Shown here: one piece after another, positions 1 to 64,000 of the stretch
How the letters are laid out: each line of letters begins with the position of its first letter
How positions within the stretch are numbered: position 1 is the stretch's first letter
Source of the DNA: a virus
Reading direction: 5' to 3' (one strand)
Length of the DNA: 64,000 nucleotides
UHGV virus genome: UHGV-0066004
The notes under the pieces: generated by a model
Seen by the model: only the letters and a program-made list of their open reading frames with translations
What the model was told of the DNA's origin: nothing
The model's database searches: none
Program-made: the position numbers and the translations under genes

Positions 1-252
1 GTAGTTAGTCTCAACTACATTAAAATGAGACTTACCTTTTTAAAAGGTCTTTAAAGAGGGTCTTTTAATAAGGCGGGGTGCGGCTCGGTCTGGTTGTGTG
101 ATGTTCGGCTTGGTTAGGTAATGTATGGAAGGATGGCAGTAGCCTTATAAAAAATCTGCCAAATAAGCTATAAAATCTGTTGACAAGTCAGGTGTTATAG
201 CTTATTTTTATACTCAATGTAATACAAAATTTAATATAACTTTGAGGTCATT

Positions 253-636
253 ATGAAAAAGGTTTTATTAGCTGCTGCAATGGTTATGGCAATGAATTTA
301 CCAGTTAATGCAACAGAACTTCCAAATGTGGACTTATCAGGTGTTCCAGAAGACACTTGCCAGATTGTTAAAGGTGTTGCTCTAGCTAATGGTGAGCTAC
401 TTAAACCAATCTCTGAAGAGTCTTTGACAGAGATGACTGATAAAGTAACTGACTATCAGTATCGTGTTCTTGCAGAGTATTTCCTGCAATCTGCAAACAT
501 TAAAGAGAAGCACCATGAAGATATTGATGTACAGGCTATGCTAAATCATCGTATCCAGTTTAAAGAAGATTTGATGCAAAAAGCTATGTATGGTGTTGAG
601 TATTTCTTAGAAAACAGAAGCTGCACAGGTATTTGA
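253..636 (+). CDS. hypothetical secreted protein (signal-peptide-like N-terminus)
   Basis: 127-aa ORF; hydrophobic N-terminus MKKVLLAAAMVMAMNLPVNA. Confidence 0.55.
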   Translation: MKKVLLAAAMVMAMNLPVNATELPNVDLSGVPEDTCQIVKGVALANGELLKPISEESLTEMTDKVTDYQYRVLAEYFLQSANIKEKHHEDIDVQAMLNHRIQFKEDLMQKAMYGVEYFLENRSCTGI

Positions 637-637
637 T

Positions 638-850
638 ATGGCTCTTAAAAAGTTACATCCCAGAAGCGGTTATGGTAAGATAGTCGATGATACAGACGGC
701 TTTACAGTATTTACAGTCATCTGTCAAGATGATTCACAGATTGAAAAGGCTCTTGATGATTATCTTAACGATGAACGTGAAAAGGTTAGGGCTACAAACA
801 TAGATTCATTAATTGACACTTCACGTAAACGGAAGAAGAAAGATGAATGA
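638..850 (+). CDS. hypothetical protein
   Basis: 70-aa ORF tightly packed after upstream gene. Confidence 0.45.
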   Translation: MALKKLHPRSGYGKIVDDTDGFTVFTVICQDDSQIEKALDDYLNDEREKVRATNIDSLIDTSRKRKKKDE

Positions 851-1142
851 AGTTTTTGACCCTTATGCTCCACAAGATGATTGGGAGGCTGACAGAGAGG
901 CTGAAATGGAGAGTTATGTTTGTCCAATGGATGTAGACGAAATGAGAGACTTCGTTGCACACCGTTTTAAGAAAGAGATTAAATCCAGAGGTCTTTCTCA
1001 AGAGCAAGTTGCTAAAATTTGTGGTATCTCTCAGGCTCGCGTATCCAACATAATCCACCTCACTGGTAATGTCTCCCTTGAGTATATGTTGGAAGTATGT
1101 GAAAAATTTGGTGTTAATTTCAATTTAAGGCTGGCAGATTAA
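843..1142 (+). CDS. putative helix-turn-helix DNA-binding protein
   Basis: HTH-like segment LSQEQVAKICGISQARVSNI; start taken at ATG 843 overlapping upstream stop (track ORF starts 813). Confidence 0.55.
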   Translation: MNEVFDPYAPQDDWEADREAEMESYVCPMDVDEMRDFVAHRFKKEIKSRGLSQEQVAKICGISQARVSNIIHLTGNVSLEYMLEVCEKFGVNFNLRLAD

Positions 1143-1143
1143 T

Positions 1144-1503
1144 ATGAAACGTGAAAACATTATCCACTCTGAAAACTTCGCATTAGGCTTTTATGGTGTA
1201 CCTACTCACCTTGAAAAGTATTATGGTGTGAAGATTCTCTCCAATCTCATTATGGCTTACAAAGATGGTAAGATTAAGCATACTGAGAAGAAACGTGTCA
1301 TGGGCTATATGGCTGTAGGTTCAGCAATCTCGAACATTAAGCTGGAAACAACTAGCAGTCAGATTGTGAAAGACCACTTCATCAAAGAGCTTTACCAGAA
1401 TCTTGATGGTGTAGATGTTCAGGCTGTTTGGCTGGATGTTGACGGTCATAACTACACGAGTTTTGTTTTCAAAAACGACGACATTAAGTGTCTGTTCCCA
1501 TAA
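1144..1503 (+). CDS. hypothetical protein
   Basis: 119-aa ORF, compact operon spacing. Confidence 0.5.
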   Translation: MKRENIIHSENFALGFYGVPTHLEKYYGVKILSNLIMAYKDGKIKHTEKKRVMGYMAVGSAISNIKLETTSSQIVKDHFIKELYQNLDGVDVQAVWLDVDGHNYTSFVFKNDDIKCLFP

Positions 1504-1516
1504 TAGGTGATTAACT

Positions 1517-2032
1517 ATGATTGATATCTACTTACAAGATGCTCATGCAGATTTCCTTAAAACGATGCTTAAAAAGTTTATGGCTTCACAGGGTGATAAT
1601 GAAGCATCTTTTAAAATAGTCACATGTGGCGACGAAGCTGGTTTTGTTGAGATTGAACATGAAGATACTGGAAAGACTGTTTGTAAGTTACCTGATAGCA
1701 TGTTCTCTAACACGTTCTTAACAAAGACTAGTATAAATGTTAAGCTTGTTCCTCAGATTGAAACATACTCTGGTACAGATTACCCTAAAGGTTTTAAGTC
1801 ATTGATGAAGTACTTCTTAGATGACTTTGTGGGTAATCTTCTGAGGGAGGTAAAAGAAAGTCGTACAGTGTTGACTGTAGAGAACATGGGAGGAACTATC
1901 AAGGTCACTTCTGACTGTTTTGTTATGAGCCTCTTCGACTTCGTTCCTAAGAACTTTGATGGTATTCTGGATGAAGAAGATGACTGTGTAGACTTTATAT
2001 TGGTTCTTGAACCAGTTTTTGAGGTTAAATAG
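1517..2032 (+). CDS. hypothetical protein
   Basis: 171-aa ORF. Confidence 0.5.
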   Translation: MIDIYLQDAHADFLKTMLKKFMASQGDNEASFKIVTCGDEAGFVEIEHEDTGKTVCKLPDSMFSNTFLTKTSINVKLVPQIETYSGTDYPKGFKSLMKYFLDDFVGNLLREVKESRTVLTVENMGGTIKVTSDCFVMSLFDFVPKNFDGILDEEDDCVDFILVLEPVFEVK

Positions 2033-2293
2033 ATGAAAATTGAACACTGCTATGAGTCTGATGGAACACCTCTCCGTTGTCCACATTGTGGGTGTACAGA
2101 CTTACAAGGTGAGGTAAGTGAAATAGTCAACGGTCATATTGCTGAAGAAAGTACCCGATGCACAGGGTGTAATGAAATTATCGCTTTCTGGGCTTATGGT
2201 TCATACCAACCATCTCCACATTTTATCTACCATCGTAGTAAAGTTGTGAAGAGTGTCATCAACTGGTTCATTAAGAAAGGGTTTACAAAATGA
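2033..2293 (+). CDS. hypothetical zinc-ribbon protein
   Basis: 86 aa with CPHCGC ... CTGC cysteine pairs. Confidence 0.5.
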   Translation: MKIEHCYESDGTPLRCPHCGCTDLQGEVSEIVNGHIAEESTRCTGCNEIIAFWAYGSYQPSPHFIYHRSKVVKSVINWFIKKGFTK

Positions 2294-2835
2294 TTAAACT
2301 AATATTTGCAAGTGGTGAAAACGGTGAATTTGGTACACCGACTGGTATGCCGTGGCCTCGACATAAGCAAGATATGCAAGAGTTTAAGAGACTCACTAAA
2401 AACAACTTAGTAGTGATGGGTAACGAGACTTTCAAGACTCTGGGGAGTAAACCTTTACCAGAACGTGCAAATCTCATCTTAACAAATTCTGTACCATACT
2501 TAGGCATAGACTTTGGCAAAGATGAGGTAATGTATGCTAAGGCCAGCAAAGAATCCTTTGGAGCATTTTTGAAGTATCTCGATAACTCTATTGATGAAGA
2601 TGTCTTTGTAATTGGTGGTGCAGGTGTCCTTGTCAATGCTTTACCATATGCTGGTGTAGTTTTCCATACAGTTTTCCATAAAGTTACTGAAGAGGCCACT
2701 GTGCATTTACCTTTTGAAAACTTCTTCGATAAACTGTATGATAACCGTGTATTTACAAAGGTACAGTCAAAACCATCAGAGGATGGTAAAGCAACCTTTG
2801 AAATTTATGTTCCACAAGTAAAAGGACACTTTTGA
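2290..2835 (+). CDS. frd: dihydrofolate reductase
   Basis: 181 aa; DHFR-like N-terminus (IFASGENGEFG, MPWP, VVMGNETF); directly upstream of thymidylate synthase as in T4-type phages. Confidence 0.8.
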   Translation: MIKLIFASGENGEFGTPTGMPWPRHKQDMQEFKRLTKNNLVVMGNETFKTLGSKPLPERANLILTNSVPYLGIDFGKDEVMYAKASKESFGAFLKYLDNSIDEDVFVIGGAGVLVNALPYAGVVFHTVFHKVTEEATVHLPFENFFDKLYDNRVFTKVQSKPSEDGKATFEIYVPQVKGHF

Positions 2836-2836
2836 T

Positions 2837-3736
2837 ATGTCACAAGCAGATACAAGTTACAAAAATATCCTGAACCATGTTTTATCCGTTGGTGAACTGC
2901 GTACTACAAGAACTGGAGATGTTATCTCTGCATTTGCTCCACCACAGTTTCGTTTTGATATGCGTACTGGTTTCCCACTCTTAACATCTAAACAGGTGTT
3001 TACAAGGCAAGTTATTGGGGAAGCTTTATGGTTCCTGAACGGTGAGAATAAGCTTGGTGAACTTCGTTACCGTACTTGGGGTGAAAATGATGGGGAACGC
3101 TGGACTATCTGGTCAGATGATTTTAAACGCTGGTTAAGCTCTAACTATTCTTCTGAACAAGATTGGTTAGAGGATGCAGGTGGGAGAATCTACGGGGTTC
3201 AGTGGAGAAACTTTGAAGGTCATAATGGTTGTGTTGTAGACCAGTTAGAGACCTTAGTAACGAAGATGAAAGGTGATATCACAGACCGTTACATGCTTGT
3301 TAATGCTTGGAATGCAGCAGATATTGCAGCTAACTCAATGGCTTTAGCACCTTGTCATGTTCTGTTTCAGATTTATATCACTAACGAAGGTGAAGTTGAC
3401 TTACAATGGTATCAACGTTCTGTAGACACCTTTTTAGGACTTCCGTTTAACATTGCATCTTATGGTTTTATTCTGGAAGTTCTTTGCAAGATGACTGGAT
3501 ACACTCCACGATACTTGATAGGTGTCTTTGGAGATACTCAGATTTATCATAACCATATGAAGCAGGTCTATGAACTGATGAACAATGAAGAGTTTCATGC
3601 ACCTACTTTTGAGATTGGTGTACAGCTTAACACTTTAAGTGACTTAAAACATCTTACTGCAAGTGACTTTATTGGTGGAATTAACAACTACCAACATGCA
3701 GGGAAGATTGAAGCACCTCTGTCAGTAGGTAAGTAA
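2837..3736 (+). CDS. thyA: thymidylate synthase
   Basis: 299 aa; ThyA motifs ALAPCH (active-site Cys) and LGLPFNIASY. Confidence 0.85.
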   Translation: MSQADTSYKNILNHVLSVGELRTTRTGDVISAFAPPQFRFDMRTGFPLLTSKQVFTRQVIGEALWFLNGENKLGELRYRTWGENDGERWTIWSDDFKRWLSSNYSSEQDWLEDAGGRIYGVQWRNFEGHNGCVVDQLETLVTKMKGDITDRYMLVNAWNAADIAANSMALAPCHVLFQIYITNEGEVDLQWYQRSVDTFLGLPFNIASYGFILEVLCKMTGYTPRYLIGVFGDTQIYHNHMKQVYELMNNEEFHAPTFEIGVQLNTLSDLKHLTASDFIGGINNYQHAGKIEAPLSVGK

Positions 3737-3737
3737 A

Positions 3738-3780
3738 ACAAAAAAGGCTCCCGTAAAAAGGAGCCTTAAACTTTATTTTT
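3738..3780. terminator. bidirectional rho-independent terminator hairpin
   Basis: aaggctcc-N8-ggagcctt stem with A-run on one side and T-run on the other, between convergent genes. Confidence 0.6.
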
Positions 3781-4144
3781 CAGTATTCTTTGTGTTCTTC
3801 TCAGTAATAGCTTGCAAGGCTGATACTGATTGAGCCAGATTGTTCACACTGTCAGAGAATTTATCAAGAGTTTTGGTAAGTTTTGCGTTTTCACCCTTAA
3901 CGTTCTCTAACTGAACTTTCTGGTTCTCCATCCCTAGCTGAATCAGTCTCATGTCAGACTGTAAATCACGAATAGCTGAATAGTTACTTTTGGAATAATT
4001 ATCTAGCTGCTGTAACTTTGTTGTGACAGACACTTCTTGTTTACCACTTGAAACTTGCATCGTGGTATACATCCCAATAACACTAAAAATACCAACTACA
4101 ATTGCACCAATATTATTTTTAAAAGCTTCCTCTAGCCACTTCAT
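3773..4144 (-). CDS. hypothetical membrane-anchored coiled-coil protein
   Basis: 123 aa; N-terminal hydrophobic segment IGAIVVGIFSVIGMYTTM then coiled-coil-like sequence. Confidence 0.5.
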   Translation of the reverse strand: MKWLEEAFKNNIGAIVVGIFSVIGMYTTMQVSSGKQEVSVTTKLQQLDNYSKSNYSAIRDLQSDMRLIQLGMENQKVQLENVKGENAKLTKTLDKFSDSVNNLAQSVSALQAITEKNTKNTEK

Positions 4145-4339
4145 TTATTTCTCCCCCTTAAAAGCTTTTTCTAAGTTATCTACGAACTCATCATCAATAG
4201 GCGTGTCTGTTTTACTCGCAAGGTATCTTGCAAGCTTAAAGAACACTTTCTCAATCATGTATTCACTTAGAAGGGATAAAATGAGTTTCCAGAAGAAGCT
4301 ACCTAGATTTTTTAGAAGAATTGCTAGGATTGTAGGCAT
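4145..4339 (-). CDS. hypothetical small membrane protein
   Basis: 64 aa, hydrophobic N-terminus. Confidence 0.4.
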   Translation of the reverse strand: MPTILAILLKNLGSFFWKLILSLLSEYMIEKVFFKLARYLASKTDTPIDDEFVDNLEKAFKGEK

Positions 4340-4418
4340 TTAATCACCTCATCAGCCAAGATGGTGAGAATACCCATAAAGAATATTAACACCATCTTAA
4401 CAATCAGTCAATAAGGGA

Positions 4419-6812
4419 TTAAGCAGTTCTTACCCAAGCCATTAACTTGTAGAACTGGTTAGTAACACTAAATGCTGAACCAGAACCTGTACCACCAGTG
4501 TTACCACTAACTGTATGGGTGTGAGCACCAATACCTACAGAGTGGGTGTGAGCACCAGTGTTACTTGTAGTACCAGACCATGTGTGTGTATGGTTACCAG
4601 TCGTGTTAGTGTTAGGGAACTTGTTATCAGTTCTGTCAAGCCAGTCAAGAGTTCTCGTCTTGTTATTGCTAACAGTTGTATAACCGTACTGAGCATCACC
4701 ACCATTAACCAATAGCAGACCTAAGTGGTGAGCGTGGTTACCAGCAGCACTTGTTGTACCACTTACAGAGTGAGTATGACCACCAGTGCTATTAGTGCTC
4801 TTCGTACCATAATCAAAAGATGAAGTGGTAGCAGAGAAACTATGGGTGTGTGATGGTAAGTTACCAACAGCTAACGTCACAGAATCTGAACCACCTGTTG
4901 TAGCAACATCTGAACCGTTTGCTGCTGCAATTCTGATAGTTCTACCAACACCATTATTCAGGTACGTCCAAGTTAACCCAGGAAGTGCTGTATTGGGGTC
5001 AACATTACTGTTAAACCACGTTACAATACCTACTGGATAGATTTTATTCAGGTCTGTAGAGTCACTAATTGCTTCTGCAATCTTCTGGTCAGTTTCAGCT
5101 TTAGTGTATGCACCAATTTCTGAAGGGGTTGGTTTATCTTGGTCTGTATAGATTTTAGACCATGCCTTCTCAAAACCATACCCATCTCGTGCAGTCCTGT
5201 AAAAAACACCACCATTCCTGTAGATAAACTTAAACTGTGCAGATGGTGTTGAGCCACCACCAATAAACATCTGATAAACTAGTTGTGATGCACCCCCAGT
5301 TTTCATTGTAACATTATACAGACCAGTTCTAGCATTCCAAGCAATACCATCCCCATCACCAACCTCTGTACCATTGCCAGTAGAGATAGCATACATGTAC
5401 CTATAGTCTGCGGTAGATTGCGTGTAATATCTAGCATCTAAGTTAGAGAAATCAGAAGGTTGAACTTGACCAGTAATGGCTAAATTCTTATTCGCAACAA
5501 TTGCTGATGGTTCAAGGGCAATTTGAGTACCAGAGTAACTATTGTTTAAGGTTACCACATTAGAGTTTGGGCCACCTACACCTAACCACCACCTCGATAC
5601 GTTCGCGGTATCCACACCACGGATATATAGTGGTTGACCTTGTGTTAAGTTTTTTAATACTAAGCCTTCATTATTTGATACAATAGTCTGCACATTCACG
5701 AAAGTGTTAGACACATTAATCTTAGCAAGATTATTCAAAGTAGCTGCTGGAATGTATCTAGAGTCAATGTTAGTCCAATCAGATGGTTGAATTTGACCAG
5801 TGATTTTTACACTCTTGTTAAATGTAGCACCAGACGAGTTTAAGACAATTGAGGTATTGCCCTTGTAATCGTAAAATGTGATATTGTCATTTGCATCACC
5901 TTTACCGATATACCACAGATTATTGTTTTCAACATCTTTTGCTAGGATGAACAAAGACTCATTAACAGCTTTATTTTTTAGCATGATAGCAGCAGCATTA
6001 GAGCTAACACTAACATAGTTGCTGAAGGTGTTTAAACCACTAAAAGTGTTATTCGCAGTTAACTGTGCAAACCTATGATTAGCAACTGTCTGAGTGAAGT
6101 ATCTAGCATCTAAGTTAGAGAAGTCAGAAGGCTGAACTTGACCCATGACTCTTAGTGTCTTGTTAAATGACGCTGTTGCGTTAAGGATTAACATTGAGCC
6201 AGTGGCACGATTGTACAGATAAACATTAGTGTTGTTTGCATTTCTCTGTCCAACATACCACGTTTGCTGGTTATTAGCATCTCTACCCTGAATATATGAA
6301 GCTCCTGCATTAGTTGCTTTCTTAAGAGTTAACTGCTCACCATCAACGACAATTGCTTGCCTAATGTTGAAGTTATTTGTTACAGCCAACCTTGCATATC
6401 TTGCATCATTCTCTTTATTAGTTCTCATCCCAAGTTCATTAGGACTTGGTTTATTCAGAGTATGATAAACAGTTGCTGACCTTGAAGCATCTGCAATAGT
6501 TAGCCTAAGACCATTTGCGTTAATTTTAAAAGTCTTTAAAACATCCCCAATATTAATCTCAGAAGAGCCTGTTGGGTCAAATACTGCCTTACCACCATAA
6601 AGTAACTTAACAATCCCTAAGTCACCCGTCATAGTGCTACCAGCAATCTGAACAAATCTTTCAAGTTTAAAAGATGCTAAGAAGTCTTGATAGGTCATTC
6701 GACGGTCTTCATCACCCAGCATTTCAGGTCTCTTTTTAACTCTGACATGAAGAAGGTCATCTGAACGGATTGTATCGATTGAGTTTAACTCACTCAACTT
6801 GTAATCTGCCAT
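4419..6812 (-). CDS. tail fiber protein (large)
   Basis: 797 aa; three internal repeats of G-Q-[VI]-Q-P-S-D-[FW]-[ST]-N-[LI]-D-[AS]-R-Y; His-x-His-rich C-terminus; distal to baseplate genes. Confidence 0.8.
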
Positions 6813-6827
6813 TATAAATTTTCCTCT

Positions 6828-6850
6828 TAAAAGGGGCTATAAAGCCCCTG
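6828..6850 (-). terminator. stem-loop terminator candidate
   Basis: ggggct-ataa-agcccc hairpin with short U-run on minus strand after fiber gene stop. Confidence 0.45.
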
Positions 6851-6858
6851 TAAAGAAA

Positions 6859-8046
6859 TTAAGCTGTTCTCTGCCATACATACAGTACGAATGATGGCTG
6901 CTCAATGTTGAAAGCTTGTCCACCACCAACACTGTTAGTGTTTCCGCTATGTGTATGCTCAGAAGAAGAAACTGTCACAGTACCGTTGTGTGTATGTGAA
7001 CCAATACCAACTGTATGGCTATGAGCACCAATACCCACTGTGTGATTGTGGTTACCAGTTGTGTTAGTGGTAACGCTAAAAGAGTGGGTGTGCGAACCAG
7101 CGACTTCGCAGACAGCATCTGCTGAGTACCACGATTGGTCATTCCTTGTAGACCAAACCATTGCAGGTCTTTCCGATAAACCACCACCTGATTCATAGGT
7201 CAATCTGTGGTTATGAGCACCAGCAGAACTTGTTGACCCACTACCAACATGGTTATGGTTACCAGTTGTGTTAGTGGTCTTAGTTCCATAGTCAAAAGAG
7301 TTGGTAGTCTTAGTTCCATAGTCAAAAGCTGAAATTGACATAGTTGCATTATGAGCATGACCACCACCACTAAGAGACACAGAGTGTGAGTGTTGTGGCA
7401 TATTATTAACTGACAAAGTGACAGTTGAAGCACCAAATACAGAGCCTGCTGGTCTTGTATCAGAGTCATAACCAACCAATGCTCTACCTTTTGAAACTAA
7501 CTCCCAAGTTCCTCCACAAATTAAATACGTAGAAGGGTTTGCAGAGTTCATGGAAAGATGGATAGTACCTACTGGATAAGAAGCCTGAACAGCCTTGTAC
7601 AAGTTATTTACTGCTCTTGCTGTAGCATATTTATCTGCATCTTCGTTATAAAGGTTCGATGTTGTCCAGTTCTGGACATTGCGCAACCCTACCTGTGCCT
7701 TAGTTGTATTGTGTGGGTTGCTCTTGTCCTGAATATGCTGTTGAACAAGATTATTAACCTCTTCTGAAGACATAATCTGTAGATTTGCTCTTGCCTGAGC
7801 TACATTAGTAACGTCTGATAAGTTATTTGCAGCAACTAACTGAAGAGCATTAATAACATTATCTAAACCAATTTGTGTTTTAGTAACACCATGAGGGTTA
7901 TTTCTTAGGCTTGAGTGTGGAGCAAGTAATTGCTCAAGAGTACACCTCTTATCCTCAATACCCTGCTTAAGATGGAAGATATCACTAAGGTCAATTGGTA
8001 AGGCTGCTTGAGGCAAGGCACTAATTTGAATTTCACCTACTGCCAT
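6859..8046 (-). CDS. tail fiber protein (second)
   Basis: 395 aa; C-terminal HxH motifs similar to the 797-aa fiber; duplicated SFDYGTKTTN segment. Confidence 0.75.
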   Translation of the reverse strand: MAVGEIQISALPQAALPIDLSDIFHLKQGIEDKRCTLEQLLAPHSSLRNNPHGVTKTQIGLDNVINALQLVAANNLSDVTNVAQARANLQIMSSEEVNNLVQQHIQDKSNPHNTTKAQVGLRNVQNWTTSNLYNEDADKYATARAVNNLYKAVQASYPVGTIHLSMNSANPSTYLICGGTWELVSKGRALVGYDSDTRPAGSVFGASTVTLSVNNMPQHSHSVSLSGGGHAHNATMSISAFDYGTKTTNSFDYGTKTTNTTGNHNHVGSGSTSSAGAHNHRLTYESGGGLSERPAMVWSTRNDQSWYSADAVCEVAGSHTHSFSVTTNTTGNHNHTVGIGAHSHTVGIGSHTHNGTVTVSSSEHTHSGNTNSVGGGQAFNIEQPSFVLYVWQRTA

Positions 8047-8048
8047 TA

Positions 8049-16067
<8,019 letters not shown>

Positions 16068-16068
<1 letters not shown>

Positions 16069-16307
16069 TACATTTTTCCTGCTCTTCTAAGTTCGTTGTA
16101 AGCAATTTCCTCTTTATACGACCTCTGAATTTCAAGAAATTGTCTCAATGATAATAAATCAGAGAATGTCATAGCAAAGAGTTGGTCAAGTGTTTCTTTA
16201 CACCCTTCCATACCATAAATAGCAAGCACAAATTTCATCTCGTCTGCTTCTTCATAGGTTGCCTCTACAGCAGCATCAGTTAGTGGTGTCTGTAGAGTGT
16301 TACCCAT
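16068..16307 (-). CDS. tail assembly chaperone, downstream -1 frame segment
   Basis: 79-aa ORF lying in the -1 frame relative to the upstream chaperone ORF. Confidence 0.6.
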
Positions 16308-16309
16308 GT

Positions 16310-16708
16310 TTACTGAGAAGTTAGGCTTTTGAAAATGCTTGCTTCGAAAAAACTTCCGAAGTTTGCCTCCAGCGCAAATGCTAAGTAATCAATAAATTCA
16401 CCATAGTTTGCTTGGAAGTATGTATCAATATTAAGTGGGAAGTCATCAACAGTTGCCCCTTGAAATAATAAGGTAGCCATCTCTTCAAGGTTAATTTCTT
16501 CAATTCTGTCAAAACAAGCTTCAACAAGCTCTTTAAATGGAACCATTGGAGCTTCCTTCTTACCCTTGTCAGTCAGACTTGATAGCATCTGTGCAAAGGT
16601 TGGAACAACAATTTTACCCAACTTCATAGACATCTTAATACCATCTCTTGCCCCAAGCAGAACGATATTTACTTTCTTACCATTAATTACTCTAGATTCT
16701 GTTTTCAT
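16310..16708 (-). CDS. tail assembly chaperone
   Basis: 132 aa between tail tube and tape measure; slippery heptamer near 3' end. Confidence 0.65.
   Translation of the reverse strand: MKTESRVINGKKVNIVLLGARDGIKMSMKLGKIVVPTFAQMLSSLTDKGKKEAPMVPFKELVEACFDRIEEINLEEMATLLFQGATVDDFPLNIDTYFQANYGEFIDYLAFALEANFGSFFEASIFKSLTSQ
16346..16352 (-). promoter_or_regulatory. candidate -1 programmed ribosomal frameshift site (T_TTT_TTC)
   Basis: minus-strand codons AGT TTT TTC give a slippery heptamer in the zero frame; -1 frame is open from here into the 79-aa ORF. Confidence 0.6.
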
Positions 16709-16732
16709 TGTGATTCCTTAATACTTTTAAAA

Positions 16733-16770
16733 GAAACAAAAAAGGGGAAGACCTTTTAAAGTCTCCCCCT
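16733..16770 (-). terminator. rho-independent terminator
   Basis: GC-rich hairpin (ggggaagac / gtctcccc) followed by U-run on minus strand, after tail tube gene. Confidence 0.6.
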
Positions 16771-16781
16771 TATAGGATTTA

Positions 16782-17228
16782 TTAAACACTTGACGCTGGA
16801 ATTGTAGAAGTGTAGTCTAGCTTCTCACAACCAAAAATCCAAGTTTTAGAGTTCTGGTCACGACCAAGTTCAATCTGCGGTAATTCCTGCAACCAAGCAT
16901 TAATACCAGTTGCCAGAACAGAGCCTGATGGGTCGTAGATTACGAAGTTAGAAGAGATATCTTCTTCAAGTTCCATATTGTCTTGTTTAGCTTGAATTGC
17001 AGAAAGCATCTGGTTAGAGAGAGAAGTCTGCATTAACTCAATCTCAATAGTACCTGTCTTGTCTGCATTTCTTGTCAGAGCAACCTGACCACCTGCACCA
17101 ACAACTGGTGTCACAAGTGGTGATGTTCTCTGTAGACGCAAGAATGAGTCTGGAGCAAAGCCTTCAATAGCAATGCCGTTCCAGCTACATACAACGTCTT
17201 TAGGGGAATATTGCTGATACATAGCCAT
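16782..17228 (-). CDS. tail tube protein
   Basis: 148 aa directly downstream of sheath-size gene. Confidence 0.65.
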   Translation of the reverse strand: MAMYQQYSPKDVVCSWNGIAIEGFAPDSFLRLQRTSPLVTPVVGAGGQVALTRNADKTGTIEIELMQTSLSNQMLSAIQAKQDNMELEEDISSNFVIYDPSGSVLATGINAWLQELPQIELGRDQNSKTWIFGCEKLDYTSTIPASSV

Positions 17229-17243
17229 TCCAATTTACCTCTA

Positions 17244-18596
17244 TTATTCGTAAGCCACTGTACCTTTCAAGTCAACATCCAAGATAGCCCCTGCTAAGAT
17301 ACCTGCGAAGGTAACATCTTTCAGGATACGAGCTTTCTTGTCTGCTAAAGCAACTTGAGAGGCTTTAGGAACATTAACTGTGTAAGATGACAGGAAGTTT
17401 CTGTTGACTGCTCTTTGCAGAGAGGTTTCAATGACTTGACGAATACGGGTAATACCAGTATCATCATAAGTAATCTTACCACCCTTCTGGTTAATTAGCA
17501 AGTCTCTCAGAGAAGTTTTCAGGTCTGATTCTAACCAGTCAACACCACGGACGATATCAATCCATTCCCCACCAGAAGTAATCCCTCTACGAACCACTGG
17601 AACACCACCATCAAGGTCAATAAAGTTACAGTGACGTACATCTAAAGCAGACTTCTGAATACTTGTCAGAGGTCTCTGATTAGATGGTTGTAGAGAAGCT
17701 GCTACACCAGTTAGCTGAGCATTACCCCAAGCAATTGAACCTGCATCATATGGAGCACCATAAGCAATGTATGCCATCTCTGGATAGTCTTCTGCTGCTG
17801 CGTGATGCCACAAGCAAACTGTACGAGTGTACATATTCTTAGCAAGCTGTGCTGGAACATCATTTGCACTGGCTAATTCTGTACCTTGCAGGGCTGTTAC
17901 ATCGGAGTTAGCTGTAAAGAAGATTTTCTTGCGAGCCTGAATCTCAGAAGCCATTGCTAAGACAAACTGTTGAGTTCTGTCTTCTGCTGCAATGAAATAC
18001 CAGTCAGTAGAATAAGCTTCGATAGCTGCCAGAGCAGTTGATGCTGTATCGGCAGTTGTACTTGCAATGTATACAGTCTGTGCTGTGGTTGTTACTTTCA
18101 CAAAGTCATTATCACCAGCTTTGGTAATAATCATTGTGGCAGAGCCATTGCTACCAGTTACATTCACAGAAACCTTATCTTTGATTGTTGGGTCAGCTTC
18201 AATCTGTGTTTTAAACTGTTGCAACACTACCTCAGCAGTGTCTGAGTCTTGTGCTGTGTACTGGTATGGTTGAGAAATTCCACCGCCAGCAGCTACAGTA
18301 ATTGAGTAGTCTGTACTTTCGGTAACGGCATCAGGAATTGATACAGTGTACTGCATAGCACGTCTACCAATATAAAGCTGAGTTACTTTAGGAGTCTGAC
18401 TCCAAAGTTGTTTAGCAGCCTTATATGCAGCAGAGTTTTCATCGAAATCTTCAGCAACTTCAGTTAAGGAAGTGTAACCACGGACTCTTTCTTCAAAGTT
18501 ATCTGTTGAAGCTAAGAATAGTGGCAAACCAAAACCTTCTCTTGTAGTTCCTGCGGTGTTCAATGTAATATCTACATTAACAATTGGATTCCACAT
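17244..18596 (-). CDS. tail sheath protein
   Basis: 450 aa upstream of tube and chaperones; size typical of contractile sheath. Confidence 0.7.
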   Translation of the reverse strand: MWNPIVNVDITLNTAGTTREGFGLPLFLASTDNFEERVRGYTSLTEVAEDFDENSAAYKAAKQLWSQTPKVTQLYIGRRAMQYTVSIPDAVTESTDYSITVAAGGGISQPYQYTAQDSDTAEVVLQQFKTQIEADPTIKDKVSVNVTGSNGSATMIITKAGDNDFVKVTTTAQTVYIASTTADTASTALAAIEAYSTDWYFIAAEDRTQQFVLAMASEIQARKKIFFTANSDVTALQGTELASANDVPAQLAKNMYTRTVCLWHHAAAEDYPEMAYIAYGAPYDAGSIAWGNAQLTGVAASLQPSNQRPLTSIQKSALDVRHCNFIDLDGGVPVVRRGITSGGEWIDIVRGVDWLESDLKTSLRDLLINQKGGKITYDDTGITRIRQVIETSLQRAVNRNFLSSYTVNVPKASQVALADKKARILKDVTFAGILAGAILDVDLKGTVAYE

Positions 18597-19196
18597 TTAT
18601 TTTACCCCTTTGGAGTCTACATCTAGATGGATAGTATATTCTGGTGGCTCTTGTCCTTCTTCATAAACTAACTCACCATCAACAATGACACGCTCAATAA
18701 TACTTCCACGTTCATCTTTCAGGACTGAGTTTTTTACAAGAGTTACAACAAGAGGTGCAGAATTTTCGAAATCTGTATTGAGATAAGTGTAATCATTTGG
18801 GATTGCTCCAGTGTCCAGTACTGTAGCTCCTGTTTCTTCAAGGATTAAATCTCTGACTGAACTCATCTCTAATCGTTGTTTAAGCTCAAGCATAATACTG
18901 TGAGCACCTTTACCATTTACCGTAATTAATACAGGAATCTGAAAAGCAATTCTGTAACAAACTACATCATCTTCAACAAACTTATCAAGAACCCAACCAT
19001 AAGGTGTTGCAGCATCTTGACAATATACGGTGATAAATGGCTGGTCAGGTTTTAAACCTTTGTCATTTGAGTTATCAGAAGGGTAAGCTCTAATTACGTT
19101 TGGTCTATTATTTTTATCACGAGCTAATCTGTGACCAATAACATCCACTAAGGTTCTAACTAGACCTTTTTCAAGTTCTGCTGTTTCTAACTGCAT
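18597..19196 (-). CDS. putative tail completion / neck protein
   Basis: 199 aa between head and tail modules. Confidence 0.5.
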   Translation of the reverse strand: MQLETAELEKGLVRTLVDVIGHRLARDKNNRPNVIRAYPSDNSNDKGLKPDQPFITVYCQDAATPYGWVLDKFVEDDVVCYRIAFQIPVLITVNGKGAHSIMLELKQRLEMSSVRDLILEETGATVLDTGAIPNDYTYLNTDFENSAPLVVTLVKNSVLKDERGSIIERVIVDGELVYEEGQEPPEYTIHLDVDSKGVK

Positions 19197-19572
19197 TCAG
19201 TTTATCCCTTCTAATAATGATATATTCATAATGGGACGTATGGGCTAATTGCTGTGACCAATCCATAGTCATAAATACTTCATACTCATGACCATCAATC
19301 ATAACAATATCAGACTCATTCCACTCTACATCATCTGAAGTTCTAAGTTTATATGTGGTATACAGGATTCTTGTATCGGTAAGCCTAATACCTTCCGGTA
19401 AAGCAATCTGTGTACCATTCTTTACAGAACCTTTGATATATGGCTGGATATTACCTTTACAGTTAACCTCTACAACATCTTGTGAAGCTACCCAATCACC
19501 ATCATCATTATAATAACCGTCTTCAGAGACTTTACGCTTTACTACAAAGCTGTGTCTGTTTAAGAGTCTCAT
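19171..19572 (-). CDS. putative head-tail joining protein
   Basis: 133 aa, overlapping starts/stops typical of neck genes. Confidence 0.5.
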   Translation of the reverse strand: MRLLNRHSFVVKRKVSEDGYYNDDGDWVASQDVVEVNCKGNIQPYIKGSVKNGTQIALPEGIRLTDTRILYTTYKLRTSDDVEWNESDIVMIDGHEYEVFMTMDWSQQLAHTSHYEYIIIRRDKLNAVRNSRT

Positions 19573-20051
19573 TTCTTAATACCCTTCTTAGTAGAAATTT
19601 TATAAGCAAGGTTATCCCTTAAGTCACCTGTCTCAACAAGAGGTGCATTAAAGCCTTTTTTCTTGACTGTGGAAGGTGCGTTAGGAGGGAGGATAGCAGA
19701 ATTACCAAAACCTCTTTTAATTACCTTTTGAGCATTCTTTGCAAATGCTTCTAAGGTATTTGAAGGGTCTGTGTTGAGACTGCTAAGTTGCTTATATAGA
19801 TTCTTCTTAGTCTGCTCTAACAAGGTCTGTCTGTTTAGCATCATAGTGATTTCAAACAACCTACGATATACTTTACCAGAAGCTGAAGGGATTCCAATAA
19901 CTTCTTGTAAATACATTAAAGCAGGATAAGAAAAACCAGAGCTATGTTGACCTTGTTCTTGAAAATACCCAACTTGAGCATTAGCCGTTTGCAAGTTCTT
20001 CATAGCCCCGACTAATTTTGCTCTAGCGGGGTGAATAACCCTTTTAACCAT
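19569..20051 (-). CDS. putative head-tail connector protein
   Basis: 160 aa. Confidence 0.5.
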   Translation of the reverse strand: MVKRVIHPARAKLVGAMKNLQTANAQVGYFQEQGQHSSGFSYPALMYLQEVIGIPSASGKVYRRLFEITMMLNRQTLLEQTKKNLYKQLSSLNTDPSNTLEAFAKNAQKVIKRGFGNSAILPPNAPSTVKKKGFNAPLVETGDLRDNLAYKISTKKGIKK

Positions 20052-20500
20052 TATTCATCTCGCTCGATAATAAATACGCCATTAACACGGTTGCAGTAAT
20101 CTCTGCCTTCGTATCTGGCAGCATCACCATATTCTGTGTATTTCTTGACAGAGCAAGGATTCTGACGACGCATGTCAATATCACACTGATTAATACCACC
20201 TGCATAGGGTAGTCCTGAAACAGAGCTTTTAACAAGGTCGTCATAAACAGCTTTCAGAGACTTGAATCTGGAAGAGTTACGTAAATAAACACCACCAACC
20301 TTCTCATCTCCCATCTTGGCTACTTGAAAGAGTAAATATTTAAGAGCTTTGATGGCTGCTTTCTTTTCATCCTTTCCAGATTCTAGGTAGAACCACTCTA
20401 GCACAGACTGTTCAATAAGAATTTCGTCATTATTGGTGTCTGTGCAGAGGATTCTTACTCTATCAAGAGGGTTATTGGCTGGGTCGCCTGTATAACACAT
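20051..20500 (-). CDS. putative head completion protein
   Basis: 149 aa directly after major capsid gene. Confidence 0.5.
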   Translation of the reverse strand: MCYTGDPANNPLDRVRILCTDTNNDEILIEQSVLEWFYLESGKDEKKAAIKALKYLLFQVAKMGDEKVGGVYLRNSSRFKSLKAVYDDLVKSSVSGLPYAGGINQCDIDMRRQNPCSVKKYTEYGDAARYEGRDYCNRVNGVFIIERDE

Positions 20501-20521
20501 TCATAACCCTCCTTAAGAATA

Positions 20522-21631
20522 TTAGTCTTTAGCGTCAGAACGAACATCTACCAGCAACTGAGGACGAGTACAGTATGGCAGCATGTAAGAGTGAGCTTCA
20601 AAGTCGATACCTTCGTCACGGTCTTTTTCGTATTCGAATACGTATAGTTCCTGACCAAGTGTATTCGCATAACCCATCTTAGGACATGGGCCATATGCCA
20701 CTTCGAAGATGTTGTTTGCTTCACCCAGCATAGAAACGTTAGGGAAAGCATGTCCTACACCTACAGTTCCATCCTGAGTAACACCATCAATGCTAACCAG
20801 AGTGTGAACTTTACCACGCTTGTCTTTGAACTTACCGTTGTACTGGACAAACTTAACACCACCGTAGTAGAAGGTGTTCATATGAGCCTGAACGCCGTCA
20901 GTACCACCAGTTCTCAGAGAACCAGTAATCTGTTGCCAAGCCAGTGGAGTCTGCTGTGCAAGATAAGCGTCACGAATCTTAGGATGCTTAACCAGTTTGC
21001 TGAAGAATACACGGTCAACAACTACGTGAATTTCTTCACCGTTGATTACAGTGCCAGTCTTAGCTTCGTCTTCCATGTGCATACGCAGTTCTTCAATAGA
21101 AGCGTCAATGTCAGCATTAGGGTTGTCAAGGTCGAAGTAAACAGTCTTCTTCTCAACGTCGAACTGCTTGTACAGGTCAGCATACAGAGTACCACGAGCA
21201 TCAACAACTTTACCCTTCAGAGCTTGCATAAACAAGAACTCACGAGTAATATCGAACTTGGTACGAATCTTCATCAGCTTCTTAGCACGTACTACAGCTT
21301 CAGTAGTCAGTTCGTTTGCAGTGCCTGGCTGACGTACACCCTGAATCTCATCAGGAGTAATGCTTTCAACTTCTTTGAAGTACATCATTGGGAAGCTGAT
21401 TTGACGAACACGCTCAGGTGCGCTAGTCTCTGCTTTACGGCTATCACGGTCTACCGCATCAAGCAAGCTAACATCCCAATCAGTCAAGTCCATAAGGAAA
21501 GTAGTTTGGGTGATTGGTGCTGAACGGAACAGACCTAAGTTGGAAATATACCCATAAGTATTTGGGATAGACTGGACTTCACCAGTCAGGTCAGCAAGGA
21601 AAAATCTGCTTTTTTCAGAATTAGTCAACAT
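20522..21631 (-). CDS. major capsid protein
   Basis: 369 aa; follows protease-scaffold and decoration genes in lambda-like order. Confidence 0.75.
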   Translation of the reverse strand: MLTNSEKSRFFLADLTGEVQSIPNTYGYISNLGLFRSAPITQTTFLMDLTDWDVSLLDAVDRDSRKAETSAPERVRQISFPMMYFKEVESITPDEIQGVRQPGTANELTTEAVVRAKKLMKIRTKFDITREFLFMQALKGKVVDARGTLYADLYKQFDVEKKTVYFDLDNPNADIDASIEELRMHMEDEAKTGTVINGEEIHVVVDRVFFSKLVKHPKIRDAYLAQQTPLAWQQITGSLRTGGTDGVQAHMNTFYYGGVKFVQYNGKFKDKRGKVHTLVSIDGVTQDGTVGVGHAFPNVSMLGEANNIFEVAYGPCPKMGYANTLGQELYVFEYEKDRDEGIDFEAHSYMLPYCTRPQLLVDVRSDAKD

Positions 21632-21664
21632 TGTAAAATTCTCCAGAATGTCTTATTATTGTTA

Positions 21665-22042
21665 TTACAGGCCAGTTGGTACGAAATCAATACCTTTAGC
21701 AGCCAGAGCTTTCTTGACTTCAGTAGCATCAACGCTTGATTCAAGAGTTAGCAGGTCTTTCAGTTCTGCATCACGGTGGATGCCTACTACTTTCAACTGA
21801 CCATGATAAGACAGTTGCAGGTCTGCGTAGAAATTAACGATACATACAGAGTCTGCTTGGGCTTCTTCTCCAGCTTGTACCTTAGTACCATCTGCTTTCA
21901 GAACTTCACCTACACGATACTCTGTAGATGCCTGTGGGGTGTACTCTTTACGAGAGTGGCCTGTTGGGGTAATCTGTTCCCAAAGAATGATATCATTCAG
22001 AGGTTCTCTGTTACCTAACTTAGTAAAACCTTGATATGCCAT
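21665..22042 (-). CDS. putative head decoration protein
   Basis: 125 aa between protease/scaffold and major capsid (lambda gpD position). Confidence 0.55.
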   Translation of the reverse strand: MAYQGFTKLGNREPLNDIILWEQITPTGHSRKEYTPQASTEYRVGEVLKADGTKVQAGEEAQADSVCIVNFYADLQLSYHGQLKVVGIHRDAELKDLLTLESSVDATEVKKALAAKGIDFVPTGL

Positions 22043-22053
22043 TATTGTGTTCC

Positions 22054-23400
22054 TTATTTGATAAGAGATTTTAGAGCATTCTGGAGAGCCAGTTTGCGTT
22101 GTTCAGCGGTGTCTTCGGAAGCATTCTTAGCTGGTTCTTTTTCTTCTTCAACCAAATCAGCTTCGCCGTCATTACCCATTTCTTCCATAGCATTAGAATG
22201 TTCAAGAACAGCACCAGCAGTTTCTTTCAGCTTGGTAATTTCTGATTCTTTTTCTTCCATTGCAGAAGCATGGGACGCGATAGTTTCATTAAGTTTCTGG
22301 TTAGCACCTTCCATAGCATTCATAAACAGAACGCTCAGAGGGTTATCAAGACCAGCACCTAAAATAGTCGTTGCAGCTTCTTTTGCATCAAACCCAAAAG
22401 CTTCAGCAGAAGTAGAAATCTTATTAGTCAAATCTGACAAAGCAGCTTCCTGTTCTTTAGCTTTCATTTGAGCAACCTGAAGACGCAAAGCTTCTAGTTC
22501 TTGCTTTTCTTGTTCAGTCATTTCTTCACCTGAATTGTTAACGTTTAAACTTACAGGAGCCTCTTCAGAACCTTGTAAGTAATTTAAGAAATCATCTTGA
22601 GACATGATTGAGTTAATTAAACCAAGTTCAAGAGCTTCCTGAGCAGAATAAACATTCGCCTCAGTATTCTTTACAGCTTCTTCAGAGAGATTACGAGATT
22701 CGGCTACAAAACCTGTAAAGGTTGCGTAGGTATCATTAATTCTCTTTTGAAGTCTTTCTTTGCTTTCTTCTGAGAGTGCTTGGAATGGTGAACCCATACC
22801 TTTAAACTCACCAGCTTTGATGACGTTAATTGTTACGCCATTCTTTTCAAATGCCTTAGTTAATTCCTGATGAACCATAATTACACCAATAGAACCAACA
22901 TCTGCATCTGGTGATGCAATAATTTCTTCAGCAGAAGATGCAAGAGCGTATGCAGCGGAACAAGCGAACTCATCTACATAAGCAATAATTTTCTTTTGGC
23001 CTCTTGAAGCCATAATGTGACGTGCTAATTCAAAGCAACCTGAAGCTTCACCACCACCGGAATCAATATGCAGAACGATAGTCTTAATTGACTCATCTGC
23101 TAAAGCTTCGTCAAAGCCTCTACGCAAACCTTCATAAGAGCTTAATCCACCTGTACACATTGCATCAATGAATGTCATACGATGGGTTAAACCACCCATA
23201 ATAGGGATAATAGCAATGTCATCTTTCACTTTTAAAAGACTTCTTGCTTCACCTTTGGGTTTATCAAAGTTTACTGCTGCTTGGACATCACCCAGCAATC
23301 TGTTATTCACATAAGTTGCTGCTGAGTGAGCTAATGATTCAGTGGCTAGTAAAGGTTGGTTGAATAATCTATCAGCAAGTCTGAAGATATTCGAACTCAT
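22054..23400 (-). CDS. head maturation protease with C-terminal scaffold-like domain
   Basis: 448 aa; N-terminal serine peptidase-like region (IVLHIDSGGGEASG, FACSAAYALA); C-terminal acidic helical tail. Confidence 0.75.
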   Translation of the reverse strand: MSSNIFRLADRLFNQPLLATESLAHSAATYVNNRLLGDVQAAVNFDKPKGEARSLLKVKDDIAIIPIMGGLTHRMTFIDAMCTGGLSSYEGLRRGFDEALADESIKTIVLHIDSGGGEASGCFELARHIMASRGQKKIIAYVDEFACSAAYALASSAEEIIASPDADVGSIGVIMVHQELTKAFEKNGVTINVIKAGEFKGMGSPFQALSEESKERLQKRINDTYATFTGFVAESRNLSEEAVKNTEANVYSAQEALELGLINSIMSQDDFLNYLQGSEEAPVSLNVNNSGEEMTEQEKQELEALRLQVAQMKAKEQEAALSDLTNKISTSAEAFGFDAKEAATTILGAGLDNPLSVLFMNAMEGANQKLNETIASHASAMEEKESEITKLKETAGAVLEHSNAMEEMGNDGEADLVEEEKEPAKNASEDTAEQRKLALQNALKSLIK

Positions 23401-23411
23401 TTTTACTCACC

Positions 23412-23744
23412 CTATTTGTTTAAATCTACAGAGACTGAAGAGATAACATAGATACCTTCTTCAGCAAAGAATTGAGGTTTGCTAAGAGCACCAGTTGCCA
23501 CGCATTTATCGTTAGCATCCCACAAGCTATAGTGTGAGACCGTTGCAGAAGCTGGAACAGTAATGCTAACTGTGTCTTCTGAGGCAATCAAGCCATTATC
23601 CGGTTCAGAAAAATAAATAGCCACTGGCTGAGTAACCTTATTTGCTGTAGGGTCTGCCGTTGGGTCTACATTGTGTAAAATAATAGTCGTTGGGGTTAGC
23701 GTGGCGAGGATTTTATTCTTACCATCAATAGTTAATGTTCCCAT
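23412..23744 (-). CDS. hypothetical head-module protein
   Basis: 110 aa. Confidence 0.5.
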   Translation of the reverse strand: MGTLTIDGKNKILATLTPTTIILHNVDPTADPTANKVTQPVAIYFSEPDNGLIASEDTVSITVPASATVSHYSLWDANDKCVATGALSKPQFFAEEGIYVISSVSVDLNK

Positions 23745-24244
23745 TAATTAAACCTTACTTTTTGTTTAAGGACTGTTGAATGGTTACCAGATTCATCTAC
23801 CACATTTACAATCATATCATATACTTTACCTTTGACAAGTACTTTGTAATCATTTTGTGAAAAAATGTATTCAAGTCTGTTTGTTTCTTTATTAACTGTC
23901 ATTGGAGATTGAAATGCAGTATCGAGGGTAATGAAAGCGGCTTCAATGCTATTAACATTGATACGTTTATTCTCGCAGTTATATAACTTTACACCCAAAA
24001 GGCATGAACTGTCAAATGGAATTTTAACAATTTCACTACAATTTCCTGAAATAAACGGTTTTCCACTCATTGGTGCATCAAGTAACCTGCAAATAGTGAA
24101 AACGTCAGAGACTCCACCATCACTAACATAACCTGAAAGGCTGACCCTTGAGCCAGCCTCTACAGATAACTTGTCAGTAATGATAAGGACACCCCTATAC
24201 GAATGCACTCGTGTAGCATTTGAAATAGAGATAACTTCAGCCAT
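23744..24244 (-). CDS. hypothetical head-module protein
   Basis: 166 aa, start/stop-coupled to portal. Confidence 0.5.
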   Translation of the reverse strand: MAEVISISNATRVHSYRGVLIITDKLSVEAGSRVSLSGYVSDGGVSDVFTICRLLDAPMSGKPFISGNCSEIVKIPFDSSCLLGVKLYNCENKRINVNSIEAAFITLDTAFQSPMTVNKETNRLEYIFSQNDYKVLVKGKVYDMIVNVVDESGNHSTVLKQKVRFN

Positions 24245-25719
24245 TATTTATTTGCCTTATTTGCTGTGCTTGGGTCTTTCGCTGAAGGTGTCTTTGCAGT
24301 ACCTTCTCCAGCGGTCTTATAACCATCTCCTGAGCGGCTTTGGCTATTTGGAGAAAGCTTTTCAGATACTGGCTGAGACTCATCAGCAGGAGGGAGACCA
24401 ATATGCTCTCTAAGTTTGTTAGATAGCTCTTTGTCAACTTCCAAAGCACCTACTGCAACAGTCTTCTGAATATAAGAACCAATTGCTTCAAGGTCTGGAG
24501 TTTCGATATCATCATAAGTGATTTGTACATGTTCTTCATCGTCCCACATATTAAGAGCATAAGTCTGTGCAACTAAATCACGGTTAATTACATTCTTAAT
24601 TTGCTTCAGTAGGATATCTACCGACATTGCTAGTAAGCTTGTCTTAGAATCTGCAAGAGAGAATGAACCATATTTTGACTGACCCATAGCAAGAACATCC
24701 GACATAAATGCCATCATGATTTGCTTGGAATATCTGTCAATGATAGAACCTGTATCATATGCTTTAGCACCCTGTCTAGAAACTAATGAGAACTCAAAGA
24801 TATCCTCTTTAGTATCTGGGTCGATATATCTAGGCCAGATTAAACCTGCTCTATCGTTAGCAATCATATCGTTAACAACAGTTTTGCAGTATTGTACGAA
24901 AGCTTTCTTTTCAGGTTCTGCATTTTCATCCAGATAATCTGGTGGTAAACCAATCTTTGGCATACCTACCAAGTCTCTTGAAACGCCAACAGCTTCGTAC
25001 TCTTCAATCTGAACTTTATACTTCCACGGTACATAAGCATTAAGTAATGGTGAACGACCTTCTGGGTTTCCATATTCATCGTCATACTTAAACAGCATGA
25101 ATTTAGCTCGTGGAAGTTTTCTTGTTAGCGGTCTTTCTCCAAGATTAATTGCTCCAGCAATATGTGAAACATTTCTCAGATTCTGTCTAACACCAGTAAC
25201 TTTTCTAAAGTCTTCGTCAAAATACCACTTATCAAGTGTTGATTGGTTTCTGATTGGTAATTTAGCCCATCCAATTAGACCATCATCAAATTTTGACTGG
25301 TACTTTCCTTTTTTACCCTGTCGCTTCTTATAAACTTTCTCGTTAACACAGAACCCATAAGTGCAGAATGACATTACAGAGTTAATAAAATCTGCCCAAT
25401 CATGCTCCATGTCATCCATTAAAGAATTAAAGAAGTCTGCTCTCTCAAGCATTTTAGGGTCTTGCTCTTTTCCCTTTGGAGGTACGAATCTCCAGTTGAC
25501 TTTTCTGACAAACATCTTAATAATATTTACAGATGCTGCTACAGCAGGGTCACGCATCATTAATTGGAAAGTTTTAATACTTTCAGGGAACCTTAGTGCC
25601 TGACGAGGTTCTTCATAGATTCTTCCATTCTTAACCTTCAGACCCAAAGAACCTACTTCACCCATTCTAAATGGTGGTAAGCTTTCTTGTGTTTCTGTAA
25701 TATCTGCCATTCTTCTCAC
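24244..25719 (-). CDS. portal protein
   Basis: 491 aa immediately downstream of large terminase. Confidence 0.75.
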   Translation of the reverse strand: MRRMADITETQESLPPFRMGEVGSLGLKVKNGRIYEEPRQALRFPESIKTFQLMMRDPAVAASVNIIKMFVRKVNWRFVPPKGKEQDPKMLERADFFNSLMDDMEHDWADFINSVMSFCTYGFCVNEKVYKKRQGKKGKYQSKFDDGLIGWAKLPIRNQSTLDKWYFDEDFRKVTGVRQNLRNVSHIAGAINLGERPLTRKLPRAKFMLFKYDDEYGNPEGRSPLLNAYVPWKYKVQIEEYEAVGVSRDLVGMPKIGLPPDYLDENAEPEKKAFVQYCKTVVNDMIANDRAGLIWPRYIDPDTKEDIFEFSLVSRQGAKAYDTGSIIDRYSKQIMMAFMSDVLAMGQSKYGSFSLADSKTSLLAMSVDILLKQIKNVINRDLVAQTYALNMWDDEEHVQITYDDIETPDLEAIGSYIQKTVAVGALEVDKELSNKLREHIGLPPADESQPVSEKLSPNSQSRSGDGYKTAGEGTAKTPSAKDPSTANKANK

Positions 25720-25726
25720 CTAGCTA

Positions 25727-27343
25727 TCAACGTCTAAGCCCCTCATACGGGTTTCCTCTCACTAAATCTGTGTGAGCACCCATTGATGGTGGCTTGAATA
25801 ATTTAACTTCGTTAAGACTGTTGAAAGCATCACTGGTAGCATCCACTTGGTCATCTTTAGTTTTGCCGTCACCACAAAAACCTTCAAGTTCTTGAAAGTA
25901 AGCTTCATTCCAACTACCTCTCAAGACTTTTACAAGTCCAGCTTCAGAAGCAGCAGAAAATCCCGCAAAGCGGGTAACTTTATCTTTATTTGTTGGTTTG
26001 GCTCTTGCTCGATAACCTTTCTCGGCAAGTTTCCTGATGAGGGATGTTGCGTAGGATTTACCAGCAGCGCCTGGGTCTTGAGGGATAAAAATACCAGTTC
26101 GCTTACCGTCACTTTCAGCAGTCAAATTAATTTGTGTTTCGACTCCAGAGGGTCTATCTCTAAATCTTACTACATCAATGATATAATAGCAACCGTCTTT
26201 TTTAGATTTACCCATCTTAACACCTGCTGTCCAGTCTGGATTAGGGTTAATCTCAGATGGTAAAGTTGCTGCTAAGTCCCATGCTCTAACATCAAATACA
26301 TCTTCTGGGAGTGAATCAACAACCTCACACCATTGCCTTTGCCAATAGTTTGAACCTTCTGCACGAGCCTTCCAGTTACCGAAACGAAGTCTTGCAACGT
26401 TTACAGGGGTGTTGTTTTCCAACTTACCACGGTACTTAGGTTCTAAGAAGTCAAGGATTGGGTTATCATCAATCGTACCAGAGATAAAGGTGTATGTTTG
26501 AGGAATCTCAAGAGGGAACATTTCAAGAATCTTGTCTCTCTCCCAATCAGAAACCATCACACCATCGTTCATTACATACCAACGAATACGACCACATTTT
26601 TCAGGGTCTGGATAGCCTTCTTCATCTAAGAATGGCTCTACCCAATCGTAAATAAAGTGGTCTCTGTCTGGGTTCATGGAAATCTTCATGTATGAATCAC
26701 CTTCAGCACCAGAACGTAGACGGGTTTGTAGGTATGAAATCTGTGAAGCAGAGAAGTGTGTACCTTCGTCAAAGTAAATAGCTGAGTATTCAATACCCTG
26801 ATGACCTTCAGCGTGCTTTTCAAGTTCTAGATAGGTAAACTTGATAGTTGCCCCAGAAGGGAATGTGATAGTCATCTTCTGCTCGTGAGGAACCCCACCA
26901 AACTTACCAAATAGTTTCTTTGCAGCAGGCCACAAACCACCTTGTAACTGTGTTGTATTTCGACGGAAATATACAGCGTTATAATTAGGGTCGTCAATAA
27001 ACCTTAAAGAGTCCATTAACAATGCAGCAGTCTTACCAGCACCCGCAGCACCACCATAGAGAACCAAGTCAGCATTAGTATTTAAAAAGACCTCTTGAGA
27101 ACCCGGCTGAGGGGCTACATAGTTCTTATCAGTCATCAATTTGAAGATAAGTCTAACTTGGTCTGGTGTGTATCTTAATAAAGTCAGAATTTGAGTTGGA
27201 AGGAATTTAGAGGGGTCTTTACCGAATGATTTGATAATTTCTTTTACTTCATCAGAAAGCCCCAACTCTCCAGCTAGGACTTTCCTAACATCTTCCACTC
27301 GCTTCTGCTTAACAGCATTTAAGTCCATTAAGCACCTCCGCAA
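25727..27343 (-). CDS. terminase large subunit
   Basis: 538 aa; Walker A-like LYGGAAGAGKT; followed by portal. Confidence 0.85.
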   Translation of the reverse strand: MRRCLMDLNAVKQKRVEDVRKVLAGELGLSDEVKEIIKSFGKDPSKFLPTQILTLLRYTPDQVRLIFKLMTDKNYVAPQPGSQEVFLNTNADLVLYGGAAGAGKTAALLMDSLRFIDDPNYNAVYFRRNTTQLQGGLWPAAKKLFGKFGGVPHEQKMTITFPSGATIKFTYLELEKHAEGHQGIEYSAIYFDEGTHFSASQISYLQTRLRSGAEGDSYMKISMNPDRDHFIYDWVEPFLDEEGYPDPEKCGRIRWYVMNDGVMVSDWERDKILEMFPLEIPQTYTFISGTIDDNPILDFLEPKYRGKLENNTPVNVARLRFGNWKARAEGSNYWQRQWCEVVDSLPEDVFDVRAWDLAATLPSEINPNPDWTAGVKMGKSKKDGCYYIIDVVRFRDRPSGVETQINLTAESDGKRTGIFIPQDPGAAGKSYATSLIRKLAEKGYRARAKPTNKDKVTRFAGFSAASEAGLVKVLRGSWNEAYFQELEGFCGDGKTKDDQVDATSDAFNSLNEVKLFKPPSMGAHTDLVRGNPYEGLRR

Positions 27344-27349
27344 ATAGAA

Positions 27350-27550
27350 TTATTCAGAGTCTGTAGCAGTCTCTTCTTTCTTAACTTCGAACTTTGCATC
27401 AACAGCATCAAGAAGTGCATCCATAGATGCTTCTTTAATATCAATGCCTGTTGCTACAGATAATCTGTCTGCAATTGCCATGATAGTATTCTGCATAAAT
27501 TCTAGCTTCTTGTTAGCTTCATAAAGTTCTTTATAAACGGTCTCGCTCAT
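27350..27550 (-). CDS. hypothetical small protein upstream of terminase
   Basis: 66 aa; too small to call small terminase with confidence. Confidence 0.4.
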   Translation of the reverse strand: MSETVYKELYEANKKLEFMQNTIMAIADRLSVATGIDIKEASMDALLDAVDAKFEVKKEETATDSE

Positions 27551-27775
27551 TATGTTTTCTCCAAATAATTAACCATGTTTCCCCTTAAAAAAGACGGCAC
27601 AGAGACCGTCAAGGAGAAACCACAATGTACGTCAGAGACATACTGTATAAGGCTTCCTATAAAGTATAACTCTGTAAAAAAGCCCTGTCTAAAAATACTC
27701 TTCGGTAGCGAAAGGAAGAATACTTATAGCAGGGCATTATTATTATTATTTTAATTGAGAGAGAGTAAAATAAAT

Positions 27776-27851
27776 TGGAGAATCCGAAGGGACTCGAACC
27801 CTTATAAACCTGTTTTGCAGACAGGCACATAGCCATTTCTGTCACGGATTC
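27776..27851 (-). tRNA. tRNA-Cys (GCA)
   Basis: manual cloverleaf; acceptor GAATCCG/CGGATTC, anticodon loop CTGCAAA, CCA encoded. Confidence 0.75.
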
Positions 27852-27855
27852 AAAT

Positions 27856-27948
27856 TGGAGGAAGATACCAGACTTGAACTGGTACACCGATTTCTCAGCT
27901 ACTGGCAGTTTAGCAAACTGCTCCCTTACCTTTTAGGGTTAATCTTCC
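27856..27948 (-). tRNA. tRNA-Ser (GCT), type II
   Basis: 93 nt with long variable arm; anticodon loop TTGCTAA. Confidence 0.7.
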
Positions 27949-27950
27949 AT

Positions 27951-28685
27951 TTATTTCTGTAATGCGTTCTTCATTTCTGGTGTTGCAATAGTGTCAATTA
28001 CACCAGTTTTACAAGCATCATCAAACCAGTCTGGTAAGATACCTGCTAAGAACCCATTGATATTCGTTTTAAGGTACTCTGCAATAAGGGCAGCTTCTTC
28101 TTCAATCATCTGCACAACTTCATCTGCATAAGCTGTAATCTTTGAGATACCTTCATTAATCTTACTGACAGCTTGGTTAGCTAAATCAGAAACAGTATCA
28201 AGACCCTTGTCAATAGCGTCTTGTAAGTCACTTAATACATCGTTAACACTCTCTAGTGTACTGTTAATCGTATCAATAGCTTTTTGACCATATTCTGTAG
28301 CAACACCCATAATACCACTGAACGGTGTACAACCAACTTGTTCTCCTGCTGCACCCATAACATTGGAATATCCCTTTGCTACCTGCATACGTGATGAAAA
28401 CTCATCAATAGATTTTTGACCGTAGTCTGTCAGGGTCTTAGTAGTTGCTGTAGTGCTTGTAAGGCTTGTTGTAAAGCTGTTTAGAAGGACTGTTGTAAGT
28501 CCAGCAGCAACAAGCTTATCCTTTACTGTAGGGTCTGATACAGAGCTAATAGAGCTTACAAGTGATGTAGAGGCAGCTACGGTTCCACCGAGAACTGCTG
28601 CACCAGTAATAAGGGGGTTAGAAAACCCTTTACCGGTTTTTAAGAGATTGAAAATCTCCTTACCTTGTTCTGTCATCTCTTTCAT
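27951..28685 (-). CDS. hypothetical protein inside tRNA array
   Basis: track ORF 27951..28748 trimmed to internal Met (MKEMTEQ) because its 5' end overlaps a tRNA. Confidence 0.5.
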   Translation of the reverse strand: MKEMTEQGKEIFNLLKTGKGFSNPLITGAAVLGGTVAASTSLVSSISSVSDPTVKDKLVAAGLTTVLLNSFTTSLTSTTATTKTLTDYGQKSIDEFSSRMQVAKGYSNVMGAAGEQVGCTPFSGIMGVATEYGQKAIDTINSTLESVNDVLSDLQDAIDKGLDTVSDLANQAVSKINEGISKITAYADEVVQMIEEEAALIAEYLKTNINGFLAGILPDWFDDACKTGVIDTIATPEMKNALQK

Positions 28686-28703
28686 TAAGCACCTTTGAAA
28701 TTG

Positions 28704-28778
28704 GTAGTCCAGTGGGATTTGAACCCTCTTCTCATGTTTTTCAGACACGCGCTTTAACCATATAAGCTACTTGGACTA
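28704..28778 (-). tRNA. tRNA-Phe (GAA)
   Basis: acceptor TAGTCCA/TGGACTA perfect; anticodon loop CTGAAAA. Confidence 0.7.
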
Positions 28779-28783
28779 TAAAT

Positions 28784-28859
28784 TGGGGTGACCTACGGGA
28801 TTTGAACCCGTATAGACCATGTTCACAGCATGGGTCATTACCGTTTATGATAAGGCCAC
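28784..28859 (-). tRNA. tRNA-His (GTG)
   Basis: anticodon stem CCATG/CATGG, loop CTGTGAA. Confidence 0.7.
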
Positions 28860-28890
28860 ATTTAAGGACTCTCGTAAGAATCCTTAGAAG

Positions 28891-28966
28891 TGGCAGCGGC
28901 ATAAGGATTTGAACCTTAATAAGACAGCTTCAGAGACTGCTGCATTGCCAGTTATGCTATGCCGCT
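28891..28966 (-). tRNA. tRNA-Gln (CTG), tentative
   Basis: acceptor AGCGGCA/TGCCGCT; anticodon loop CTCTGAA with G-U closed stem. Confidence 0.6.
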
Positions 28967-28971
28967 AAATT

Positions 28972-29050
28972 TGGTACTCCATATCGGATTCGAACCGATA
29001 CATAACACAGATTTTAAGTCTGGCCTCTCTGCCAATTGGAGTAATGGAGC
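28972..29050 (-). tRNA. tRNA with Leu anticodon TAA, atypical short variable arm
   Basis: 79 nt; T-arm ATCGG-TTCGAAT-CCGAT; loop CTTAAAA; A73. Confidence 0.55.
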
Positions 29051-29052
29051 AT

Positions 29053-29128
29053 TGGCGGGGGATGTTGGAATTGAACCAACTTCTTCGATTTCAAAGACCG
29101 AGGTTTTAACCTTGTAAACTAATCCCCT
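29053..29128 (-). tRNA. tRNA-Gln (TTG)
   Basis: anticodon stem TCGGT/ATCGA, loop CTTTGAA. Confidence 0.65.
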
Positions 29129-29136
29129 TTAAATCT

Positions 29137-29694
29137 TTACTTTCTCAGTGGATGAATAAAGAATGCCAACATAACTCTTTCCCTTGAGAATGCTCTTTCT
29201 TCTGGGACAACACTTTTTAGTTTCCATCCAATATAAATTCTCCAGTAAAATTGTTTACCAAAGATTTTAATTGATGGGATAAAAGCGAATAATCCCCAAG
29301 CATTACTGTTCCACATTAGGAGATAACCTGTCTGATTATCTTCAGGGTCAGAACTTACGTTGATATTACCTTTCCACTTAGTAACATCTTTTACATCTCT
29401 TCCTAATACATGGTAAGAGAAGTTATAAGCTTTGTTTCTCCAGAGCCATCCGACTCTTTGCATGTAGACACCTAGTTTACCAATCCATCTGATATTAGCC
29501 CATCTTTTAACGTGACCTTCATCACCATCAATTGGGTTGTCATATGTCTCCATCCATCTGAACCCGAAAGGTAAGTGTCCTTTCTTCTCACTGTAGAATG
29601 GAACTACGAAAGGTGCTAAGATAACTGCTAGTATTGCTGCAAGTGGTTCTAGCAAAGCTAAGAAAATCCATGAAGCATATTTTAAGTATCTCAT
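29137..29694 (-). CDS. hypothetical membrane protein
   Basis: 185 aa; hydrophobic N-terminus, Trp-rich. Confidence 0.5.
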   Translation of the reverse strand: MRYLKYASWIFLALLEPLAAILAVILAPFVVPFYSEKKGHLPFGFRWMETYDNPIDGDEGHVKRWANIRWIGKLGVYMQRVGWLWRNKAYNFSYHVLGRDVKDVTKWKGNINVSSDPEDNQTGYLLMWNSNAWGLFAFIPSIKIFGKQFYWRIYIGWKLKSVVPEERAFSRERVMLAFFIHPLRK

Positions 29695-29933
29695 TGTCTA
29701 ACCCTCGTAAGGAGGTAAGCATTATTACTTGTTTCTGAGCTTTCTGGTAACATTGTCTCAAAATTGACACTTTTAAGTTGTCTTCCACCAAAGCAATGAC
29801 CAATAAATCTTTCTACTTTTATTGGGTCGCATTCCCATCCGACTTTTAAGAAAATGTGGGTATCTATAGTGGGAACCCTTACAAACTCAATACTATTGGG
29901 ATTTTCATGTTCAACGACGATTAATGTTTGCAT
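29691..29933 (-). CDS. hypothetical protein
   Basis: 80 aa, start-coupled to downstream ORF. Confidence 0.45.
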   Translation of the reverse strand: MQTLIVVEHENPNSIEFVRVPTIDTHIFLKVGWECDPIKVERFIGHCFGGRQLKSVNFETMLPESSETSNNAYLLTRVRQ

Positions 29934-29941
29934 AAATTCCT

Positions 29942-30017
29942 CTTGCTTATCTGGCGCAGGATAAGGGATTCGAACCCCTATTAACAGTTTCGTAGACTGT
30001 TGCTCTATCCATTTGAA
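29942..30017 (-). tRNA. tRNA-Arg (ACG)
   Basis: acceptor GCAGGAT/ATCCTGC; D-arm GTTC-AAATGGATA-GAGC; loop CTACGAA. Confidence 0.75.
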
Positions 30018-30022
30018 CTAAT

Positions 30023-30100
30023 CCTGCAAAATTGGTGTTCCAAGACGGATTCGAACCGTCACTAATACAAGGTTTGAGCTTGCATCCTCTGCCAATTGGG
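30023..30100 (-). tRNA. tRNA with Leu anticodon CAA, atypical short variable arm
   Basis: 78 nt; anticodon stem GCAAG/CTTGT, loop CTCAAAC; A73. Confidence 0.55.
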
Positions 30101-30101
30101 A

Positions 30102-30176
30102 TACTGGAACATGGTACTCACTAAAGGACTTGAACCTTTTTCTTCATCTTGTAAGGGTGGTGTTTTACCATATAAA
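30102..30176 (-). tRNA. tRNA-like, anticodon tentatively TAC (Val), weak anticodon stem
   Basis: good acceptor, D-arm and T-arm; anticodon stem only 3 of 5 pairs. Confidence 0.45.
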
Positions 30177-30276
30177 CTAAGCGAGTGTGAAAGAGGTCTG
30201 AAGTTGTGCCGCTAACTCAACTCCGTGGAATTTGTTACGGTCTTCAGTTGACACCAGCGGTCTTTCACTTGACCTC
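30176..30276 (-). ncRNA. structured RNA candidate (non-tRNA) within tRNA array
   Basis: terminal complementarity AGAGGTC...GACCTCT and internal CUGAAGACCG motifs related to the Y-RNA-like family. Confidence 0.3.
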
Positions 30277-30348
30277 TGAATTGGTGCTGCTCACAGGACT
30301 CGAACCCGCATTTCCATCCTTACAAGGGATGTGTAATAGCCAATTATA
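30272..30348 (-). tRNA. tRNA-Thr (TGT)
   Basis: anticodon stem CATCC/GGATG, loop CTTGTAA. Confidence 0.7.
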
Positions 30349-30355
30349 CGAAAGC

Positions 30356-30430
30356 AGCATTAATTTGGAGCATCCAGAGGGAATCGAACCCTCAACCTCA
30401 GTTTGGAAGACTGTAATTTTCCCGTTTAAA
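30356..30430 (-). tRNA. tRNA-Gly (TCC)
   Basis: acceptor GCATCCA/TGGATGC; loop CTTCCAA. Confidence 0.7.
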
Positions 30431-30436
30431 CTATGG

Positions 30437-30512
30437 ATGCACTAATTGGTGGAGAAGCAGGGAATTGAACCCTGTACTTAAGTTTGCAAAACTTATGTTT
30501 TAACCATGTAAA
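30437..30512 (-). tRNA. tRNA-Ala (TGC)
   Basis: anticodon stem TAAGT/ACTTA, loop TTTGCAA; T-arm CAGGG-TTCAATT-CCCTG. Confidence 0.7.
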
Positions 30513-30518
30513 CTACAT

Positions 30519-30594
30519 CCCCAATGTATGGTACAGGTGGAGGGAATTGAACCCATCGTCTTACTGATTAAGAGTCAGCCGCATAACCATTTTG
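30519..30594 (-). tRNA. tRNA-Lys (CTT), tentative
   Basis: anticodon stem GCTGA/TCAGT, loop CTCTTAA; weak T-stem. Confidence 0.55.
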
Positions 30595-30601
30595 CTACAC
30601 C

Positions 30602-30679
30602 TGCATTAATTTGGTAGGAGACAAGGGATTCGAACCCTCAAACACCAACTTCTAAGGATGGTAGGTTTACCAATTACCG
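30602..30679 (-). tRNA. tRNA with Leu anticodon TAG, atypical short variable arm
   Basis: 78 nt; T-arm GAGGG-TTCGAAT-CCCTT; loop CTTAGAA; A73. Confidence 0.5.
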
Positions 30680-30756
30680 TCAATCTCCCATTAAATCTTT
30701 TTAGAGAACTTCTAAGAACCTAAGCAACAAGGTTCCACAACAAGCTGTAATAACCT

Positions 30757-30783
30757 TAGAAGCCCTCTAAAAAGACCTAAAAA
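30757..30783 (-). terminator. stem-loop terminator candidate inside tRNA array
   Basis: aaagacc-loop-ggtcttt palindrome with U-run on minus-strand reading. Confidence 0.4.
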
Positions 30784-30937
30784 GGTCTTTGCATAGTCTT
30801 GTTTAATCCGGTGACTAGAACCTTTGGAGAGCTTGATATTATCTCTTCTCCGTGACACATACTAGGTGCTTTACTGTGCTTGTACGACAATACACGAGGG
30901 ATACCAAAGCAACATCCGAATGAAGCTTGGCTTTAAA

Positions 30938-31025
30938 CCTTATTAGGCGGTAAGTAAAGGAGTCGAACCCTCACCGTATCTCTACAGTGGCAACTGTTTT
31001 CAAGACAGTTTGGCTACCATTAGCC
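30938..31025 (-). tRNA. tRNA-Ser (TGA), type II
   Basis: 88 nt, long variable arm; anticodon stem ACTGT/ACAGT, loop CTTGAAA. Confidence 0.7.
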
Positions 31026-31038
31026 GCTACCTACCCCT

Positions 31039-31121
31039 AATAAGACTTTGGCATGGGACGGAGGAGTTGAACCCCTTTGAAACGGTTTTGGAGGCCGTTG
31101 CTCATGCCTTAGAGTCTTAAC
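31039..31121 (-). tRNA. tRNA-like, anticodon tentatively CCA (Trp), extended D region
   Basis: perfect acceptor ATGGGAC/GTCCCAT; loop CTCCAAA; about 7 extra nt in D region. Confidence 0.45.
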
Positions 31122-31263
31122 ATCGTCCCATATTATAATTCGAAGCTTACCGTATTATCTCAACACTGTAAAGCCCCTTCTCAGATTATTTACATGTTCT
31201 GGAAAACATGAGATACAGACCACCTCCCTACAGGAAGACCCGCTTAGGTCGTCTAAGTAATCT

Positions 31264-31340
31264 GCTAACTAATTGGCACACCCTACAGGATTCGAACCTG
31301 TAACTAACGATTTAGAAGACCGTTGCTCTATCCAATTGAA
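31264..31340 (-). tRNA. tRNA-Arg (TCT)
   Basis: D-arm GTTC-AATTGGATA-GAGC; loop CTTCTAA. Confidence 0.75.
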
Positions 31341-31587
31341 CTAAGGGTGCATTAATCTTTAAAGACTCTCTTAGAAAGCCCTTAAAGATGCCCACCTTAT
31401 TAATCATACCGTGGGCTAGTACGCCAAATTCTTTGATGAGGGATTGGAAGACCTCACTGGTGTTTAGCCTATCAAGCTACTGCCAGAAAAACATTGTCGT
31501 TTGCATTTATTTTAAATTTGCAAAATAGACGCTACGCAACGAAAACTAAGGTTACTATAAAGTAGTCACATCTCAATGTCAACAACT

Positions 31588-31663
31588 TTATTGAAATTGG
31601 TACTGGTAGGTGGAATCGAACCACCGATGTTCCCTTATCAGGGGAGTGTTATAACCTTCTTAA
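31588..31663 (-). tRNA. tRNA-Ile (GAT)
   Basis: T-arm GGTGG-TTCGATT-CCACC; loop CTGATAA. Confidence 0.7.
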
Positions 31664-31664
31664 C

Positions 31665-31741
31665 TATACCAGCTTGGAGGTTCAGATGGGAATCGAACCC
31701 ACATTCATAGGGCTTATGAGACCCTTGCATTACCTTATCTG
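31665..31741 (-). tRNA. tRNA-Met (CAT)
   Basis: perfect acceptor GGTTCAG/CTGAACC; loop CTCATAA. Confidence 0.7.
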
Positions 31742-31745
31742 CGAC

Positions 31746-31821
31746 TGAACCATATTGGTAGAAGTGGAGGGATTCGAACCCATCGCCTGTCAGATTAAAA
31801 GTCTGCTGCATCACCATTCTG
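31746..31821 (-). tRNA. tRNA-Lys (TTT)
   Basis: T-arm GGGTTCGAATCCC; loop CTTTTAA. Confidence 0.7.
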
Positions 31822-31825
31822 CTAC

Positions 31826-31969
31826 ACTTCCATTAAATTATCTTTGTAGATAAGCTACCCAGACTTGCTTAAGGTCTGTAGCGATGTGCCTTGTTGGGTT
31901 TAAATCTAGAATTTACCCTTTCACCCTTTGTGGTCGCATACTCACAGGTAAGCTTAATAACTTATCTAC
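31826..31969 (-). ncRNA. structured RNA candidate closed by a 19-bp perfect inverted repeat
   Basis: aattatctttgtagataag at 31826-31844 is the exact reverse complement of 31951-31969; internal CCAGAC/GTCTGG hairpin; no convincing ORF. Confidence 0.4.
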
Positions 31970-31970
31970 A

Positions 31971-32102
31971 AAGATAATTACCAGACCGTTGTTTATCATC
32001 TTAAGTGCTACCATTACACCAACTCGACATCTGCCGAGTGAAGGAATCGAACCTTCGCCTTTTCTTTACCGGAGAAATAGATTGTTTAAGTTTTGCTGTA
32101 AA
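31971..32102 (-). ncRNA. Y RNA-like (YrlA-type) candidate: circularly permuted tRNA-like module closed by a bulged terminal helix
   Basis: minus strand reads 5' CAGAAGACCG ... T-arm GAAGG-TTCGATT-CCTTC, acceptor 3' strand ACTCGGC, AGAT loop, acceptor 5' strand GTCGAGT, TG, D-arm GTGT-AATGGTA-GCAC ... AACGGTCTGG 3'; ends pair with AAG bulge; no anticodon arm. Confidence 0.55.
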
Positions 32103-32115
32103 CGGTCTTCTGTAA

Positions 32116-32188
32116 ATTTGTTGAGCCAGACCAAGTTTAAATTTTCAAAATTAAATTGGCTTGAAATTTCATACGTTCTTGCTGTATT
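32116..32188 (-). ncRNA. Y RNA-like helix element (no tRNA-like module)
   Basis: same closing helix (CAGAAGACCAA ... TTGGTCTGG) around an AT-rich hairpin. Confidence 0.4.
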
Positions 32189-32249
32189 TGGTCTTCTGCT
32201 CCTTTAAAGGATACTCGTAAGGACCCTTTAAGGGAGGGGCTAAATAGCC

Positions 32250-32327
32250 CTCTCAAAATTGGCGGTTACGAAGGGATTTGAACCCTCATCATCTCCCGTG
32301 ACAGGGGAGTATTTTAACCAAATTAAA
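32250..32327 (-). tRNA. tRNA-Asp (GTC)
   Basis: perfect anticodon stem CTCCC/GGGAG, loop CTGTCAC. Confidence 0.75.
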
Positions 32328-32332
32328 CTACA

Positions 32333-32420
32333 TAACCTTTATTGGTGTGCCGTGTAGGAGTCGAACCTACCGAGTCTCAATGACAAGGGATTTACAGTCC
32401 CCACCGCTACCATCTACGGG
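32333..32420 (-). tRNA. tRNA-Tyr (GTA), type II
   Basis: 88 nt with long variable arm; loop CTGTAAA. Confidence 0.7.
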
Positions 32421-32429
32421 ATAACGACA

Positions 32430-32506
32430 CATTTAAATTTGGCGGTTAGTCAGGGATTCGAACCCTGTGCCATTCGCTTAACAGGCGACCGCACATACCT
32501 TATATG
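32430..32506 (-). tRNA. tRNA-Asn (GTT)
   Basis: T-arm CAGGG-TTCGAAT-CCCTG; loop CTGTTAA. Confidence 0.65.
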
Positions 32507-32517
32507 CTTCCTAACCT

Positions 32518-32577
32518 TAATACATTGCCAGACCGTGTTTTTTCTTTTATCCGCAAAAAGTATTTTGTTGCTGAATA
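32518..32577 (-). ncRNA. Y RNA-like helix element
   Basis: closing helix GCAGAAGACCGT ... ACGGTCTGGC with 3-nt bulge. Confidence 0.4.
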
Positions 32578-32583
32578 CGGTCT

Positions 32584-32660
32584 TCTGCAAAATTGGAGGC
32601 GGGTGCAGGAGTCGAACCTGCCGATACCATGCTAATGAGACATGTGAGACGCCCTTTCTC
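32584..32660 (-). tRNA. tRNA (CAT); Met/Ile2 type, 1-72 mismatch
   Basis: loop CTCATTA; acceptor TGCGGGT/ACCCGCC with T1-C72 mismatch. Confidence 0.55.
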
Positions 32661-32671
32661 TATACCCGCAA

Positions 32672-32743
32672 TTCTCAATGACCAGACCAAATATCTTCTT
32701 TGTCCGATTTCGTGTCAGATGAGTAGATTAAGTTTGCTGTAAT
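32672..32743 (-). ncRNA. Y RNA-like helix element
   Basis: closing helix CAGAAGACCAATT ... ATTTGGTCTGG. Confidence 0.4.
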
Positions 32744-32750
32744 TGGTCTT

Positions 32751-32828
32751 CTGTCAAAACTGGCGTTCCAGAAGGGATTTGAACCCTCAGATATCCACTT
32801 TGAAAGAGTGGTGACTTTACCATTTTGT
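32751..32828 (-). tRNA. tRNA-Glu (TTC)
   Basis: perfect acceptor GTTCCAG/CTGGAAC; anticodon stem CCACT/AGTGG, loop CTTTCAA. Confidence 0.75.
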
Positions 32829-32835
32829 CTACTGG

Positions 32836-32912
32836 AACATTAATTTGGTCTCTGTTGGAGGACTTGAACCTCCGGCCTTACCGCCCCAAACGGAACGCTC
32901 TACCAAGCTGAG
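32836..32912 (-). tRNA. tRNA-Pro (TGG)
   Basis: D-arm GCTC-AGCTTGGTA-GAGC; T-arm GGAGG-TTCAAGT-CCTCC; loop TTTGGGG. Confidence 0.7.
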
Positions 32913-33087
32913 CTAAACAGAGATAAACTTTTCAAACTCTATGTAACCACTTTAACATTATTTTTTAGTGGTTGTCAAGAACTTTTTTAAAATATTTTTC
33001 AGTATCTTAGAAAAGCTCTCGTTTCGTTTCTATGTAGAACATATTAAAGGGTATCAAACACATTGTCAATACCCTTTTTAAAACTTT

Positions 33088-34503
33088 TTACCAGATATAA
33101 CGGTCAATCATTACTGCTTTGAGCATTACACTGATTGGGTCAAACTTCTCACCACCAAGCAGAGCTTTTAAAGTAGCTGGAGAAAAACCAGATACCATTG
33201 CTACACCGTTATCCTTAACAGACACTTCGCAAGTACCATTACGGTTTGCTAAGTACCAGAATACCAGTTGAGGCATTTCGTATCCAGCTTTTTTGTACTT
33301 ACTCTGAATTGCTTCAAAGTTTGTACGACCGTTAGCTCCATCAACCTGATTGAACTCCATATCGGAGAAGATGATAAGCTTACTTGGCATATCTTTCTGA
33401 GTCAAGTTGTTTCTTTTACCTGTTTCAAGAATACGGTCAAAAGCTGCTTGTAAGTTAGTTGAGCCATATTCAACGTGTCGCATCACCTGACGATGACGGT
33501 TTCGTAAATCACCACTCAGTTCGATGAAGTGAGGGTTTGTTGAATAAACCATCAACTCATTCTTAAAGCAACCTGTATTACGTTCTGCTACATACAATGC
33601 AAGTGAAACACCAATATCAAGAGCAGTAATTGAACCAAAATTCACCCAAGACATTGAGCTTGAAACATCAGACATACACAAGATGTTTTCACCCTCTGCC
33701 ATCCAGTTTGGTAGTGCTTTCCACTGCTCATTAGCAACATCTGCATTACCATACTTAACAGATTTAATTACATCGTATGGGTAAACAGCACCAGCATTAA
33801 TCTTAGTCTCACCCTTTGATAAGGACTCGATGTAAGCTTTGTAGCGTTCTCCATCTTTGCGGTTAAACAGTTTTTGGTAACGTGCAGCAGCAAGTGAAGG
33901 AATCTTACTGTAGTCAATCTTACCAAACTCATTAGCAGAGATTTTTTGCTCAACTGTATCAGATAGTGCAGACAACAGTGTGCGGTACTCTTTCTCACTC
34001 AAGTTGGCAAACTTGCAGAAACGTTTTACAAACTGCTTATGACGTGGTTTGACTCGTGGTAACCACTTAGCCGCCAAACCTGCTGTTGCAGGGTCTAGTA
34101 ATGCTGCTTCTAGATGTTTGAAGGCATCTGTCTCGAAACAAGTACCTACGAAGATTTTGAAGTCATCAAAACGACCAAGTTCTGCAATCTTATCCATAAT
34201 GCGAAGAACCTGCGTAGGCTCTAAAACTTTGTCTTCAATCGCTTGAAGTAAAACAGTTCTGAAGGCTTTACGCTCACCCATACCTTCTCGTACATCTCGC
34301 ATATGAAGCAAAATACGAACTGCAACATCAACATCCTCACGCAAAGCTTTGTAGAACAGGTCTGGTAAGATTTCTACGTTGCTACGGCTTGAACCAGCAG
34401 CTTTGTAAAAGTCTACAAGAGCAGACATTGATGAAGTATGGTTTACAGCACCATTTTCAGTTCGACCTGCATGAAGGTGCGCATGTTTAAATAATTCGCT
34501 CAT
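33088..34503 (-). CDS. vWA-domain protein, candidate Ro60 (TROVE)-like RNA-binding protein
   Basis: 471 aa; C-terminal vWA with complete MIDAS set (DVSSS, GST, FSD); N-terminal ~270 aa helical domain of TROVE-like size; adjacent to tRNA/Y-RNA-like array. Confidence 0.6.
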   Translation of the reverse strand: MSELFKHAHLHAGRTENGAVNHTSSMSALVDFYKAAGSSRSNVEILPDLFYKALREDVDVAVRILLHMRDVREGMGERKAFRTVLLQAIEDKVLEPTQVLRIMDKIAELGRFDDFKIFVGTCFETDAFKHLEAALLDPATAGLAAKWLPRVKPRHKQFVKRFCKFANLSEKEYRTLLSALSDTVEQKISANEFGKIDYSKIPSLAAARYQKLFNRKDGERYKAYIESLSKGETKINAGAVYPYDVIKSVKYGNADVANEQWKALPNWMAEGENILCMSDVSSSMSWVNFGSITALDIGVSLALYVAERNTGCFKNELMVYSTNPHFIELSGDLRNRHRQVMRHVEYGSTNLQAAFDRILETGKRNNLTQKDMPSKLIIFSDMEFNQVDGANGRTNFEAIQSKYKKAGYEMPQLVFWYLANRNGTCEVSVKDNGVAMVSGFSPATLKALLGGEKFDPISVMLKAVMIDRYIW

Positions 34504-34584
34504 ATTTTACTCTCTTCTCTCATTTGTTTGTTGATGTGACAGACTTTAAAGCAACTTTGTAGAGTCTGTCAACACCTTTTAAAA

Positions 34585-34956
34585 TTATTTTTTGAGAGTC
34601 GCTACAGCAGAGAACGTTGGTTTGTTATCTGTCTGAGACTGACCACCATTATCAGGGGTCTTCTTAGTGTCTGCTGCAATCGCTTTCATCTCACCTGCTG
34701 AGTGAGTCATGATGGTTTTACCAGCCTCCATCATCGACTTCAGGTTTACATCGTCAGTCGTCAAACCGAACTCTGCAAGCTTAGCAGCATCCCTTGTAAC
34801 AACCGCCTCAAACAACTTTGCAGCAAACTCAGCAGAATTATCAATGGTCAGTTGAGCTTTTACAAGTGAGCTTTTGTTACGAGAGCCTTTTGGTCTTCCA
34901 GATGGGTTTCCAGACTGGCCTTTTTTAAACTGGCCTTTGTTTGTTCTGTTTTTCAT
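34585..34956 (-). CDS. hypothetical basic protein with N-terminal GNPSGRPKG motif
   Basis: 123 aa; Lys/Arg-rich N-terminus. Confidence 0.5.
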   Translation of the reverse strand: MKNRTNKGQFKKGQSGNPSGRPKGSRNKSSLVKAQLTIDNSAEFAAKLFEAVVTRDAAKLAEFGLTTDDVNLKSMMEAGKTIMTHSAGEMKAIAADTKKTPDNGGQSQTDNKPTFSAVATLKK

Positions 34957-35184
34957 TGGTATGCCTCTTATAAGACCTCTTAAAAGGCTTTTAAGATAAA
35001 AGATAGATATCCAGAAAGATATCTGTTTAAATAGCCTTTTTAGAGGAACCTTTTAAGTTATCTTCTAAGTATTTATAAGCCTACACCTTGTCAAGTACTT
35101 TGTCAACAACTTTTTTAACTTGCAATAGTTCTTGACTTGTTGTATGGATTACTGTACCATCTTACTTAAAGCTGTAGGTCTGCC

Positions 35185-35367
35185 TTGTTCTACAAAGGAG
35201 ACTTAATGAGAAAATCAAATAAACCGAAGAAAGGTAAGAATACCAATCACTGTAAGGAATCAAAAAGGGTAGAATTAATCTACTATTCATCCTCTGAAAT
35301 TGGTCTGTACCTGTTCTTTCAAAATTACAGAAGACAAGAGGATTATCTATGTGTAGTTCCCAATTAG
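35185..35367 (+). CDS. hypothetical small protein
   Basis: 60-aa ORF at start of plus-strand block. Confidence 0.3.
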   Translation: MFYKGDLMRKSNKPKKGKNTNHCKESKRVELIYYSSSEIGLYLFFQNYRRQEDYLCVVPN

Positions 35368-35582
35368 AAATCGCAGATATTATAGATTTATATCAAACTG
35401 CAAAGAGTCATGGCTATATAACCTCAATTGGAAAGAATAGTCACTATGATGCTTTGACTGGAATGTATTTCAGGGCAATGGCTCAATCTAGTGAACAACA
35501 CTTAGTGGTTTCTTCCAGTGAGTTTACTTCGTTTCTCTATTGCAGCAAAATTATAAATCGCAGGAGAACTGAAAAATGTTAA
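35349..35582 (+). CDS. hypothetical small protein
   Basis: 77-aa ORF. Confidence 0.35.
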   Translation: MCSSQLEIADIIDLYQTAKSHGYITSIGKNSHYDALTGMYFRAMAQSSEQHLVVSSSEFTSFLYCSKIINRRRTEKC

Positions 35583-36166
35583 CAGTAAGTTTTAATTACA
35601 ATAGTGATGGCTCTGTATCAATTAACTCACCATATGCAAATGACCTACTTAAAGAGCTAGTCAATCAGTGTGAGAGGGGTCTTCACTATGTTCAAAATTC
35701 TTTTAAACAGAAGACTATTGCTAATAACTTGATGCGTGTAACAGTGACGGCATCGAATCCAAATTATGACTTTGATAGTGAAAGTCCGTACTCATTAGTT
35801 GCGCTTGGAGAGAGCAGCCAATTCAAACTTGTTTGCCACGACTCAGAAACATTCCTTAAGGTATTTTCCAACCTTGTCCATAATAATAAGTGCAGCTACG
35901 TTGATGGTAGTGTAAACTTCTACCCAGCAAACTATACATGTTTGTTAATTGATAATATGAGAAAAAGTAAGCAAGAACCTACAGAAATTTCATTTGATGT
36001 GAACTCTAGTCCAGACGCAGAAACAAGTAAGAACTTTGATATGAGTTACGCATTGTCACTCAGTAAGAAATCCGAGTTCATTGATTATGTCAATGGATTT
36101 GGTTTTAAGTTTGATGAGAGTATGAATCTTAAAAAACTTAAGAACCTACTTAAGACCAAAGCTTAA
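35576..36166 (+). CDS. hypothetical protein
   Basis: 196-aa ORF. Confidence 0.5.
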   Translation: MLTVSFNYNSDGSVSINSPYANDLLKELVNQCERGLHYVQNSFKQKTIANNLMRVTVTASNPNYDFDSESPYSLVALGESSQFKLVCHDSETFLKVFSNLVHNNKCSYVDGSVNFYPANYTCLLIDNMRKSKQEPTEISFDVNSSPDAETSKNFDMSYALSLSKKSEFIDYVNGFGFKFDESMNLKKLKNLLKTKA

Positions 36167-36213
36167 GTGTGAATAGGGGCTGATGCCCCTTTAACTATTT
36201 ATAAGGATATTTA

Positions 36214-36585
36214 ATGAAGGCTAAGAGTGCAAAAGACTTTTATTGCTTCCTACAATCCTATATCAATTCCGTGAAAAATGGTGAAAGATACAATCTTAAT
36301 GATGTTATCCCAACACCTTTGACATGGAGACTCAGTAAATGGCCTGAAGAAGATATTACACCAACAAGAGAACAACGCACCTACAAACCTGAAATCAACA
36401 TTCCAGATTCTGAGAATCTATTATATCCAATGTTCCATATTGTTGGTCTTGGAAGATTCCTTATGGATATCCAGTATGTAATTGGTAAAGGTTATAAGGT
36501 TAAAGGCATTGTTGTTGGTGATGTATCTCCGCATCACAAAGGTTATTTTAGACTAAACGCACATTTAGAGGCTAAAAAGAAATGA
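36214..36585 (+). CDS. hypothetical protein, paralog of N-terminal domain of the next gene
   Basis: 123 aa; shares KRY...WPE...DI...YKP...LLY...FLMD[IL]QY pattern with residues 1-120 of the downstream ORF. Confidence 0.55.
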   Translation: MKAKSAKDFYCFLQSYINSVKNGERYNLNDVIPTPLTWRLSKWPEEDITPTREQRTYKPEINIPDSENLLYPMFHIVGLGRFLMDIQYVIGKGYKVKGIVVGDVSPHHKGYFRLNAHLEAKKK

Positions 36586-37715
36586 TTAAAGCAAAGACTT
36601 ACCCAGACTTCAAAGAGTTTGTGAAGGGCTTCATTGCAAATGTAAAGGCTGGTAAGAGATATGATTTTAGAACATATCAAGAGGCTATTTTACCACTCAC
36701 CTATAGTTCATATTGGCCTGAAGCTGATATTGCAGAAGTTGAGAAGTTTGACTACAAACCAGACTACAAAGTTCCATTTAGTGATGAGTTGCTTTACAGC
36801 GTTGGTGCTCAAATGAGAACGTCTGACTTCTTCATGGACTTACAATATGCAATTATCAATGGTAAAGACGTTGATACAGTTTATTGTGAATGGCTGGCAA
36901 GAGTTAAACCGTTCTCAATGTTGAATGCTAAGTTGAAGGATGCTATCAAGCCACCATCAATCACTCAGCAACCAACCAATCAAACAGTAAATGAAGGGGG
37001 TACACTTACCCTAATCGTTATTGCAACTAATGCCACTGGATATCAATGGAAAAAGGATGGTGAGGACATCCCTAGTGCCAATTCTGCAACTTACACAAAA
37101 CAGTCAGTAGCACCTTCTGACGCTGGTTCATACACTTGTGTTGTATCTGGAGAGGGTGGAACAAGTGTTACCTCAGATGCAGCAACAGTGACTGTGAACG
37201 CACTACCTGTGATTACACAACAACCTTCTAGCCAGACCATCAATGAGGGTGGAAACATCAGCTTGGAAGTGACTGCAACGGGTGCAACGGGTTACCAGTG
37301 GAAGAAAGATGGCTCTGACATTCCTTCAGCGACAAATGCTACCTATAGCAAGTCTGGTGCTCTGCCAGCAGATGCAGGTTCATACACTTGCGTTGTAACA
37401 GGTGCAGGTGGTTCTGTTACTTCTAGCCCTGCAACAGTTACTGTGAATGCACTTCCGGTAATCACTCAGCAACCAACCAATCAAGAAATCACTGAAGGTG
37501 AGACCTTAACACTGAATGTTGTGGCAACAGGTGCGACAGGTTATCAGTGGAAGAAAGGGGAGGAAGACATCCTCGATGCAACTACTGCAACTTACACCAA
37601 AGAAGGTGCAACCACTGCTGATGCAGGAAGCTACACCTGTGTAGTGACTGGCGCAGGTGGCTCTGTAACATCTAATGCGGCAACAGTTACAGTTAACCCA
37701 GCAGGGGAGGCATAA
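36582..37715 (+). CDS. Ig-like repeat protein (three tandem domains)
   Basis: 377 aa; three ~85-aa repeats each with TGYQWKKDG ... ATY ... DAGSYTCVV ... TVTVN. Confidence 0.7.
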   Translation: MIKAKTYPDFKEFVKGFIANVKAGKRYDFRTYQEAILPLTYSSYWPEADIAEVEKFDYKPDYKVPFSDELLYSVGAQMRTSDFFMDLQYAIINGKDVDTVYCEWLARVKPFSMLNAKLKDAIKPPSITQQPTNQTVNEGGTLTLIVIATNATGYQWKKDGEDIPSANSATYTKQSVAPSDAGSYTCVVSGEGGTSVTSDAATVTVNALPVITQQPSSQTINEGGNISLEVTATGATGYQWKKDGSDIPSATNATYSKSGALPADAGSYTCVVTGAGGSVTSSPATVTVNALPVITQQPTNQEITEGETLTLNVVATGATGYQWKKGEEDILDATTATYTKEGATTADAGSYTCVVTGAGGSVTSNAATVTVNPAGEA

Positions 37716-38179
37716 TGCAACTCTCAAGAAAAGGTTTAGAAGCTATTAAGTTCTTTGAAGGTCTTAAGCTGGAGGCTTACGAAGATTCTGCTGGAATCCC
37801 TACAATTGGGTATGGGACAATCCGTATTGCTGGTAAACCTGTTAAGATGGGTATGAGAATCACGGCTGAACAAGCTGAACAGTATCTTCTCGCAGATGTT
37901 GAAAAGTTCGTTGCAGCAGTGAACAAAGCCATCAAGGTTCCAACTTCTCAGAACGAGTTTGATGCACTTGTAAGTGAAACATACAACATTGGCATCACAG
38001 CTATGCAGGACTCTACATTTATCAAGCGCCACAACGATGGTAATAAGGTCGGTTGTGCAGAAGCTATGCAATGGTGGAACAAGGTTACAGTCAAAGGTAA
38101 GAAGGTCACTTCAAACGGCCTGAAAAACAGACGTAGAATGGAAGCTGACATTTATCTTGACAGTGTATATCCAAAGTAA
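37715..38179 (+). CDS. endolysin (T4-type lysozyme)
   Basis: 154 aa; N-terminal motif EGLKLEAYEDSAGIPTIGYGT. Confidence 0.8.
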   Translation: MQLSRKGLEAIKFFEGLKLEAYEDSAGIPTIGYGTIRIAGKPVKMGMRITAEQAEQYLLADVEKFVAAVNKAIKVPTSQNEFDALVSETYNIGITAMQDSTFIKRHNDGNKVGCAEAMQWWNKVTVKGKKVTSNGLKNRRRMEADIYLDSVYPK

Positions 38180-38188
38180 TATCTTCAT

Positions 38189-38217
38189 AGGCTCCTTCGG
38201 GAGCCTTTTTATTTTCT
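38189..38217 (+). terminator. rho-independent terminator
   Basis: aggctcc-ttcg-ggagcct hairpin followed by T-run, after endolysin stop. Confidence 0.7.
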
Positions 38218-38229
38218 AAGGAGAAAACT

Positions 38230-38628
38230 ATGAAACTTTGGGCTGATGATGTTGGAACTTTTAAGTACACTCGCAATGGCTCAATGGTGAGAATCATTGG
38301 GAGTAACATTGTTACAATTGGTGATAGGGTGAACACAATGTTCACTGTTGAGTTGGCTGAACTCTCACCTATTGAATCCGCTAACAACGGCCTGTTCAAG
38401 TTTGAAACTTACCATGTAAATGAACACGGGCAGTTTAACACTTTAGGTGAAAGTGGCCTTGATATTATTTCAGAACACCCCTTGACAAGAGGGCAGCTTG
38501 CAAGTTACTATAAAACAGTTCTTGAAAGGGCTTTGGCAACACATGAGAATGAGGCCAGATATCACATAGAACGCTGTGAAGTTTTAAGAGAAAAAATCGA
38601 ACAAGCAGAGAGAGGTTTTTATGAATAA
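38230..38628 (+). CDS. hypothetical protein
   Basis: 132-aa ORF. Confidence 0.5.
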   Translation: MKLWADDVGTFKYTRNGSMVRIIGSNIVTIGDRVNTMFTVELAELSPIESANNGLFKFETYHVNEHGQFNTLGESGLDIISEHPLTRGQLASYYKTVLERALATHENEARYHIERCEVLREKIEQAERGFYE

Positions 38629-39010
38629 AGAGATTCAAGTAAAAGTTGACACTTTTGGCCATGATGGTCGAGAAGATGCTGGACTTGCCGACGCAGTGAT
38701 TTTTGAGTGTAATGGTAATATCAGTCTTCGCTTTACAGGCTCAGGTAGCACCCTTCGCAGAATGCGAGATGATGCAGATGGTTGCCCTGTATTTGGTTGG
38801 TATGACATGGAGTTCCCACTTTATGCAATCCATTATCCAGATGGTGGGGAAGATTGGACAACTCAATCAATCCGTGATGAGCTTAACGGTATTCCAGTTG
38901 AGCAAGAAGAGCAAGAACCTGTTGAACTTACCTTCACTTTTATCAAAGAAGAGAAAGTAGGTGACTTATCAGTAACTGAAGCAATTCAAGTCTCACAGGT
39001 CATTCGCTAA
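38621..39010 (+). CDS. hypothetical protein
   Basis: 129-aa ORF overlapping upstream stop. Confidence 0.5.
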   Translation: MNKEIQVKVDTFGHDGREDAGLADAVIFECNGNISLRFTGSGSTLRRMRDDADGCPVFGWYDMEFPLYAIHYPDGGEDWTTQSIRDELNGIPVEQEEQEPVELTFTFIKEEKVGDLSVTEAIQVSQVIR

Positions 39011-39303
39011 TGAGTAAAGTACAGGTCGTTTTCCCCATTTGTGACTTCTCACTAGAGCGTGAACTTGACCTGTACGAAGAAATTACTGACGAAATTATCT
39101 GGTCTGTTGTAGAAGAGGCTATCAAGAAACTATACGGTGGCCTCTTAAACCCATCAAGTAAAAAGCTCAATACTAAACAAGTAGCTGATACATATACTTC
39201 TTATGATGCCTACAACAAACCTTTTGAGAATACCTGCTTTGACCTTATGGTAGGCAATAACAAAGTCAACTATTTCTTCGTCAGAGAGTTTAACGATGAG
39301 TAA
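39010..39303 (+). CDS. hypothetical protein
   Basis: 97-aa ORF. Confidence 0.45.
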   Translation: MSKVQVVFPICDFSLERELDLYEEITDEIIWSVVEEAIKKLYGGLLNPSSKKLNTKQVADTYTSYDAYNKPFENTCFDLMVGNNKVNYFFVREFNDE

Positions 39304-39490
39304 GCTCCATGTCACAGTATACAAAAACTTCTCAGATATCAAAGAGTCTTTAACAAATAAGCTTGACTTACAACGTAAAAGGCTCTTTTTAATGTATGAC
39401 ATAGACAACTACAACCATCCTAAAGAGTTCAACTACAAAGATGGTACAAAGGTTGTCGAATTTGAAGATTCTGTGACGGTGTATGTCTAA
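39296..39490 (+). CDS. hypothetical protein
   Basis: 64-aa ORF. Confidence 0.4.
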   Translation: MSKLHVTVYKNFSDIKESLTNKLDLQRKRLFLMYDIDNYNHPKEFNYKDGTKVVEFEDSVTVYV

Positions 39491-39639
39491 TATGACTTAC
39501 CAGCAAAGTACATAGGTATGTTAGAGTACTACATATTCAAACATACAGGTATGCGTGGTGAATCTGTCAAGATATCTTCTGTAGAAGTTTTTGAGAAACC
39601 TAACACACAACTTAAAAAGTATTTAATGAGGAAACTGTA

Positions 39640-40221
39640 ATGTCCGAAGAGCAACAGGATATCATTCCACAAGTAACACTTGTACAACACTTTGGAAATA
39701 TTGAAGGGTGTGTTGCACTTTTTCAACCAAACATCAATTCTCCTGTAAAAGTTTGCAAGTTGACTATGAACGTTAACAATATCAGTGTTTGCCTTGTTGA
39801 AGAAGTTCAATATTTCAAGTTCAATGACAGAGAGGTTGATGCTGCACTATTGAAGTATCGAGCAAACCTCGAAAAAGATATTGACCACAAAGAACTTGTA
39901 ACACTATTTGGTGACCTTCACAAGCTTCTTGAAAAGGTTATTAAGCGTACATACTATATGAACAATGGTTCAATCATCACCACTTTGATTTCACCATGTA
40001 TTTCAGAGCCAATTTTAACTGATGACGGTGGATACTACGTGGTAGCATCAGCAGATTCTGATTGGTGGATGAAGAACACAGCACTTAAAACAGTGATTGA
40101 GGCTATCCGCGAACATATCCCTTCATTCAGCCCGTGGAAAGGTAAAAGTGATGATTTTATCGCACTATTGAGTGAAGAGAGCAACAAGCGCAGTGCATTA
40201 CTGCCTAAAAAATACTCTTGA
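39640..40221 (+). CDS. hypothetical protein
   Basis: 193-aa ORF. Confidence 0.5.
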   Translation: MSEEQQDIIPQVTLVQHFGNIEGCVALFQPNINSPVKVCKLTMNVNNISVCLVEEVQYFKFNDREVDAALLKYRANLEKDIDHKELVTLFGDLHKLLEKVIKRTYYMNNGSIITTLISPCISEPILTDDGGYYVVASADSDWWMKNTALKTVIEAIREHIPSFSPWKGKSDDFIALLSEESNKRSALLPKKYS

Positions 40222-40293
40222 CCGAGTATACAAAACTGATTATGATGGGAGCTATCGAGAGGTAGTTCCCTTTTTAGTTTCTGGAGAGTAGAT

Positions 40294-40839
40294 ATGGCTA
40301 AAGTGAAAGAGCACGATAAAATTATTTTGTATGTTAAACAGAACCCTTCAAAGAGTGTTGAGGCTGTTGTAACACACATCTCACACAATGGTACAGTTTA
40401 TTTCCGACCACTAAAGAACTTAGACTTTGACATAACACCAAACCACACATTTAGTACTTCTGCAAGACTGTGTGCCGGGACTGTATACTCAACTGCTGAG
40501 ATTGAGTCCTTATCTTTCACAGGTGCTTACAAAAACTTTATAGGTATTGCTCTAAAGGACTCTGAAGAATCTTTTAAATTTTTCATGGAGACTAATAAAG
40601 GTTGCTACGCACATGTTATGCCAATCTATAAGAAAGTTGACACAGAACTTACCAGTAAGTGTGAAGAGATTAGTAGTGACCTGAAGGAGCGTAAAACAGC
40701 TATTCAGAATGCCATTTACATCATTGAGAAGAGCCACTTAGAAGTTCTTTTCAGAGATATGCTAAAAGCAGGGTTTACTCCAAACGAAATTACAAGAGAA
40801 ACACAACGCCAGTTCAGAAATGCTATGGTGAAAGAATGA
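40294..40839 (+). CDS. hypothetical protein
   Basis: 181-aa ORF. Confidence 0.5.
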   Translation: MAKVKEHDKIILYVKQNPSKSVEAVVTHISHNGTVYFRPLKNLDFDITPNHTFSTSARLCAGTVYSTAEIESLSFTGAYKNFIGIALKDSEESFKFFMETNKGCYAHVMPIYKKVDTELTSKCEEISSDLKERKTAIQNAIYIIEKSHLEVLFRDMLKAGFTPNEITRETQRQFRNAMVKE

Positions 40840-41054
40840 AAAAGTTAACTACAGTTGAAGATTACTACAAACTTTCCCTGTTAGAACAGTATCGCAGAAG
40901 CCAGAATATCAGAAAATGCTATGGTAAGCACGCTGAAGGTGACTTTTACCACTGCTATGATGCAGATTTAAAAGGCGTAACGCCTAGAGGGAAAGTTCTG
41001 CAAAGATTTGTTGACCTTGAGTGGAACAAACGATTGAGAGGGGTTGGGAAATGA
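40836..41054 (+). CDS. hypothetical protein
   Basis: 72-aa ORF. Confidence 0.4.
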   Translation: MKKLTTVEDYYKLSLLEQYRRSQNIRKCYGKHAEGDFYHCYDADLKGVTPRGKVLQRFVDLEWNKRLRGVGK

Positions 41055-41554
41055 TTTACGAAGAAAGATACAAAATAGATTACCAGAAGACTGGTCATCA
41101 TACTTCTTTAAAAGTAACCAAACCAAATGGAGATACCGGTATCATAGCACATTTTGGTGGTGATTATTGGTACGGTACAGGTTGCTTTGAGGGCTACAGT
41201 CAAGAATACTTGAAAGCTTTCTACAGAGACTTTACAAACGACTACAACAGGGTTGTTGACGAAAAGAACAAGTGTATTAAGCATGAACACCATGCAAGAG
41301 GCTGCCTAAGTATTGTTATGGTACTGGCGTTCTTCTTAGCAATGTTACTGGCAGTATCAGCAATTAGCTGCATAGCTCAAGATTTGACAATTACACAGAT
41401 TACTACAAAGATACACGATATCTGGTACTTGTATGCTGTTCCTTTAGCTGGTATTATCATCTCACTAGTAAGATTCAGAGTTCATAAGAAACGACTTAAG
41501 GACTCTGAGGTTAAACTTGAAGAGGTAAGTAAAGAATGCAACCTACAATTATAG
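41051..41554 (+). CDS. hypothetical membrane protein
   Basis: track ORF 41021..41554 with start moved to ATG 41051 (ATGA overlap); two C-terminal hydrophobic segments. Confidence 0.5.
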   Translation: MIYEERYKIDYQKTGHHTSLKVTKPNGDTGIIAHFGGDYWYGTGCFEGYSQEYLKAFYRDFTNDYNRVVDEKNKCIKHEHHARGCLSIVMVLAFFLAMLLAVSAISCIAQDLTITQITTKIHDIWYLYAVPLAGIIISLVRFRVHKKRLKDSEVKLEEVSKECNLQL

Positions 41555-41630
41555 CTGTATGCGTTCGTTTTGCAATCGCTGAAATGATTAACAAGGCAAT
41601 CTTAAAAGATGCCTATGGAGAGACTAAGTA

Positions 41631-41867
41631 ATGATTAAGACACCTGTACCAATTTTTGGATTTCCTTCTATAGAAGAATTTAAAGTTTATCTTGACAAAA
41701 ACTTCTACAATGAGCAGCCTGTTACTCTGCTGAAGAGTGACTTATCAGAACTTCTTGATATGGTTATCAAGGCAACTCCTGAAAAGGAACCTGAAAAGGA
41801 ACCTGAACAGAAAGCTGAGAAGAAGACTAGTAAGAAATCCGATAAGAAGACTGAAAAGTCTGAGTAA
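41631..41867 (+). CDS. hypothetical protein with PEKE repeats
   Basis: 78 aa; C-terminus PEKEPEKEPEQKAEKK. Confidence 0.45.
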   Translation: MIKTPVPIFGFPSIEEFKVYLDKNFYNEQPVTLLKSDLSELLDMVIKATPEKEPEKEPEQKAEKKTSKKSDKKTEKSE

Positions 41868-41919
41868 TAGCTTAGGGGTTACTTGATAGCCCCTTTGTAG
41901 AAACTTAGAAGGTAGCGAA

Positions 41920-42384
41920 ATGAAAATTAAAGAAGTCGTTCAAAAAGCAATGCTTGGCAACTCAACTAAAGATGAAATGTACAAAGAGATTTGTGATAAG
42001 TTGAATTGTTCAAGACATGCTGCTAAGGCTCTTGTACATTGTTTTATCTGGGAATGCTCAGAGGCTTATATGCAATATGTAGCTTTTGAAAGTTCTCACT
42101 TGCTAGGTGATGTAGAAGCTGGTGATAAGCTAAAAGAGCCTGAGATGAAAACAGTCCCTAGAGTCGGTAACACATACCCTCTTAAAGATTTCAAGACTGG
42201 AAAGATTGTTGCAAAAGGTGTAGTAGAATCTGTCTATCATGATGGTAAATACTTACTTAAAATATTTGAGTATGACAGCCACTATACGCACTTATGTGGG
42301 ATTACATTCTTAGTAACAGAAGAAGACCTTATTAAGAACAACAGCAACAAGTTTGCAGTACCAGCCTACCAAGTTTTACGATAA
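41920..42384 (+). CDS. hypothetical protein
   Basis: 154-aa ORF. Confidence 0.5.
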   Translation: MKIKEVVQKAMLGNSTKDEMYKEICDKLNCSRHAAKALVHCFIWECSEAYMQYVAFESSHLLGDVEAGDKLKEPEMKTVPRVGNTYPLKDFKTGKIVAKGVVESVYHDGKYLLKIFEYDSHYTHLCGITFLVTEEDLIKNNSNKFAVPAYQVLR

Positions 42385-42946
42385 TGGTGTGATAGCTATG
42401 GAAAAAGATAACTTAAAAGAAGTTGAAGGTAACTACCTAGTGCTTGACTGGAGTGATATCCGAGAAGCACTCTCCGAAGAAAATCTTGACTGGTTCGAAC
42501 AAATTATCTTTGCAGTACGGCATAACAGAGAAGTTGAAAATGGTAAAGAGCCATTAGAAGGAATCTTTGTAGAGAGGTCTTATCCGTTCTATGAAGACAC
42601 TTTACAAAAAGTTAAAATGTACTTTAAACAGAAGAACCGTAAAGTGGTCACTATGGTATCTCTTGGTGGACAGAGTATGTCTGTGATGGAAGATATCAAC
42701 CCTAAGAGACCGAGTAAAGGTGTTTGTATAAAAATCACAGGACATGAAGAGTATATCTCAGTGGCTGACTTTAGTGCATTCTGTAGTGGTTCTTGTGTCT
42801 TTAATGGTTTTCACTATGATATCCGAGTGTACCCAATCAAGGGAGATGATATCATGATGCAGATATTCGATAACAACAATGGATTCACTCATTTTTATCA
42901 GACAACTAAGCCATCCCTAAAAACAGTTCTGGAAACACTGATTTAA
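42353..42946 (+). CDS. hypothetical protein
   Basis: 197-aa ORF; true start may be the internal Met (MEKDNLKEV). Confidence 0.5.
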   Translation: MQYQPTKFYDNGVIAMEKDNLKEVEGNYLVLDWSDIREALSEENLDWFEQIIFAVRHNREVENGKEPLEGIFVERSYPFYEDTLQKVKMYFKQKNRKVVTMVSLGGQSMSVMEDINPKRPSKGVCIKITGHEEYISVADFSAFCSGSCVFNGFHYDIRVYPIKGDDIMMQIFDNNNGFTHFYQTTKPSLKTVLETLI

Positions 42947-42957
42947 AATATCTTAAG

Positions 42958-42990
42958 AGCCTCCTTAATTGGGGGCTTTTTAATTTTTAT
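42958..42990 (+). terminator. rho-independent terminator ending the plus-strand block
   Basis: gcctcc-ttaatt-gggggc hairpin followed by tttttaatttttat. Confidence 0.6.
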
Positions 42991-43080
42991 AAAATTTTAT
43001 CGGTTGTCCCAACCTCTGGGTCACCATCATATGTGAATAAAATATCTACCCTTCTTAACAACCTTCTTAATCTTACTCTC

Positions 43081-43112
43081 TATATAGTTATATAGTACTA
43101 TATAGTATCTTA
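43081..43112. repeat. tandem tatatagt repeats
   Basis: tatatagt x3 in direct tandem. Confidence 0.6.
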
Positions 43113-43539
43113 GTAACTATCTAGTGGTCTTAATAGCCCTCTGTATAGCCCTTCTAAATAGCCATCTAAACACTCTTCTAACAAACCTTCTTAACAATCT
43201 ATACAATCACCTTAACCATCTCTCTACATCCTCTTAGAAGCTCCTATACACCTCTTAATCTCTATGTTAGCTATGTTACTCTCTATAGGTGTTCACTAGG
43301 AAATACTAAGCCTCTATATAGACTGTTTTAACAAACTTAACAGGAATATCTTTACAGGCCTTATCTCACAAGGTCTAACACGGTACTAACAAGGTATCTT
43401 ATAAGCCTGTTTCTACCTGTATTTTTAAAAGACTGTATAGGTAATTATTCAGAATTTTAAAATTTTTATAAAATAGGACTATCAAGTCATTTTTTAGGGT
43501 CTTTGAAGGAACTGAAAAATATCTGTAGAAGATGTATAT

Positions 43540-44090
43540 CTGCTTGGTAGCCCTTAACAGCTCCCTTACAAGTACTTTGCAAAATTTTAAAATATCCTTA
43601 ACAATCTCTTAACAGCTCTCACATCTTCTTAACAACTCTTCAAAGGTCTTAACAGACTCTTAACAGAACTAACAAGGGTGTAACAGTTTCTTAACAGTTG
43701 ATACATAGGCTTAACAGAATCTTAACAGATGACTAACAAGAGCTAACAAGTTAATTTTAAAGAGTTATTTTGTTAAGATAATTAACAAGTTTCTAACAAG
43801 TGTTTAATCTTTTTAACAAGCTATTAACACGGTCACTATCTCTGGTCTTATCGTTCCCTTCTCCTCTTAGTGATTCTTTAAACATACCTCTTAAAAGCTC
43901 TCTATAGCTCTTTATAGGCTCTTTTAAGCATCTTCCTAGTATTTACCCCTCAACTGTATGGATAGCTCTTTATAAGGCTTTACAGGAGCTTTTAAGGCTA
44001 TGCCAAAGATTCTTACAAGGCTTTTACGTGGTCTTAACAGAGATTTAACAAGGGGCTAACAAGTTGCTAACAAGTGCCTTAAAAGCATAA
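43540..44090. repeat. iteron array: about 20 direct copies of CTTAACAG / CTAACAAG-type motif
   Basis: visible by eye; no ORF over 60 aa in 42950-44560. Confidence 0.7.
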
Positions 44091-44101
44091 CTATGTAGGG
44101 T

Positions 44102-44152
44102 TTGTTAAGAAATTGTTAAGAAATTGTTAAGAAAATGTTAAGAAAATGTTAA
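44102..44152. repeat. five tandem copies of TTGTTAAGAAA (inverse of the upstream iteron)
   Basis: ttgttaagaaa x5 head-to-tail, facing the direct array. Confidence 0.75.
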
Positions 44153-44580
44153 GGGGGCTAGCATTTACGTAACTTTATAGCCTCTTTTACGTAACTTTTA
44201 AGCTACTTTTAAGCCCCTATAACATACTTTTAAGACAATAACAAGCCCTTTATAGTAGTTCACAAGAATACTAACGAGATGATAAAGCTTACACCCTTAT
44301 AAGATTCTTTTAAGGCTCTGGGAAGCTCTAGGAAGGGCTTTTTAGAGTGGGTTAATATGATTGCTTAAGTTAGGTTGATAAGGCTGTTATAGAGCTTTAT
44401 AGAGCGTTTTAGTGGTTGCCCTTCCCTTTCGGGTTATGGGCTTACATTTAAGGGAAAGATTAAGTTGATTTGATAAAAGGCTATAGAGTAGACTATAGAG
44501 TTATTGCTTTTTAAGGTCTGGTAAAGTTCTGACTTGTTAGGTGGGTTTTAAGATTCTGGAAAGGAATTTGATAGACGTAA

Positions 44581-44635
44581 AAAAGCCCCATTTAAGGGGC
44601 TGTAAAGGTATCTGGGGCTATTTAGCCCCGTTGCG
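44581..44635 (-). terminator. tandem terminator hairpins ending the minus-strand early block
   Basis: agcccc-attta-aggggct and ctggggc-tattta-gccccg hairpins; minus-strand reading gives U-run after the first. Confidence 0.55.
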
Positions 44636-44639
44636 GCGT

Positions 44640-44888
44640 TTAGTTAGTGCCTTCTTTGTCGTAGTACAGGGAGACGATTTTTTCTCCCCAATAGTGATAA
44701 GTGTGACCATGCGTAAGAACTTCCTGTTTTGTTTCCTCCCAGAATTCATCAGAGGGGTTGTAGTCACTGATGGTCTGACTGATAAGGCCTTTCACCATTT
44801 CAAAGGCGTTATCAGTACCTACAAGGTCAAATTTAACGTCCAGAGAGTAGAAGCCAAATTCGTTAACAGTTGCGCGGATAGTAGCCAT
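44640..44888 (-). CDS. hypothetical early protein
   Basis: 82 aa; preceded by conserved upstream cassette. Confidence 0.55.
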   Translation of the reverse strand: MATIRATVNEFGFYSLDVKFDLVGTDNAFEMVKGLISQTISDYNPSDEFWEETKQEVLTHGHTYHYWGEKIVSLYYDKEGTN

Positions 44889-44975
44889 TTTAGAATCTCC
44901 AGTTTAGGAAGTTGATTAAGGGTTTTATTTAGTGGGGAAGGTCATTCCCTCCCCGTTGATTGACAATTTACAGAC
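44889..44975 (-). repeat. conserved upstream cassette, family 1 (hairpin GGGGAAGG-TCATT-CCCTCCCC + RBS)
   Basis: near-identical ~80-bp sequence recurs before six minus-strand genes. Confidence 0.7.
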
Positions 44976-45498
44976 TTTTGATTGTTTCGTCAATATCTTT
45001 TTCAATATCTTTTAAAGTTTTTTCTAAGTTCTTGATATTGAAAGATAATCCTTCTCCCAGTGTCTTAGAGTAACCGCTAGGACGTGAGTCATATAGTTCA
45101 ATTTCTTCTACTTCGAAGAGGCTAACCAACTCACCGCTTACACTGTAAGCCATTGAAACAGTATTTACAGGGGCTTTATAGAACTTGTTCAAGGACTTGA
45201 TAGAACGTTCATAAGCCATTTTATAACCGTTTAAAAGGTTTTTAACGTGGTTACGAACGTTTTTACACTCATCTAGATAAATCTCTAAGAATAACGGTAA
45301 TAACTCCGCTACAGCTTGCATAAAGTGAGAGACTACAACGGTTGCAACATTACGACGATGTACATAATAAGCCCCGTTTTCTGATTTGGTGATGGTTGCA
45401 AAGTGTACCCCATTACAACGGAACTCATATGTGTCTTTAACAGGCTTAGACATTACAGCATTTGAACGAATGTAGTTGATAGCTTTAAACTTGTTCAT
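44968..45498 (-). CDS. hypothetical early protein
   Basis: 176-aa ORF. Confidence 0.55.
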   Translation of the reverse strand: MNKFKAINYIRSNAVMSKPVKDTYEFRCNGVHFATITKSENGAYYVHRRNVATVVVSHFMQAVAELLPLFLEIYLDECKNVRNHVKNLLNGYKMAYERSIKSLNKFYKAPVNTVSMAYSVSGELVSLFEVEEIELYDSRPSGYSKTLGEGLSFNIKNLEKTLKDIEKDIDETIKSL

Positions 45499-45570
45499 TT
45501 TGACTCTCCTAGTTTAAGGATTTTATTTAGTGGGGAGGGATGACCTCCCGTTGATTAGTAATTTACTTGT
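45499..45570 (-). repeat. conserved upstream cassette, family 1 variant
   Basis: ggggagggatgacctcccg hairpin variant plus shared RBS. Confidence 0.6.
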
Positions 45571-45717
45571 TTTGATAGCTGATTGCAAGCAATTTTTTAA
45601 GCTTATCTATAAAGAATCTTTTAAGTGAATCCCTTTTAGATAAACCCCCTCGAACAAAGTTACCAATGTCAAGGGGTATTGTCAACACTTTTTTAAAAGT
45701 TTTTTATAAGTTATTGA

Positions 45718-46059
45718 TTAACTGATGAATATTTTTTCAGGTTTTACATAGCTGATACGCTGACTTTTTAGCAGGTCATCCCAGATTAGAGCGGCAATAT
45801 GAGGATAACCGGATTCACGTAAGAGCTTCATTGTTTTACTTCTCGTTTCAAAACGGCTTGCGTAGTACTCACTATTCAGAGTTGTTTTCTTCCCTTCGTT
45901 GTCTACATGGATAATCTGCATCACTTGAAAGGGGCTTGTGTCCTCGCCTTTGTTCCACTGTTCAAAGTATTTTAGGCACTGCATAGGCGACATCTTATCA
46001 CTAACCTGAGTTGACCAAGATGCGCCAGCTTTATCGGTAATTACGGTTACATAAGACAT
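45718..46059 (-). CDS. hypothetical early protein
   Basis: 113-aa ORF. Confidence 0.55.
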   Translation of the reverse strand: MSYVTVITDKAGASWSTQVSDKMSPMQCLKYFEQWNKGEDTSPFQVMQIIHVDNEGKKTTLNSEYYASRFETRSKTMKLLRESGYPHIAALIWDDLLKSQRISYVKPEKIFIS

Positions 46060-46140
46060 TTTTGAATCTCCTAGTTTAAGGACTTTACTTAGTGGGGAAG
46101 GTCATTCCCTCCCCGTTGATTGACAATTTACAGACTTTTA
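46060..46140 (-). repeat. conserved upstream cassette, family 1
   Basis: same sequence as copy at 44889. Confidence 0.7.
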
Positions 46141-46150
46141 TCAGGCTTGT

Positions 46151-46384
46151 CTAGTCTTTTTCAATGATAATTTCATATTGACCGTCAACGCTGTCAAAAT
46201 AGATGCCGTCTTCATCTTCTGTCTTAAAGTAGCATTGTATATCATCACTTGCGGGATAGTCTTGCCGTGCTATCTGGCAAGCTTGAATAGCGTTTTCTTT
46301 ACTTCCTGTGAACTCCTCAAGCCCTTTAAAATCACATGAATGGCCATTACAAATTGAGAGGATGAGATAAATGGTTGTAAGCAT
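46151..46384 (-). CDS. hypothetical small secreted protein
   Basis: 77 aa; hydrophobic N-terminus. Confidence 0.5.
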   Translation of the reverse strand: MLTTIYLILSICNGHSCDFKGLEEFTGSKENAIQACQIARQDYPASDDIQCYFKTEDEDGIYFDSVDGQYEIIIEKD

Positions 46385-46447
46385 GATTTAAGCCCTCTAA
46401 ATGGCCCTGTATGGGCCTTAAGTTGGAAATTAGTGTCTTTGTACTGC

Positions 46448-47014
46448 TTAGTCTAAAAAGTCGCTTAGATTGCGCTCTGTGAGATTCTCGGTAATTTTAT
46501 CCAGCAGGTCACAAAACAAAGAAGAAGTATCCCCGCTATTCTGTACAATTTTTGCAATACTCAACAAATCATCGTCAATATAGCCCAAATTGCGGTTAGT
46601 TGTATCAGGTACAAAGAATGGCGCATACATTGCACTAAATTTCGTCGAGTGAATACCGATAATCCAATCTTTATCAAAGTAACCGGTAAAGCTGGCGATT
46701 TCGCTCATGTTGTCACAAGAATAATCGTCCTCAAGTTCTTCCTCTGGGATATCCATCTCAATTACAATCACTTCCTGCGTTTCCATTTGGAAAGCTGCCG
46801 TAATAAGCCCCGACTCTAAAGCGTTTTGAATGCAGCGTTCACGGATGTAAGAGGCTTCTTCATCTTCCAGGCATTCCGTCTTGATAATCTTATCCATCGG
46901 GTAAACGTAAAAACAATCATCCATGTAAGAGCAGTTCCAGATACCTTCCGGCTTGTCGCCACCTTTAAGCAGGTTTACAAAGTTTTTCAGAGTAGTGCCG
47001 TGATAGCATTTCAT
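46448..47014 (-). CDS. hypothetical early protein
   Basis: 188 aa, acidic. Confidence 0.55.
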   Translation of the reverse strand: MKCYHGTTLKNFVNLLKGGDKPEGIWNCSYMDDCFYVYPMDKIIKTECLEDEEASYIRERCIQNALESGLITAAFQMETQEVIVIEMDIPEEELEDDYSCDNMSEIASFTGYFDKDWIIGIHSTKFSAMYAPFFVPDTTNRNLGYIDDDLLSIAKIVQNSGDTSSLFCDLLDKITENLTERNLSDFLD

Positions 47015-47100
47015 TTTTGAATCTCCTAGTTTAAGGATTTAGTGGTAAAGCTCTTTATCTGGGGCTTACTTTATCGAACTATAAGCCCCTTGTAAAGTAC
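47015..47100 (-). repeat. conserved upstream cassette, family 2 (hairpin GGGGCTTA-N13-TAAGCCCC + RBS)
   Basis: near-identical sequence recurs before five minus-strand genes. Confidence 0.7.
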
Positions 47101-47101
47101 T

Positions 47102-47305
47102 TTATTTGTTATTTTTGACAACTTTTAAAACTGCAAGATAACCTAAGCAATAAGAATCACCGAAGAGAGTCCTACCCATGAAAGAATCCTCTGCAATATC
47201 TTTCGCCGTGACGGTTTTTTCTACGCCGTGAAAGAGAACTACATCACCAACTTTAATATCTTTGATGTGTGTAGTTTCAATGGTTAAGCCGTTAATAATA
47301 GCCAT
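47102..47305 (-). CDS. hypothetical small protein
   Basis: 67-aa ORF. Confidence 0.45.
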   Translation of the reverse strand: MAIINGLTIETTHIKDIKVGDVVLFHGVEKTVTAKDIAEDSFMGRTLFGDSYCLGYLAVLKVVKNNK

Positions 47306-47400
47306 TTTGAATCTCCTAGTTTAAGGACTTTACTTAGTGGGGAAGGTCATTCCCTCCCCGTTGATGTGTAATTTAATCTATCTAAAAACCAGTGTCAACA
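47306..47400 (-). repeat. conserved upstream cassette, family 1
   Basis: sequence repeat. Confidence 0.7.
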
Positions 47401-47405
47401 GTTTT

Positions 47406-47810
47406 TTAGAGTTCTGCATAAATTGCGTCACAGATATCACGGAAGTCGTGATTTGATAGGTTACGTTGTAACCAAGTGGCGAAAAAGTCAGCGATTGCAT
47501 AATTGGCATCGTAGTCAACTGATAGCCACACTTTTACGGCGAATCTGAACATTTTTAAATCAAGCTCTTTATTCATTACCTTAGATTTGCCCAACATGTC
47601 GACCATTTCATATTGTGCGCCGTCTAGCGTGATACCTGCTGCAACGTCAGCCAATGAGCTTTTTACGTTTTCAATGTCTAAGATAACACTTTGAATCTTT
47701 CCGATAATGTTGTGCAATGTCTCATCAGGTGCTGATGACGTGATAACATTAATCCGGTTAACGGTCAAACGTGCTTTTAAGATTGATAACTCACGGTTGT
47801 TAATAGCCAT
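47406..47810 (-). CDS. hypothetical early protein
   Basis: 134-aa ORF. Confidence 0.55.
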   Translation of the reverse strand: MAINNRELSILKARLTVNRINVITSSAPDETLHNIIGKIQSVILDIENVKSSLADVAAGITLDGAQYEMVDMLGKSKVMNKELDLKMFRFAVKVWLSVDYDANYAIADFFATWLQRNLSNHDFRDICDAIYAEL

Positions 47811-47895
47811 TTTAGAATCTCCAATTTAGGATTTAGTGGTAAAGCTCTTTATCTGGGGCTTACTTTATCGAACTATAAGCCCCCTGTAAAGTACT
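47811..47895 (-). repeat. conserved upstream cassette, family 2
   Basis: sequence repeat. Confidence 0.7.
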
Positions 47896-47896
47896 T

Positions 47897-48169
47897 TTAC
47901 ACTAAATGCAGCTTTTTACCTTTTACCATGATGTAACTCGATGCGCTATTGCTACAAACATCTTGATAAATTCTGCGCAAACGTCCTTCGTAGTGTACTT
48001 TCCAACTAGTTGGAATCTTTTTACCATATCCGGTAGCAGTTTTTTGGAGTCCTGCTACTTGCCAATCTAAGATATGTTGCTCAGCTTGTAAATCCTCAAA
48101 GCACATTACACCATCTACATAGTGACGTAAAGTTACATTTAAAGTGCGACCGTTGTTAGTAGTATACAT
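47897..48169 (-). CDS. hypothetical early protein
   Basis: 90-aa ORF. Confidence 0.5.
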   Translation of the reverse strand: MYTTNNGRTLNVTLRHYVDGVMCFEDLQAEQHILDWQVAGLQKTATGYGKKIPTSWKVHYEGRLRRIYQDVCSNSASSYIMVKGKKLHLV

Positions 48170-48258
48170 TTTTGAATCACCTAGTTTAAGGACTTTATTT
48201 AGTGGGGAAGGTCATTCCCTCCCCGTTGATGTGTAATTTAATCTATCTAAAAACCAGT
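48170..48258 (-). repeat. conserved upstream cassette, family 1
   Basis: sequence repeat. Confidence 0.7.
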
Positions 48259-48259
48259 G

Positions 48260-48592
48260 TCAAGAATTTTGTTTTCGTTTGCTCAATTCTTGAACAATTA
48301 CAGCGTAGTAGTCTTTTAAGTCAATGATATTTAAAGCATTTATCAGAGAATTATAATCATCAACTAACTGGAAATCATCTTTGAAGATGTCACTTATCTG
48401 ATAGGTTTTCGCTTTATATCTGAAGCTCATCTCTAGCCGCTTTATTTGCTCATCACTGAGACGCCCTAGAAAGCTTTCTACAAGGTTATTGCTAACCTGC
48501 TGTGTGATTGCCTTATTTGCTAGATTATAGGCTTTATATGCCTTATAGAGCGCGAGAATGGCAATGATTGCAGTGATGCCAGTCATTAACAT
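48260..48592 (-). CDS. hypothetical membrane protein
   Basis: 110 aa; N-terminal hydrophobic segment. Confidence 0.5.
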   Translation of the reverse strand: MLMTGITAIIAILALYKAYKAYNLANKAITQQVSNNLVESFLGRLSDEQIKRLEMSFRYKAKTYQISDIFKDDFQLVDDYNSLINALNIIDLKDYYAVIVQELSKRKQNS

Positions 48593-48882
48593 GGTGTTTC
48601 CTCTTTACGTGATACTTTGCCATTTACAGATATCTCATAAGAATCTAGCAAATCACTTTTAGACTTTACTGGACTTTTAAAAGTATCATCATAAATATTT
48701 ACTTGCAATACAGGTTTTTTGTACTCCCTGCAGCTATTCCATAAGCAAATCACTACGCGACGGCCTTTGATTTTTCCGTGTAACCATTCCATAACATCGT
48801 GGCTATTTCTTGATGTCTCGATAAAATCAATTTTGTTGAGTAACTTGCTTAGATTTTCACGGACTTTATTTGACAATTTCAT
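48586..48882 (-). CDS. hypothetical early protein
   Basis: 98-aa ORF. Confidence 0.5.
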   Translation of the reverse strand: MKLSNKVRENLSKLLNKIDFIETSRNSHDVMEWLHGKIKGRRVVICLWNSCREYKKPVLQVNIYDDTFKSPVKSKSDLLDSYEISVNGKVSRKEETPC

Positions 48883-48965
48883 TTTTGAATCTCCAGTTTA
48901 GGATTTAGTGGTAAAGCTCTTTATCTGGGGCTTAAGATATCAACTTTTAAGCCCCCTGTAAAGTA
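48883..48965 (-). repeat. conserved upstream cassette, family 2 (variant loop)
   Basis: sequence repeat. Confidence 0.65.
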
Positions 48966-48970
48966 CTTTA

Positions 48971-49276
48971 TCAGTTAATTTTCAGTTTTGCATAGCCTCT
49001 GATTGTTCGAATGGGGGAGGTTAAGGCCACGCGTTTGATATATGATTTTTTAGTGTATACGTTTGTTTTACCGAGTGTTTCCACACCTTTAAAAAGGTTA
49101 TTTGAACTGCGTTTCAAGGTTAAATGTTTATCAACCTTTACGCCCCATCTTACAGCAGACTGTTTTCCGTTGTCAACCACTTTCCCGCATAACTTTTTAG
49201 CCATGATACGAGCGTCATCACGAGTCTTTGCGGTAATTACAACGTTTTTGATAATAGCCATTTTTAAGTTCTCCAA
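48971..49276 (-). CDS. hypothetical early protein
   Basis: 101-aa basic ORF. Confidence 0.5.
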   Translation of the reverse strand: MENLKMAIIKNVVITAKTRDDARIMAKKLCGKVVDNGKQSAVRWGVKVDKHLTLKRSSNNLFKGVETLGKTNVYTKKSYIKRVALTSPIRTIRGYAKLKIN

Positions 49277-49347
49277 TTTAGGATTTAGTGGTAAAGCTCT
49301 TTATCTGGGGCTTACTTTATCGAACTATAAGCCCCTTGTAAAGTACT
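49262..49347 (-). repeat. conserved upstream cassette, family 2
   Basis: sequence repeat. Confidence 0.7.
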
Positions 49348-49731
49348 TTATTTGTTAATTTTGAAGATAGTTACATAACCATCGCTGCCGATGATTTGTG
49401 ATGCTCCAGCTTTTTCTACTTGATAGCCCATATTTTCAAGATGGTAAACAGCATCATCATAACCATATGCGCCGCCCTGATAACGTCTCTTATCACATCT
49501 TACTAATACCTTTCCACGTCCTGCCAGTGCATTTAGTACGGCTTTTTCACTTGAAAGTGTACCATCTAACATGGTTGCCGTGTAATGGTTGATTCTATTC
49601 CCGTTTACATCATACTTAAAATTGAATGCGTGAACAACGATAATGTTACCTTTAAAATTTTCATCAAGTGACTTCTCCAGTGCGTTGCGAAAGTTGTCTT
49701 TGTTGATGAATTTAGGTGCACGATATGCCAT
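49348..49731 (-). CDS. hypothetical early protein
   Basis: 127-aa ORF. Confidence 0.55.
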   Translation of the reverse strand: MAYRAPKFINKDNFRNALEKSLDENFKGNIIVVHAFNFKYDVNGNRINHYTATMLDGTLSSEKAVLNALAGRGKVLVRCDKRRYQGGAYGYDDAVYHLENMGYQVEKAGASQIIGSDGYVTIFKINK

Positions 49732-49820
49732 TTTTGAATCTCCTAGTTTAAGGGTTAATTTGGTAAAGCTCTTTATCTGGGGCTTACTTTATCGAACTAT
49801 AAGCCCCTTGTAAAGTACTT
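49732..49820 (-). repeat. conserved upstream cassette, family 2
   Basis: sequence repeat. Confidence 0.7.
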
Positions 49821-49821
49821 T

Positions 49822-50043
49822 TTATTTATCGTAGTAGTAAATTGCTGTCTGTCTCGTAAATTTTTTAGTATTTCTTGTAAGGTAGCAATTAGAGTTTATA
49901 GCTGTTTCTACATAGTTGCAATAGTCAGCTTCTGATATTCTGGACCATACGCCACAGATTTGCATGTAAAAACGTTTTGCCTTTGTGTTAACGTTAGTTG
50001 TAACCATCAATTCGCGACTGTAAAGCATTATTTCGCGCTCCAT
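49822..50043 (-). CDS. hypothetical small protein
   Basis: 73-aa ORF. Confidence 0.45.
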   Translation of the reverse strand: MEREIMLYSRELMVTTNVNTKAKRFYMQICGVWSRISEADYCNYVETAINSNCYLTRNTKKFTRQTAIYYYDK

Positions 50044-50216
50044 TTCTCAAAGAGTTCAGCAGGGAAACGTTCGCTATACCCTTTTAAGGAAAAAGTATTA
50101 TCTTTGTGGATAGCTTCCACCTGATAAACCTTATAAGAGCGTATAGTTAGCATTTTGTAAGAGTATTCGTGCTTAATGTTAACCTCATCGCCAACTTTAA
50201 TTTTTCTTGATGCCAT
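50028..50216 (-). CDS. hypothetical small protein
   Basis: 62-aa ORF. Confidence 0.45.
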   Translation of the reverse strand: MASRKIKVGDEVNIKHEYSYKMLTIRSYKVYQVEAIHKDNTFSLKGYSERFPAELFEKWSAK

Positions 50217-50285
50217 TTTTGAATCTCCAGTTTAGGATTTTATTTAGTGGGGAAGGTCATTCCCTCCCCGTTGATGTAAATATTA
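50217..50285 (-). repeat. conserved upstream cassette, family 1
   Basis: sequence repeat. Confidence 0.7.
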
Positions 50286-50469
50286 GATAACCACGTTCAA
50301 AGAGTCAATAAAAATTTTAAAAATATTTTTGGCAAAACTGTAATGAAACGGGTGCGCACGACTACCACAAAACAGAACGCAAATCAAGAATTATTTTTCA
50401 ATCCGCTACAAATTTTTCTCTTGACTTTTGGGGAGAGGAAGAGGGGGAGAGGGGTTGGGCTGGCTGTCT

Positions 50470-50665
50470 ATAAAAACCTACCTGCACAATTCTAAAATGA
50501 TTTTTCTTGCCCGACCTGAGCGGGGTCTGCACGTTTTGAAAATGAAAAAGCTCTTTGGAGATTACCTGCACAGTTTGAAAATGAATTTTCTCTTTGGAGT
50601 TCAAAATTCTCTCTACAGATTTCTCTACAGAACTCTACCTGCACAATTCTAAAATGAAAAAGCCC
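50470..50665. repeat. four direct repeats of CCTGCACA(A/G)TT(C/T)(T/G)AAAATGA in a non-coding gap
   Basis: copies near 50476, 50526, 50562 and 50636; no credible ORF. Confidence 0.6.
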
Positions 50666-50730
50666 TCCTTACCTGAAAAATTTACCAGATAAGAAAGGCT
50701 TAGGCTATTGTGAATATACTACAGAGTTTC

Positions 50731-51516
50731 TTAGTTCTTTGCGTCTAAGAAGGTAACTTCTGGTGAAGAGAAGATTGCCTCGATATCCTCATCAGTTCTT
50801 GCATAGATATAAGCTTCTGCATCACTACCAAATGTTACAGCAATTCTGTGATTGCTCTTTGACAGGTGGGTAACTAGAGCGTTACTTAGAGACATCTTTT
50901 CAACCGGAGGGTTACTTTGATGTATCTTACCTTTTCTTCGTCTGAAGAGGGTAACTGCGTTATCTGTGAACACTGCTACACCTGCAAAGTATTCTGGTTC
51001 ACAGTAGTTCTTCCAACCTGAGCGTAACTTGTGGTACATCTCGCCTTCATAGACATACAGATAAACATCTACACTCTTCATCACCTGATTGATGATAACT
51101 GTGATGGCTTGAGGGTCAAGTCCACCGATACCTGCACCAATCATAGGTAAACCAACTTTCTTCAACTGATTAACTTCACAGTATCTGTTAAGCTGTTTCA
51201 AAGATGACTCTAAAGCACTGTATCGGGCATCTTTACCAGTCTTAAGCTGAGTGTAAAGGTTAGCTATACGACCTTGTTTTAAGCGTGCTACAGAGAAATT
51301 ACCTAGTAAATTCTCACAGGGTTTGTGACCTATACCACCTGCATAGAGATAAACTTCTGTATCGGTCTCATATGCTTTTGGGTAAAGTTTAGAAATCTTG
51401 TCAGCGATACCTGCGCCCATTAGGTTCATGCAGTTACAACCATGACCAATGATGTCAAACTTACCTTTATCAAATGCAGCAAAGATATCACCATTGATGA
51501 TTTTTACAATACCCAT
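50731..51516 (-). CDS. macrodomain protein (TARG1/DarG-like ADP-ribose hydrolase fold) with C-terminal extension
   Basis: 261 aa; GDIF ... GHGCNCMNLMGAGIA and VGLPMIGAGIGG match the TARG1/DarG macrodomain pattern. Confidence 0.7.
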   Translation of the reverse strand: MGIVKIINGDIFAAFDKGKFDIIGHGCNCMNLMGAGIADKISKLYPKAYETDTEVYLYAGGIGHKPCENLLGNFSVARLKQGRIANLYTQLKTGKDARYSALESSLKQLNRYCEVNQLKKVGLPMIGAGIGGLDPQAITVIINQVMKSVDVYLYVYEGEMYHKLRSGWKNYCEPEYFAGVAVFTDNAVTLFRRRKGKIHQSNPPVEKMSLSNALVTHLSKSNHRIAVTFGSDAEAYIYARTDEDIEAIFSSPEVTFLDAKN

Positions 51517-51717
51517 TTAGCATCTCTCCCAAGATTCTTTATCTTCTGAAGGTTTTACACGTTGCCCCTCATGGTCTACCCAGATGCACCCACAACCTTC
51601 ACAGATTACTGGCATTGCATAACCAGCTTTAAAATCATCTTCAGTGATAAGACCTTTTAAGTCACCTGTATCACGTCCGAACATTTCGATAGAACAGTCT
51701 TTACAGAAGTCAGCCAT
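51517..51717 (-). CDS. hypothetical Cys-rich small protein
   Basis: track ORF 51517..51795 trimmed to internal Met (MADFCKDCS) giving ATGA overlap; CxxC ... CEGCGC. Confidence 0.45.
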   Translation of the reverse strand: MADFCKDCSIEMFGRDTGDLKGLITEDDFKAGYAMPVICEGCGCIWVDHEGQRVKPSEDKESWERC

Positions 51718-51937
51718 GAATAATTGCCTCTTGAATGATGATACCTTTACCACAACGACTTTTAAAGTCTTCCAATGGTTCAGAGATGAAGCCACGTAAG
51801 CAGTCAGTGAATACTAAGTTCTTCCTGTAAGCTATCACATCATTTGCTGTAAATGGGATGACCTCATTTCGTCCAATGAATACTGCTGACCTTATAAGTT
51901 TTCGTGTCTTTTTATCTCTGGCTAGTATTACTTTCAT
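51710..51937 (-). CDS. hypothetical protein
   Basis: 75-aa ORF. Confidence 0.45.
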   Translation of the reverse strand: MKVILARDKKTRKLIRSAVFIGRNEVIPFTANDVIAYRKNLVFTDCLRGFISEPLEDFKSRCGKGIIIQEAIIHG

Positions 51938-52238
51938 AGTTTACCTTCTCAGTTAGTTCATATAAATCAACATGCTCAATACTGTCAATGTTGATATCAA
52001 TCTTTTTGAAACGCTCCATCACTTCGTTATCAGTCATCCATATCAGACACCAATGATTCTGGATGGATTCTTCAAGAAGGTCAACACAATCTTTAAAGGT
52101 TTTTGTATCACTTCTTGTTCCTACTACTGCGATTGTTCCATATAGCCACTTACCATTGCCATAAGATACTTGTGCTACGCCAACTTCTTTACCTTTCTCA
52201 TAGTAAACGGCTACAAAGTCTCTTCCATTAATCTGCAT
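51912..52238 (-). CDS. hypothetical protein
   Basis: 108-aa ORF. Confidence 0.5.
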   Translation of the reverse strand: MQINGRDFVAVYYEKGKEVGVAQVSYGNGKWLYGTIAVVGTRSDTKTFKDCVDLLEESIQNHWCLIWMTDNEVMERFKKIDINIDSIEHVDLYELTEKVNYESNTSQR

Positions 52239-52240
52239 AG

Positions 52241-52510
52241 TTACTTCCTCGTTTTAAGAACTGCTAAGATTTCTTTAGAATCTGGTAAGAACCATGTGTA
52301 GTGATTCTCTTTGATTTCTGGATGAGTGTCAACCTTTATTTTGCACTCTTTACCAACATGTTTAAGCTGTGCTGTGACACCTTGCATAAAGATATGGCAC
52401 ATCACATTATCCATAATGGTTGGTGAGAAATCAATTCGCATATAAGTCTCTTTTGGTCGTGGTAACAGTAAGTATCCTTCTACGTAAAAAGTATCTTGAT
52501 TCTCTGTCAT
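52241..52510 (-). CDS. hypothetical protein
   Basis: 89-aa ORF. Confidence 0.5.
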   Translation of the reverse strand: MTENQDTFYVEGYLLLPRPKETYMRIDFSPTIMDNVMCHIFMQGVTAQLKHVGKECKIKVDTHPEIKENHYTWFLPDSKEILAVLKTRK

Positions 52511-52776
52511 TGCTGCTTATTCCCTAATAAAATCATGTCAATAAGGTTGTTAGCTTTGATTGTGCACTGGTAAAAGCCGTCACGATAGAACTCAAGGGCT
52601 GCTGCTACATCGCTGCCTGTGTTGCCTTTGATGATATACCGTGATTCTTCTTGGGTGTACTTATCACCCTCACTTACTTGGGAGTTTTTGAATGTACTGC
52701 TCACTTTGTTCGTTGAACACCCTGACATAGTTATCAGTAACACAAACATTATAAAACTCTGGCTTAGTTTTTTCAT
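52507..52776 (-). CDS. putative lipoprotein (o-spanin-like candidate)
   Basis: 89 aa; signal peptide with lipobox-like MSGC; overlaps 3' end of upstream ORF out of frame. Confidence 0.4.
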   Translation of the reverse strand: MKKLSQSFIMFVLLITMSGCSTNKVSSTFKNSQVSEGDKYTQEESRYIIKGNTGSDVAAALEFYRDGFYQCTIKANNLIDMILLGNKQQ

Positions 52777-53017
52777 ATGTTAGTACCTCTTTTGTATGCT
52801 TATTCTTAGCAAGCACATCTTTCAAATCATTTTTGTAATTGGTGCTGAGTGTGGCTAAACCTTCCTGATAAGCATCTTTAGCAACACTTATTAGTTTCTC
52901 ATTATTTAGCTCAGTTTCAGCAACTTGATAGTCTCTGTAAGAGTATCCTCCCCAGACACCTGCACCAACTAAGAAAACAATTATGAAAGTAGCTTGACAG
53001 AACTCTTTAAATGTCAT
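52670..53017 (-). CDS. putative membrane-anchored coiled-coil protein (i-spanin-like candidate)
   Basis: 115 aa; N-terminal TM segment then helical region; overlapped by lipoprotein ORF. Confidence 0.4.
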   Translation of the reverse strand: MTFKEFCQATFIIVFLVGAGVWGGYSYRDYQVAETELNNEKLISVAKDAYQEGLATLSTNYKNDLKDVLAKNKHTKEVLTYEKTKPEFYNVCVTDNYVRVFNEQSEQYIQKLPSK

Positions 53018-53029
53018 TTAACAATCTCC

Positions 53030-53060
53030 TAAAATGAAAAAGGCTCCCGAAGGAGCCTGT
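53030..53060 (-). terminator. rho-independent terminator
   Basis: aggctcc-cgaa-ggagcct hairpin with U-run on minus strand. Confidence 0.6.
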
Positions 53061-53069
53061 ATCTTAACC

Positions 53070-53534
53070 TTAACCGAGGACTTTAGCAAGGATATTCGCA
53101 GCCATCGAAGAAGCTTTTGCAGCAGCAACTACGCCAGCTTTGACAGTGCTATCCTTAATAGCAGATACCGTTGCAGCATCAGTAAAGAGATAAGTGATTG
53201 TTTTAGAACCACTTGTAAAGGAAAGCATAAGAGTAGTTTCCAGATTGAAAGAGCGATACGGAGCACCTTCTTTAACGATACCTTCAGCACCTAACTCTGA
53301 AGCCTTGCCCATATCATAGATAGTCATCAGGTTTTCTTTGTGTGCTGTGGTTGAGCCAGAACCTTTTACGTGTTTCTTAACATTCAAAAGAGCACGATAC
53401 TCTCGGATGTTACCGTCTGCTTTTACGTTGACAGCACGGAAAATTTTACCCTCAAAGTTGCTCTTGATAATGTTACGAACTACTTCAGATTTGTTTGCCG
53501 TAACGTCCAGTGCTACCGTAATGATATTGTTCAT
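53070..53534 (-). CDS. hypothetical protein
   Basis: 154-aa ORF followed by terminator. Confidence 0.55.
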   Translation of the reverse strand: MNNIITVALDVTANKSEVVRNIIKSNFEGKIFRAVNVKADGNIREYRALLNVKKHVKGSGSTTAHKENLMTIYDMGKASELGAEGIVKEGAPYRSFNLETTLMLSFTSGSKTITYLFTDAATVSAIKDSTVKAGVVAAAKASSMAANILAKVLG

Positions 53535-53544
53535 AAGTTTTCTC

Positions 53545-54240
53545 TCAATGTTTAACTAACATGGTTTTGATGTGTGGAAGTATTCTGTTCACCTTCTGCA
53601 CATTCTTCTCTGTGTCTTCTATAAAACATACTATATTAAAGTAAGGCAGAATACAAGACTGAATCATCCTCACTTTCAAACTTTCTGCACTTATAGAGTT
53701 AGTCCCAAAACCACGCATAAAAAGCATGTAGTCATGCTCTGTGTTATGCCTTAAAAACATCTCAGTAGGTATTCTCTGAGATTCACCTCTCGCTGTCAAG
53801 AGTCCAATGGCAGCATGATTAGCAATTGCATCAATAATACTAAAGACATACGTTGGTTTTGCTCTTACAGAGTCAAGAAGATTAGTGTACTGTGAGAATG
53901 ACCCATCAGTCAATTCCGTTGAGCAATCTTCGTGATTAAAATTTGTAAGAACACCATCAATATCTGCTAAGATGAGGTTACCTTTTTCTACAAGGTCTTT
54001 ATTGACTATGACTAAGCTATCACGACTTACACCTATAGTTTGTCCAGTCTCTTTATCTACAACATTCACAATTGGCTCTGATGTGTGGAACTCTTCGAGT
54101 GAACATACAACTTCTCTTGCAGTGTCTTCAAAATCCCTACACTGTTCTGGAGTCCATACACAGGAATCAAGACCTAACTCATGAGGATGTAAGTCGTAAG
54201 CATGACACAGTACTTCATCAGACTTTTTTAATTTTTTCAT
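53545..54240 (-). CDS. putative HAD-family hydrolase/phosphatase
   Basis: 231 aa; LILADIDGVLTNF matches HAD motif I (DxDG). Confidence 0.5.
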   Translation of the reverse strand: MKKLKKSDEVLCHAYDLHPHELGLDSCVWTPEQCRDFEDTAREVVCSLEEFHTSEPIVNVVDKETGQTIGVSRDSLVIVNKDLVEKGNLILADIDGVLTNFNHEDCSTELTDGSFSQYTNLLDSVRAKPTYVFSIIDAIANHAAIGLLTARGESQRIPTEMFLRHNTEHDYMLFMRGFGTNSISAESLKVRMIQSCILPYFNIVCFIEDTEKNVQKVNRILPHIKTMLVKH

Positions 54241-54766
54241 GGTTTACCTTAGAAATGTTTATTGCAAATTCACATTGAGCAATGACTTTCATGTTGTTAT
54301 AGACATCTTGAGAATATTTCTTAGCTTTAGGGATTTTGTACGAATACCCAGCATTATATGATGCTAAAACTTTTTGTAAAGTCTTCTTTGACTTTGGCTG
54401 ACCATGCACCTTTGTCCAAAACTCAAGCTCTTTGTGAGTTTCCTTCGCAGCATAGTCAAAGTCTTTTAAGAGTTTCTTTTTAGCCACATTAGGACTAATT
54501 TTGTTACGCTTTACAACAGTCTTCAAGTGATTCTGGAAGATACCATAATCATGTGTCTTTTTATTCTCTACCTTCAGACCTAACTCTGACTCTTGTAAGG
54601 CTATAGCAGCTAGAGTGATACCCCAACCTTTACCCATGTTATTCTCACCATACTGGTAAGCTTTTAACATGTTTACTTTTTGGCTAATTGATAGCTCTGG
54701 GCAGTCAACTGCATAAGATAAGTGTGCTGTAAACATTAAGCACAAACCTAGAATCAATTTCTTCAT
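54218..54766 (-). CDS. putative secreted lytic transglycosylase-like protein
   Basis: 182 aa; signal peptide; ALQESELG ... DYGIFQ resembles SLT catalytic motif. Confidence 0.5.
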   Translation of the reverse strand: MKKLILGLCLMFTAHLSYAVDCPELSISQKVNMLKAYQYGENNMGKGWGITLAAIALQESELGLKVENKKTHDYGIFQNHLKTVVKRNKISPNVAKKKLLKDFDYAAKETHKELEFWTKVHGQPKSKKTLQKVLASYNAGYSYKIPKAKKYSQDVYNNMKVIAQCEFAINISKVNHEKIKKV

Positions 54767-54866
54767 TGGTTCTCCTGTTTAGTTTATCGTGACAACAATT
54801 ATACAGCACTCTGCACAAAATACAAATAAAAAAGGCCGCCGAAGCAGCCTTTTAAGAAATTACTTA

Positions 54867-55976
54867 TTAGATTTCACGTTTACGTTGGGAGATTAGTTCA
54901 CCAGCAGTGCCAACGATGACATGCAAAGCTTCAGTCTTGCCATCCCATTCTTTCAGCACTTTACGTTGATTATCAACGATTGCTGCAACTTCATAACGAG
55001 ACGAACGCATCTTCATATCGTTGTAATCAGTTGGAACAGATACAACATCTCGTGGATGGACACGAACCTTCAGGATTGTATCACCTGAGAAGCAACGAAC
55101 ATAATCCCAAGCACCAACGTGAAGACCCTGAGAGCAAGTCACGTTACGGTTATTATCAACCATCCAACGTGGCATTTCTACAATGTTACCCAAATCATTA
55201 GGTACTCTGTAGGTGTGGGAGTCAACCAGCTTGCCTTCATGAGTAGAGACTTTCTTCCAACCAATGATGTAGCCTTCTTCATCAATTTCAACATCAAGGT
55301 GAGATACGAATCCCCAAAGTTGTTCTACAGAGTCTTTAGATGGGTTTTCCATCAGTTTTTCGAAGAACATCACAAGGCGTTCAAAACCCTTATCTCCAGT
55401 CTTCATCATGTGAAGAATACGGTCAACCAGAGTAGAACGCATCTCAACAGCACCGTAGAATAACTTGTCACCTTTGATGGTGATAGCACCCTGAGTGAAG
55501 TTTTCGATAGACTTACGAATGTTCATCAGTTCGAAAGCTTTCTTATACTCACCGGATACAACAGCCATCACGATTTCTTTGTAGTTCGGATGGGTAGATT
55601 CAACGATTTCAGAATCTGCACCGAAAGTCATGATAACAGAGTCGCCAGTAATCATGTACTCAATCTGGTTGCCATTCTGCATAGCTTCATGCAGTTTATT
55701 TACCGGAGCTTTCTGTACAGGCTCTTTAACAACCTTTTCAACTGGTTTGTCAGCTTTCTTTTTAACTGATTTAGCAACTTGCTTCAAAGTCTTCGTAGCT
55801 GGTTTAGAAGCTACCTTTTTCTTACCTTTTAAGGTTGCTTCATGACGCTCTACAGCACGACCAACTGAACGGGTTGAAGTATTGAACTTCTGTGCAATAG
55901 CTGTTTTAGTCAGCTTACCTTCTTTAACCAGTTCGTAAATTTCTGCGTCAATCTGTGCTTTAGTTTTAGTAGTCAT
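54867..55976 (-). CDS. rIIB: rIIB-like protein
   Basis: 369 aa directly downstream of rIIA-like gene, same strand (T4-type synteny). Confidence 0.55.
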   Translation of the reverse strand: MTTKTKAQIDAEIYELVKEGKLTKTAIAQKFNTSTRSVGRAVERHEATLKGKKKVASKPATKTLKQVAKSVKKKADKPVEKVVKEPVQKAPVNKLHEAMQNGNQIEYMITGDSVIMTFGADSEIVESTHPNYKEIVMAVVSGEYKKAFELMNIRKSIENFTQGAITIKGDKLFYGAVEMRSTLVDRILHMMKTGDKGFERLVMFFEKLMENPSKDSVEQLWGFVSHLDVEIDEEGYIIGWKKVSTHEGKLVDSHTYRVPNDLGNIVEMPRWMVDNNRNVTCSQGLHVGAWDYVRCFSGDTILKVRVHPRDVVSVPTDYNDMKMRSSRYEVAAIVDNQRKVLKEWDGKTEALHVIVGTAGELISQRKREI

Positions 55977-56055
55977 CTTATTACTCTCTCTTGTTAGTTA
56001 ATAAATCATTTTGTAAGGCTATTCTAAGGGGCTTCGAAGCCCCTTGTCAAACACT

Positions 56056-58422
56056 TTAATCGTAAATTGTAGTTCCTTCTGGAACACACTTCACATCAAA
56101 ACCTAAGAACTTACTCACTTCGATGGGTGACACTTTATTCCAATCTAAATGAGAAAGCAAGAAGTTTTCTTGTTTTCTTTTTGAAAGATAGTTTGTCAGT
56201 TTGATAACCATGCGGTCACCCGCTTTCTTAATCTTTTTGTACAGTTTTGTATCATTGTCAAGGCATGACTTCAAATCCTGAAGAACACTGATAGTGTAAG
56301 TGTATGCAAACGGTGCAGCCACATACTGAATCTTACCAAACATTGCCTCAACAGCATTCTCATTACCTTCTAAGAAGATGGTTTTGTTTGTATCTCGTGA
56401 ATAGCAATACCCGCGAGAAGTCTTCTTGTTATTAAACGTAAAGTTTCTGGCAATAATCCAACTACTTGTAAGGTCAAGGACACCATTCATATAGATACGT
56501 GTCATATACCTGTTATGATTAATCCAGTGAACATCAGTTAAGCTGTCATTCAATAGCTTCTCATCTACTTCAATCCAGTCTTCTGGTATCTTTTTCCAAT
56601 TTGCTTTTCGGAAAACATAGACTGTTTTTCCTATAACATTAGCAATTGTTTTAGCTACATCTTCTGGGGATGAGCAAAAACATTCACCATCAACTGTGTC
56701 GCCTACTGCCTTGATATAAAGCTGGGGTTCTTCAATTGTATCTAGGTCTTCTGACACCTCTGTGTATGAAGCTTTAGTTTCTGATGGAACAGCTTTCCAG
56801 AGTTTTACAACACCCCTCACAGCTTCTTTACGCTGATAATGGTGTTCCTTATCAGACATCTTCACAATCTTTAACAAACTTTTATCAAGCTTGTGTAGAT
56901 TGATTAAATCATCTAACTCTTTTTCAGTCGAGAATACAAACACAATACCATTGTATCTGTGGAACAGGCTTGACTCGTTAGCGTAGTCTCGACATGCACC
57001 ACGCAGAATCTGATTGCGGCCTACAGTCTTCTCAGTGCCATTTTTATTACGACGGTCATTAATCACGAACAAAAACTGTTCAATTTGGCTTTTACGCATT
57101 GCACCAAAGATATTGAACATACTTGCCTCTTGAGTGTAGGAAAGTGCTGTTGCACGAATCTTACTCTCTAAAGAGTTGAACTTGACATAAGCAACTGGAT
57201 TATAAAGATAATCCAGTTTAGGGATATTGTTCCCGTTCCTATCAACCTTGATATTACCTTTACCGTCACGTTCATAAATGACTGAGCCGTCTTCTGCGTA
57301 GATAATCCCACGACGAATGTTTAGTAATTCTTCTTCCAGAGAATCAAGCTTAATGCCTCCCCACTCTAGCTTTGGACACACAGCATTAAACATCTCTCGT
57401 GAGTTCAAACGTAACTCAGCATAAGCCTGTGCAGCATCCATGAGTGTAGGTTGGTTGTTAACTTTCTTGATAACATCCTTTGTAATGGCTTCAGTTATCT
57501 TTTTAGTAGCCTCAATGATAACATTTTTTGTCGTGTCATTCATCTGCAATGCTTCACGAGAAGCTGCAATAGCCACTGAACCAATAGGCATGTAGATGTT
57601 TACAAGGTCTACGCTCCTACGGAAAAACTCTGGCAAGACTTTGAAGAAATCATCACCAAGTAATGCTTCCATGTTCACTGGGTAGGCAATATTACCCATC
57701 ACCACATTAAACTCTGTCCTGTTGCCACTAGAACGCCAGCTTTGCTTATGAATCATAGCATCATAAACACCCTCTTCACGGGCAATGACATTCATATCTG
57801 CTAATACATCATCATATACAATGTTACTTTCTGGTTTTACAGCAAAGTATGAGTATACGTGACCAGCCTCTTCAAAGAACTTTGAAATACGATGGTCAGC
57901 AACTGCCACACGTACAGCTAAACCATTGGGTTCATTTGTTGGGTTGGTAGTAAGCTTAGTTACTTGAGGGATACCATTCTCAAGGTAAACAGAGTACTTA
58001 TTAACAACACCATCAACATAGCTAGATACTGTGAATGACTGAGCAATTGCAAATGGGGATTTTGAGCCGATACCCATTGCACCAATGTAATCATTGGAGT
58101 CATTCTTCGTAGAAGCCCCATAGTTCAGATACAAACTCATTACTTTGTCATGGGTTAAACCAGTTCCAAAGTCACGGACTTCAAAGTAAGGCTCAAATCG
58201 AGTAGGTAAATGCACATGGAATGGGATGTTCTCTTTTCCAGCTTCTTTTTGAGCATCTACTGCGTTACATGACAGTTCACGAATCACTGCCCTTTCTTTG
58301 AATGTGTATACACCTGAACTCAAAAGGCTGAACATTTCAGGTGTCATTGTAATCTGTGCTTGAGATGTTTCCAAAGAAGTTGAACTCTTAATCACTTCTG
58401 CGTGGTCGTTTACCATGCGCAT
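56056..58422 (-). CDS. rIIA: rIIA-like protein
   Basis: 788 aa; N-terminus matches remembered T4 rIIA ATPase-like region (RAVIRELSCNAVDA, NDYIGAMGIGSKSPF). Confidence 0.75.
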   Translation of the reverse strand: MRMVNDHAEVIKSSTSLETSQAQITMTPEMFSLLSSGVYTFKERAVIRELSCNAVDAQKEAGKENIPFHVHLPTRFEPYFEVRDFGTGLTHDKVMSLYLNYGASTKNDSNDYIGAMGIGSKSPFAIAQSFTVSSYVDGVVNKYSVYLENGIPQVTKLTTNPTNEPNGLAVRVAVADHRISKFFEEAGHVYSYFAVKPESNIVYDDVLADMNVIAREEGVYDAMIHKQSWRSSGNRTEFNVVMGNIAYPVNMEALLGDDFFKVLPEFFRRSVDLVNIYMPIGSVAIAASREALQMNDTTKNVIIEATKKITEAITKDVIKKVNNQPTLMDAAQAYAELRLNSREMFNAVCPKLEWGGIKLDSLEEELLNIRRGIIYAEDGSVIYERDGKGNIKVDRNGNNIPKLDYLYNPVAYVKFNSLESKIRATALSYTQEASMFNIFGAMRKSQIEQFLFVINDRRNKNGTEKTVGRNQILRGACRDYANESSLFHRYNGIVFVFSTEKELDDLINLHKLDKSLLKIVKMSDKEHHYQRKEAVRGVVKLWKAVPSETKASYTEVSEDLDTIEEPQLYIKAVGDTVDGECFCSSPEDVAKTIANVIGKTVYVFRKANWKKIPEDWIEVDEKLLNDSLTDVHWINHNRYMTRIYMNGVLDLTSSWIIARNFTFNNKKTSRGYCYSRDTNKTIFLEGNENAVEAMFGKIQYVAAPFAYTYTISVLQDLKSCLDNDTKLYKKIKKAGDRMVIKLTNYLSKRKQENFLLSHLDWNKVSPIEVSKFLGFDVKCVPEGTTIYD

Positions 58423-58608
58423 AATACTTTCCTCTTAGTTTACTGTTAAATTACTTATTAAACATTTTACCAGAACCACCACAAATAGGGCAACAACCTG
58501 CTCTTGTGTACCCTTCCCCGTTGCAGTAATCACACTTCTTGTGCTCTGCATAGTACTTGCAAAGAAGGTAAACAAATACTGCTACACTACCAAGTGACAG
58601 TAAAATTT

Positions 58609-58944
58609 CTATCCAATATGCTTGCATGACTCACCTCTCATATTCTTGTAAAGGATAAAGCTTCTGTCATGGACGATACTTGTAGACACTGCAAAGTTAC
58701 TTTCAAGCATCTGTTTGTTTGGATTGTAGAAGCTTTCTTTAAACTCGTCAAGTGCAAATTGGTGATGTTGTGGAAGACCTTTTACACAGATTTTTATTGT
58801 GATTGCTGCTGCAACCTTACCCGTCAGTTCTTCTTTAGCTGCTACTAAAATTTTGTTAAGGAATTTATGACCATTTTCAGGTTTCTTAATGTTTTCCCAA
58901 CGTTCTTCCAAGACAACGTTGATGTTCATCTCTTTGATTTTCAT
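58609..58944 (-). CDS. hypothetical protein
   Basis: 111-aa ORF. Confidence 0.5.
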   Translation of the reverse strand: MKIKEMNINVVLEERWENIKKPENGHKFLNKILVAAKEELTGKVAAAITIKICVKGLPQHHQFALDEFKESFYNPNKQMLESNFAVSTSIVHDRSFILYKNMRGESCKHIG

Positions 58945-58957
58945 AGTTTTCTCCAGA

Positions 58958-58985
58958 AATTAAAAAGGCTCCCGTAGGAGCCTCT
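58958..58985 (-). terminator. rho-independent terminator
   Basis: aggctcc-cgta-ggagcct hairpin with U-run on minus strand, after NadV-like gene. Confidence 0.6.
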
Positions 58986-58997
58986 TATCATATACTT

Positions 58998-60779
58998 TTA
59001 AAGCTGCTTGTCAATATTATTTCGAATATCACCAAGAGTTGTGTAACCGAACTGCTCAGAGTCACTAAAGACTAAACGTAAAGCACAGGCTGGGTGGTCA
59101 AGTACATCTGCAAAACTCTGGAATCCATATCCATCTACAGCTTTCAGCTTATCACCGTCCCACATAGGTGCTACACCACCAAAGGCAGACTTCTTAACAC
59201 CACTATCTGTTTTAGGGTCTTTTGCAAGCATAATCTCTTTACCACCAATGCTTGCAAGAGTTGCTTTGACAGCAAATGCAAAGGTGTCACGAGTCATGTA
59301 CTGGTAAGTGTAGGAGCCTACACCAAACACTACGTTAGAGCTTGCAAAACCCATTCCATACAGACGCTTCAGGATTTCGTTTGCACGTTCCAGCGTGATA
59401 GAATCACCATAGATAAGGCCGATATGCTCATCCAGTACCTTAAACCCTTTAGAGTTAATAGTTCCCCCAAAGATGTTGTACAGTGTCTTAATAGCTCCAT
59501 CAATCTCAGCTACAGGACGTGTTACAACGTTTGCAGAACCAACCATATAAGCATCCTTTAACATCACCGTATCAGCAGCTTCAAAGTCTTCTCTGTCAAC
59601 AACCATTTCGTAGCCTTCTGACAGTAGCCATCCAGCAATACCATAGCTGATGTTTTCAAGCTTCATGTTCAGAATAGCATTCAACATTGTGTCACTGGCT
59701 TCCAGCTTGCTTAGGTGCTTATAATAAGCCTTCTTAGCACACTCTAAGTGGATTGCTTTATAACCTGTGACAATATGTACAGGGTCTCCAGAGTCAGGAC
59801 GAATTACCAGTTTGCCATCACGTTCCATAATTTCTTTACGGAGTGCTGGTAAGATTTCTGACACAGTTCTCCAGAAGTTATAAGTATCTGAAACAATACT
59901 TGCAATACCAGTTGGGTAAGTTTCTGTTAAGAAACGACGGAAGGTTTGTAACTCACCTTTAAAGCGTCTTTCTTCTTCAATCAATTCATTACCACCTTCC
60001 CAAGCAATGTTTGCACACATTACAGAGTGCTCAGTGGCTGGTACAGAACTACCAATATCAGAGATTGGGTAAGACTGACCATAGATTCGTTTAGCCGTGT
60101 ATACAGCAGGGAAGCTATCAGTTCCTTTAAAGCTGGTTAAGTGACCTACAGCGTTAAATGCGTCATCAGTAAAGCCGGACATACCACGCATAGCAAAGTC
60201 ATGGCACTGATAAGGCAAATGTAAGTCGTTGTCACAAGTAAGGTCAGACCACTTCTTACAGATACGTTTGTAGTGCAATGCAATAGTCGCAATGGTACAA
60301 GCCTTCCAAATTTCAGCAGAGAAAGCATCTTCCAGATAACCTGCTACCCAATGGAAACCTGAAACAGTGTTCTGGAAGACAATCATTGGGACACGCATAG
60401 GAACAACTGTACCTTCTTCTACAGCGTATACTTCAACTGGTAGATAACCTAAGTCGTGAAGTGATTCCCAATGCTCTCGACCGATAGCATCTTTACCCAG
60501 AACACCATTCATGACTTCTAAGATTTCGTCAACTGCTTCTTTTTTATCACGTTCAAAGAAAGTGGCGTTCCAGTGGTCTATCAGGTAATCTTTAACGAAA
60601 CGTTGAATACCAAAAGCTACTACACCATCAATTGCTAAGGGGCTGTTAAACCATTTGTCACTACGTGGTGTCAGGTTGAACATCAAGTATTCTGTTGCAC
60701 TAGGGTACTGGTAAACATGACCAGATTTGTAAGCATCTGCGTTTAAACCTGCTGGTACTGCGTAAAGCGATTTAGTCAT
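58998..60779 (-). CDS. nadV: nicotinamide phosphoribosyltransferase-like enzyme (NadV/Nampt family)
   Basis: 593 aa; NadV-like N-terminus; adjacent to Prs-like gene. Confidence 0.75.
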   Translation of the reverse strand: MTKSLYAVPAGLNADAYKSGHVYQYPSATEYLMFNLTPRSDKWFNSPLAIDGVVAFGIQRFVKDYLIDHWNATFFERDKKEAVDEILEVMNGVLGKDAIGREHWESLHDLGYLPVEVYAVEEGTVVPMRVPMIVFQNTVSGFHWVAGYLEDAFSAEIWKACTIATIALHYKRICKKWSDLTCDNDLHLPYQCHDFAMRGMSGFTDDAFNAVGHLTSFKGTDSFPAVYTAKRIYGQSYPISDIGSSVPATEHSVMCANIAWEGGNELIEEERRFKGELQTFRRFLTETYPTGIASIVSDTYNFWRTVSEILPALRKEIMERDGKLVIRPDSGDPVHIVTGYKAIHLECAKKAYYKHLSKLEASDTMLNAILNMKLENISYGIAGWLLSEGYEMVVDREDFEAADTVMLKDAYMVGSANVVTRPVAEIDGAIKTLYNIFGGTINSKGFKVLDEHIGLIYGDSITLERANEILKRLYGMGFASSNVVFGVGSYTYQYMTRDTFAFAVKATLASIGGKEIMLAKDPKTDSGVKKSAFGGVAPMWDGDKLKAVDGYGFQSFADVLDHPACALRLVFSDSEQFGYTTLGDIRNNIDKQL

Positions 60780-60824
60780 CTTTTAATCTCTCTCAAAATG
60801 GGGCTTTCAAGCCCCTATAAAGTT

Positions 60825-61721
60825 TCAATCAATGGTTGCTACAGTAACTTGGGCGTAATGTGTTAAGCCACGGTCTTTAGCTTCACCTAAAGTGTTTGTA
60901 GTGTAGATATGGTCAATACCGTTGTCAAGTAAGTTTTCAACACCTTTAGAGAAAATACCATGAGTTACATAGAGTTCCACACGTTTTGCACCTGCTTCAC
61001 GTAGGTGTTTAGCTGCCTCTACGAAGGTTCGACCACCATCACAGATATCATCAAGAATCATGACAGTTTTATCGGTCAAATCAACATCGTCAAGGATTCG
61101 CATACCAGTGATTTCTCCAGTCTTAAGATTGCGCACCTTAGACATTGTGATATACGGTTTATCCACCTCTTTAGCGGTATCTTCAGTCTTCTTAGCTGCA
61201 CCTGCATCTGGGGCTACCAAGAAATCAATGCGTGGGTCACTTGCAAAGTGTACTGCCACATCTTTTTGCTTCATGCTTTGAAAGCACTTAAATAAGTTTT
61301 CTGCAACATTACTGTGAGGGTCAAGAGCACATACTGCATCAAAACCCATTGCATTAACTAGGTTGGCAAAGACTTTCAGTGCTGCTGCATCACCTTTGAA
61401 CATGTGGCGGTCATATCGAGCATTTGGTAAGAACCCGAAAACAACGGTTTTCATCGCTGATTTCTGGGGAACAAGACTGTCAACGGCATCCTTAGCCAAA
61501 GCTAATGCAAACAGTGTATCTTTGTCATATCCCTGCACAGTAAGTATAACATTGTCAATCTTACCAGCATTACGCTCAGTAAACTTAACAAAATCTTCAG
61601 AGAAGTTTCCACCAATTTCTCCAGATGGGAATTGAATGATATTAAATTTTTCTGTGTGGAAGAATTTCTCTTGTGCGGTGACGACGGCTTCAATAACAGT
61701 TTTCATAGTTTTCTCTCTCAA
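60825..61721 (-). CDS. prs: ribose-phosphate pyrophosphokinase-like enzyme (Prs family)
   Basis: 298 aa; PRPP-binding motif VMILDDICDGGRTF. Confidence 0.75.
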   Translation of the reverse strand: MREKTMKTVIEAVVTAQEKFFHTEKFNIIQFPSGEIGGNFSEDFVKFTERNAGKIDNVILTVQGYDKDTLFALALAKDAVDSLVPQKSAMKTVVFGFLPNARYDRHMFKGDAAALKVFANLVNAMGFDAVCALDPHSNVAENLFKCFQSMKQKDVAVHFASDPRIDFLVAPDAGAAKKTEDTAKEVDKPYITMSKVRNLKTGEITGMRILDDVDLTDKTVMILDDICDGGRTFVEAAKHLREAGAKRVELYVTHGIFSKGVENLLDNGIDHIYTTNTLGEAKDRGLTHYAQVTVATID

Positions 61722-61996
61722 TCAAAAGTTACGTTTGTTACTGCCATTGCAGATTTGCATTTTGCAGGGTCTACAACGTGATAAAGTACACTACAGTTAC
61801 CTGTGCTGTCTGGTACAGGCTTTACCCATTGCTGCTTTATAGTTGGCTCTCCTAAGTCTTTGTAAGAACCATCTGTAAAGTTGTTTACCATCTCAAGTGC
61901 AATTGGTTCTGGAACATGACCACGTATCATGTACATTTCACAACCATTACCGCCTTCACTGACTAATGGTAAAATCTCCCACTTCTCTTTAGCCAT
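61718..61996 (-). CDS. hypothetical protein
   Basis: 92-aa ORF start-coupled to Prs-like gene. Confidence 0.5.
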   Translation of the reverse strand: MAKEKWEILPLVSEGGNGCEMYMIRGHVPEPIALEMVNNFTDGSYKDLGEPTIKQQWVKPVPDSTGNCSVLYHVVDPAKCKSAMAVTNVTFD

Positions 61997-62504
61997 TGTA
62001 AGTTGCCCTATAAACTGTCTCGAACTTCAACAGGAGAGATATTGCCAAATCTGTATAGTTGTTGTCAAGCACATCTGGCATATTATTTTTGATATATTTC
62101 TCTTGCTCTTCATAGGTCATCTTAGGTGTGCTTAGAAGATTACCCCCTTGCTTCTGGTTATCAAGTTTAGTTTGGATAAACCAGTTTGCACAGTGATGCT
62201 CACCACCCTTTGTAACAGGCTTGTGGTGGCCTAATGTAAATGTTTGCTTACCTGTATACCTGCAAAGATTGTTCAGTGTTGCAATAGTGTTCTTCACAAC
62301 ACACCATTCATACAGGTTATCTATTGTGTAGTGTGGGTAATAACGGACAAGTGCTCTTTCACGGAAGTTATCACGATTCCAAAGAACCATGTGATTCGAG
62401 TTAGAAGGGTCGTATTGGTGGGAGTCAATGAACTCTTGACGTTCCTCAAAGCTGAGTCTTAGAACTGACATTGCAGCCGAACGTTTCAGGTTTGACAGAT
62501 ACAT
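61989..62504 (-). CDS. HNH endonuclease
   Basis: 171 aa; LGHHKPVTKGGEHHCANW His/Asn-rich nuclease motif. Confidence 0.65.
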   Translation of the reverse strand: MYLSNLKRSAAMSVLRLSFEERQEFIDSHQYDPSNSNHMVLWNRDNFRERALVRYYPHYTIDNLYEWCVVKNTIATLNNLCRYTGKQTFTLGHHKPVTKGGEHHCANWFIQTKLDNQKQGGNLLSTPKMTYEEQEKYIKNNMPDVLDNNYTDLAISLLLKFETVYRATYNG

Positions 62505-62555
62505 TTTATCTCCAAAATAAAAAGGGAACCTTTACAGTCCCCTTATAGTATCTGT

Positions 62556-62876
62556 TTACTGAGCTACTTTCAAGATGCTTGTGAATGAGATTTCACTCTC
62601 ATCCATAAACTCTTTTGCTTCTCCAGTAACTTTCACAAAGTTATCTAGGCAGATAATCTTCTTATCTTTCTTACTGTAGGTTAGCTTAACCTTTTCAATA
62701 TCTTTCTTAGAGCTTTCCTCTTCATTGAAGAGTTTTACAGCCTCTTTGAATGGGAGGTATGAGCCATCATCATCACTAATAAAACCTGTACCACAATAGT
62801 AGAAGTTATATTCTTTAGCCATAAACTGGCACAGTACGAAAATCTGTAATTTGCGAGTGTTATAAACTTTGCTCAT
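62556..62876 (-). CDS. hypothetical protein
   Basis: 106-aa ORF. Confidence 0.5.
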   Translation of the reverse strand: MSKVYNTRKLQIFVLCQFMAKEYNFYYCGTGFISDDDGSYLPFKEAVKLFNEEESSKKDIEKVKLTYSKKDKKIICLDNFVKVTGEAKEFMDESEISFTSILKVAQ

Positions 62877-62878
62877 GA

Positions 62879-63136
62879 TTATTTAGCCTTCTTATTACGT
62901 TTACGGTTACGAGCTTTCTTAGCTGCTCGTTTAATAGCTGCTGCACCAGACGGACGGTGGGCTTGTTTCTTACCACCTTTGCCACGGCCTACATAGATAC
63001 TTTTCATAATCTCATTAGCCAGCTTCTCATCCATCTTGAAGTTCTGCATAAGATGAGTCACATCAACTCCAGTGAGCATACCTAATGAAGTTAGTGCTGC
63101 TTTTACTTTTGATTTAAAACTATTCCAGATTCCCAT
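62879..63136 (-). CDS. hypothetical basic protein
   Basis: 85 aa; C-terminus RAAKKARNRKRNKKAK. Confidence 0.5.
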   Translation of the reverse strand: MGIWNSFKSKVKAALTSLGMLTGVDVTHLMQNFKMDEKLANEIMKSIYVGRGKGGKKQAHRPSGAAAIKRAAKKARNRKRNKKAK

Positions 63137-63260
63137 TTCGTATCTCTCTCAATCTTTTCACAAAATGCTTTAAGTTCTTCTTCAGTGACGCCAACTGTTA
63201 AGTTTGTTCTGTAGAAGATTGTAAAGTGGCCTTTACCGATAACCTACTTTACGACGAGGC

Positions 63261-63746
63261 TTACTCGGCTCTCCACTGGCAATCACCTTGCCACCCATAC
63301 TCTTTTCTCCAGAGGTTTTGGTTATCAGAACCACGATACGGTTTAACTGTTGGTTTAGATGAATCATACTTACCATCAATCACCACGTCAACATATTTCA
63401 TCACATCTAGGTGAATTTTTTCGTGTAGTTGAAAACCTGTCCAGAGCCATATAGACTTCTCTGGATAAACAGTTTTAATACGTTTGCATATGTTGGTAAC
63501 CTCTTGAATATTTCTATCATCCAAAGGTTCTCCACCAAGTATTGACAAACCACTGACAGCATTATCACCCATTAACTTAATGATGCCGTAAAGGTTTGCA
63601 TAAGTAAACTCTTTACCAGCATTAAACTTCCAAGACTCCCTGTTAAAGCAGCCTTCACAGTGATGCTTACAACCAGCTACGAAGAGGCTTACACGAACCC
63701 CTTCACCATTAGCTGTGTCAAATGGTCTAATCTCCATGTAATTCAT
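63261..63746 (-). CDS. nrdG: anaerobic ribonucleotide reductase activating protein
   Basis: 161 aa; radical-SAM cluster motif GCKHHCEGC; strong resemblance to remembered T4 NrdG. Confidence 0.85.
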   Translation of the reverse strand: MNYMEIRPFDTANGEGVRVSLFVAGCKHHCEGCFNRESWKFNAGKEFTYANLYGIIKLMGDNAVSGLSILGGEPLDDRNIQEVTNICKRIKTVYPEKSIWLWTGFQLHEKIHLDVMKYVDVVIDGKYDSSKPTVKPYRGSDNQNLWRKEYGWQGDCQWRAE

Positions 63747-63805
63747 CTAGTTACCTCACCAATAAATATAAATGTTCTTTAAACCTTTTCTTCGAATTGT
63801 TTTAC

Positions 63806-64000
63806 TCATTCAAACACCACCTGACAAGGAACCTGTTTAGTAATAAATTCTTCACAGTGCTCTTTAATGAAGTTTTGTAATGGTACACAATCTTGTGCGC
63901 AAGTCATTAGCATAACGTACTCTGGGTTCATGATGTTTTCAAGGGTGTAGAAGACAACATCATCAGACAGTTCGTGACCATCTTCCTCAGACCAAGTTCC
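63806..64000 (-). CDS. partial CDS (C-terminal end; 5' end beyond window), Cys-rich
   Basis: minus frame open from window edge to TGA at 63806-63808; not in supplied track; lacks glycyl-radical motif so probably not NrdD. Confidence 0.35.
   Translation of the reverse strand, partial: GTWSEEDGHELSDDVVFYTLENIMNPEYVMLMTCAQDCVPLQNFIKEHCEEFITKQVPCQVVFE

Follow-up and report, generated by a model that had tools for sequence, protein, structure and literature searches.

A probable phage ribonucleoprotein module of the Ro60/Y-RNA type, from a divergent lineage, at a tRNA array

Does a phage tRNA array that contains several similar structured RNAs next to a gene for a vWA-domain protein encode a ribonucleoprotein of the Ro60/Y-RNA type? 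Ro60/Y-RNA particles have drawn study both as machines of RNA quality control and as autoantigens, and Ro60 binds Y RNA on its outer surface and the 3' ends of misfolded RNA in its central cavity. To our knowledge, every Ro60 particle described from bacteria or phages pairs a canonical TROVE protein with Y RNAs of the CGAA type. The locus lies in a stretch of 64,000 nucleotides of the viral genome UHGV-0066004 (the window), and the phage is of the Felix-O1 type. A preliminary description had proposed that a 471-aa protein and at least four neighbouring RNAs form such a module, co-transcribed with the tRNAs. The analysis presented here points to a phage-borne ribonucleoprotein module of this type, from a divergent lineage, as the probable explanation. 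The features of the locus are as follows.

34543..34572, minus strand: sigma-70-like promoter candidate (TTGACA-18-TAAAGT), a consensus match only, shortly upstream of the open reading frame
33088..34503, minus strand: gene for the 471-aa Ro60-like protein (Pfam DUF2828 and DUF7788, PHROG 850)
33069-33041 and 32978-32949, minus strand: two sigma-70-like promoter candidates in the interval from the gene to tRNA-Pro, consensus matches only
31756..32922, minus strand: tRNA genes Pro, Glu, Met, Asn, Tyr, Asp and Lys, which flank and separate the elements
32679..32756, minus strand: E4, short RNA of 78 nt, outer helix UGAC/GUCA, AGA/G internal loop
32525..32590, minus strand: E3, short RNA of 66 nt, outer helix UUGC/GCAA
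32123..32201, minus strand: E2, short RNA of 79 nt, outer helix GAGC/GCUC
31978..32115, minus strand: E1, long YrlA-like RNA of 138 nt, terminal module around a permuted tRNA-like domain
32056-32040 (T arm), 32039-32022 (acceptor-like stem-loop) and 32019-32005 (D arm), minus strand: tRNA-like parts of E1
31836..31979, minus strand: further structured RNA of ~145 nt with a 24-bp closing stem, between E1 and tRNA-Lys

The open reading frame is exactly where it had been placed, and the protein folds as a Ro60-like ring composed of a TROVE-like helical repeat domain and a vWA/MIDAS closure. Its N-terminal HEAT-like helical repeats form the ring (TROVE fold), which the C-terminal vWA domain closes, and vWA structures are its next-best fold matches. 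The complete MIDAS claimed earlier was borne out, as D279, S281, S283, T349 and D381 (DxSxS, T, D) are unchanged in 41 homologs and also across phage, amoebozoan and plant members of the family. The proposed Ro60 layout (TROVE plus vWA) holds at the level of fold but not of sequence family: Pfam TROVE (PF05731) did not match the protein, a Pfam scan at E<=1 returned DUF2828 and DUF7788 only, phmmer against PDB chains gave nothing relevant, and the family profile found Ro60 among PDB sequences only at an insignificant E of 0.74. The DUF2828/DUF7788 lineage comprises 5832 representative clusters. In UniProt, eukaryotic orthologs are named 'TROVE domain-containing protein'.

Downstream of this gene, on the same strand and between tRNA genes, all four RNAs reported earlier were recovered with their common terminal helix, although the coordinates first given were 7-13 nt too low and are replaced by those listed above. 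Each begins with CAGAAGACC(R) and ends with (Y)GGUCUGG. In each, a 4-bp helix on the outside and a 3x1 internal loop lead into a 7-bp stem; a 3-nt linker and CAGCAA come next, then a body that varies, and last the 3' strand of the stem with a G directly behind it. The single-stranded, invariant CAGCAA had been overlooked in the preliminary description. The 3-nt bulge noted there is real and corresponds to the 3x1 internal loop (AGA opposite G), closed by the outer helix, whose pairs covary from copy to copy (UUAC/GUAA, GAGC/GCUC, UUGC/GCAA, UGAC/GUCA). This loop and outer helix are an extension of the module in this genus. Stem and linker are AGACCAA/UUGGUCU with UUA-CAGCAA in E4, which is then followed by G, AGACCGU/ACGGUCU with AUU-CAGCAA in E3, and AGACCAA/UUGGUCU with AUA-CAGCAA in E2. 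The exact pattern AGAAGACC-N30-60-GGTCTGG occurs three times against 0.00 expected from shuffles. A stricter descriptor gave four matches, all at the E1-E4 site and none in the rest of the 64 kb, where shuffled sequence gave 0.21 on average and 2 at most. Rfam at gathering thresholds detected tRNAs only, and in the about 300 Felix-O1-like genomes with this locus the elements are without any annotation.

E1, which lies ~970 nt downstream of the gene with its 5' and 3' ends paired in the terminal stem, is a circularly permuted tRNA mimic of YrlA design. A T arm (GAAGGUUCGAUUCCUUC) is followed by a 7-bp hairpin, U8-G9 and a 4-bp D stem, with A14 A15..G18 G19..A21 in the D loop. After circular permutation, ARAGORN returned a cloverleaf for E1 and for its counterparts in four other phages, and part of E1 (32039-32089) matches the Rfam tRNA model at 22 bits. 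YrlA RNAs carry the tRNA modifications pseudouridine 55 and dihydrouridine.

A close design among characterised systems is that of bacterial Rsr in Salmonella and Deinococcus, likewise a ring-shaped TROVE+vWA protein with small RNAs adjoining (Chen et al., 2013/2014; PMC4201824). YrlA RNAs adjoin Ro60 genes in bacteria and phages and are substrates of tRNA-modification enzymes (PMC4201824). Similarly to E1, YrlA has a terminal stem around a permuted T arm, acceptor hairpin and D arm, and the bacterial system also has shorter companion RNAs that lack the tRNA-like part; E2-E4, at 66-79 nt, are comparable to YrlB. However, the phage protein belongs to another sequence family (DUF2828/DUF7788, as above), its RNAs are embedded in a tRNA array with no rtcBA operon present, and their signature is a 7-bp stem with NNN-CAGCAA and a 3' G instead of the GNCGAAN0-1G of YrlA. 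This CGAA motif is absent from the four window elements and from 24 elements of other phage loci, all of which carry (N)NNCAGCAA in its place. Neither Rfam Y_RNA nor YrlA matched the window region 31800-33100, even at E<=10, and because both models fail and the CGAA motif is absent, E1-E4 are placed in neither family. Elements of the mycobacteriophages LeBron and Krypton555 do match YrlA (RF02553) at 39.8 and 38.3 bits (E about 3e-5), below its gathering score of 69 bits. The permuted tRNA mimic and these sub-threshold matches support the earlier label, in that E1-E4 are Y-RNA-like in design. In the Thermus phage phiLo, phiRo60 binds its adjacent RNAs Yrl1/Yrl2 and host PNPase (Hu et al., 2025; PMC12135203; PDB 9KOP, 9L5Y); this binding was shown experimentally, whereas the module described here is known from computation, and phiRo60 is a canonical TROVE-annotated protein of ~15% sequence identity whose RNAs have CGAA motifs. 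Metazoan Ro60 (PDB 1YVP, 2I91) is at 13% identity, with a different helix sequence in its Y RNAs, which are Pol III transcripts, whereas the phage RNAs would come from a tRNA operon.

Homologs of the gene also have the module beside them in phages that infect Mycobacterium, Bacillus, Listeria, Staphylococcus, Campylobacter and Aeromonas. In seven of nine phages, from four host phyla, it lies on the gene strand beside the homolog and has no match elsewhere in those loci. Across 64 distant viral contigs, 98 gene-strand matches were found in 49 loci, at a median distance of 149 nt from the gene, compared with one match on the opposite strand and none in shuffles. The strict descriptor found no match in the other 15 of the 64 loci, nor in the Erwinia, Vibrio and Yersinia phage loci; in two loci without strict matches, variants of the module are visible by eye. 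CAGCAA and the 3' G are invariant in the module elements, and UUA is the commonest linker. The stems in the distant contigs comprise 43 distinct sequences, and in the stem alignment every one of the 196 stem cells is paired and all seven pairs have compensatory changes; the covariation score (1.10, against 0.28 in shuffles) is inflated, as the alignment was built from elements chosen for having a stem. MAFFT alignment of natural-length elements was rejected since it misaligned the 3' strands, and so was a covariance model from a collapsed alignment, in which real elements scored poorly (11-21 bits) because of the long variable insert. The counts are based instead on the explicit descriptor with its shuffle and strand controls.

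The position of the elements also bears on how they would be made. E4 is separated by 4 nt from the preceding tRNA-Glu and by 8 nt from the tRNA-Met that follows; for E3 the spacing is 3 nt from the preceding tRNA-Met and 8 nt to the following tRNA-Asn. The promoter candidates within 32949..33069 probably mark the start of a tRNA/sRNA operon. Since these two promoter-like sites separate the gene from the RNAs, the proposed co-transcription probably applies to RNAs and tRNAs, and not necessarily to the gene. The neighbouring structured RNA at 31836..31979 is highly stable (dG -48.3, z -5.5) and is kept in another locus (L010) with compensatory changes. It holds a mini-hairpin, CAGACC-UUAAGCAA-GUCUGG, that echoes the module.

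In the Ro60/Y-RNA-type explanation, the shared module would be the docking site of the 471-aa protein. The RNAs would share transcripts with the tRNAs, starting at promoters that lie just downstream of the gene. Given their spacing of 3-4 nt behind one tRNA and 8 nt ahead of the next, they could be released by RNase P and tRNA 3'-end processing. The particle may then act on RNA metabolism in infection. By analogy with Rsr-YrlA-PNPase and with the phiRo60-Yrl-PNPase complex of the Thermus phage, the variable RNA body could serve to recruit, or to gate, an exoribonuclease of the host or enzymes that handle tRNA, and phage tRNA or RNA might thereby gain in stability or quality control.

It is unlikely that the RNAs work without the phage protein, as decoys or sponges of host Rsr, PNPase or tRNA-modifying enzymes, or that the module is not a stable RNP partner but a cis-regulatory operator by which the protein governs expression of its own gene or of neighbours. 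In favour are the 93 of 98 distant elements that are upstream of the gene, the Vibrio phage VH7D, in which the Ro-like gene itself carries AAAGACAUUUUACAGCAA in its 5' UTR after a promoter-like site, and the modification of YrlA by tRNA-modification enzymes (PMC4201824). However, the window elements lie downstream of the gene among the tRNAs, while tandem copies, variable bodies, a closed terminal stem and tRNA-like cargo suit free-standing RNAs better than operators, and the strict co-occurrence of module and gene speaks for the phage protein as the partner. An improbable reading is that the elements are processing or punctuation spacers of the tRNA operon, which guide RNase E, RNase III or RNase P and have no specific relation to the protein. 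Their distance of 3-8 nt from tRNA ends, the resemblance of the neighbouring 24-bp duplex to an RNase III substrate and the promoter-like sites that uncouple them from the gene would all fit, but the module adjoins the homolog without an adjoining tRNA array in Staphylococcus phage S-CoN_Ph1 and in LeBron and Krypton555, the strand bias and short distance to the gene in distant contigs tie it to the gene, and neither an invariant single-stranded hexamer nor a tRNA-mimic cargo is expected of simple spacers. Decaying tRNA pseudogenes or a small repeat or mobile element of tRNA arrays, with a coincidental likeness to Y RNA, could account for the tRNA-derived arms of E1 and the near-identical ends of the four copies, but this very improbable reading was rejected on the stem covariation around a fixed CAGCAA and 3' G and on the strand-specific gene linkage in phages of four host phyla, and the permuted order, with T arm, D arm and acceptor hairpin all intact, is shared by five unrelated phages.

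The dictyostelid Class I RNAs have been called unique to dictyostelids; their function lacks an explanation, and their mechanism has been a puzzle since 2004. Their family (RF01414) is the best Rfam match of the elements and the only non-tRNA family that repeatedly matches phage elements, with 24.0 bits for E3, 17.5 bits for E4 and at best 29.6 bits (Aeromonas phage LAh_6), all below the gathering score of 41.5 bits. Class I RNAs (42-65 nt, in multi-copy families) resemble them closely, with a short 5'/3' stem, (C)UUACAGCAA directly after it, a variable body in which an A-rich tract precedes the 3' strand, and ...(U)G at the 3' end (Kjellin et al., 2021; PMC7919456). They differ in having a 6-bp stem and a 4-nt linker, against 7 bp and 3 nt in the phage RNAs, and in the register of their 11-nt motif CCUUACAGCAA (3' end CUG(U)), which is one nucleotide off from the phage module, its first positions being stem positions in the phage RNAs. 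Moreover, they have a DUSE promoter/Pol III context, unlike the bacterial-type tRNA operon of the phage elements. A homolog of the phage protein, at 34% identity, is encoded by every dictyostelid. The only reported direct binder of Class I RNAs is the RRM protein CIBP (PMC7919456), and they are not known to be linked with any TROVE-like protein. DDB_G0281243, pulled down with DdR-21, one of the Class I RNAs, was considered as a DUF2828 protein and rejected; as the D. discoideum ortholog is a different protein, DDB_G0281913, there is no experimental Class I link. Family motifs gave nothing relevant in the part of the Dictyostelium proteome supplement that was available. Tentatively, and while leaning slightly against it, we raise the possibility that a 7-bp terminal stem with UUA-CAGCAA and a 3' G is an ancient recognition element of the whole DUF2828/DUF7788 TROVE branch, eukaryotes included.

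If this were true, the abundant Class I RNAs would be the Y-RNA equivalents of the branch, their partner would be the uncharacterised TROVE-like DDB_G0281913 (Q54T94), and undiscovered partner RNAs would be expected in those plants, oomycetes, fungi and giant viruses in which the protein occurs. The findings offer a concrete, testable candidate partner for Dictyostelium Class I RNAs. In addition, a second, very large lineage gains both an assigned fold and a well-defined family of putative RNA partners, recognisable by a simple signature of sequence and structure, which makes hundreds of phage genomes annotatable at once. A phage of E. coli or Salmonella could be a tractable system for studying the role of a viral Ro RNP beside its tRNA arsenal.

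The region at 31800-34600 matched 299 phage records by megablast, 247 of them with query coverage of at least 80%, and the closest was Escherichia phage vB_EcoM_ASO1A (99.6% identity). On these matches the window is a Felixounavirus, i.e. a Felix-O1-like myovirus. ARAGORN called 26 minus-strand tRNA genes at 27776-32922, and no family beyond tRNAs was matched in the window by Rfam at gathering thresholds. The tRNA array is interrupted by ORFs of 265 aa (27951-28748) and 185 aa (29137-29694), both on the minus strand.

The 471-aa ORF at 33088-34503 on the minus strand is as first described, and its reading as a TROVE plus vWA protein, previously drawn from domain order, can now be divided into two parts. 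Pfam assigned DUF2828 (E 4e-29) and DUF7788 (E 1.8e-43) rather than TROVE, PHROGs assigned phrog_850, 'RNA-binding protein' (E 1.7e-183), and a sequence comparison with PDB chains returned nothing significant. An AlphaFold2 model built from an alignment of 41 homologs was confident (pLDDT 87.6, pTM 0.87), and its top 12 Foldseek matches in the PDB were without exception Ro60/TROVE structures with full-length alignments, including Thermus phage phiLo Ro60 (E 7.5e-8), Xenopus Ro60 (TM 0.65) and Deinococcus Rsr, while every match below these covered the vWA domain only. The TROVE plus vWA layout is therefore supported for the fold, but not for the sequence family. Invariance in the same alignment extends to the MIDAS residues D279, S281, S283, T349 and D381, which bears out the complete MIDAS set noted earlier, and to many Arg, Lys and Trp residues in the N-terminal part. 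Homologs were found in 710 phage records by tblastn; those of mycobacteriophages are 34% identical over the full length and are annotated 'Ro-like RNA binding protein'. Overexpression of LeBron gp53 is moderately toxic, in a report where partner RNAs go unmentioned (PMC13148394). Directly upstream of the Ro-like gene lies a 123-aa basic DUF5681 protein (34585-34956, minus strand), and this synteny is kept in every one of the Ounavirinae relatives compared (L010-L012, NC_041979).

The four small RNA elements proposed among the tRNA genes downstream of the Ro-like gene are real: all are on the minus strand, start with CAGAAGACC and end with GGUCUGG. Their exact extents stand 7-13 nt higher than in the preliminary description:

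Small RNA elements of the window
E4: 32756-32679, minus strand, RNA element
E3: 32590-32525, minus strand, RNA element
E2: 32201-32123, minus strand, RNA element
E1: 32115-31978, minus strand, RNA element

In each, an outer helix of 4 bp leads through a 3x1 internal loop, with AGA facing G, into a 7-bp stem; after a linker of 3 nt come an invariant CAGCAA, a body that varies, and then the 3' strand and a G. The outer helix covaries across the four copies (UUAC/GUAA, GAGC/GCUC, UUGC/GCAA, UGAC/GUCA). A strict descriptor, which asks for a 7-bp stem with no more than one G-U, a linker of 3 nt, CAGCAA, 15-130 nt, the 3' strand and G, matched E1-E4 and nothing else in the 64 kb (shuffles: mean 0.21, maximum 2). 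A phage with 97% identity has no annotation over these intervals in its RefSeq record. E3 and E4 lie 3-4 nt past one tRNA and 8 nt ahead of the next, and promoter-like sites are present between the Ro-like gene and tRNA-Pro (33069-33041 and 32978-32949); the small RNAs would be set free by tRNA processing.

Two other structures were seen on the same strand. Between E1 and tRNA-Lys, a very stable RNA of ~145 nt (31836-31979; dG -48.3 kcal/mol, z -5.5) has a 24-bp closing stem and is kept with compensatory changes in the Ounavirinae relative L010 (63% protein identity). Its mini-hairpin, CAGACC-UUAAGCAA-GUCUGG, echoes the terminal module of E1-E4 and covaries in L010 (A to U with U to A), and the RNA may represent either an RNase III site or a degenerate fifth element. 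Two adjacent hairpins occupy 32199-32259, between tRNA-Asp and E2 (dG -22.5 kcal/mol, z -2.7).

When loci around homologs were taken from nine distant phages, the strict descriptor found 2-7 elements in seven, all on the gene strand and directly adjoining the gene, with no match elsewhere in those seven loci:

Descriptor-defined elements in seven phage loci
Krypton555 (Mycobacterium): 3 elements, downstream of gene, middle one YrlA-like
LeBron (Mycobacterium): 3 elements, downstream of gene, middle one YrlA-like
LAh_6 (Aeromonas): 7 elements, upstream, last one overlapping the gene's annotated 5' end
Tsamsa (Bacillus): 3 elements, one inside the tRNA array
LP-064 (Listeria): 3 elements, upstream of gene
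F356 (Campylobacter): 2 elements, upstream of gene
S-CoN_Ph1 (Staphylococcus): 3 elements, downstream of gene

The middle mycobacteriophage elements scored 39.8 and 38.3 bits (E ~3e-5) against Rfam YrlA, below the cut-off of 69 bits. The preliminary description had made its proposal hang partly on conserved covariation in related phages, and such covariation was found: when 28 elements were aligned without gaps, neither CAGCAA nor the G that follows the 3' strand varied, every one of the 196 stem cells was paired, and compensatory changes occurred at 7/7 pairs. The covariation score was 1.10 versus 0.28 in shuffles (0/500 as high), a statistic that is inflated because the elements were chosen for possessing a stem; when the register is slid, just 30-43% of cells are paired. 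A less biased test covered 428 kb from 64 distant loci in IMG/VR (protein identity 36-45%), in which the gene strand gave 98 matches, spread over 49 loci, the opposite strand one and shuffles none. These 98 lie at a median of 149 nt from the gene and comprise 86 unique sequences with 43 distinct stems; 31 reach 100 nt or more, of which 13 carry a T-loop motif. Ounavirinae relatives retain the elements with altered stems (AGACUAU, AGUGUCU, AGACUCU, GGACUGU). The RNA is accordingly modular: a conserved terminal module carries variable cargo, as in Y RNAs.

Several of the compared loci hold further features. In Vibrio phage VH7D (L001, 3930-4000), AAAGACAUUUUACAGCAA stands in the Ro-like gene's own 5' UTR right after a promoter-like TTTACA...TATAAT, with a possible 3' partner inside the coding region, which hints at autoregulation in schizoT4-like phages. 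Tsamsa (L005, 2480-2808) has a ~330-nt non-coding stretch of higher G+C between the tRNA array and the gene, flanked on each side by an element and without an Rfam match at E<=10; it is possibly another structured RNA. In LP-064 (L006; 1429-1980 and 5813-7024), the three partner RNAs and the DUF2828 gene are preceded, ~640 nt upstream, by a ROOL RNA (RF03087; 87.4 bits, E 4e-16, just below the 99.1-bit cut-off), and a gene for an RtcB RNA ligase follows downstream.

The terminal module of E1 encloses a T arm (GAAGGUUCGAUUCCUUC) and an acceptor-like hairpin of 7 bp; U8-G9 and a D stem of 4 bp with the loop A14 A15..G18 G19..A21 come next. Chen et al. described the same order of T arm, acceptor-like hairpin and D arm for YrlA (PMC4201824). 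E1 partially matches the Rfam tRNA model (22 bits). After circular permutation at the hairpin loop, E1 and its counterparts from LeBron, Krypton555, Tsamsa and one Ounavirinae relative were all called tRNA cloverleaves by ARAGORN (5/5), and in each the anticodon-loop 'intron' was the terminal stem and CAGCAA module. As such, E1 is a tRNA mimic of the YrlA type. A 117-nt tRNA-like gene of LAh_6 (L003, 1494-1610), in unpermuted order and with a ~45-nt anticodon-loop insertion containing CUUACAGCAA, is a second way to fuse the motif with a tRNA body. In the Ounavirinae relatives L011 (6600-6760) and L012 (7990-8230), a tRNA-like sequence, conserved and interrupted by a large internal insertion, precedes '...aataacacgaggcgac...', and a weak tmRNA match (RF00023, 25.5 bits) lies at L011 8097-8173; both are non-tRNA RNAs inside the arrays.

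The only non-tRNA Rfam family that repeatedly matched the elements was RF01414, Dictyostelium Class I RNA. LAh_6 has six full-length matches within 900 nt (29.6-19.1 bits, E from 0.0026), the window has two (24.0 and 17.5 bits) and LP-064 one; all of them coincide with descriptor-defined elements and fall short of the cut-off of 41.5 bits. Class I RNAs measure 42-65 nt, with a short 5'/3' stem, an 11-nt motif beside the 5' strand and conserved ends AAG...CUGU, and are reported to be unique to dictyostelids (PMC7919456). Published members read GUUGAC-CUUA-CAGCAA...GUCAAC-UG, compared with the phage consensus AGGACAC-UUA-CAGCAA...AAA-GUGUCCU-G, and an A-rich tract ahead of the 3' strand is common to both. 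Moreover, D. discoideum DdR-66 and DdR-67 are long Class I RNAs (~100-140 nt) with the terminal module and an extra internal structured domain; beside the short ones they parallel the short and long, cargo-bearing, phage elements.

The protein family likewise bridges phages and eukaryotes. It numbers 5832 representative clusters and is present in plants, algae, fungi, oomycetes, a dinoflagellate, a giant virus and Amoebozoa; one member from a plant shares 32% identity with the phage protein (E 1e-46). Among the matches listed, each sequenced dictyostelid has one ortholog of ~500 aa. That of D. discoideum, DDB_G0281913 (Q54T94; UniProt 'TROVE domain-containing protein'), shares 34% identity with the window protein across 442 residues (E 9e-69), as well as its Pfam architecture. 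We tentatively propose, with slightly more doubt than conviction, that Class I RNAs are the Y-like partners of this TROVE-like protein. Against this, DdR-21, one of the Class I RNAs, pulled down GuaB, NdkC, CIBP and DDB_G0281243, a different gene from the ortholog (bioRxiv 10.1101/2020.04.05.026054), and non-dictyostelid amoebae yielded no Class I RNAs (PMC7919456), although other amoebozoan lineages do have members carrying the protein. Among the papers searched there was no reported connection between Class I RNAs and Y RNAs.

Apart from the RNA coordinates, the original observation holds, and its interpretation as a Ro60/Y-RNA module is supported by the fold, the RNA design and comparative genomics. 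The protein stands outside Pfam TROVE, unlike curated Ro60 families, the window gave no match to Rfam Y_RNA or YrlA, and CAGCAA takes the place of the GNCGAA/CGAA motif of Ro60/Y RNA families. From these comparisons the system is best regarded as a variant outside the curated families, one that appears to work like Ro60/Y RNA yet is no sequence-level member of them. Rsr binds YrlA and tethers PNPase (PMC4201824), and phiRo60 of a Thermus phage binds adjacent Yrl RNAs and host PNPase, which is slowed (PMC12135203). Because of this precedent and the strict genomic linkage, the window protein would be expected to dock on the shared module of E1-E4 and form an RNP. In other phages, an RtcB RNA ligase gene lies downstream of the DUF2828 gene (LP-064), RNA ligases occur near the homologous gene (phages of Erwinia and of Aeromonas) and in several phages the gene borders a tRNA array, a context that points to RNA repair and tRNA biology.

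Follow-up and report, generated by a model that had tools for sequence, protein, structure and literature searches.

The YrlA class of bacterial Y RNAs is defined by a 5' GNCGAAN0-1G motif and by near-invariant T and D stem-loops separated by a variable acceptor-like stem-loop, the T arm being preceded by a V stem-loop of lower conservation; its members lie on the same strand as Ro60, at most 4 kb away, and are known in Salmonella Typhimurium, Mycobacterium smegmatis and mycobacteriophages (Chen et al. 2014, PMC4201824). In the RYPER assembly of Deinococcus radiodurans, which also contains Rsr and PNPase, Yrn1, a Y RNA that is tRNA-like in some features, ties Ro60 to an effector enzyme; Yrn1 differs from the element described here in that its T and D elements are oriented differently and both strands of the metazoan-type Ro-binding helix are kept (PMC4201824). 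Among phages, the closest arrangement is that of Thermus phage phiLo, which encodes a Ro60 with adjacent Y-like RNAs, Yrl1/Yrl2 (NAR 2025, PMC12135203; PDB 9KOP, 9L5Y). An anti-defence role via PNPase capture has been proposed in that system. The phiLo RNAs, unlike those considered here, were selected for a CGAA motif with a stem-bulge-stem shape and are located upstream of a bona fide Ro60, and the term 'tRNA-like' is absent from the text of that paper (PMC12135203). In phage Bas63 the Ro60-like product of g130 counters the Ppl defence, and gp130 by itself, whether supplied on a plasmid or carried by T7, is enough to rescue T7 when the host has ppl (PhageMaP preprint, 10.1101/2024.10.10.617714). 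The RNA partner of gp130 was guessed at, with Y RNAs perhaps among the annotated tRNA genes, and no RNA was identified (10.1101/2024.10.10.617714). The candidates described here, four modules designated A to D, lie instead in the 'empty' spacers of a tRNA array, and no paper identifying their RNAs was found in the literature searched.

The window, by which is meant the whole 64,000-nt stretch of viral DNA that was analysed (UHGV-0066004), belongs to a Felix O1-type myovirus of the Ounavirinae. Its 26 tRNA genes are clustered at 27776-32922, all on the minus strand, and the YrlA-like element, module D, sits in the tRNA-Asp/tRNA-Lys gap of this cluster. The surrounding 428 nt (31832-32259) match 252 phage records, mostly at 95-99% identity, whose hosts are Escherichia, Salmonella, Shigella and Citrobacter. 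To our knowledge E. coli, among these hosts, lacks Rsr. Promoter-like sites are present on the minus strand at 33041-33069 and 32949-32978. The features of the locus are listed below; R1 denotes a covariance model built from alignment A3, which holds 23 distinct variants of the element from three Ounavirinae genera and uncultured phages, and MFE the minimum-free-energy fold.

31981-32112, minus strand: module D, the complete YrlA-like RNA, consisting of frame, V hairpin, T arm, closed acceptor hairpin, D arm and frame (sequence, MFE, covariation, covariance model R1)
32101-32112, minus strand: 5' part of the frame, unpaired CAGA (32109-32112) and helix strand AGACCGUU (32101-32108); 8 of 8 helix pairs vary two-sidedly across the family, and the motif occurs four times in the window
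32093-32100, minus strand: conserved single-stranded motif UACAGCAA, a candidate protein-contact site, directly 3' of the frame helix
32061-32077, minus strand: V (anticodon-arm-like) hairpin UUUCU-CCGGUAA-AGAAA, 5 bp with a 7-nt loop (MFE, covariation)
32057-32060, minus strand: 4-nt linker AGGC between V hairpin and T arm
32040-32056, minus strand: T arm GAAGG-UUCGAUU-CCUUC (sequence, MFE, covariation)
32022-32039, minus strand: closed acceptor-like hairpin ACUCGGC-AGAU-GUCGAGU, 7 bp including one G-U (7 of 7 pairs covary)
32033-32039, 32029-32032 and 32022-32028, minus strand: pieces of that hairpin, respectively 3' strand ACUCGGC, loop AGAU and 5' strand GUCGAGU
32020-32021, minus strand: U8-G9
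32005-32019, minus strand: D arm GUGU-AAUGGUA-GCAC (stem invariant in the 23 variants)
31981-31990, minus strand: 3' part of the frame, helix strand AACGGUCU (31983-31990) and unpaired GG (31981-31982)
32682-32753, minus strand: module A, frame around a hairpin of 5 bp with a 7-nt loop, tRNA-Glu/tRNA-Met spacer (R1, 28.9 bits)
32528-32587, minus strand: module B, frame around a hairpin of 5 bp with a 7-nt loop, tRNA-Met/tRNA-Asn spacer (R1, 26.9 bits, as a deletion variant)
32126-32198, minus strand: module C, frame CAGAAGACCAAA-UACAGCAA...UUGGUCUGG around an AU-rich hairpin alone, a YrlB-like sibling
33088-34503, minus strand: gene for a Ro60-like protein of 471 aa, DUF2828+DUF7788, with MIDAS DxSxS at residues 279-283 (Pfam, PHROG 850, AF2 model, Foldseek)

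The T arm, acceptor hairpin, AGAU loop, U8-G9 and D arm listed in the original prediction are each present on the minus strand, and the MFE structure of the single sequence, which recovers five of five helices of module D, returns every helix that it named. Its boundaries have had to be redrawn: an end at 32102 would cut off the very 5' strand that was quoted, and the true span is 31981-32112. The two ends, given as pairing throughout (CAGAAGACCGUU with AACGGUCUGG), do form a closing helix of 8 bp, AGACCGUU with AACGGUCU, but CAGA and GG are left unpaired, though conserved; the 5' region of module D reads CAGAAGACCGUUUACAGCAAAA. The further description of the element as lacking an anticodon arm overlooked the 5-bp, 7-nt-loop hairpin at 32061-32077, 4 nt ahead of the T arm, and the scaffold is broken between the D arm and this V hairpin rather than inside an anticodon loop. 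The geometry is tRNA-like in all its parts, with a 5-bp stem and 7-nt loop, a 4-nt variable loop, a T arm, and an acceptor of 7+7 nt with U8. The only Rfam result is a partial tRNA match of 22 bits, below the 29-bit threshold, which spans the V hairpin and T arm and aligns the former as an anticodon arm. At the gathering threshold or E<=10 the Rfam search gave no Y RNA or YrlA match to the element, but canonical TROVE-adjacent YrlA loci were equally without a match of Y-RNA type, so that the Rfam test has no power for YrlA.

The energy of the MFE fold is unexceptional (z = -1.38, with 15 of 200 shuffles folding equally well), and thermodynamics alone therefore proves nothing. It is the comparative evidence for the structure that is decisive. 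In alignment A3, 93.8% of cells are paired, as against 42-53% when the partners are slid by one to three columns, and the covariation score is 0.681 against 0.10-0.17 for the slid controls, a value reached in none of 500 shuffles. The compensatory changes that the original prediction had proposed to look for among homologs are abundant, 22 of the 29 pairs varying on both sides among the 23 variants. Covarying pairs are found in the closing helix (8/8), the V hairpin (4/5), the T arm (3/5) and the acceptor (7/7); the stem of the D arm is invariant, as are the T-loop bases specified in the search pattern and, within the UACAGCAA motif, columns C17, G19, C20, A21 and A22. Covariation on this scale rules out chance as well as a decaying tandem tRNA duplicate.

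Comparison within the Ounavirinae, which covered Suspvirus and Mooglevirus relatives and 29 distinct variants, found T and D arms that are invariant and an acceptor hairpin that exists in three fully compensated versions, ACUCGGC/GUCGAGU, ACACGUU/GGCGUGU and ACCCUUC/GAAGGGU. The 7+7-nt geometry of the acceptor is constant while its loop changes (AGAU, AC, GCCAAACA), and in Mordin-type phages this loop reads G-CCA-AACA. Neither the sequence nor the length of the V loop is conserved, and the triplet differs between relatives; the loop is 6 nt long in many Felixounaviruses and the whole V hairpin is replaced in Mordin-type Moogleviruses, with T arm, D arm and frame intact, and so it is not a working anticodon arm. 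A strict T...D pattern scan of IMG/VR retrieved the element in the Ounavirinae only, in the three acceptor versions. Most viral matches to a T-arm...D-arm pattern are ordinary adjacent tRNAs; a relaxed T-loop...D-arm scan of IMG/VR, in which matches were kept if the acceptor was complementary and no tRNA calls overlapped, showed the architecture to be shared by uncultured phages that are unrelated and carry large tRNA arrays. The version in these uncultured phages gave a single partial blastn match among GenBank phages, to a Synechococcus phage, and no link to named phages. A low-power scan of bacterial genomes yielded, among the matches listed, 112 of 120 that are ordinary adjacent tRNAs and 6 that are permuted-like, 2 of the latter near TROVE.

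The terminal frame of module D is a recurrent entity in its own right. Its consensus, CAGA-AGACCnn-UACAGCAA ... nnGGUCU-GG, occurs in four copies in the window, all on the minus strand and all in tRNA spacers, and the helix covaries between these paralogs (CAA/UUG versus CGU/ACG). The tRNA-like body is confined to module D; modules A to C enclose a hairpin alone. The UACAGCAA motif is present in all four window modules and in the frames of distant phages, and uncultured phages carry a homologous frame, UAGGAUnnn-U(U/A)CAGCAA ... nnnAUCCUG-UUAU, around varied payloads. They also carry non-permuted counterparts, in which the acceptor is open with a 3' CCA and it is the frame that is closed as a hairpin. 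The frame partly resembles the substrate and loop A of the hairpin ribozyme. The idea of such a ribozyme was dropped, as there is no counterpart of loop B and no Rfam ribozyme match. Small ORFs were likewise rejected as the content of the locus, since an AUG frame of 11 codons lacks conservation and relatives have their annotated CDS on the strand opposite the RNA; in the counterpart spacers of Bas63 there are two such antisense hypothetical CDS, bas63_0137 and bas63_0138, and the candidate RNAs are not annotated as tRNAs.

On the same strand as module D, and ending 976 nt upstream of it and 165 nt ahead of the first tRNA, is the ORF at 33088-34503. Pfam assigns its product to DUF2828+DUF7788 and not to TROVE (PF05731), PHROG 850 labels it 'RNA-binding protein', and neither a phmmer search against PDB nor NCBIfam returned anything. 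By hhalign the DUF2828 protein matches TROVE proteins with a probability of 18%, over the vWA part only, so that kinship with Ro60 rests on the fold. The AF2 model, built from a 48-sequence alignment, is predicted with a pLDDT of 88.6 and a pTM of 0.88, and the top 11 Foldseek matches in PDB are all Ro60, aligned at full length (E 5e-8 to 2e-6, TM 0.47-0.63), from Xenopus, human, D. radiodurans (Rsr) and phage phiLo, whose Ro60 is thus among the best structural matches. On this modelled structure the protein has a Ro60 fold; it is Ro60-like by fold and not recognisable as TROVE by sequence. It is the ortholog of Bas63 gp130 (bas63_0130, 98% identity), and belongs to a DUF2828 family of more than 2,500 homologs. 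Since gp130 alone rescues T7, its anti-Ppl activity does not need the RNAs of modules A to D, and these may therefore regulate the protein or have a second function.

It is clear that frames and DUF2828 genes are recurrently linked physically. By tblastn, 11 loci of uncultured phages have a homolog of the DUF2828 protein (32-40% identity) no more than a few kb from the RNA pattern, and homologs with 32-63% identity have same-strand frame modules directly upstream or downstream (L040, L048, L052, L057, L059, L065, L069, L079, L092, L133, L246, L247, L248); in L057 some 20 nt separate the end of the tRNA-like module from the DUF2828 start codon that follows it. A simple frame scan returned 86 frames, against about 14 in base-composition shuffles, and in at least 13 phages, which are divergent, a run of two to five frames abuts the DUF2828 gene. 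When seven contigs were picked by the DUF2828 protein alone, four had an R1 match at E<=1.5e-5 on the strand of the gene and a fifth a weak frame-only match. R1 gave two matches in L247 (65.8 and 59.4 bits) and one each in L248 (64.3 bits) and Vibrio phage phi-pp2 (42 bits), together with a T-arm-only form in Yersinia phage P778 (39.5 bits). In two of the DUF2828 contigs (L249 and L250) the frame scan and R1 found none near the gene. The weak match (26.7 bits, E 0.0025) is in L246, an Ounavirinae-like relative in which frames are present and the tRNA-like body is absent, and the body is thus dispensable in some lineages.

How closely this system corresponds to YrlA can now be considered. Module D has a terminal stem, V hairpin, T arm, closed acceptor-like stem-loop and D arm in the YrlA order, with near-invariant T and D arms and an acceptor stem-loop that is variable in sequence but paired; it lies on the same strand as, and within 4 kb of, the gene for a Ro60-type protein, and the hairpin at 32061-32077 corresponds to the 'V' stem-loop of Chen et al. 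2014 (PMC4201824). Modules A to C, smaller siblings with a common terminal motif and no tRNA-like body, resemble YrlB in the same manner. The IMG/VR scan also retrieved the D arm GUGUAAUGG(U/C)AGCAC beside Pfam-TROVE proteins in four loci (L035, L036, L097, L124), and the elements there are canonical YrlAs. The D-arm 15-mer is common to module D and these TROVE-adjacent YrlAs, only the free D-loop position of the pattern being different. The similarity of the element to canonical YrlA extends to the covariance-model level: R1 scores module D at 113.9 bits (31976-32114) and the TROVE-adjacent canonical YrlAs at 55-71 bits. The YrlA-type design put forward in the original prediction, with T arm, closed acceptor hairpin and D arm in that order and the ends paired, thus agrees with the Ro60-fold neighbour, the covariance-model matches and the common 15-mer, and the YrlA reading of the element is supported. 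There are also differences. Module D has no GNCGAAN0-1G, its sole CGA lying inside the T loop, and carries U(U/A)CAGCAA instead; it has no extended lower stem, the frame being a helix of 7-8 bp plus U(U/A)CAGCAA; its partner would be a DUF2828/DUF7788 protein rather than a TROVE-family ortholog; and it is embedded among tRNA genes, accompanied by three or four siblings that have the frame only. In design the element is YrlA-like; strict membership of the YrlA family, with GNCGAAN0-1G absent, is not established. The UUCGA T loop and the GG in the D loop are compatible with formation of pseudouridine 55 by TruB and dihydrouridine by DusA. [quoted passage not shown]

We consider it probable that the element is a YrlA-class Y RNA, a tRNA-mimic scaffold that partners the Ro60-like protein. 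It would be transcribed along with the minus-strand tRNA array of the phage, and the nucleases that process the adjacent tRNAs would presumably set it free, whereupon T arm, closed 7-bp acceptor hairpin and D arm would fold into a tRNA-like body. The frame, in which the ends pair in a short helix followed by UACAGCAA, is the proposed dock for the protein encoded at 33088-34503, and modules A to C would supply three smaller sibling RNAs with the frame and without the body, as YrlB is to YrlA. The tRNA-like body may bring in or tie up a host factor for tRNA binding or RNA decay, or may gate the access of the protein to other RNAs, a mechanistic model borrowed from the bacterial Ro60/Y RNA/PNPase machine typified by RYPER. 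We infer that the RNA is expressed and processed, that it binds the Ro60-like protein and that a downstream effector is engaged.

Several other explanations must be weighed against this one. Modules A to D all lie in tRNA spacers, a few nt from the tRNA ends and within AU-rich flanks, and a 7-bp acceptor hairpin beside a T arm resembles a minimal RNase P substrate, to which the Mordin-type loop adds an encoded G-CCA. Such features would suit a processing or punctuation element of the tRNA array, at which RNase P, RNase E or RNase III enters or cuts so that tRNAs are separated or the precursor is stabilised, with no connection to the Ro60-like protein. We regard this as unlikely, for most tRNAs, in the window and in other arrays, are 5-10 nt apart with no frame element between them, the frames of many phages abut a DUF2828 gene rather than lying between tRNAs, and invariance of the D arm and T loop goes beyond what a mere cleavage site requires.

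One view of phage tRNA arrays is that they offset host defences directed at tRNAs, and hairpins with a 5-bp stem and a 7-nt loop look like anticodon arms. The body and the sibling hairpins might therefore be free-standing tRNA decoys that sequester either a defence nuclease of the host directed at tRNAs or an enzyme that modifies tRNA, with no part played by the Ro60-like protein. The loops of the window modules (CCGGUAA, CACGAAA, UGCGGAU) have no U33, however, and loops in the family are free in sequence and even in length, conservation being found in the frame, T arm and D arm and not in the loop. The tight linkage to DUF2828 would also go unexplained, and we give this account only a slim chance of being correct.

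Permuted tRNA genes are familiar from the red alga Cyanidioschyzon merolae (cited in PMC4090602). In these genes the 3' part of the tRNA comes first, the acceptor ends are joined by a short linker, and maturation to a decoding tRNA proceeds via a bulge-helix-bulge, the splicing endonuclease and a circular intermediate. Module D too has its 3' part before its 5' part and a short acceptor linker, its geometry is exactly that of a tRNA, and tRNAscan-SE annotates the locus in GenBank record MZ726792 as a 129-nt 'tRNA-Thr-GGT' that uses the V hairpin. It could on these grounds be a genuine circularly permuted tRNA-Thr GGU gene, whose halves are cut and ligated at the frame and whose acceptor loop RNase P and 3' trimming open so that a decoding tRNA results, and both the non-permuted 3' CCA counterparts in uncultured phages and the CCA encoded in the Mordin-type loop would be in keeping with this. 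We find it very improbable. Position 33 is C in place of U, and the anticodon loop is not conserved, the V hairpin being shortened to a 6-nt loop or replaced in the Felixounaviruses and Mordin-type Moogleviruses described above with the other parts intact. In contrast to the algal genes, the junction has no bulge-helix-bulge but is a plain helix of 7-8 bp without paired 3-nt bulges, the host is a bacterium, and we know of no bacterial machinery for joining permuted tRNA halves. The sibling modules and L246 have the frame without the tRNA parts, and a tRNA-Thr(UGU) is already among the tRNAs of the phage. Tandem tRNAs are the commonest source of T-arm...D-arm matches (most viral matches, and 112 of 120 among the bacterial matches listed, are ordinary adjacent tRNAs). 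A functionless, decaying tandem tRNA duplication, in which the 3' part of one copy precedes the 5' part of the next, is nevertheless scarcely credible here, as it is refuted in practice by the covariation, each variable helix being kept by compensatory changes across genera and unrelated phages, as the element is conserved in about 250 phage records, and as the D arm of module D is unique within the window and so was not copied from any of its 26 tRNAs.

Beyond the Y RNA reading lies a broader and far more speculative one, to which we attach little probability: that the frame defines a large, modular and hitherto unrecognised family of RNAs in phages, each serving as a subunit of a Ro60-like DUF2828 particle devoted to phage tRNA arrays. 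As the scaffold occurs in both circular permutations, the frame could be a site at which RNA ends are cut and rejoined or exchanged, and once RNase P had opened the 7-bp acceptor hairpin, the Ro60-like ring could hold a tRNA-like molecule in two pieces that bears CCA and can possibly be charged. Were this true, the phages would possess a device for surveying or repairing tRNA, or for countering defence, that differs from the known Ro60/Y RNA/PNPase machine.

Relative to YrlA the architecture is known, and what is new is the different terminal motif, a partner family that is not Ro60 by sequence, the setting in a tRNA array and the multiple frame-only siblings. For the gp130-type protein, whose RNA partner was a guess, the analysis supplies four candidate Y-like RNAs with exact coordinates, and it offers the frame helix, the UACAGCAA motif and the tRNA-like body as structural features for testing. 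Public records in which this region is labelled 'tRNA-Thr' or overlaid by antisense hypothetical proteins would need to be corrected. On the preferred reading, in which the element is a Y RNA of the Ro60-like protein, the Ro60/Y RNA pairing would extend to DUF2828, a large family unlabelled as Ro60 by sequence searches, and would reach common phages of E. coli, Salmonella, Shigella and Citrobacter along with many uncultured phages that carry tRNA arrays. Since Felix O1-type phages, like their hosts, are amenable to genetics, the role of the tRNA-like domain of bacterial Y RNAs would become testable.

Upstream of the tRNA array, the Ro60-like gene is immediately preceded by a gene for a 123-aa DUF5681 protein (34585-34956, minus strand), and both Yersinia phage P778 (L245) and an Ounavirinae-like relative (L246) have the same pair, which suggests that the two genes form a conserved unit. 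The array itself (27776-32922) comprises 26 tRNAs that cover 19 amino acids, tRNA-Trp being absent among them. Public records matching 31832-32259, the region that holds the YrlA-like RNA (module D), are mis-annotated. MZ726792 carries a tRNAscan-SE call of a 129-nt 'tRNA-Thr-GGT' there, REP5-7 have an annotated tRNA-Thr beneath the match, and antisense hypothetical CDSs lie over the region in Alf5 (ORF044c), Bas63 (bas63_0137/0138) and others.

Further structured elements flank the modules. A third structured RNA adjoins module D on its 3' side, and two conserved hairpins occupy the interval between tRNA-Asp and module C, the sibling that shares its frame:

31832-31980, minus strand: third structured RNA
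31961-31980 with 31836-31854, minus strand: its stem of ~19 bp, UAAUUAUCUUUGUAGAUAAG with CUUAUCUACAAAGAUAAUU, enclosing ~100 nt
31855-31881, minus strand: mini-frame hairpin within it, CUAC-AGAC-CUUAAGCAA-GUCU-GG-GUAG
within 32199-32250, minus strand: first hairpin, GGGCU-AUUU-AGCCC
within 32199-32250, minus strand: second hairpin, CUCCCUUAAAGGGU...AUCCUUUAAAGGAG

The ~19-bp stem covaries when compared with Susp- and Moogleviruses (GCAGUGAC/GUUACUGC), as does the mini-frame hairpin (AAACC/GGUUU), whereas much of the sequence that the stem encloses is replaced in those phages. Relatives show a compensatory change from G-C to A-U in the second hairpin of 32199-32250; its 3' strand ends in AAGGAG, after which there is no conserved start codon.

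Some frame modules contain only the V hairpin and T arm, with neither acceptor hairpin nor D arm (L245, 10782-10885; phage locus L247, 10606-10704), so that what the frame encloses is modular, ranging from nothing through V and V+T to V+T with acceptor hairpin and D arm. At five Mooglevirus loci (L003, L004, L007, L011 and L016) the acceptor-hairpin loop reads G-CCA-AACA, encoding a discriminator and CCA followed by a 4-nt spacer ahead of G+1. This arrangement resembles the 3' end of a tRNA with an RNase P site after it, and the loop sequence hints that the acceptor hairpin is opened post-transcriptionally.

Uncultured phages carry a non-permuted version of the module-D-type RNA, at the following loci:

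L137, 5711-5840
L103, 8573-8709
L065, ~700-850
L048, first hit
L099, first hit

An uncultured-phage tRNA array (L033) holds both a YrlA-like module and, ~1.1 kb from it, a GOLLD RNA (RF02032, 215.7 bits; 3326-3789) with an embedded tRNA-Asn. The non-permuted order runs from acceptor 5' strand through D arm, linker, the frame as a closed hairpin (AUCCU-GUCA-AGGAU) and UCAGCAA to an anticodon-like hairpin, with the T arm, the acceptor 3' strand and G-CCA coming last; L103:8580-8703 folds as a cloverleaf with the closed frame as an extra hairpin. One scaffold thus occurs in both circular permutations.

Follow-up and report, generated by a model that had tools for sequence, protein, structure and literature searches.

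The gene-free stretch of about 1.7 kb in which two gene blocks of this phage run towards each other is, with high probability, the concatemer junction or genome-end region of a Felix O1-like myovirus. As an overall explanation we favour, at a probability of roughly 0.8, T7-like ends made of a short, exact and non-permuted direct terminal repeat (DTR), in which arrays of a TTAACA-type motif would form a binding platform for end recognition or packaging. The 64-kb stretch of viral DNA that was analysed (the window) belongs to the genus Felixounavirus, the overall nearest records being about 90% identical. Within it, the region 42950-44640 is matched by 257 phage records, with at least 80% of the region covered in 200 of them. 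Most of the matching records with inspected coordinates place the region internally, and several begin at rIIA or terL instead. Small “hypothetical proteins” are annotated inside the repeat in some records. That the DTR is present once and in mid-window reflects the permuted or collapsed form of the sequence. Relative to the virion orientation used in the records of Ro111lw, NBEco005 and H12, the window is reverse-complemented. The elements follow each other in the window as terminator, conserved spacer of 550 bp, the 13-mer TGTATATCTGCTT, DTR, spacer of 425 bp and terminator:

42955-42980, plus strand: Rho-independent terminator, found by terminator scan and annotated at the same place in phage ASO1A, closing the plus-strand block (at the left end of the virion DNA, with transcription running towards that end).
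42981-43532, no strand: left non-coding spacer adjoining the DTR, C/T-rich on the plus strand (TRF, k-mer enrichment).
43533-43545, no strand: 13-mer TGTATATCTGCTT, directly outside one DTR boundary, with a single exact occurrence in the window.
43546-44158, no strand: predicted DTR in a single collapsed copy of about 613 bp, placed by homology to the mapped ends of relatives.
43555-43829, plus strand: main array, made up of 17 (C)TTAACA(G/A) cores at a spacing of 9-11, 20 or about 40 bp and beginning 9 nt inward of the DTR boundary.
44035-44072, plus strand: second array, four TAACA cores at an exact spacing of 11 bp.
44102-44152, minus strand: inverted tandem array, five units of TTGTTAAGAAA on the plus strand, equal to TTTCTTAACAA on the minus strand (TRF, alignment), its end lying 7 nt from the second DTR boundary.
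44159-44583, no strand: right non-coding spacer with TTT(T/A)AAG, TATAGAG and TTTACGTAAC repeats.
44584-44601, minus strand: Rho-independent terminator, found by terminator scan and annotated in ASO1A, closing the minus-strand block (virion right-end).

The DTR was located by comparison with relatives whose ends have been mapped and whose DTRs are 84-93% identical within the genus. It is very likely that 43546-44158 is the DTR and that the region holds the genome ends of the present phage, which would correspond to those of these relatives. For Ro111lw, PhageTerm gave a DTR of 613 bp (PMC6454146); its record carries an exact repeat of that length at both ends, which maps to window positions 44158 to 43546. 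The record of NBEco005 has an exact 651-bp repeat at both ends, with boundaries identical to those of Ro111lw. A PhageTerm DTR has been reported for H12 as well (PMC11737134); this record begins with GCCCCCTTAACA and finishes with ...AAATGCTA, the junction being the same as in the other relatives, and by our own reading its DTR measures about 580 bp. These three PhageTerm-based records have their first nucleotide in common (GCTA|GCCCCC), and Ro111lw and NBEco005, the records with both copies, also share the second boundary, PhageTerm boundaries being subject to a possible error of a few nucleotides. An IMG/VR contig has an exact 444-bp repeat at both ends. The boundary sequences are invariant on both sides in 13 of 13 genomes. 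By homology, the left cut site would read ...CTGCTT|GGTAGCCC... (43545/43546) and the right one ...GGGGGC|TAGC... (44158/44159), and the approximately 613 bp between them would be carried at both ends of the packaged DNA. The tetranucleotide GCTA (TAGC) is found at both Felixounavirus cut sites, and its geometry differs in SPARTY.

For UAB_Phi87, the ends are known from Bal31 digestion combined with run-off sequencing (PMC4837284). Its published DTR aligns to 608 bp of its own record and to 43544-44128 of the window (up to about 44150 if the tandem array is aligned by eye), and the run-off ends lie within 2 nt of the PhageTerm boundaries on one side and within 8-9 nt on the other. In this phage, SpeI cuts at only two sites around the region. 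The terminal fragments are predicted to be of about 4.43 and 2.75 kb with the boundaries homologous to Ro111lw, and of about 4.43 and 2.74 kb with the published ones, while the reported Bal31-sensitive SpeI bands are of 4322 and 2819 bp (PMC4837284). The predicted sizes are off by about 80-110 bp, and since the agreement is only approximate, this comparison is a consistency check and not a proof. The Bal31-sensitive fragments and the run-off sequencing of UAB_Phi87 (PMC4837284) speak for fixed, non-permuted ends in relatives, as does the PhageTerm class “DTR” of Ro111lw (PMC6454146), H12 (PMC11737134) and also SPARTY. A headful pac site was rejected, because the relatives have exact repeats with identical boundaries and their PhageTerm class is DTR, not pac. 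The TerL of the present phage was identified at 25730-27343 (phrog_979, E = 2e-233), and this terminase is reported to cluster with DTR-type terminases (PMC4837284). Some record ends were not taken as physical ends: the UAB_Phi87 record JN225449 starts in the tRNA cluster, so that its layout is uninformative on the ends, the start of the Z31 record is arbitrary, and the 127-bp terminal repeats of NJ12 and PC79-13 look like assembler overlaps and were rejected as DTRs. The contigs of NJ12 and PC79-13 both break about 10-20 bp from the DTR boundary.

The 13-mer occurs once each in 18 of 30 loci, Kolesnikvirus loci included, and adjoins the DTR wherever a DTR is defined. It lies at 614-626 in Ro111lw, after the DTR at 1-613, at 652-664 in NBEco005, directly after the DTR at 1-651, and at 2049-2061 in the Kolesnikvirus SPARTY, directly before the DTR copy at 2062. 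The 439-bp PhageTerm DTR of SPARTY is exact at both record ends and has the context ...GGC|TA... at its other end. We regard the 13-mer as a candidate terminase recognition or cleavage context.

The preliminary description had presented the region as non-coding, with no ORF of more than 60 aa, and as flanked by terminators for both converging blocks. Between 42946 and 44541 there is indeed no ORF of at least 40 aa, and none of at least 50 aa was found in the corresponding stretch of 13 related genomes, where those of 30-49 aa are not consistently kept and no small ORF is conserved. The hairpins at 42955-42980 (plus strand) and 44601-44584 (minus strand) match the annotation of ASO1A. Both terminal gene blocks are transcribed into the region and none out of it, and they face each other on the circular or concatemeric map. 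The left spacer is 94-96.5% identical to five relatives, a conservation at least equal to that of the neighbouring genes, and contains, besides a few copies of TTAACAA, a TATATAGT tandem (43080-43107) and CTTCTAA-type repeats with a period of 12 (43128-43200); the right spacer is 81-94% identical to relatives, among which units of 11 and 22 bp vary in copy number (44164-44211). The terminators on both sides, together with a left spacer that is as conserved as the surrounding coding DNA, would also be in line with arrays that bind a transcriptional regulator or a nucleoid-type protein controlling or insulating the terminal gene blocks, or with spacers that encode non-coding RNAs. We consider this improbable to a considerable degree, as the gathering score of Rfam was not reached in the region (best E = 0.16, 26 bits against a threshold of 55 bits), a sigma-70 promoter scan gave no excess there (10 sites against 10.9 in shuffles), no second cluster of the TTAACAR motif exists elsewhere in the 64 kb or near any promoter, and transcription of the two gene blocks is directed towards the region and not away from it.

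A T5-type injection-stop signal, halting DNA entry after a first segment, had been offered in the preliminary description next to a replication origin and a packaging or terminus region. With its direct and inverted repeats close to a genome end, the present region bears a superficial resemblance to the injection-stop region of T5. The terminal repeat is however only about 0.6 kb long (0.44-0.65 kb in relatives) and without a conserved ORF, so that there are no pre-early genes that could be expressed from a first-step-transfer segment, and the genes adjoining both ends point towards the ends; we give this explanation almost no credence. The packaging or terminus function, on the other hand, gained support, the mapped ends of relatives falling inside the region at conserved sequences. 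It had also been stated that the function could not be told from the sequence; this was unduly pessimistic, as the region can be identified by comparison with relatives.

The repeats themselves had been described with accurate coordinates and counts. TTAACAR has 75 matches in the window against 41 expected, a total reached in 0 of 100 shuffles; 21 of the matches, where about 20 direct copies of a TTAACA(G/A)-type motif had been noted, lie within 43055-44130, and 17 lie within 43546-44158. For the 6-mer TTAACA, the 613-bp core has a count of 14, with 0.5 expected. TAACA cores number 30 on the plus strand of the region and 10 on its minus strand, with 11 or 20 bp as the commonest spacings. The five head-to-tail copies of an inverse motif, said to face the upstream array, were recovered by TRF as the TTGTTAAGAAA tandem (44102-44153, period 11, 4.7 copies, 97% matches), and the tatatagt tandem as TATATAGT (period 10, 3 copies), which accounts for three of the four copies of this sequence on the plus strand of the window. 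The repeats of CTATAG(A/C)G type, finally, have all four of their window copies in the region, two per strand.

The 21 plus-strand cores of the DTR are helically phased, with a period of 10.3 bp and a coherence of 0.77, and none of 2000 permutations gave a value as high. Conservation reaches 98.5% in the TAACA cores and 89.4% in the remaining DTR (p = 7e-11), the copy number of the cores is kept at 20-22 across relatives, and the cores of the main array are kept in 11-13 of 13 genomes, except core 43712. In Mooglevirus the first ten cores are found at nearly the same relative positions, despite an overall identity of 70-78%, and in the barely alignable Kolesnikvirus DTR the motif, the phasing and the array layout recur. 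The selective conservation of the cores and their helical phasing argue indirectly for a protein-binding platform, as proposed in the preliminary description. The AA/TT dinucleotide periodicity of the DTR lies within the background (0.81 against a background maximum of 1.37), and no intrinsic curvature is therefore claimed.

Functionless slippage repeats, arising in a junk spacer between convergent operons, would account for the inverted 11-bp tandem, which has three copies in most relatives, four in one and five here, and for the 11- and 22-bp units gained and lost in the right spacer. They do not account for cores that are selectively conserved, for core positions that Mooglevirus retains, for the phased arrays in the Kolesnikvirus DTR, which have the same motif, or for a left spacer conserved as much as genes, and we find this explanation extremely hard to believe. 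Conserved and phased short repeats would be equally expected in a regulator array or at a replication origin. In the latter case, the phased TTAACA sites would be iterons for an initiator that melts the adjoining AT-rich DNA, instead of or besides a role in packaging. The helical phase of the direct repeats agrees with this, as does the AT-rich DNA next to the arrays (GC content of 0.24 in 43400-43499 and of 0.26 in 43700-43799). In T7, the promoter phiOL is annotated at nt 405, near the left end, and together with phiOR it has been linked to secondary replication origins. An origin is nevertheless unlikely here: no initiator-like gene is recognisable next to the region, the neighbours being without Pfam domains, and the GC skew, a check proposed in the preliminary description, only follows gene orientation and transcription direction, with no independent signal. 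Moreover, the arrays start and end 7-9 nt from the mapped cut sites, with an inverted array at the other boundary, so that the geometry tracks the ends and not a melting site.

In the packaging explanation that we prefer, the terminase would cut the concatemer at two fixed sites (43545/43546 and 44158/44159), and packaging would double the repeat, as in T7-type phages. The 21 + 6 TTAACA cores would lie on one face of the helix and serve as cooperative sites for a putative phage protein, either a small-terminase equivalent or an end-recognition factor, which may fold the repeat by wrapping or looping and place the nuclease at the two boundaries. That the arrays are a platform for a putative packaging protein is, judged from their layout, about an even bet. 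More tentatively, the phased arrays could dock the postulated Ounavirinae protein, be it a small-terminase equivalent or an end-recognition factor, in such a way that the whole repeat of about 0.6 kb is looped and both cuts are made in one complex, and the platform could double as a replication origin. To our knowledge, no small terminase has been found in the Ounavirinae. None is present in the Pharokka-annotated record of H12, and searches of Pfam and PHROGs with nine flanking genes gave no DNA-binding domain, small terminase or assigned function; the same holds for a 66-aa ORF upstream of TerL, which had no match to a function, a DNA-binding domain or a small terminase.

The mapping of genome ends in relatives was already known, while the motif arrays inside the DTR appear not to have been described before. 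In the literature found on this phage group, neither the arrays nor a packaging signal is mentioned, the available papers on mapped Ounavirinae DTRs do not describe internal motif arrays, and the available part of the text of the PhageMaP paper on Bas63 holds no data for this region. Comparison with relatives would fix the true genome ends of the present phage. Correct ends matter for the rebooting and engineering of Felix O1-type phages (Salmonella and E. coli diagnostics, biocontrol) and also for packageable vectors. The 13-mer, the two cut-site contexts and the approximately 27 phased TTAACA sites are defined targets for finding the missing DNA-recognition component of packaging in the Ounavirinae.

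The likeness to T7 lies in the short, exact and non-permuted terminal repeat (160 bp in T7) and in the arrays of a directly repeated 7-mer (CCTAAAG) inside and beside it. These T7 arrays were reportedly named SRL and SRR by Dunn and Studier in 1983; by our count, the first 400 bp of T7 contain 11 CCTAAA, and three of these fall within the terminal repeat. The T7 motif is however unrelated to TTAACA, and most of its copies lie outside the repeat at a spacing of 13 bp, whereas here most copies lie inside, in a phase of about 10.3 bp and with an inverted array at the far end. The early promoters of T7 read inward from the left end, while both terminal blocks read outward here, and the small terminase of T7 is gp18, with none known for the Ounavirinae. 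[quoted passage not shown]

Several short, helically phased sites beside a cleavage or assembly site are also a feature of lambda cosB, SPP1 pac and R1 parC. The R sites of lambda cosB and the pacL and pacR boxes of SPP1 are small-terminase sites made of repeated elements, and plasmid centromeres and iterons have phased direct repeats of 10-11 bp, an example being R1 parC, which is bound by ParR. Such an arrangement therefore suggests cooperative wrapping by an oligomeric protein. The approximately 27 sites present here are more than in cosB or pac, and no protein or sequence homologous to the cosB, pac or parC systems was found here. Repeat-rich DNA near the genome end is shared with T5, but the T5 terminal repeat is of about 10 kb (PMC7764154) and contains pre-early genes, whereas that of the present phage is of about 0.6 kb and gene-free. 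The mapped DTRs of the Ounavirinae measure 608 bp in UAB_Phi87, 613 bp in Ro111lw, 651 bp in NBEco005, about 580 bp in H12 and 439 bp in SPARTY; as here, they are flanked by the same two gene blocks, with the 13-mer beside one boundary and the context ...GGC|TA... at the opposite one. In the Felixounavirus relatives with mapped DTRs, the boundary sequences are identical to those of the present genome, which is unlike most relatives in having five terminal 11-bp units instead of three.

The gene-free region at 42950-44640, lying between two converging gene blocks, matches 257 phage records, nearly all from Felixounavirus and related Ounavirinae, with best matches around 90% identical and at least 80% of the region covered in 200 records; a 12-kb query gave the same picture. 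The window is laid out as is typical of Felix O1, with structural genes and a cluster of 26 tRNA genes on the minus strand. The features referred to below are:

25730-27343, large terminase gene (TerL), with the portal gene adjoining
27350-27550, minus strand, acidic ORF of 66 aa directly upstream of the TerL gene
27776-32922, minus strand, tRNA cluster with small ORFs interspersed, typical of the genus
42955-42980, plus strand, terminator-like hairpin closing the flanking gene block
43080-43107, TATATAGT-type array in the left spacer (Tandem Repeats Finder)
43546-44158, direct terminal repeat (DTR), placed by homology
44102-44153, 11-bp array TTGTTAAGAAA, 4.7 copies, 97% matches (Tandem Repeats Finder)
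44601-44584, minus strand, terminator-like hairpin closing the flanking gene block
45496-45539, 46058-46101, 47303-47346, 48168-48211, intergenic cassettes (examples)
47014-47113, 47808-47907, 48880-48979, 49260-49359, 49732-49831, intergenic cassettes (examples)

The preliminary description of a non-coding region between terminators agrees with the two hairpins and with the finding of no ORF of at least 40 aa in 42946-44541, and the tandem arrays it had placed at 44102-44152 and near 43081-43112 were both recovered. In annotated relatives the homologous region is empty, marked "repeat_region" or bears terminators. Hypothetical proteins of 25-53 aa are annotated inside its homologue or inside the DTR in several public records (H12 CDS0001 and CDS0002; UAB_Phi87 Phi87_32 to Phi87_34); none of these ORFs is conserved across an alignment of 13 genomes, and they are therefore probably spurious calls. 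The minus-strand block of small genes on the right (44898-50315) contains two families of repeated intergenic cassettes (about 44-100 nt), each cassette holding a GGGGCTTA...TAAGCCCC hairpin. They are probably equivalent to direct repeats of 57 bp that have been described in Felix O1, and have the appearance of terminator and translation-start modules reiterated through an early-gene region.

Short direct terminal repeats have been reported for Felix O1-type phages, Felix O1 included: 608 bp for UAB_Phi87 by Bal31 digestion and run-off sequencing (PMC4837284), 613 bp for Ro111lw by PhageTerm (PMC6454146), 439 bp for SPARTY (a Kolesnikvirus), and one for H12 (PMC11737134). The Ro111lw record, whose opening 1.2 kb is non-coding, has identical 613-bp sequences at its two ends, corresponding to window positions 44158 to 43546; in NBEco005 the exact repeat is 651 bp long and its two boundaries are those of Ro111lw, and the H12 record starts with GCCCCCTTAACA... 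and ends with ...AAATGCTA, which is the same junction. The UAB_Phi87 repeat (Figure S1 of its paper) aligns to 608 bp of the GenBank record and to window 43544-44128, differing from the PhageTerm boundaries by at most 2 nt at one end and 8-9 nt at the opposite end when the difference in tandem copy number is allowed for. Only two SpeI sites lie near the region in UAB_Phi87, and cutting at them should release end fragments of about 4.43 and 2.74-2.75 kb; as a consistency check this is close to, though not exactly, the published Bal31-sensitive bands of 4322 and 2819 bp (PMC4837284). Both boundary contexts are invariant in the 13-genome alignment, reading (slash at the boundary) ...GATGTATATCTGCTT/GGTAGCCCTTAACA... 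on one side and ...GAAAATGTTAAGGGGGC/TAGC(A/G/T)TTTACGTAA... on the other, and the DTR of the UHGV-0066004 phage is therefore placed at 43546-44158 (613 bp). Homology to the mapped relatives thus identifies the region as the concatemer junction of a phage with short DTRs and locates its two predicted cut sites; the window holds a single DTR copy because the sequence is given in permuted, collapsed form. Among the readings offered by the preliminary description, a terminus or packaging region is borne out by the relatives' mapped ends, while a T5-type injection stop is excluded, the repeat being small and gene-free. The NJ12 (OQ845959) and PC79-13 (OR687644.2) records end in exact 127-bp overlaps, which look like assembler artefacts instead of terminal repeats. 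In each, one contig end also falls within about 10-20 bp of the true DTR boundary (at window 43537 and 43567), presumably an effect of read ends accumulating at that point.

The direct motif copies noted earlier are strongly concentrated in the DTR: TTAACA occurs 14 times against 0.5 expected, and 17 of the 75 TTAACAR copies in the 64-kb window (41 expected) fall within these 613 bp. Tandem Repeats Finder reports several arrays of period 10 to 12 in the region. The plus strand of the DTR has 21 TAACA cores (17 at 43555-43829 and 4 at 44035-44072), spaced mainly 11 or 20 bp apart. Their positions fit a 10.3-bp period with a coherence of 0.77, reached by 0 of 2000 spacing-preserving permutations, which places the sites on a single face of the helix. 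The first plus-strand core begins 9 nt inside the boundary at 43546, and five of the six minus-strand cores make up the tandem array ending 7 nt from the 44158 boundary; thus both virion ends, read 5' to 3' inward, begin ...CCCTTAACA. The terminal 11-bp unit is present in five copies here, compared with three in 11 of 12 aligned relatives and four in the remaining one, so the array has expanded recently, at the very end of the genome.

That these are functionless slippage repeats is ruled out by the conservation pattern: the cores are 98.5% conserved versus 89.4% for the remaining DTR (p = 7e-11), and all 13 genomes keep 20-22 plus-strand cores. The terminal array has between 3 and 5 units. 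In Mooglevirus (70-78% identity), the first ten cores lie at nearly the same relative positions and in the same phase (10.4 bp), and SPARTY, which has almost no DNA alignable with the window, shows a similar layout of 14 + 7 cores. The main alternative is an iteron-type replication origin, which could coexist with packaging; AT-rich windows beside the arrays and the phiOL promoter close to the left end of T7 speak for it, but nothing at the region points to an initiator gene, skew is uninformative, and the array geometry follows the genome ends. Across five relatives, the left spacer (42981-43545) keeps 94-96.5% identity, a conservation at least equal to that of the neighbouring genes; the right one (44159-44583) is 81-94% identical, with 11- and 22-bp units gained or lost. 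The over-represented words differ between the two: CTCTATATAG and TCTTAACAA in the left spacer, TTTTAAG and TATAGAG in the right. Neither spacer contains a conserved ORF, an Rfam match or an excess of promoter-like sites. A regulator platform in the arrays or a non-coding RNA in the spacers has no promoter or Rfam signal in its favour.

The 439-bp SPARTY repeat is preceded by the same 13-mer that abuts the 43546 boundary (...TTGTATATCTGCTT/AGTGG...) and ends ...AAGTGGC/TAACC, versus ...GGGGGC/TAGC in this phage; a Kolesnikvirus-like IMG/VR contig has a 444-bp repeat at both ends. The 13-mer is single-copy in the window, occurs once per locus in 18 of 30 relatives' loci, and abuts the DTR wherever one is defined. 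Both it and the GGC/TA context may serve in cleavage or recognition. Two relatives (loci L021 and NJ12/L015-L016) carry a 24-bp insertion, TTGATTCGGTAGAATCTACCTCAT, in the alignment column just left of 43531, lying some 15 bp beyond the boundary of the DTR, with 13-mer and boundary intact.

In the general T7-type mechanism, one repeat copy lies between genomes in the concatemer and is duplicated at packaging (PMC10438801). Here, likewise, the terminase would cut such a concatemer at the two DTR boundaries, the repeat being duplicated during packaging, and the phased, selectively conserved TTAACA cores may be cooperative sites for a phage protein. The location of the arrays within one helix turn of each cut site, facing each other, suggests that the resulting complex organises the entire repeat and directs the nuclease to each of its two boundaries. 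Ounavirinae have no annotated small terminase, and no recognisable domains were found in the region-flanking genes or the 66-aa ORF upstream of TerL. By its position this ORF (phrog_4397, function unknown, without a Pfam domain) could be the small terminase that is missing, but nothing else supports this. The conserved boundary elements and phased motif architecture make the missing DNA-recognition step of Ounavirinae packaging testable.

Short exact terminal repeats are a known class, and the DTR here is one of them, with homology to the DTRs already mapped in UAB_Phi87, Ro111lw, NBEco005, H12 and SPARTY. What the region is was already known from relatives; the conserved, phased architecture and boundary elements are previously undescribed, a literature search having found no description of arrays or a packaging signal for the Felix O1-like group. 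Mechanistically, the closest analogue is the T7 junction, where the first 400 bp contain 11 CCTAAA(G) copies, 3 inside the 160-bp repeat and 8 beyond it, spaced mainly 13 or 26 bp apart. By comparison, the present phage has a different motif with most copies inside the repeat, helical phasing combined with an inverted array at the far end, and outward-reading terminal genes.

Follow-up and report, generated by a model that had tools for sequence, protein, structure and literature searches.

Eleven repeated cassettes in a gene array of a Felix O1-like phage: probable PeSL-type regulatory elements

What purpose do near-identical repeats serve in front of one small phage gene after another? This question is raised by an array of genes on the minus strand of a 64,000-nt viral sequence (the whole stretch is referred to as the window), which stems from a Felixounavirus (Felix O1-like myovirus), a phage of the subfamily Ounavirinae.

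A single array with eleven cassettes

The repeats are cassettes of ~95 bases that occupy positions 44,886-50,308 on the minus strand, and in each of them the sequence of a host-type promoter is combined with a stable hairpin and with a ribosome-binding site. A first-pass annotation had counted eleven copies in two families, which our search confirmed: six family-1 (F1) and five family-2 (F2) cassettes were found, all on the minus strand, while 0 chance matches are expected from shuffled sequence. No further cassettes were found outside the array when the whole window was searched. The extent given by the annotation was slightly too short, as the cassettes begin ~25 nt past its right end (first −35 at 50308-50303), and its statement that nearly every small gene has a cassette applies to 11 of the 14 array genes. 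Two of the genes without a cassette (starts 50043 and 48592) overlap the preceding gene, and the third (start 46384) has a different small hairpin in front. Each cassette spans the interval between an upstream stop codon and the next ATG, with the Shine-Dalgarno sequence (SD) in place and always in the same direction. All array proteins are without known function. There is no integrase or transposase among them, and neither terminal inverted repeats nor target duplications were found at the cassettes. The array is bounded by two features:

50661..50700 (−): intrinsic terminator, closes the preceding operon and forms the upstream bound of the array
44584..44640 (−): array end, hairpin GGGGCTAAATAGCCCC + AGATACCTTTACA (half an F2-like element), then intrinsic terminator GCCCCTTAAATGGGGCTTTTTT

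The terminators t13 and t23 of Felix O1 are the equivalents of the upstream terminator and of GCCCCTTAAATGGGGCTTTTTT, respectively (PMC3185647 Table 2).

Promoter geometry and hairpins of the two families

The F1 cassettes comprise the following elements:

50214..50308 (−): F1 cassette a, the array's first promoter; −35 TTGACT 50308-50303; −10 TAATAT 50285-50280; hairpin 50269-50249; SD GGAG 50228-50225; ATG 50216
48167..48263 (−): F1 cassette b; −35 TTGACA 48263-48258, including the upstream stop codon TGA; −10 TAAATT 48240-48235; hairpin 48224-48204; SD GGTG 48181-48178; ATG 48169
47303..47398 (−): F1 cassette c; −35 TTGACA 47398-47393; −10 TAAATT 47375-47370; predicted transcription start 47363-47361; hairpin 47359-47339; SD 47316-47313; ATG 47305
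46057..46153 (−): F1 cassette d; −35 TAGACA 46153-46148, including the upstream stop codon TAG; −10 TAAATT 46130-46125; hairpin 46114-46094; SD 46071-46068; ATG 46059
45496..45588 (−): F1 cassette e; −35 TTGCAA 45588-45583; −10 TAAATT 45565-45560; flipped and shortened hairpin GGGAGG-TCATC-CCTCCC 45549-45532; SD 45509-45506; ATG 45498
44886..44993 (−): F1 cassette f; −35 TTGACG 44993-44988; −10 TAAATT 44970-44965, its TAA being the upstream stop codon; hairpin 44954-44934; leader with an 11-nt insertion; SD 44900-44897; ATG 44888

The hairpin GGGGAGGG-AATGA-CCTTCCCC is identical in five of the six copies, cassette e being the exception. It had been described before, but in plus-strand form; in mRNA sense it reads GGGGAGGG-AAUGA-CCUUCCCC and contains one G.U pair. 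The sigma-70 −35/−10 that the first-pass annotation could not pin down by eye was located: hexamers conserved at fixed spacing were found in both families. The F1 consensus is TTGACN-17 bp-TAAATT, followed by exactly 10 nt and the GC-rich hairpin. Cassettes also occur in relatives: among 77 distinct F1 copies from 15 phages of three genera, all 77 have the −35, a spacer of 17 bp without exception (in at least six unrelated sequences), a TAnnnT −10 and a constant 10 nt before the hairpin. F1 fragments with the hairpin fold at −14 to −19 kcal/mol. All distinct F1 hairpins (31/31) fold, 23 of them more stably as the sense than as the antisense strand.

The F2 cassettes are arranged differently:

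49729..49822 (−): F2 cassette a; −35 TTTACA 49814-49809; −10 TAAAGT 49791-49786; inner hairpin 49807-49779; SD 49743-49740; ATG 49731
49259..49350 (−): F2 cassette b; extended hairpin 49350-49292, from the upstream stop codon TAA; −35 49342-49337; −10 TAAAGT 49319-49314; SD 49274-49271; ATG 49261
48880..48970 (−): F2 cassette c, loop variant; extended hairpin 48970-48912; −35 48962-48957; −10 TATCTT 48939-48934, with TG just before; SD 48894-48891; ATG 48882
47808..47898 (−): F2 cassette d; −35 47890-47885; −10 TAAAGT 47867-47862; inner hairpin 47883-47855; SD 47822-47819; ATG 47810
47012..47104 (−): F2 cassette e; extended hairpin 47104-47046 (−25.2 kcal/mol, z = −4.7); −35 47096-47091; −10 TAAAGT 47073-47068; predicted transcription start A 47060; SD 47026-47023; ATG 47014

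All five contain GGGGCTTA-N13-TAAGCCCC, followed by AGATAAAGAGCTTTACC. The hairpin that had been described is present in each of them, but it is longer than proposed: the full hairpin is an interrupted stem of 19-20 bp, whose first bases are the upstream gene's stop codon (−25 kcal/mol, z = −4.7). The promoter TTTACA-17/18 bp-TAnnnT is found in 71 of 71 distinct copies, with the −10 located within the hairpin loop. In the 17-bp register, conservation of −10 positions 1, 2, and 6 is 89-90%, and copies that deviate are accommodated by an 18-bp spacer; positions 3-5 vary freely (≤ 39% conserved). The −10 hexamers TAAAGT and TATCTT are weak. Conservation of TTTACA is partly accounted for by base pairing in the extended stem; its C14 and A15 are unpaired and invariant.

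For 63 distinct F2 sequences, 97.2% of the stem cells were paired, compared to 53-57% with the partner slid by one column. Three pairs changed on both sides (G-C to U-A), and the covariation score was reached by 0 of 500 shuffles; these compensatory changes support the predicted extended hairpin. In the inner helix, all one-sided changes that keep the pair give G.U in the sense strand; one pair, for instance, shows U-G 25 times. In 44 of the 63 sequences, stability is higher for the sense than for the antisense fold, which, like the F1 value, represents a moderate asymmetry. Among these related sequences, as few as two or three evolutionary events may have produced the double changes seen in the stems.

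Alignments of each family further confirmed the proposed common segment with ribosome-binding site and start, CCT(T)AAACT(A)GGAGATTCAAAA-ATG, in both F1 and F2. A generic promoter scan revealed no excess of sites in the region over shuffles (20 vs. 16.8); for the promoters, the argument is therefore one of conserved position and not of motif numbers. No terminators were detected at the cassettes by a terminator scan; no U-run follows the F1 and F2 hairpins, which are therefore not canonical intrinsic terminators.

Gene exchange at the cassettes

At least 80% of the array was covered by 1 of 259 related records, compared to 253 of 277 records for a structural-gene control of equal length; the array is thus hyperplastic. 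In a presence/absence comparison of 13 Felixounaviruses, seven differences begin and end in cassettes (g5, g9, g14, g17, g24, g35, and the block g6-g7-g13), with junction sequences read for six of them and g5 based on the gene map only. Two different crossover points were found for each of g14 and g17, and the genes g9 and g4 are located behind F1 in some phages and behind F2 in others. Private hairpin variants are common to paralogous copies within nataliec, Z31, JLBYU28, AYO145A, and ASO1A. Judging from the indel and replacement junctions and the flanking genes across relatives, related phages gained, lost, and swapped genes exactly at the cassettes, in agreement with the gene shuffling suggested by the first-pass annotation. 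Gene exchange at such cassettes was earlier described only for T4-like phages.

Interpretation and alternatives

Promoter-early stem-loop (PeSL) elements are known in the T4-like phages RB49/phi1, T4/PST, and KVP40/nt-1 (Arbiol et al. 2010, PMC2839356; Comeau et al. 2014, PMC4122927). Their defining parts are the upstream gene's stop codon within an AT-rich stretch, a sigma-70 −35/−10, a GGGG...CCCC stem-loop in which G-T pairs occur, a Shine-Dalgarno sequence and an ATG. For the stem-loop, three placements are described: in the gap that separates −35 from −10, overlapping with the −10, or immediately downstream of it. The elements cluster in ORFan-rich hyperplastic regions, at indel junctions (PMC2839356; PMC4122927). 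The likeness to PeSL had been noted before, and we found every sequence-level feature of this definition. The cassettes have the AT-rich upstream stretch, sigma-70-type −35/−10 hexamers at 17 bp, the GGGG...CCCC stem-loop with G-T pairs and the 3′ SD-ATG. The stem-loop is located between −35 and −10 and overlaps the −10 in F2, and lies just downstream of the −10 in F1. Copies cluster in a hyperplastic ORFan region, insertion, deletion, and replacement junctions between close relatives fall in cassettes, and the F2 −35 TTTACA fits the TTTACW reported for T4/PST. In contrast to the known cases, the phage belongs to the Ounavirinae and not to the T4-like phages, there is one single array instead of several hyperplastic regions, only two sharply defined architectures with fixed geometry exist (F1: 10 nt from −10 to hairpin), and the F2 stem-loop reaches 19-20 bp and takes in the upstream stop codon. 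The best explanation, and in our view a likely one, is that the cassettes of this Felix O1-like phage are composite regulatory elements of the PeSL type.

Accepting this, each cassette would unite a promoter read by the sigma-70 RNA polymerase of the host, a sense-RNA stem-loop and a nearly invariant A/U-rich ribosome-binding region. F1 would be the stronger promoter (TTGACN-17-TAAATT), with a predicted transcript start 1-3 nt before the 8-bp GC-rich hairpin, which may stabilize its own mRNA from the 5′ terminus and serve as intercistronic 3′ hairpin in read-through RNA. Stem-loops of the ompA type protect against 5′-end-dependent decay from a 5′-terminal position, and the F1 hairpin would be comparably placed, 1-3 nt from the predicted 5′ end, assuming a start 7 (±1) nt past the −10. 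F2 would be the weaker promoter (TTTACA-17-TAnnnT), buried within the interrupted hairpin. Transcription from F2 itself would, by prediction, begin immediately 3′ of the inner hairpin, and the full hairpin would therefore form only in RNA read through from upstream, which it may attenuate or process, leaving a protective 3′ hairpin on the upstream message. RNase III sites of T7 early genes are intercistronic stems in a host-transcribed early region, and their cleavage leaves a 3′ hairpin on the upstream mRNA. F2 read-through RNA likewise has an intercistronic stem of ~20 bp (upper stem, internal loop, lower stem), and cleavage in the internal loop would have the same outcome; however, F2 carries a promoter inside the hairpin, which T7 sites lack, and shows no sequence similarity to them. 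The F2 hairpin had no match in Rfam. As the cassettes are near-identical and have a common 3′ third, they could act as portable recombination homology, so that cassette-plus-gene modules might be inserted, deleted, and exchanged whole with the expression of neighbours undisturbed.

The supposed early expression is only partly backed: in published end-point RT-PCR of the homologous block in Felix O1, ORFs 16, 20, 21, and 22 peak at 5 min, but ORFs 14, 17, 19, and 23 at 25 min (PMC3185647 Table 3), and therefore not all block genes are immediate-early. The late peak of half of the tested genes would suit DNA operators, i.e., palindromes bound by a phage-encoded dimeric regulator that shuts off or times the array, with RNA folding being incidental. 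The palindromes lie where repressors usually bind: in F2 they overlap with the spacer and the −10, in F1 with the start site. We nevertheless consider this decidedly improbable, as stem sequences differ by family, copy, and genus while pairing is kept by compensatory and G.U-type changes, which is expected of a folded strand and not of a sequence-specific DNA site. In addition, every wobble change of the inner F2 helix agrees with the sense strand, stems are 4 to 9 bp long, and no regulator was identified.

Another reading is that the elements act purely on the RNA level. The array would then be transcribed early as one long RNA that starts at the first promoter (50308-50280), with perhaps one or two more promoters, and its cassettes would consist of processing or stabilizing hairpins, a standard ribosome-binding site and inactive promoter-like hexamers. 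RNase III sites lie between T7 early genes, and the extended F2 hairpin resembles this type of signal (~20 bp, 3x3 and 1x1 internal loops); the weak F2 −10 hexamers, the partial pairing of TTTACA in the stem and the single terminator at each end of the array also conform. Still, this is unlikely, as the loop T and A are kept exactly 17-18 bp from TTTACA although neighbouring loop positions vary, the unpaired C and A of the F2 −35 are invariant, and in F1, upstream of the hairpin, the hexamers keep a distance of exactly 17 bp with six unrelated spacers between them. The large number of near-identical copies, the imperfect palindromes, signs of gene conversion and the tie to gene cassettes of unknown function are also reminiscent of selfish, self-spreading repeats without regulatory role (MITE-like, or recombinase targets like integron attC sites). 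This we regard as extremely improbable, given a single orientation, the exact fit from stop codon to ATG with the Shine-Dalgarno sequence in place, confinement to one array, the conserved promoter geometry, and the lack of terminal inverted repeats, target duplications and an array-encoded integrase or transposase.

In the records of Felix O1 and wV8, the cassette sequences appear as direct repeats only, with no function proposed (Whichard et al. 2010, PMC3185647; GenBank EU877232, repeat features DR_1 to DR_9). The Felix O1 paper states that the organisation of transcription is not known (PMC3185647), and the wV8 paper does not mention the direct repeats. The 57-bp direct repeat CTTTACATGGGGCTTA...CTTTACCACT of Felix O1/wV8 corresponds to F2, and the 39-bp direct repeat TTGACACTGG...ACATCAAC to the F1 promoter.

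Census of the cassettes and their candidate promoters

Between 44.4 and 50.6 kb, the window is ~87–92% identical to Felix O1-like myoviruses (Felixounavirus, Ounavirinae), with Escherichia phages JLBYU28 and dune as best matches. The array in this region is the counterpart of Felix O1 genes 14–23, located between the published terminators t13 and t23, whose equivalents were placed by a terminator scan:

50700–50661, minus strand, intrinsic terminator equivalent to t13
44601–44584, minus strand, intrinsic terminator equivalent to t23

Pattern searches with up to three mismatches recovered five perfect hairpins of F1 and five cores of F2, the two ~95-base cassette families, together with the shared ribosome-binding segment. 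All matches were found on the minus strand at 44.9–50.3 kb, shuffled sequence gave none, and looser searches revealed no further cassettes elsewhere in the 64 kb. The sixth F1 hairpin belongs to the cassette F1e (ATG 45498):

45532–45549, minus strand, shortened F1 hairpin, GGGAGG-TCATC-CCTCCC

Its sequence resembles a reverse-complemented standard F1 hairpin that has lost three single bases (GGGAGGTCATCCCTCCCC vs GGGGAAGGTCATTCCCTCCCC) and looks like a flip of the palindrome; this variant was absent from the 15 related loci checked. In total, 11 of the 14 array genes have a cassette, two overlap the preceding gene, and one (start 46384) has a different small hairpin, GGCCC-ATACA-GGGCC, in its upstream region (46385–46447), where a spacer of 63–67 nt is conserved among relatives. 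The two cassette families described in the first-pass annotation were thus confirmed by the pattern searches, with minor corrections to strand and extent. At its end (44605–44640), the array closes with a “half F2”, i.e., the hairpin GGGGCTAAATAGCCCC followed by AGATACCTTTACA, which leads directly into the terminator hairpin at 44601–44584.

The conserved part of each F1 cassette starts with a −35 element, followed by a 17-bp spacer of unrelated sequence, TAAATT or TAATAT, NNNNATCAAC, and the hairpin. The −35 forms in the window are TTGACA, TTGACT, TTGACG, TAGACA, and TTGCAA, and an alignment of the window copies revealed an A-rich stretch upstream of them. All F1 copies in 15 phages, representing three genera, were collected and comprised 77 distinct sequences; each of these has the −35, a spacer of exactly 17 bp, and TAnnnT, with the first G of the hairpin exactly 10 nt further on. 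The F2 set comprised 71 distinct copies from the window and 62 loci. TTTACA is invariant, and TAnnnT follows 17 or 18 bp downstream, within the hairpin loop, in all 71; the −10 forms include TAAAGT, TATCTT, TAAGAT, TAGTAT, TACAGT, TATGAT, and TAGGAT. At the 17-bp register, positions 1, 2, and 6 are 89–90% conserved and positions 3–5 at most 39%, and copies off this register fit an 18-bp spacer. A sigma-70 −10 element has this same pattern of conservation. The C and A that complete the F2 −35, both unpaired, are likewise invariant. The −35/−10 pair that the first-pass annotation could not pin down by eye can therefore be proposed as sigma-70-like boxes at 17 bp in F1 and at 17 or 18 bp in F2. 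A generic promoter scan listed 10 of the 11 cassette sites, with F1e alone being missed, but its total number of sites was not above that of shuffles, so the promoter argument rests on positional conservation across copies.

The stop codons of upstream genes lie inside the cassettes, within the −35, the −10, or the outer stem. A TAA starts the outer stem of F2; F1 cassettes include the following cases:

44970, minus strand, stop TAA forming the first half of the −10 TAAATT
48262, minus strand, stop TGA inside the −35
46153, minus strand, stop TAG inside the −35

Two other promoter readings were considered. The F2 leader contains a MotA-box-like GCTTTA with TAAACT 12 bp later, as would suit a T4-type middle promoter. 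On sequence inspection, this was rejected because it would put the transcription start within the Shine-Dalgarno sequence or beyond it, and because outer-stem pairing accounts for GCTTTA. A second promoter from the downstream CTTTACC was rejected as well, since no TAnnnT follows at 16–18 bp.

Two intergenic stretches carry additional elements. The spacer before F1e is unusually long (~220 nt), and 45590–45715 contains an extra sigma-70-like site (TTGACA-17-TAACTT, near 45690–45660) and a GC-rich inverted repeat, ACCCCT...AGGGGT; the record of phage AYO145A annotates a promoter at the homologous site. In the interval separating the upstream terminator from the first array promoter (50467–50672), we found four copies of a ~20-nt motif, spaced 39–73 nt apart (CTGCACNNTTNNAAAATGA on the plus strand, TCATTTTNNAANNGTGCAG in gene sense), which may be a putative regulator binding site.

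Hairpins as probable folded sense-strand RNA

Fragments containing the F1 hairpin fold at −14 to −19 kcal/mol, and the standard 21-nt hairpin by itself at −13.7 kcal/mol. All 31 distinct F1 hairpins fold, including alternative stems of Mooglevirus and Suspvirus, e.g., GGGGAGG-GAAA-CTTCCCC and GGGGC-N8-GCCCC. The F2 hairpin noticed in the first-pass annotation is present, but its full fold is longer than was seen there. In read-through RNA, the inner stem GGGGCUUA(U)/(G)UAAGCCCC is flanked by an outer pairing of UAAAGU.CUUUA with UAAAG.GCUUUA, resulting in an extended hairpin of 19–20 bp with 3x3 and 1x1 internal loops (−25.2 kcal/mol, z = −4.7). This extended pairing explains the conservation of AGATAAAGAGCTTTACC.

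Among 63 distinct F2 sequences from four genera, pairing was kept in 97.2% of cells, compared to 53–57% after a one-column slide of the partner. Changes on both sides occur at three pairs; these include a G-C to U-A exchange in the inner stem of an Erwinia phage (GGTG...CACC) and another double change in the outer stem of the F2' variant. None of 500 shuffles reached the covariation score; scores of this kind are inflated by relatedness among the sequences, and a small number of events may underlie the double changes. Within the inner helix, all one-sided changes that keep the pair are G.U in the sense strand. Furthermore, the sense fold is more stable than the antisense fold for 23 of 31 F1 and 44 of 63 F2 sequences. 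From these patterns, we conclude that selection has acted on the stem-loops as a folded sense-strand nucleic acid, for which RNA is the simplest reading.

Stable hairpins between genes could also represent canonical intrinsic (Rho-independent) terminators. This reading was rejected because the sequences directly after the hairpins, ACUAAAUAAAG in F1 and AGAUAAAGAG in F2, are not U-runs; the scan located a terminator at either end of the array and none at the cassettes. Repeated palindromes may likewise recall integron attC sites or MITE-like elements. This reading was rejected due to the single orientation, the exact stop-to-ATG placement, the lack of a recombinase, and an unmatched core-site consensus. 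No Rfam match was obtained in 44300–50800 at E ≤ 1.

The geometry suggests different roles for the two hairpins. With a start 7 (±1) nt past the −10, F1 transcripts are predicted to begin 1–3 nt before the hairpin; in F1c (ATG 47305), for example, the predicted start is at 47363–47361 and the hairpin begins at 47359. A 5'-terminal stem-loop 1–3 nt from the 5' end of an mRNA guards against 5'-end-dependent decay. For F2, the predicted start is the A after CCCC (e.g., 47060), 3' of the inner hairpin, so that the full F2 hairpin would be present only in RNA coming from upstream. In such read-through RNA it could attenuate transcription, as was shown for one RB49 PeSL stem-loop (PMC2839356). It could instead serve as an RNase III-type processing site, leaving a 3' hairpin on the upstream message. 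T7-type RNase III signals are intercistronic double-stranded stems of ~20 bp with an internal loop that are cleaved by RNase III, and F2 has this shape (9 + 5 + 6 bp with 3x3 and 1x1 internal loops), its cleavage being putative. The A/U-rich leader common to both families is predicted to be unstructured and carries a GGAG Shine-Dalgarno sequence.

We consider it rather unlikely that F2 is doubly coded, i.e., that one 60-nt sequence acts as a sigma-70 promoter in DNA and as a processing hairpin in read-through RNA. The predicted start, the A after CCCC, lies on the 3' side of the internal loop, at the position expected for a T7-type RNase III cut. With double coding, initiated and processed transcripts would share their leader and differ little, if at all, in their 5' ends. 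If true, each module would be expressed alike whatever its upstream neighbor, modules would be freely exchangeable, and double coding could be a design rule that holds generally for hyperplastic regions in virulent phages outside the T4 group.

Module exchange among related phages

We compared the homologous block in 12 Felixounaviruses, Michonne (Mooglevirus), SUSP1 (Suspvirus), and Erwinia phage M7 (Kolesnikvirus). All Felixounaviruses examined carry the cassettes, with 7–12 in each. Both architectures are kept in Michonne and SUSP1. In M7, F2 persists but has diverged, and the CAAC-GGG anchor yielded no F1 copy. Three upstream regions of M7 (5255, 7754, and 8154) have a third hairpin type (GGGGTTACGGTTATGAGACTATAACCCC) behind CTTTACA or TTGCAA, with no convincing TAnnnT −10 at 16–18 bp.

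According to gene and cassette maps, differences in gene content comprise whole modules, which applies to the gene families g14, g17, g24, g35, g9, and g5 and the block g6-g7-g13. The crossovers themselves lie inside cassettes, as read from the sequences at the junctions. Among phages without g14, a complete upstream cassette is kept in the window, JLBYU28, wV8, and TP1, and Z31 has a hybrid cassette joined at the −35. Phages without g17 have the junction at TAAATT in two different forms, and in Felix O1 the F1 promoter of g6 is joined directly to g4. The genes g9 and g4 have F1 upstream in some phages and F2 in others. In five phages, rare hairpin variants are common to paralogous copies of one genome, a pattern that indicates gene conversion. 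There are exceptions: g27, which lacks its own cassette, is placed between g2 and a cassette, and other kinds of variation affect the left edge of the array. An apparent absence of g13 in dune, PK6, and AYO145A was rejected, as the gene is annotated in GenBank and had been missed by simple ORF calling. In JLBYU28, the F1 cassette between g13 and g4 has a run of 12 G (GGGGGGGGGGGGTAACAACCTCCC) in place of the hairpin, reflecting either degeneration of the cassette or a homopolymer error in the sequenced record.

Of 259 related records, a single one spans at least 80% of the array as one contiguous piece, and most best identities fall at 80–95%. For a same-sized structural-gene control, 253 of 277 records cover at least 80%, with best identities of 95–99% in 215 of the 277. 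The cassettes account for the variability of this block, which exceeds that of any other part of genomes that are otherwise ~98% identical. All array proteins belong to PHROGs of unknown function, and no Pfam domains were found in them. In IMG/VR, the F2 pattern is confined to contigs of 54–94 kb, where it forms same-strand clusters.

Directly downstream of the array, a non-coding stretch of ~1.6 kb (42950–44580) is dense in short repeats with a 10–12 bp period, e.g., CTTAACAGACT x6.8 at 43597–43667 and TTGTTAAGAAA x4.7 at 44102–44153. The GenBank records of dune, JLBYU28, mio, and Z31 start at differing points inside or near it, and an attempted placement of the genome ends showed that related records begin at varied points of the 43.0–44.4 kb non-coding region. 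The stretch may hold putative terminal repeat, packaging, or origin signals.

Correspondence to PeSL cassettes

Promoter-early stem-loop (PeSL) cassettes of T4-like phages have demonstrated strong promoter activity, their stem-loops have terminator/attenuator activity (Arbiol 2010, PMC2839356; Comeau 2014, PMC4122927), and mini-circles form by recombination between flanking cassettes. Their stem-loops lie between −35 and −10, overlap the −10, or lie downstream of it, with GGGG...CCCC stems that include G-T pairs (PMC2839356; PMC4122927). The cassettes described here share sigma-70-like boxes at ~17 bp and an AT-rich upstream stretch, as judged from sequence only. The F2 stem-loop is located between −35 and −10 and overlaps the −10, and the F1 stem-loop lies just downstream, 10 nt after the −10. 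Further likenesses are the placement in a hyperplastic, ORFan-rich region and the indel/replacement junctions within cassettes between relatives. Unlike the T4-like myoviruses that harbor PeSLs, the host phage is a Felixounavirus of the Ounavirinae, a difference of taxonomic scope and not of mechanism; also unlike PeSLs, the cassettes form a single array with rigid geometry and an extended F2 stem. The PeSL interpretation of the first-pass annotation thus holds at the sequence level, with boxes, stem-loop subclasses, hyperplastic location, and junctions all matching.

We regard the cassettes as real and the PeSL family as now extending to Felix O1-like phages, with promoter activity being predicted. 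The comparisons show that the PeSL principle extends beyond T4-like phages; under it, uniform linkers of predicted promoter, hairpin, and ribosome-binding site allow ORFan modules to be swapped through homologous recombination. The comparisons further show the principle as apparently operating across a second subfamily (Felixounavirus, Mooglevirus, and Suspvirus, with diverged F2 in M7 of Kolesnikvirus). Transcription of Felix O1-like phages is essentially unmapped, yet these phages are widely used for the typing and biocontrol of Salmonella and E. coli. In one block, the cassettes now supply about a dozen well-supported candidates for host-type promoters in each genome, with exact coordinates, and they represent natural landing pads for engineering.

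In the freely accessible literature searched, we found no Felixounavirus transcriptome and no paper linking PeSLs to Felix O1-like phages. The Felix O1 genome paper listed only five candidate promoters, stated that transcription organization and timing were unknown, and published the cassette sequences only as 57-bp and 39-bp direct repeats (PMC3185647). RT-PCR of Felix O1 assigned ORFs 16, 20, 21, and 22 to the 5-min time point and ORFs 14, 17, 19, and 23 to 25 min (PMC3185647); F1 and F2 genes were not clearly split by this timing. The wV8 genome paper mentions neither repeats nor promoters. In the GenBank record of wV8, the cassette sequences are labeled DR_1 to DR_9, and two later records annotate pieces of the cassettes as “promoter” and “terminator”.

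Follow-up and report, generated by a model that had tools for sequence, protein, structure and literature searches.

An array of direct repeats conserved downstream of the macrodomain gene in Felix O1-type phages, a candidate regulatory or boundary element

Results

Organization of the locus

The DNA analyzed here, a 64-kb stretch of the virus genome UHGV-0066004 (hereafter the window), carries a macrodomain (macro) gene followed by a non-coding gap of 514 bp (50217–50730), within which four direct repeats form an array. The array lies between a conserved block of genes, from rIIA to macro, and a variable block of small early genes that reaches the genome end. The gap and its flanks matched Felix O1-type phages (Felixounavirus), with 98.7–100% identity to Escherichia phage ekra. 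Since all of the genes around the array are on the minus strand, the array is located downstream (3') of the macro gene, behind the terminator of that gene, and not upstream of it as was proposed in a preliminary description of this DNA. The same description placed the array next to the last cassette-driven early gene and gave the gap limits as 50280–50730; in the order of transcription the array is in fact upstream of the first cassette gene, and the gap begins at 50217.

Read in the direction of transcription, the gap consists of the macro stop codon, a terminator hairpin with its T tract, the four repeats, a polypyrimidine tract, a conserved block of ~45 bp, a sigma-70-type promoter and, ahead of the 62-aa gene, a hairpin with a Shine-Dalgarno sequence (Table 1). 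The macro protein was recognized by Pfam (Macro, E=3.9e-7), falls within PHROG 335 ("phosphatase") and matches macrodomains in the PDB. Its terminator is listed as t13 in Table 2 of the Felix O1 genome paper (PMC3185647) and is annotated as a terminator in wV8, ASO1A and KhF3; the hairpin was the only helix with cross-genus support in RNAalifold. The T tract of this terminator, TTTTTCATTTT (50651–50661), constitutes the 5' half of repeat copy a.

Table 1. Features of the non-coding gap and its flanking genes, together with the solitary motif copy, in the 64-kb window
Feature	Position	Strand	Remarks
Macrodomain gene, 261 aa	50731..51516	-	Last gene of the conserved rIIA to macro block; array always directly after
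Intrinsic terminator hairpin of the macro gene (Felix O1 "t13")	50660..50701	-	Terminator scan
Repeat copy a, first along transcription, TCATTTTAGAATTGTGCAG	50639..50657	-	
Repeat copy b, TCATTTTCAAACTGTGCAG	50566..50584	-	Preceded by conserved box CTCCAAAGAG at 50590–50599
Repeat copy c, TCATTTTCAAAACGTGCAG	50527..50545	-	Preceded by conserved box CTCCAAAGAG at 50551–50560
Repeat copy d, TCATTTTAGAATTGTGCAG	50482..50500	-	Flank GGTCGGGCAAGAAAAA common to copy c of Erwinia (Kolesnikvirus) phages
Polypurine/polypyrimidine tract, G-rich on the + strand	50430..50459	.	Adjoins the array; alignment
Conserved non-coding block AAAAGTCAAGAGAAAAATTTGTAGCGGATTGAAAAATAATTCTTGA	50384..50429	-	Alignment of relatives
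Sigma-70-type promoter TTGACT-17-TAATAT of the first promoter cassette	50280..50308	-	Promoter scan
First cassette gene, 62 aa, PHROG 15633, no assigned function	50028..50216	-	Gene here differs among relatives
Fifth, solitary copy TTATTTGTATTTTGTGCAG	54811..54829	-	Relaxed scan

The polypurine/polypyrimidine tract that adjoins the array is hypervariable and not universal, and about half of the Felixounaviruses have a different G-rich segment bearing an extra GTGCAGGT half-site. Three independent assemblies (L011, L012 and LMP34) end within this tract, the second of them running into a Nextera adapter, and the tract therefore resembles an assembly break point. The block AAAAGTCAAGAGAAAAATTTGTAGCGGATTGAAAAATAATTCTTGA is retained in Felixouna-, Susp- and Moogleviruses, even where the adjoining tract is swapped. 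The promoter that follows possesses an AT-rich upstream element and is annotated as a promoter in ASO1A. It belongs to a ~100-bp cassette of promoter, hairpin and Shine-Dalgarno sequence, at least five copies of which precede small early genes at 44900–50320 (44.9–50.3 kb); a second ~100-bp family also precedes small early genes in this range, and the two families match the repeats DR_1 to DR_9 of the wV8 annotation.

Genes for the macrodomain protein, a polynucleotide kinase, a nicotinamide phosphoribosyltransferase and a PRPP synthetase are found in the early block (50731–51516, 53545–54240 and 58998–61721). This gene set suggests that NAD+ would be restored and ADP-ribosylation reversed, which might be a counter-defence. 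The minus strand of the window also has 26 clustered tRNA genes, at 27776–32922.

Anatomy of the repeats

The degenerate 19-mer CTGCACRNTTYKAAAATGA has exactly four matches in the window, all on the + strand, which are the copies d, c, b and a of Table 1. Only 0.07 matches would be expected by chance and none of 100 dinucleotide shuffles reached four, confirming that the direct repeats of the preliminary description are real. A search of the window with the core TCATTTY-N6-GTGCA, allowing at most one mismatch, returned the same four sites only. The consensus as previously written was exact for three of the copies, while copy 2 (TCTGCACGTTTTGAAAATGA) departs from it at three positions. The spacing had been called regular but is not; the start-to-start distances are 45, 39 and 73 bp, and the series that reads 73/39/45 along transcription here is 37/37/39 in Erwinia phages.

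On the transcribed strand, the unit can be written as W5-TCATTTY-N6-GTGCAG(G). The TCATTT and GTGCA blocks are invariant and are positioned about one helical turn apart, whereas the six bases between them are A/T-rich and variable (AGAATT, CAAACT, CAAAAC, CAATTT and others), and the five bases ahead of the unit are a run of either A or T. The units are asymmetric and all copies have the same orientation. An alternative reading of the unit is 9+3+9 bp, i.e. TCATTTTCA-ATT-TGTGCATAG. Two fixed blocks separated by about one helical turn, with a free center, are typical of a site at which a protein contacts two major grooves in succession.

Conservation and specificity of the array

Felixouna-, Moogle-, Susp- and Kolesnikviruses (the last being phages of Erwinia and Salmonella) and a distant 88-kb contig, L054, all have an array of three to five copies in the same orientation, in a syntenic position immediately behind the macro gene, so that the motif is conserved among relatives in four genera and beyond. 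The spacings differ across the genera (73/39/45; 75–77/39–41/45; 37/37/39), and the five copies of L054 have a period of 38 bp. A subset of the Felixounaviruses has three good copies, and copy b is lost or replaced in some members of this genus. In Felix O1 itself the array is located at 7989–8164. Copy a overlaps the terminator T tract in some genera only; in Kolesnikviruses it is found 25 bp further on, and no terminator was seen at the array of L054. The macro proteins of the distant array carriers are 37–43% identical to that of the window and the synteny with the array still holds, indicating that the array is better conserved than the neighboring gene. To compare individual columns, a synteny-based alignment of 23 distinct sequences was used, in which the repeat columns had been defined from the within-window repeat only; 66% of the columns in the repeats were invariant vs. 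43% in the spacers (Fisher p=0.004).

The contig L054 (IMGVR_UViG_3300045988_063805, positions 367–1222) has no close relative among 50,697 phage records. Its order is a short macro gene similar to T4 Tk.4, the five motif copies (TTCATTTTAAAAACGTGCATAGG) and a 150-bp tract with about eleven TTAACA repeats; these two repeat types, adjacent in L054, are ~6.4 kb apart in the window. In another contig, L017 (IMGVR_UViG_3300045988_004180), the array switches after copy c, within the last ~230 bases, to unrelated GC-rich sequence of bacterial appearance, probably as the result of a chimeric assembly.

A scan of IMG/VR with a two-copy pattern detected only contigs of Ounavirinae size and one probable chance match, and outside the Ounavirinae the scans of bacterial genomes and metagenomes returned only unrelated tandem repeats, which are chance matches to the pair pattern. 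One 10.2-kb contig, Ga0180433_10011929 (L046/L118), which is unrelated, has at ~6254–6321 a tandem pair of 50-bp units that include AATCATTTTAACATAGTGCAG and are closely followed by a promoter-like sequence and a gene; these could be a chance occurrence or a similar operator in another phage. No similar DNA was found in 72,556 plasmids or in 5,426 E. coli genomes, and a host or plasmid origin of the motif was rejected for this reason. Together with the chance-only matches outside the Ounavirinae, this absence argues for a phage-specific partner of the array. In a complete Kolesnikvirus genome the motif is present nowhere outside the array, and the 23 kb of the closest genome, ekra, that extend beyond the window contain no further copies. 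The genome-wide motif search that the preliminary description had called for thus located the array motif elsewhere only as one solitary promoter copy (described below).

The genome paper of Felix O1 lists only repeats of at least 24 bp and makes no mention of the array (PMC3185647); neither do those of wV8 and UAB_Phi87, and it is likewise undescribed in the other papers and the GenBank records consulted. The element would be classified as a subfamily-specific array of the operator or iteron type, and the array and its promoter partner are the strongest-conserved non-coding signals that we found in the early region.

A fifth copy within the promoter downstream of rIIB

The solitary copy is located 4.1 kb upstream of the array, directly after the rIIB terminator hairpin (54834–54849), and falls within a sigma-70 promoter consisting of a -35 hexamer TTGTAT (54820–54825), a 16-bp spacer and a -10 hexamer TATAAT (54798–54803). 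It spans positions -38 to -20, such that GTGCAG occupies -25 to -20 of the spacer. Among Felixouna-, Moogle- and Suspviruses, TTATTTG, GTGCAG and TATAAT are fixed, whereas the N6 before and the N7 after GTGCAG vary freely. A hexamer conserved within a promoter spacer suggests a candidate regulator site. At both the solitary copy and copy a of the array, GTGCAG is located exactly 17 nt past the last G:C pair of the terminator hairpin. The solitary copy is found at position 3519 in Felix O1 and is absent from Kolesnikviruses, which have nevertheless kept the array; the link to this promoter can therefore not be the core function of the array.

Search for a candidate binding protein

PHROG and Pfam scans of ~30 early ORFs revealed no DNA-binding or replication-initiator family above threshold, and a PDB sequence search with the macro protein yielded no DNA-binding match above threshold. 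The sole lead as a candidate binder is rIIB (54867–55976, minus strand), the N-terminal part of which resembles a helix-turn-helix (HTH) domain (Pfam HTH_Tnp_ISL3, E=8e-4, below the family cut-off). This is followed by a basic linker rich in lysine, alanine and proline and then by the rIIB domain. The recognition helix is conserved across Felixouna-, Moogle- and Kolesnikviruses.

Discussion

Felix O1-type phages are classical typing phages and are currently used as biocontrol phages. According to the genome paper of Felix O1, the timing of their transcription and the way in which it gets past the many terminators are not known (PMC3185647). The array and its promoter copy offer a direct experimental handle on the protein that would read them, and hence on the choice between a regulator, an origin and an entry checkpoint.

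We tentatively propose that the array is a set of docking sites for one sequence-specific, probably phage-encoded protein, and that it may serve as a regulatory or boundary element. A protein, or a pair of domains, would contact two successive major grooves across the A/T-rich center of each unit, and with three to five sites of the same orientation, several molecules would be loaded next to one another. The factor could be a transcription regulator that controls the promoter downstream of rIIB. When bound at the array, it could also form a boundary, acting as a roadblock or insulator that reinforces termination between the rIIA to macro block and the variable early block; alternatively, the array might be an anchor for looping to the promoter site. 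The preliminary description had considered operator sites for a regulator or a second, smaller iteron-type element. Repeats of the protein-binding kind are indeed favored by our data, and the conserved fifth copy within a promoter core speaks for the operator part of that proposal, but the array overlaps no promoter, with the nearest copy ~174 bp from the -35 hexamer, and the adjacent unwinding element, DnaA boxes and initiator gene expected of an origin of the iteron type were not found. A regulatory or boundary role is slightly favored over a replication origin by the existence of the promoter copy and by the location immediately behind a terminator. In Felix O1, RT-PCR placed mixed timing classes on either side of the array, which therefore forms no clean temporal boundary.

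A replication origin is an unlikely alternative, in which the repeats would bind a phage initiator, the nearby DNA would be opened and the phage primase and helicase would be loaded. The array shares with iterons (lambda ori, P1, F and T4 oriE) a small number of ~20-bp direct repeats in one orientation that are non-coding, near-unique and strongly conserved, and lambda ori itself comprises four 19-bp sites for the O protein. Several same-orientation repeats of ~17–25 bp would be expected at an iteron origin, and four are present here and three to five, of ~19–25 bp, in relatives, in a non-coding gap beside an active promoter. The stronger conservation of the array relative to its flanking genes and its occurrence once per genome in Kolesnikviruses are also in keeping with an origin, as is the 3' half of the Kolesnikvirus unit, YTATGCACA, which matches the DnaA box at 8 of 9 positions. 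However, the window copies match the DnaA box TTATNCACA at only 5–6 of the 9 positions, and as an identity for the motif the DnaA box was rejected because this reading also leaves the invariant TCATTT half unexplained. Iterons are usually spaced by ~22 bp, unlike the 37–45 and 73 bp of the array, and no recognizable initiator gene is adjacent to it or among the ~30 early ORFs. There is likewise no adjacent, dedicated unwinding element: a nearest-neighbor stability scan placed the least stable DNA of the window at 43.0–43.8 kb, by the terminal repeat, and near the array only the ordinary UP element of the promoter is AT-rich, an element that the other cassettes carry as well. GC skew follows the gene strand and was uninformative as an origin marker. 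A regulator would account for the fifth copy being within a promoter. The arrangement is also known for autoregulating Rep proteins, and in plasmids an extra partial copy in the promoter is typical of autoregulating initiators. Considerably less probable is a DNA-entry checkpoint or membrane anchor comparable to the injection stop signal of T5, at which the genome would be held after the end-proximal small early genes have entered; the holder would be a membrane-associated DNA-binding protein, e.g., rIIB with its HTH, or host DnaA in the Erwinia phages. The T5 signal is located 7.9% from the genome end, by poorly conserved ORFs, and contains DnaA boxes paired 3 bp apart (bioRxiv 10.1101/866236). 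By homology to the terminal repeat of Pr103Blw, the array is 6.9–7.1 kb (7.8–8%) from the right genome end. The array there adjoins a hypervariable block of small genes, each with its own promoter and read in the direction of that end, a layout that is the same in Kolesnikviruses. As in T5, the element is thus a conserved non-coding repeat cluster near a genome end and adjoins poorly conserved small early ORFs; its unit can be read as 9-mers paired at 3 bp, Kolesnikviruses have near-consensus DnaA boxes (8/9), and rIIB combines a conserved N-terminal HTH with a basic linker. On the other hand, the argument is one from position. In T5, inverted repeats and palindromes are nested over 1.2 kb within a terminal repeat of 10 kb, and the DnaA boxes there fit the consensus (bioRxiv 10.1101/866236), in contrast to the three to five direct repeats in ~180 bp of the array, which include no inverted repeats or palindromes of the T5 type, lie outside a terminal repeat of ~0.6 kb and, in the window, do not conform to the DnaA consensus. 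In L054, moreover, more genes follow the array, past the short TTAACA-rich tract. A fully developed myovirus checkpoint, in which the end-proximal ~7 kb (~8%) of small takeover genes would enter first and the DNA would be held until early proteins release it, appears more doubtful still. To our knowledge, two-step DNA transfer has never been reported for Felix O1-type phages.

The remaining explanations do not invoke a protein bound to DNA. Being just after a terminator, the array would be present on read-through RNA, where it could act as a structured small RNA, a 3' UTR signal or, with the C-rich tract, a Rho-loading region; we regard such an RNA-level element as quite improbable. The minus-strand RNA of the gap folds better than shuffled sequences (z=-2.76), and the array is succeeded in this genome by a tract rich in C and poor in G. 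The low folding energy, however, is due to the terminator hairpin, the + strand RNA shows no advantage over shuffles (z=+0.83), and RNAalifold, with a covariation term of -0.77 and a single compensatory pair among 39, supported the terminator hairpin only. No Rfam family matched within the gap, and a DNA-binding site would be expected to show just such a pair of fixed blocks around a free six-base center. About half of the relatives have a different sequence in place of the C-rich tract, and the polypyrimidine tract was for that reason rejected as an essential partner of the array, be it for Rho loading or as a G-quadruplex. It is likewise quite improbable that the units are a functionless relic, generated by tandem duplication of a junction between a terminator tail and a promoter like that after rIIB. 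The 5' half of the motif resembles the ordinary terminator T tracts of this phage, TTTTTCATTTT occurring again at 53.03 kb, and part of the similarity between copies may accordingly reflect descent by duplication. Copy a and the solitary copy have the same geometry of a hairpin, 17 nt and then GTGCAG, and the copy number varies from three to five. Under neutrality, though, TCATTT and GTGCA would not have stayed intact in each copy and genus while the spacers change and the neighboring protein diverges to 37–43% identity. Finally, there is hardly any prospect that the array encodes a small protein with internal repeats, although several GenBank records annotate it in this way. ORFs of 50–97 codons cross it on either strand and are picked up by gene callers; in the window these are one of 74 aa on the + strand and two of 50 and 68 aa on the minus strand only. 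The called ORFs differ in strand and frame among the genera, the minus-strand frame of Kolesnikviruses stops after 10 codons, and no frame is conserved, since the repeat spacings differ by non-multiples of 3 (73/75/77, 39/41, 37/37/39). Hypothetical proteins are annotated across the array as wV8 gene 13 (L001, 2768–2932), in Moogle115 (L004, 1389–1613), as Panisse_00107 (L005, 1386–1550) and in L007 (1389–1682); ORFs of this kind in GenBank are most likely spurious and should be removed.

Several known binding sites were compared with the motif. The marbox read by MarA, SoxS and Rob is likewise an asymmetric two-part site of ~20 bp, composed of a GCAC element and, at a distance of one helical turn, an A-rich element, and it is read by a monomer with two helix-turn-helix motifs. 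In a manual comparison with the marbox (AYNGCACNNWNNRYYAAAYN), 8 of the 14 specified positions matched and the spacing of the two elements was 1 bp short, and this identity was rejected; we know of no arrangement in which four marboxes are clustered after a terminator. Tandem sigma-70 promoters were dismissed because a scan found none in the array on either strand, the hexamers being poor and the candidate -10 varying at its most critical bases. When judged by eye against consensus sequences, none of the sites for IHF, CRP, Fis, LexA, sigma-54, sigma-E, the type I enzyme EcoKI or dif fits all copies.

Among the closest parallels to the array are the multi-site operators of phages, such as lambda OR/OL and the four p4 sites of phi29, where several closely spaced sites for one regulator are present. 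The array resembles these in having several close sites within an intergenic gap of the early region, and a further copy of its motif is present in a promoter core. Classical operators are dyad-symmetric and overlap the promoters that they control, whereas the array consists of asymmetric direct repeats 170–350 bp from the nearest promoter.

A large non-coding region at 43000–44400 is packed with short repeats of the CTTAACA/TGTTAAG type and contains the least stable DNA of the window. It is a better candidate for an origin or packaging site than the array and is probably the first iteron-type element to which the preliminary description alluded. The 581-bp direct terminal repeat annotated in Pr103Blw maps by homology to ~43,546–44,131 of the window; with the terminal repeat at ~43.5–44.1 kb, i.e. 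~6.4 kb away, a packaging site was rejected as an identity for the array.
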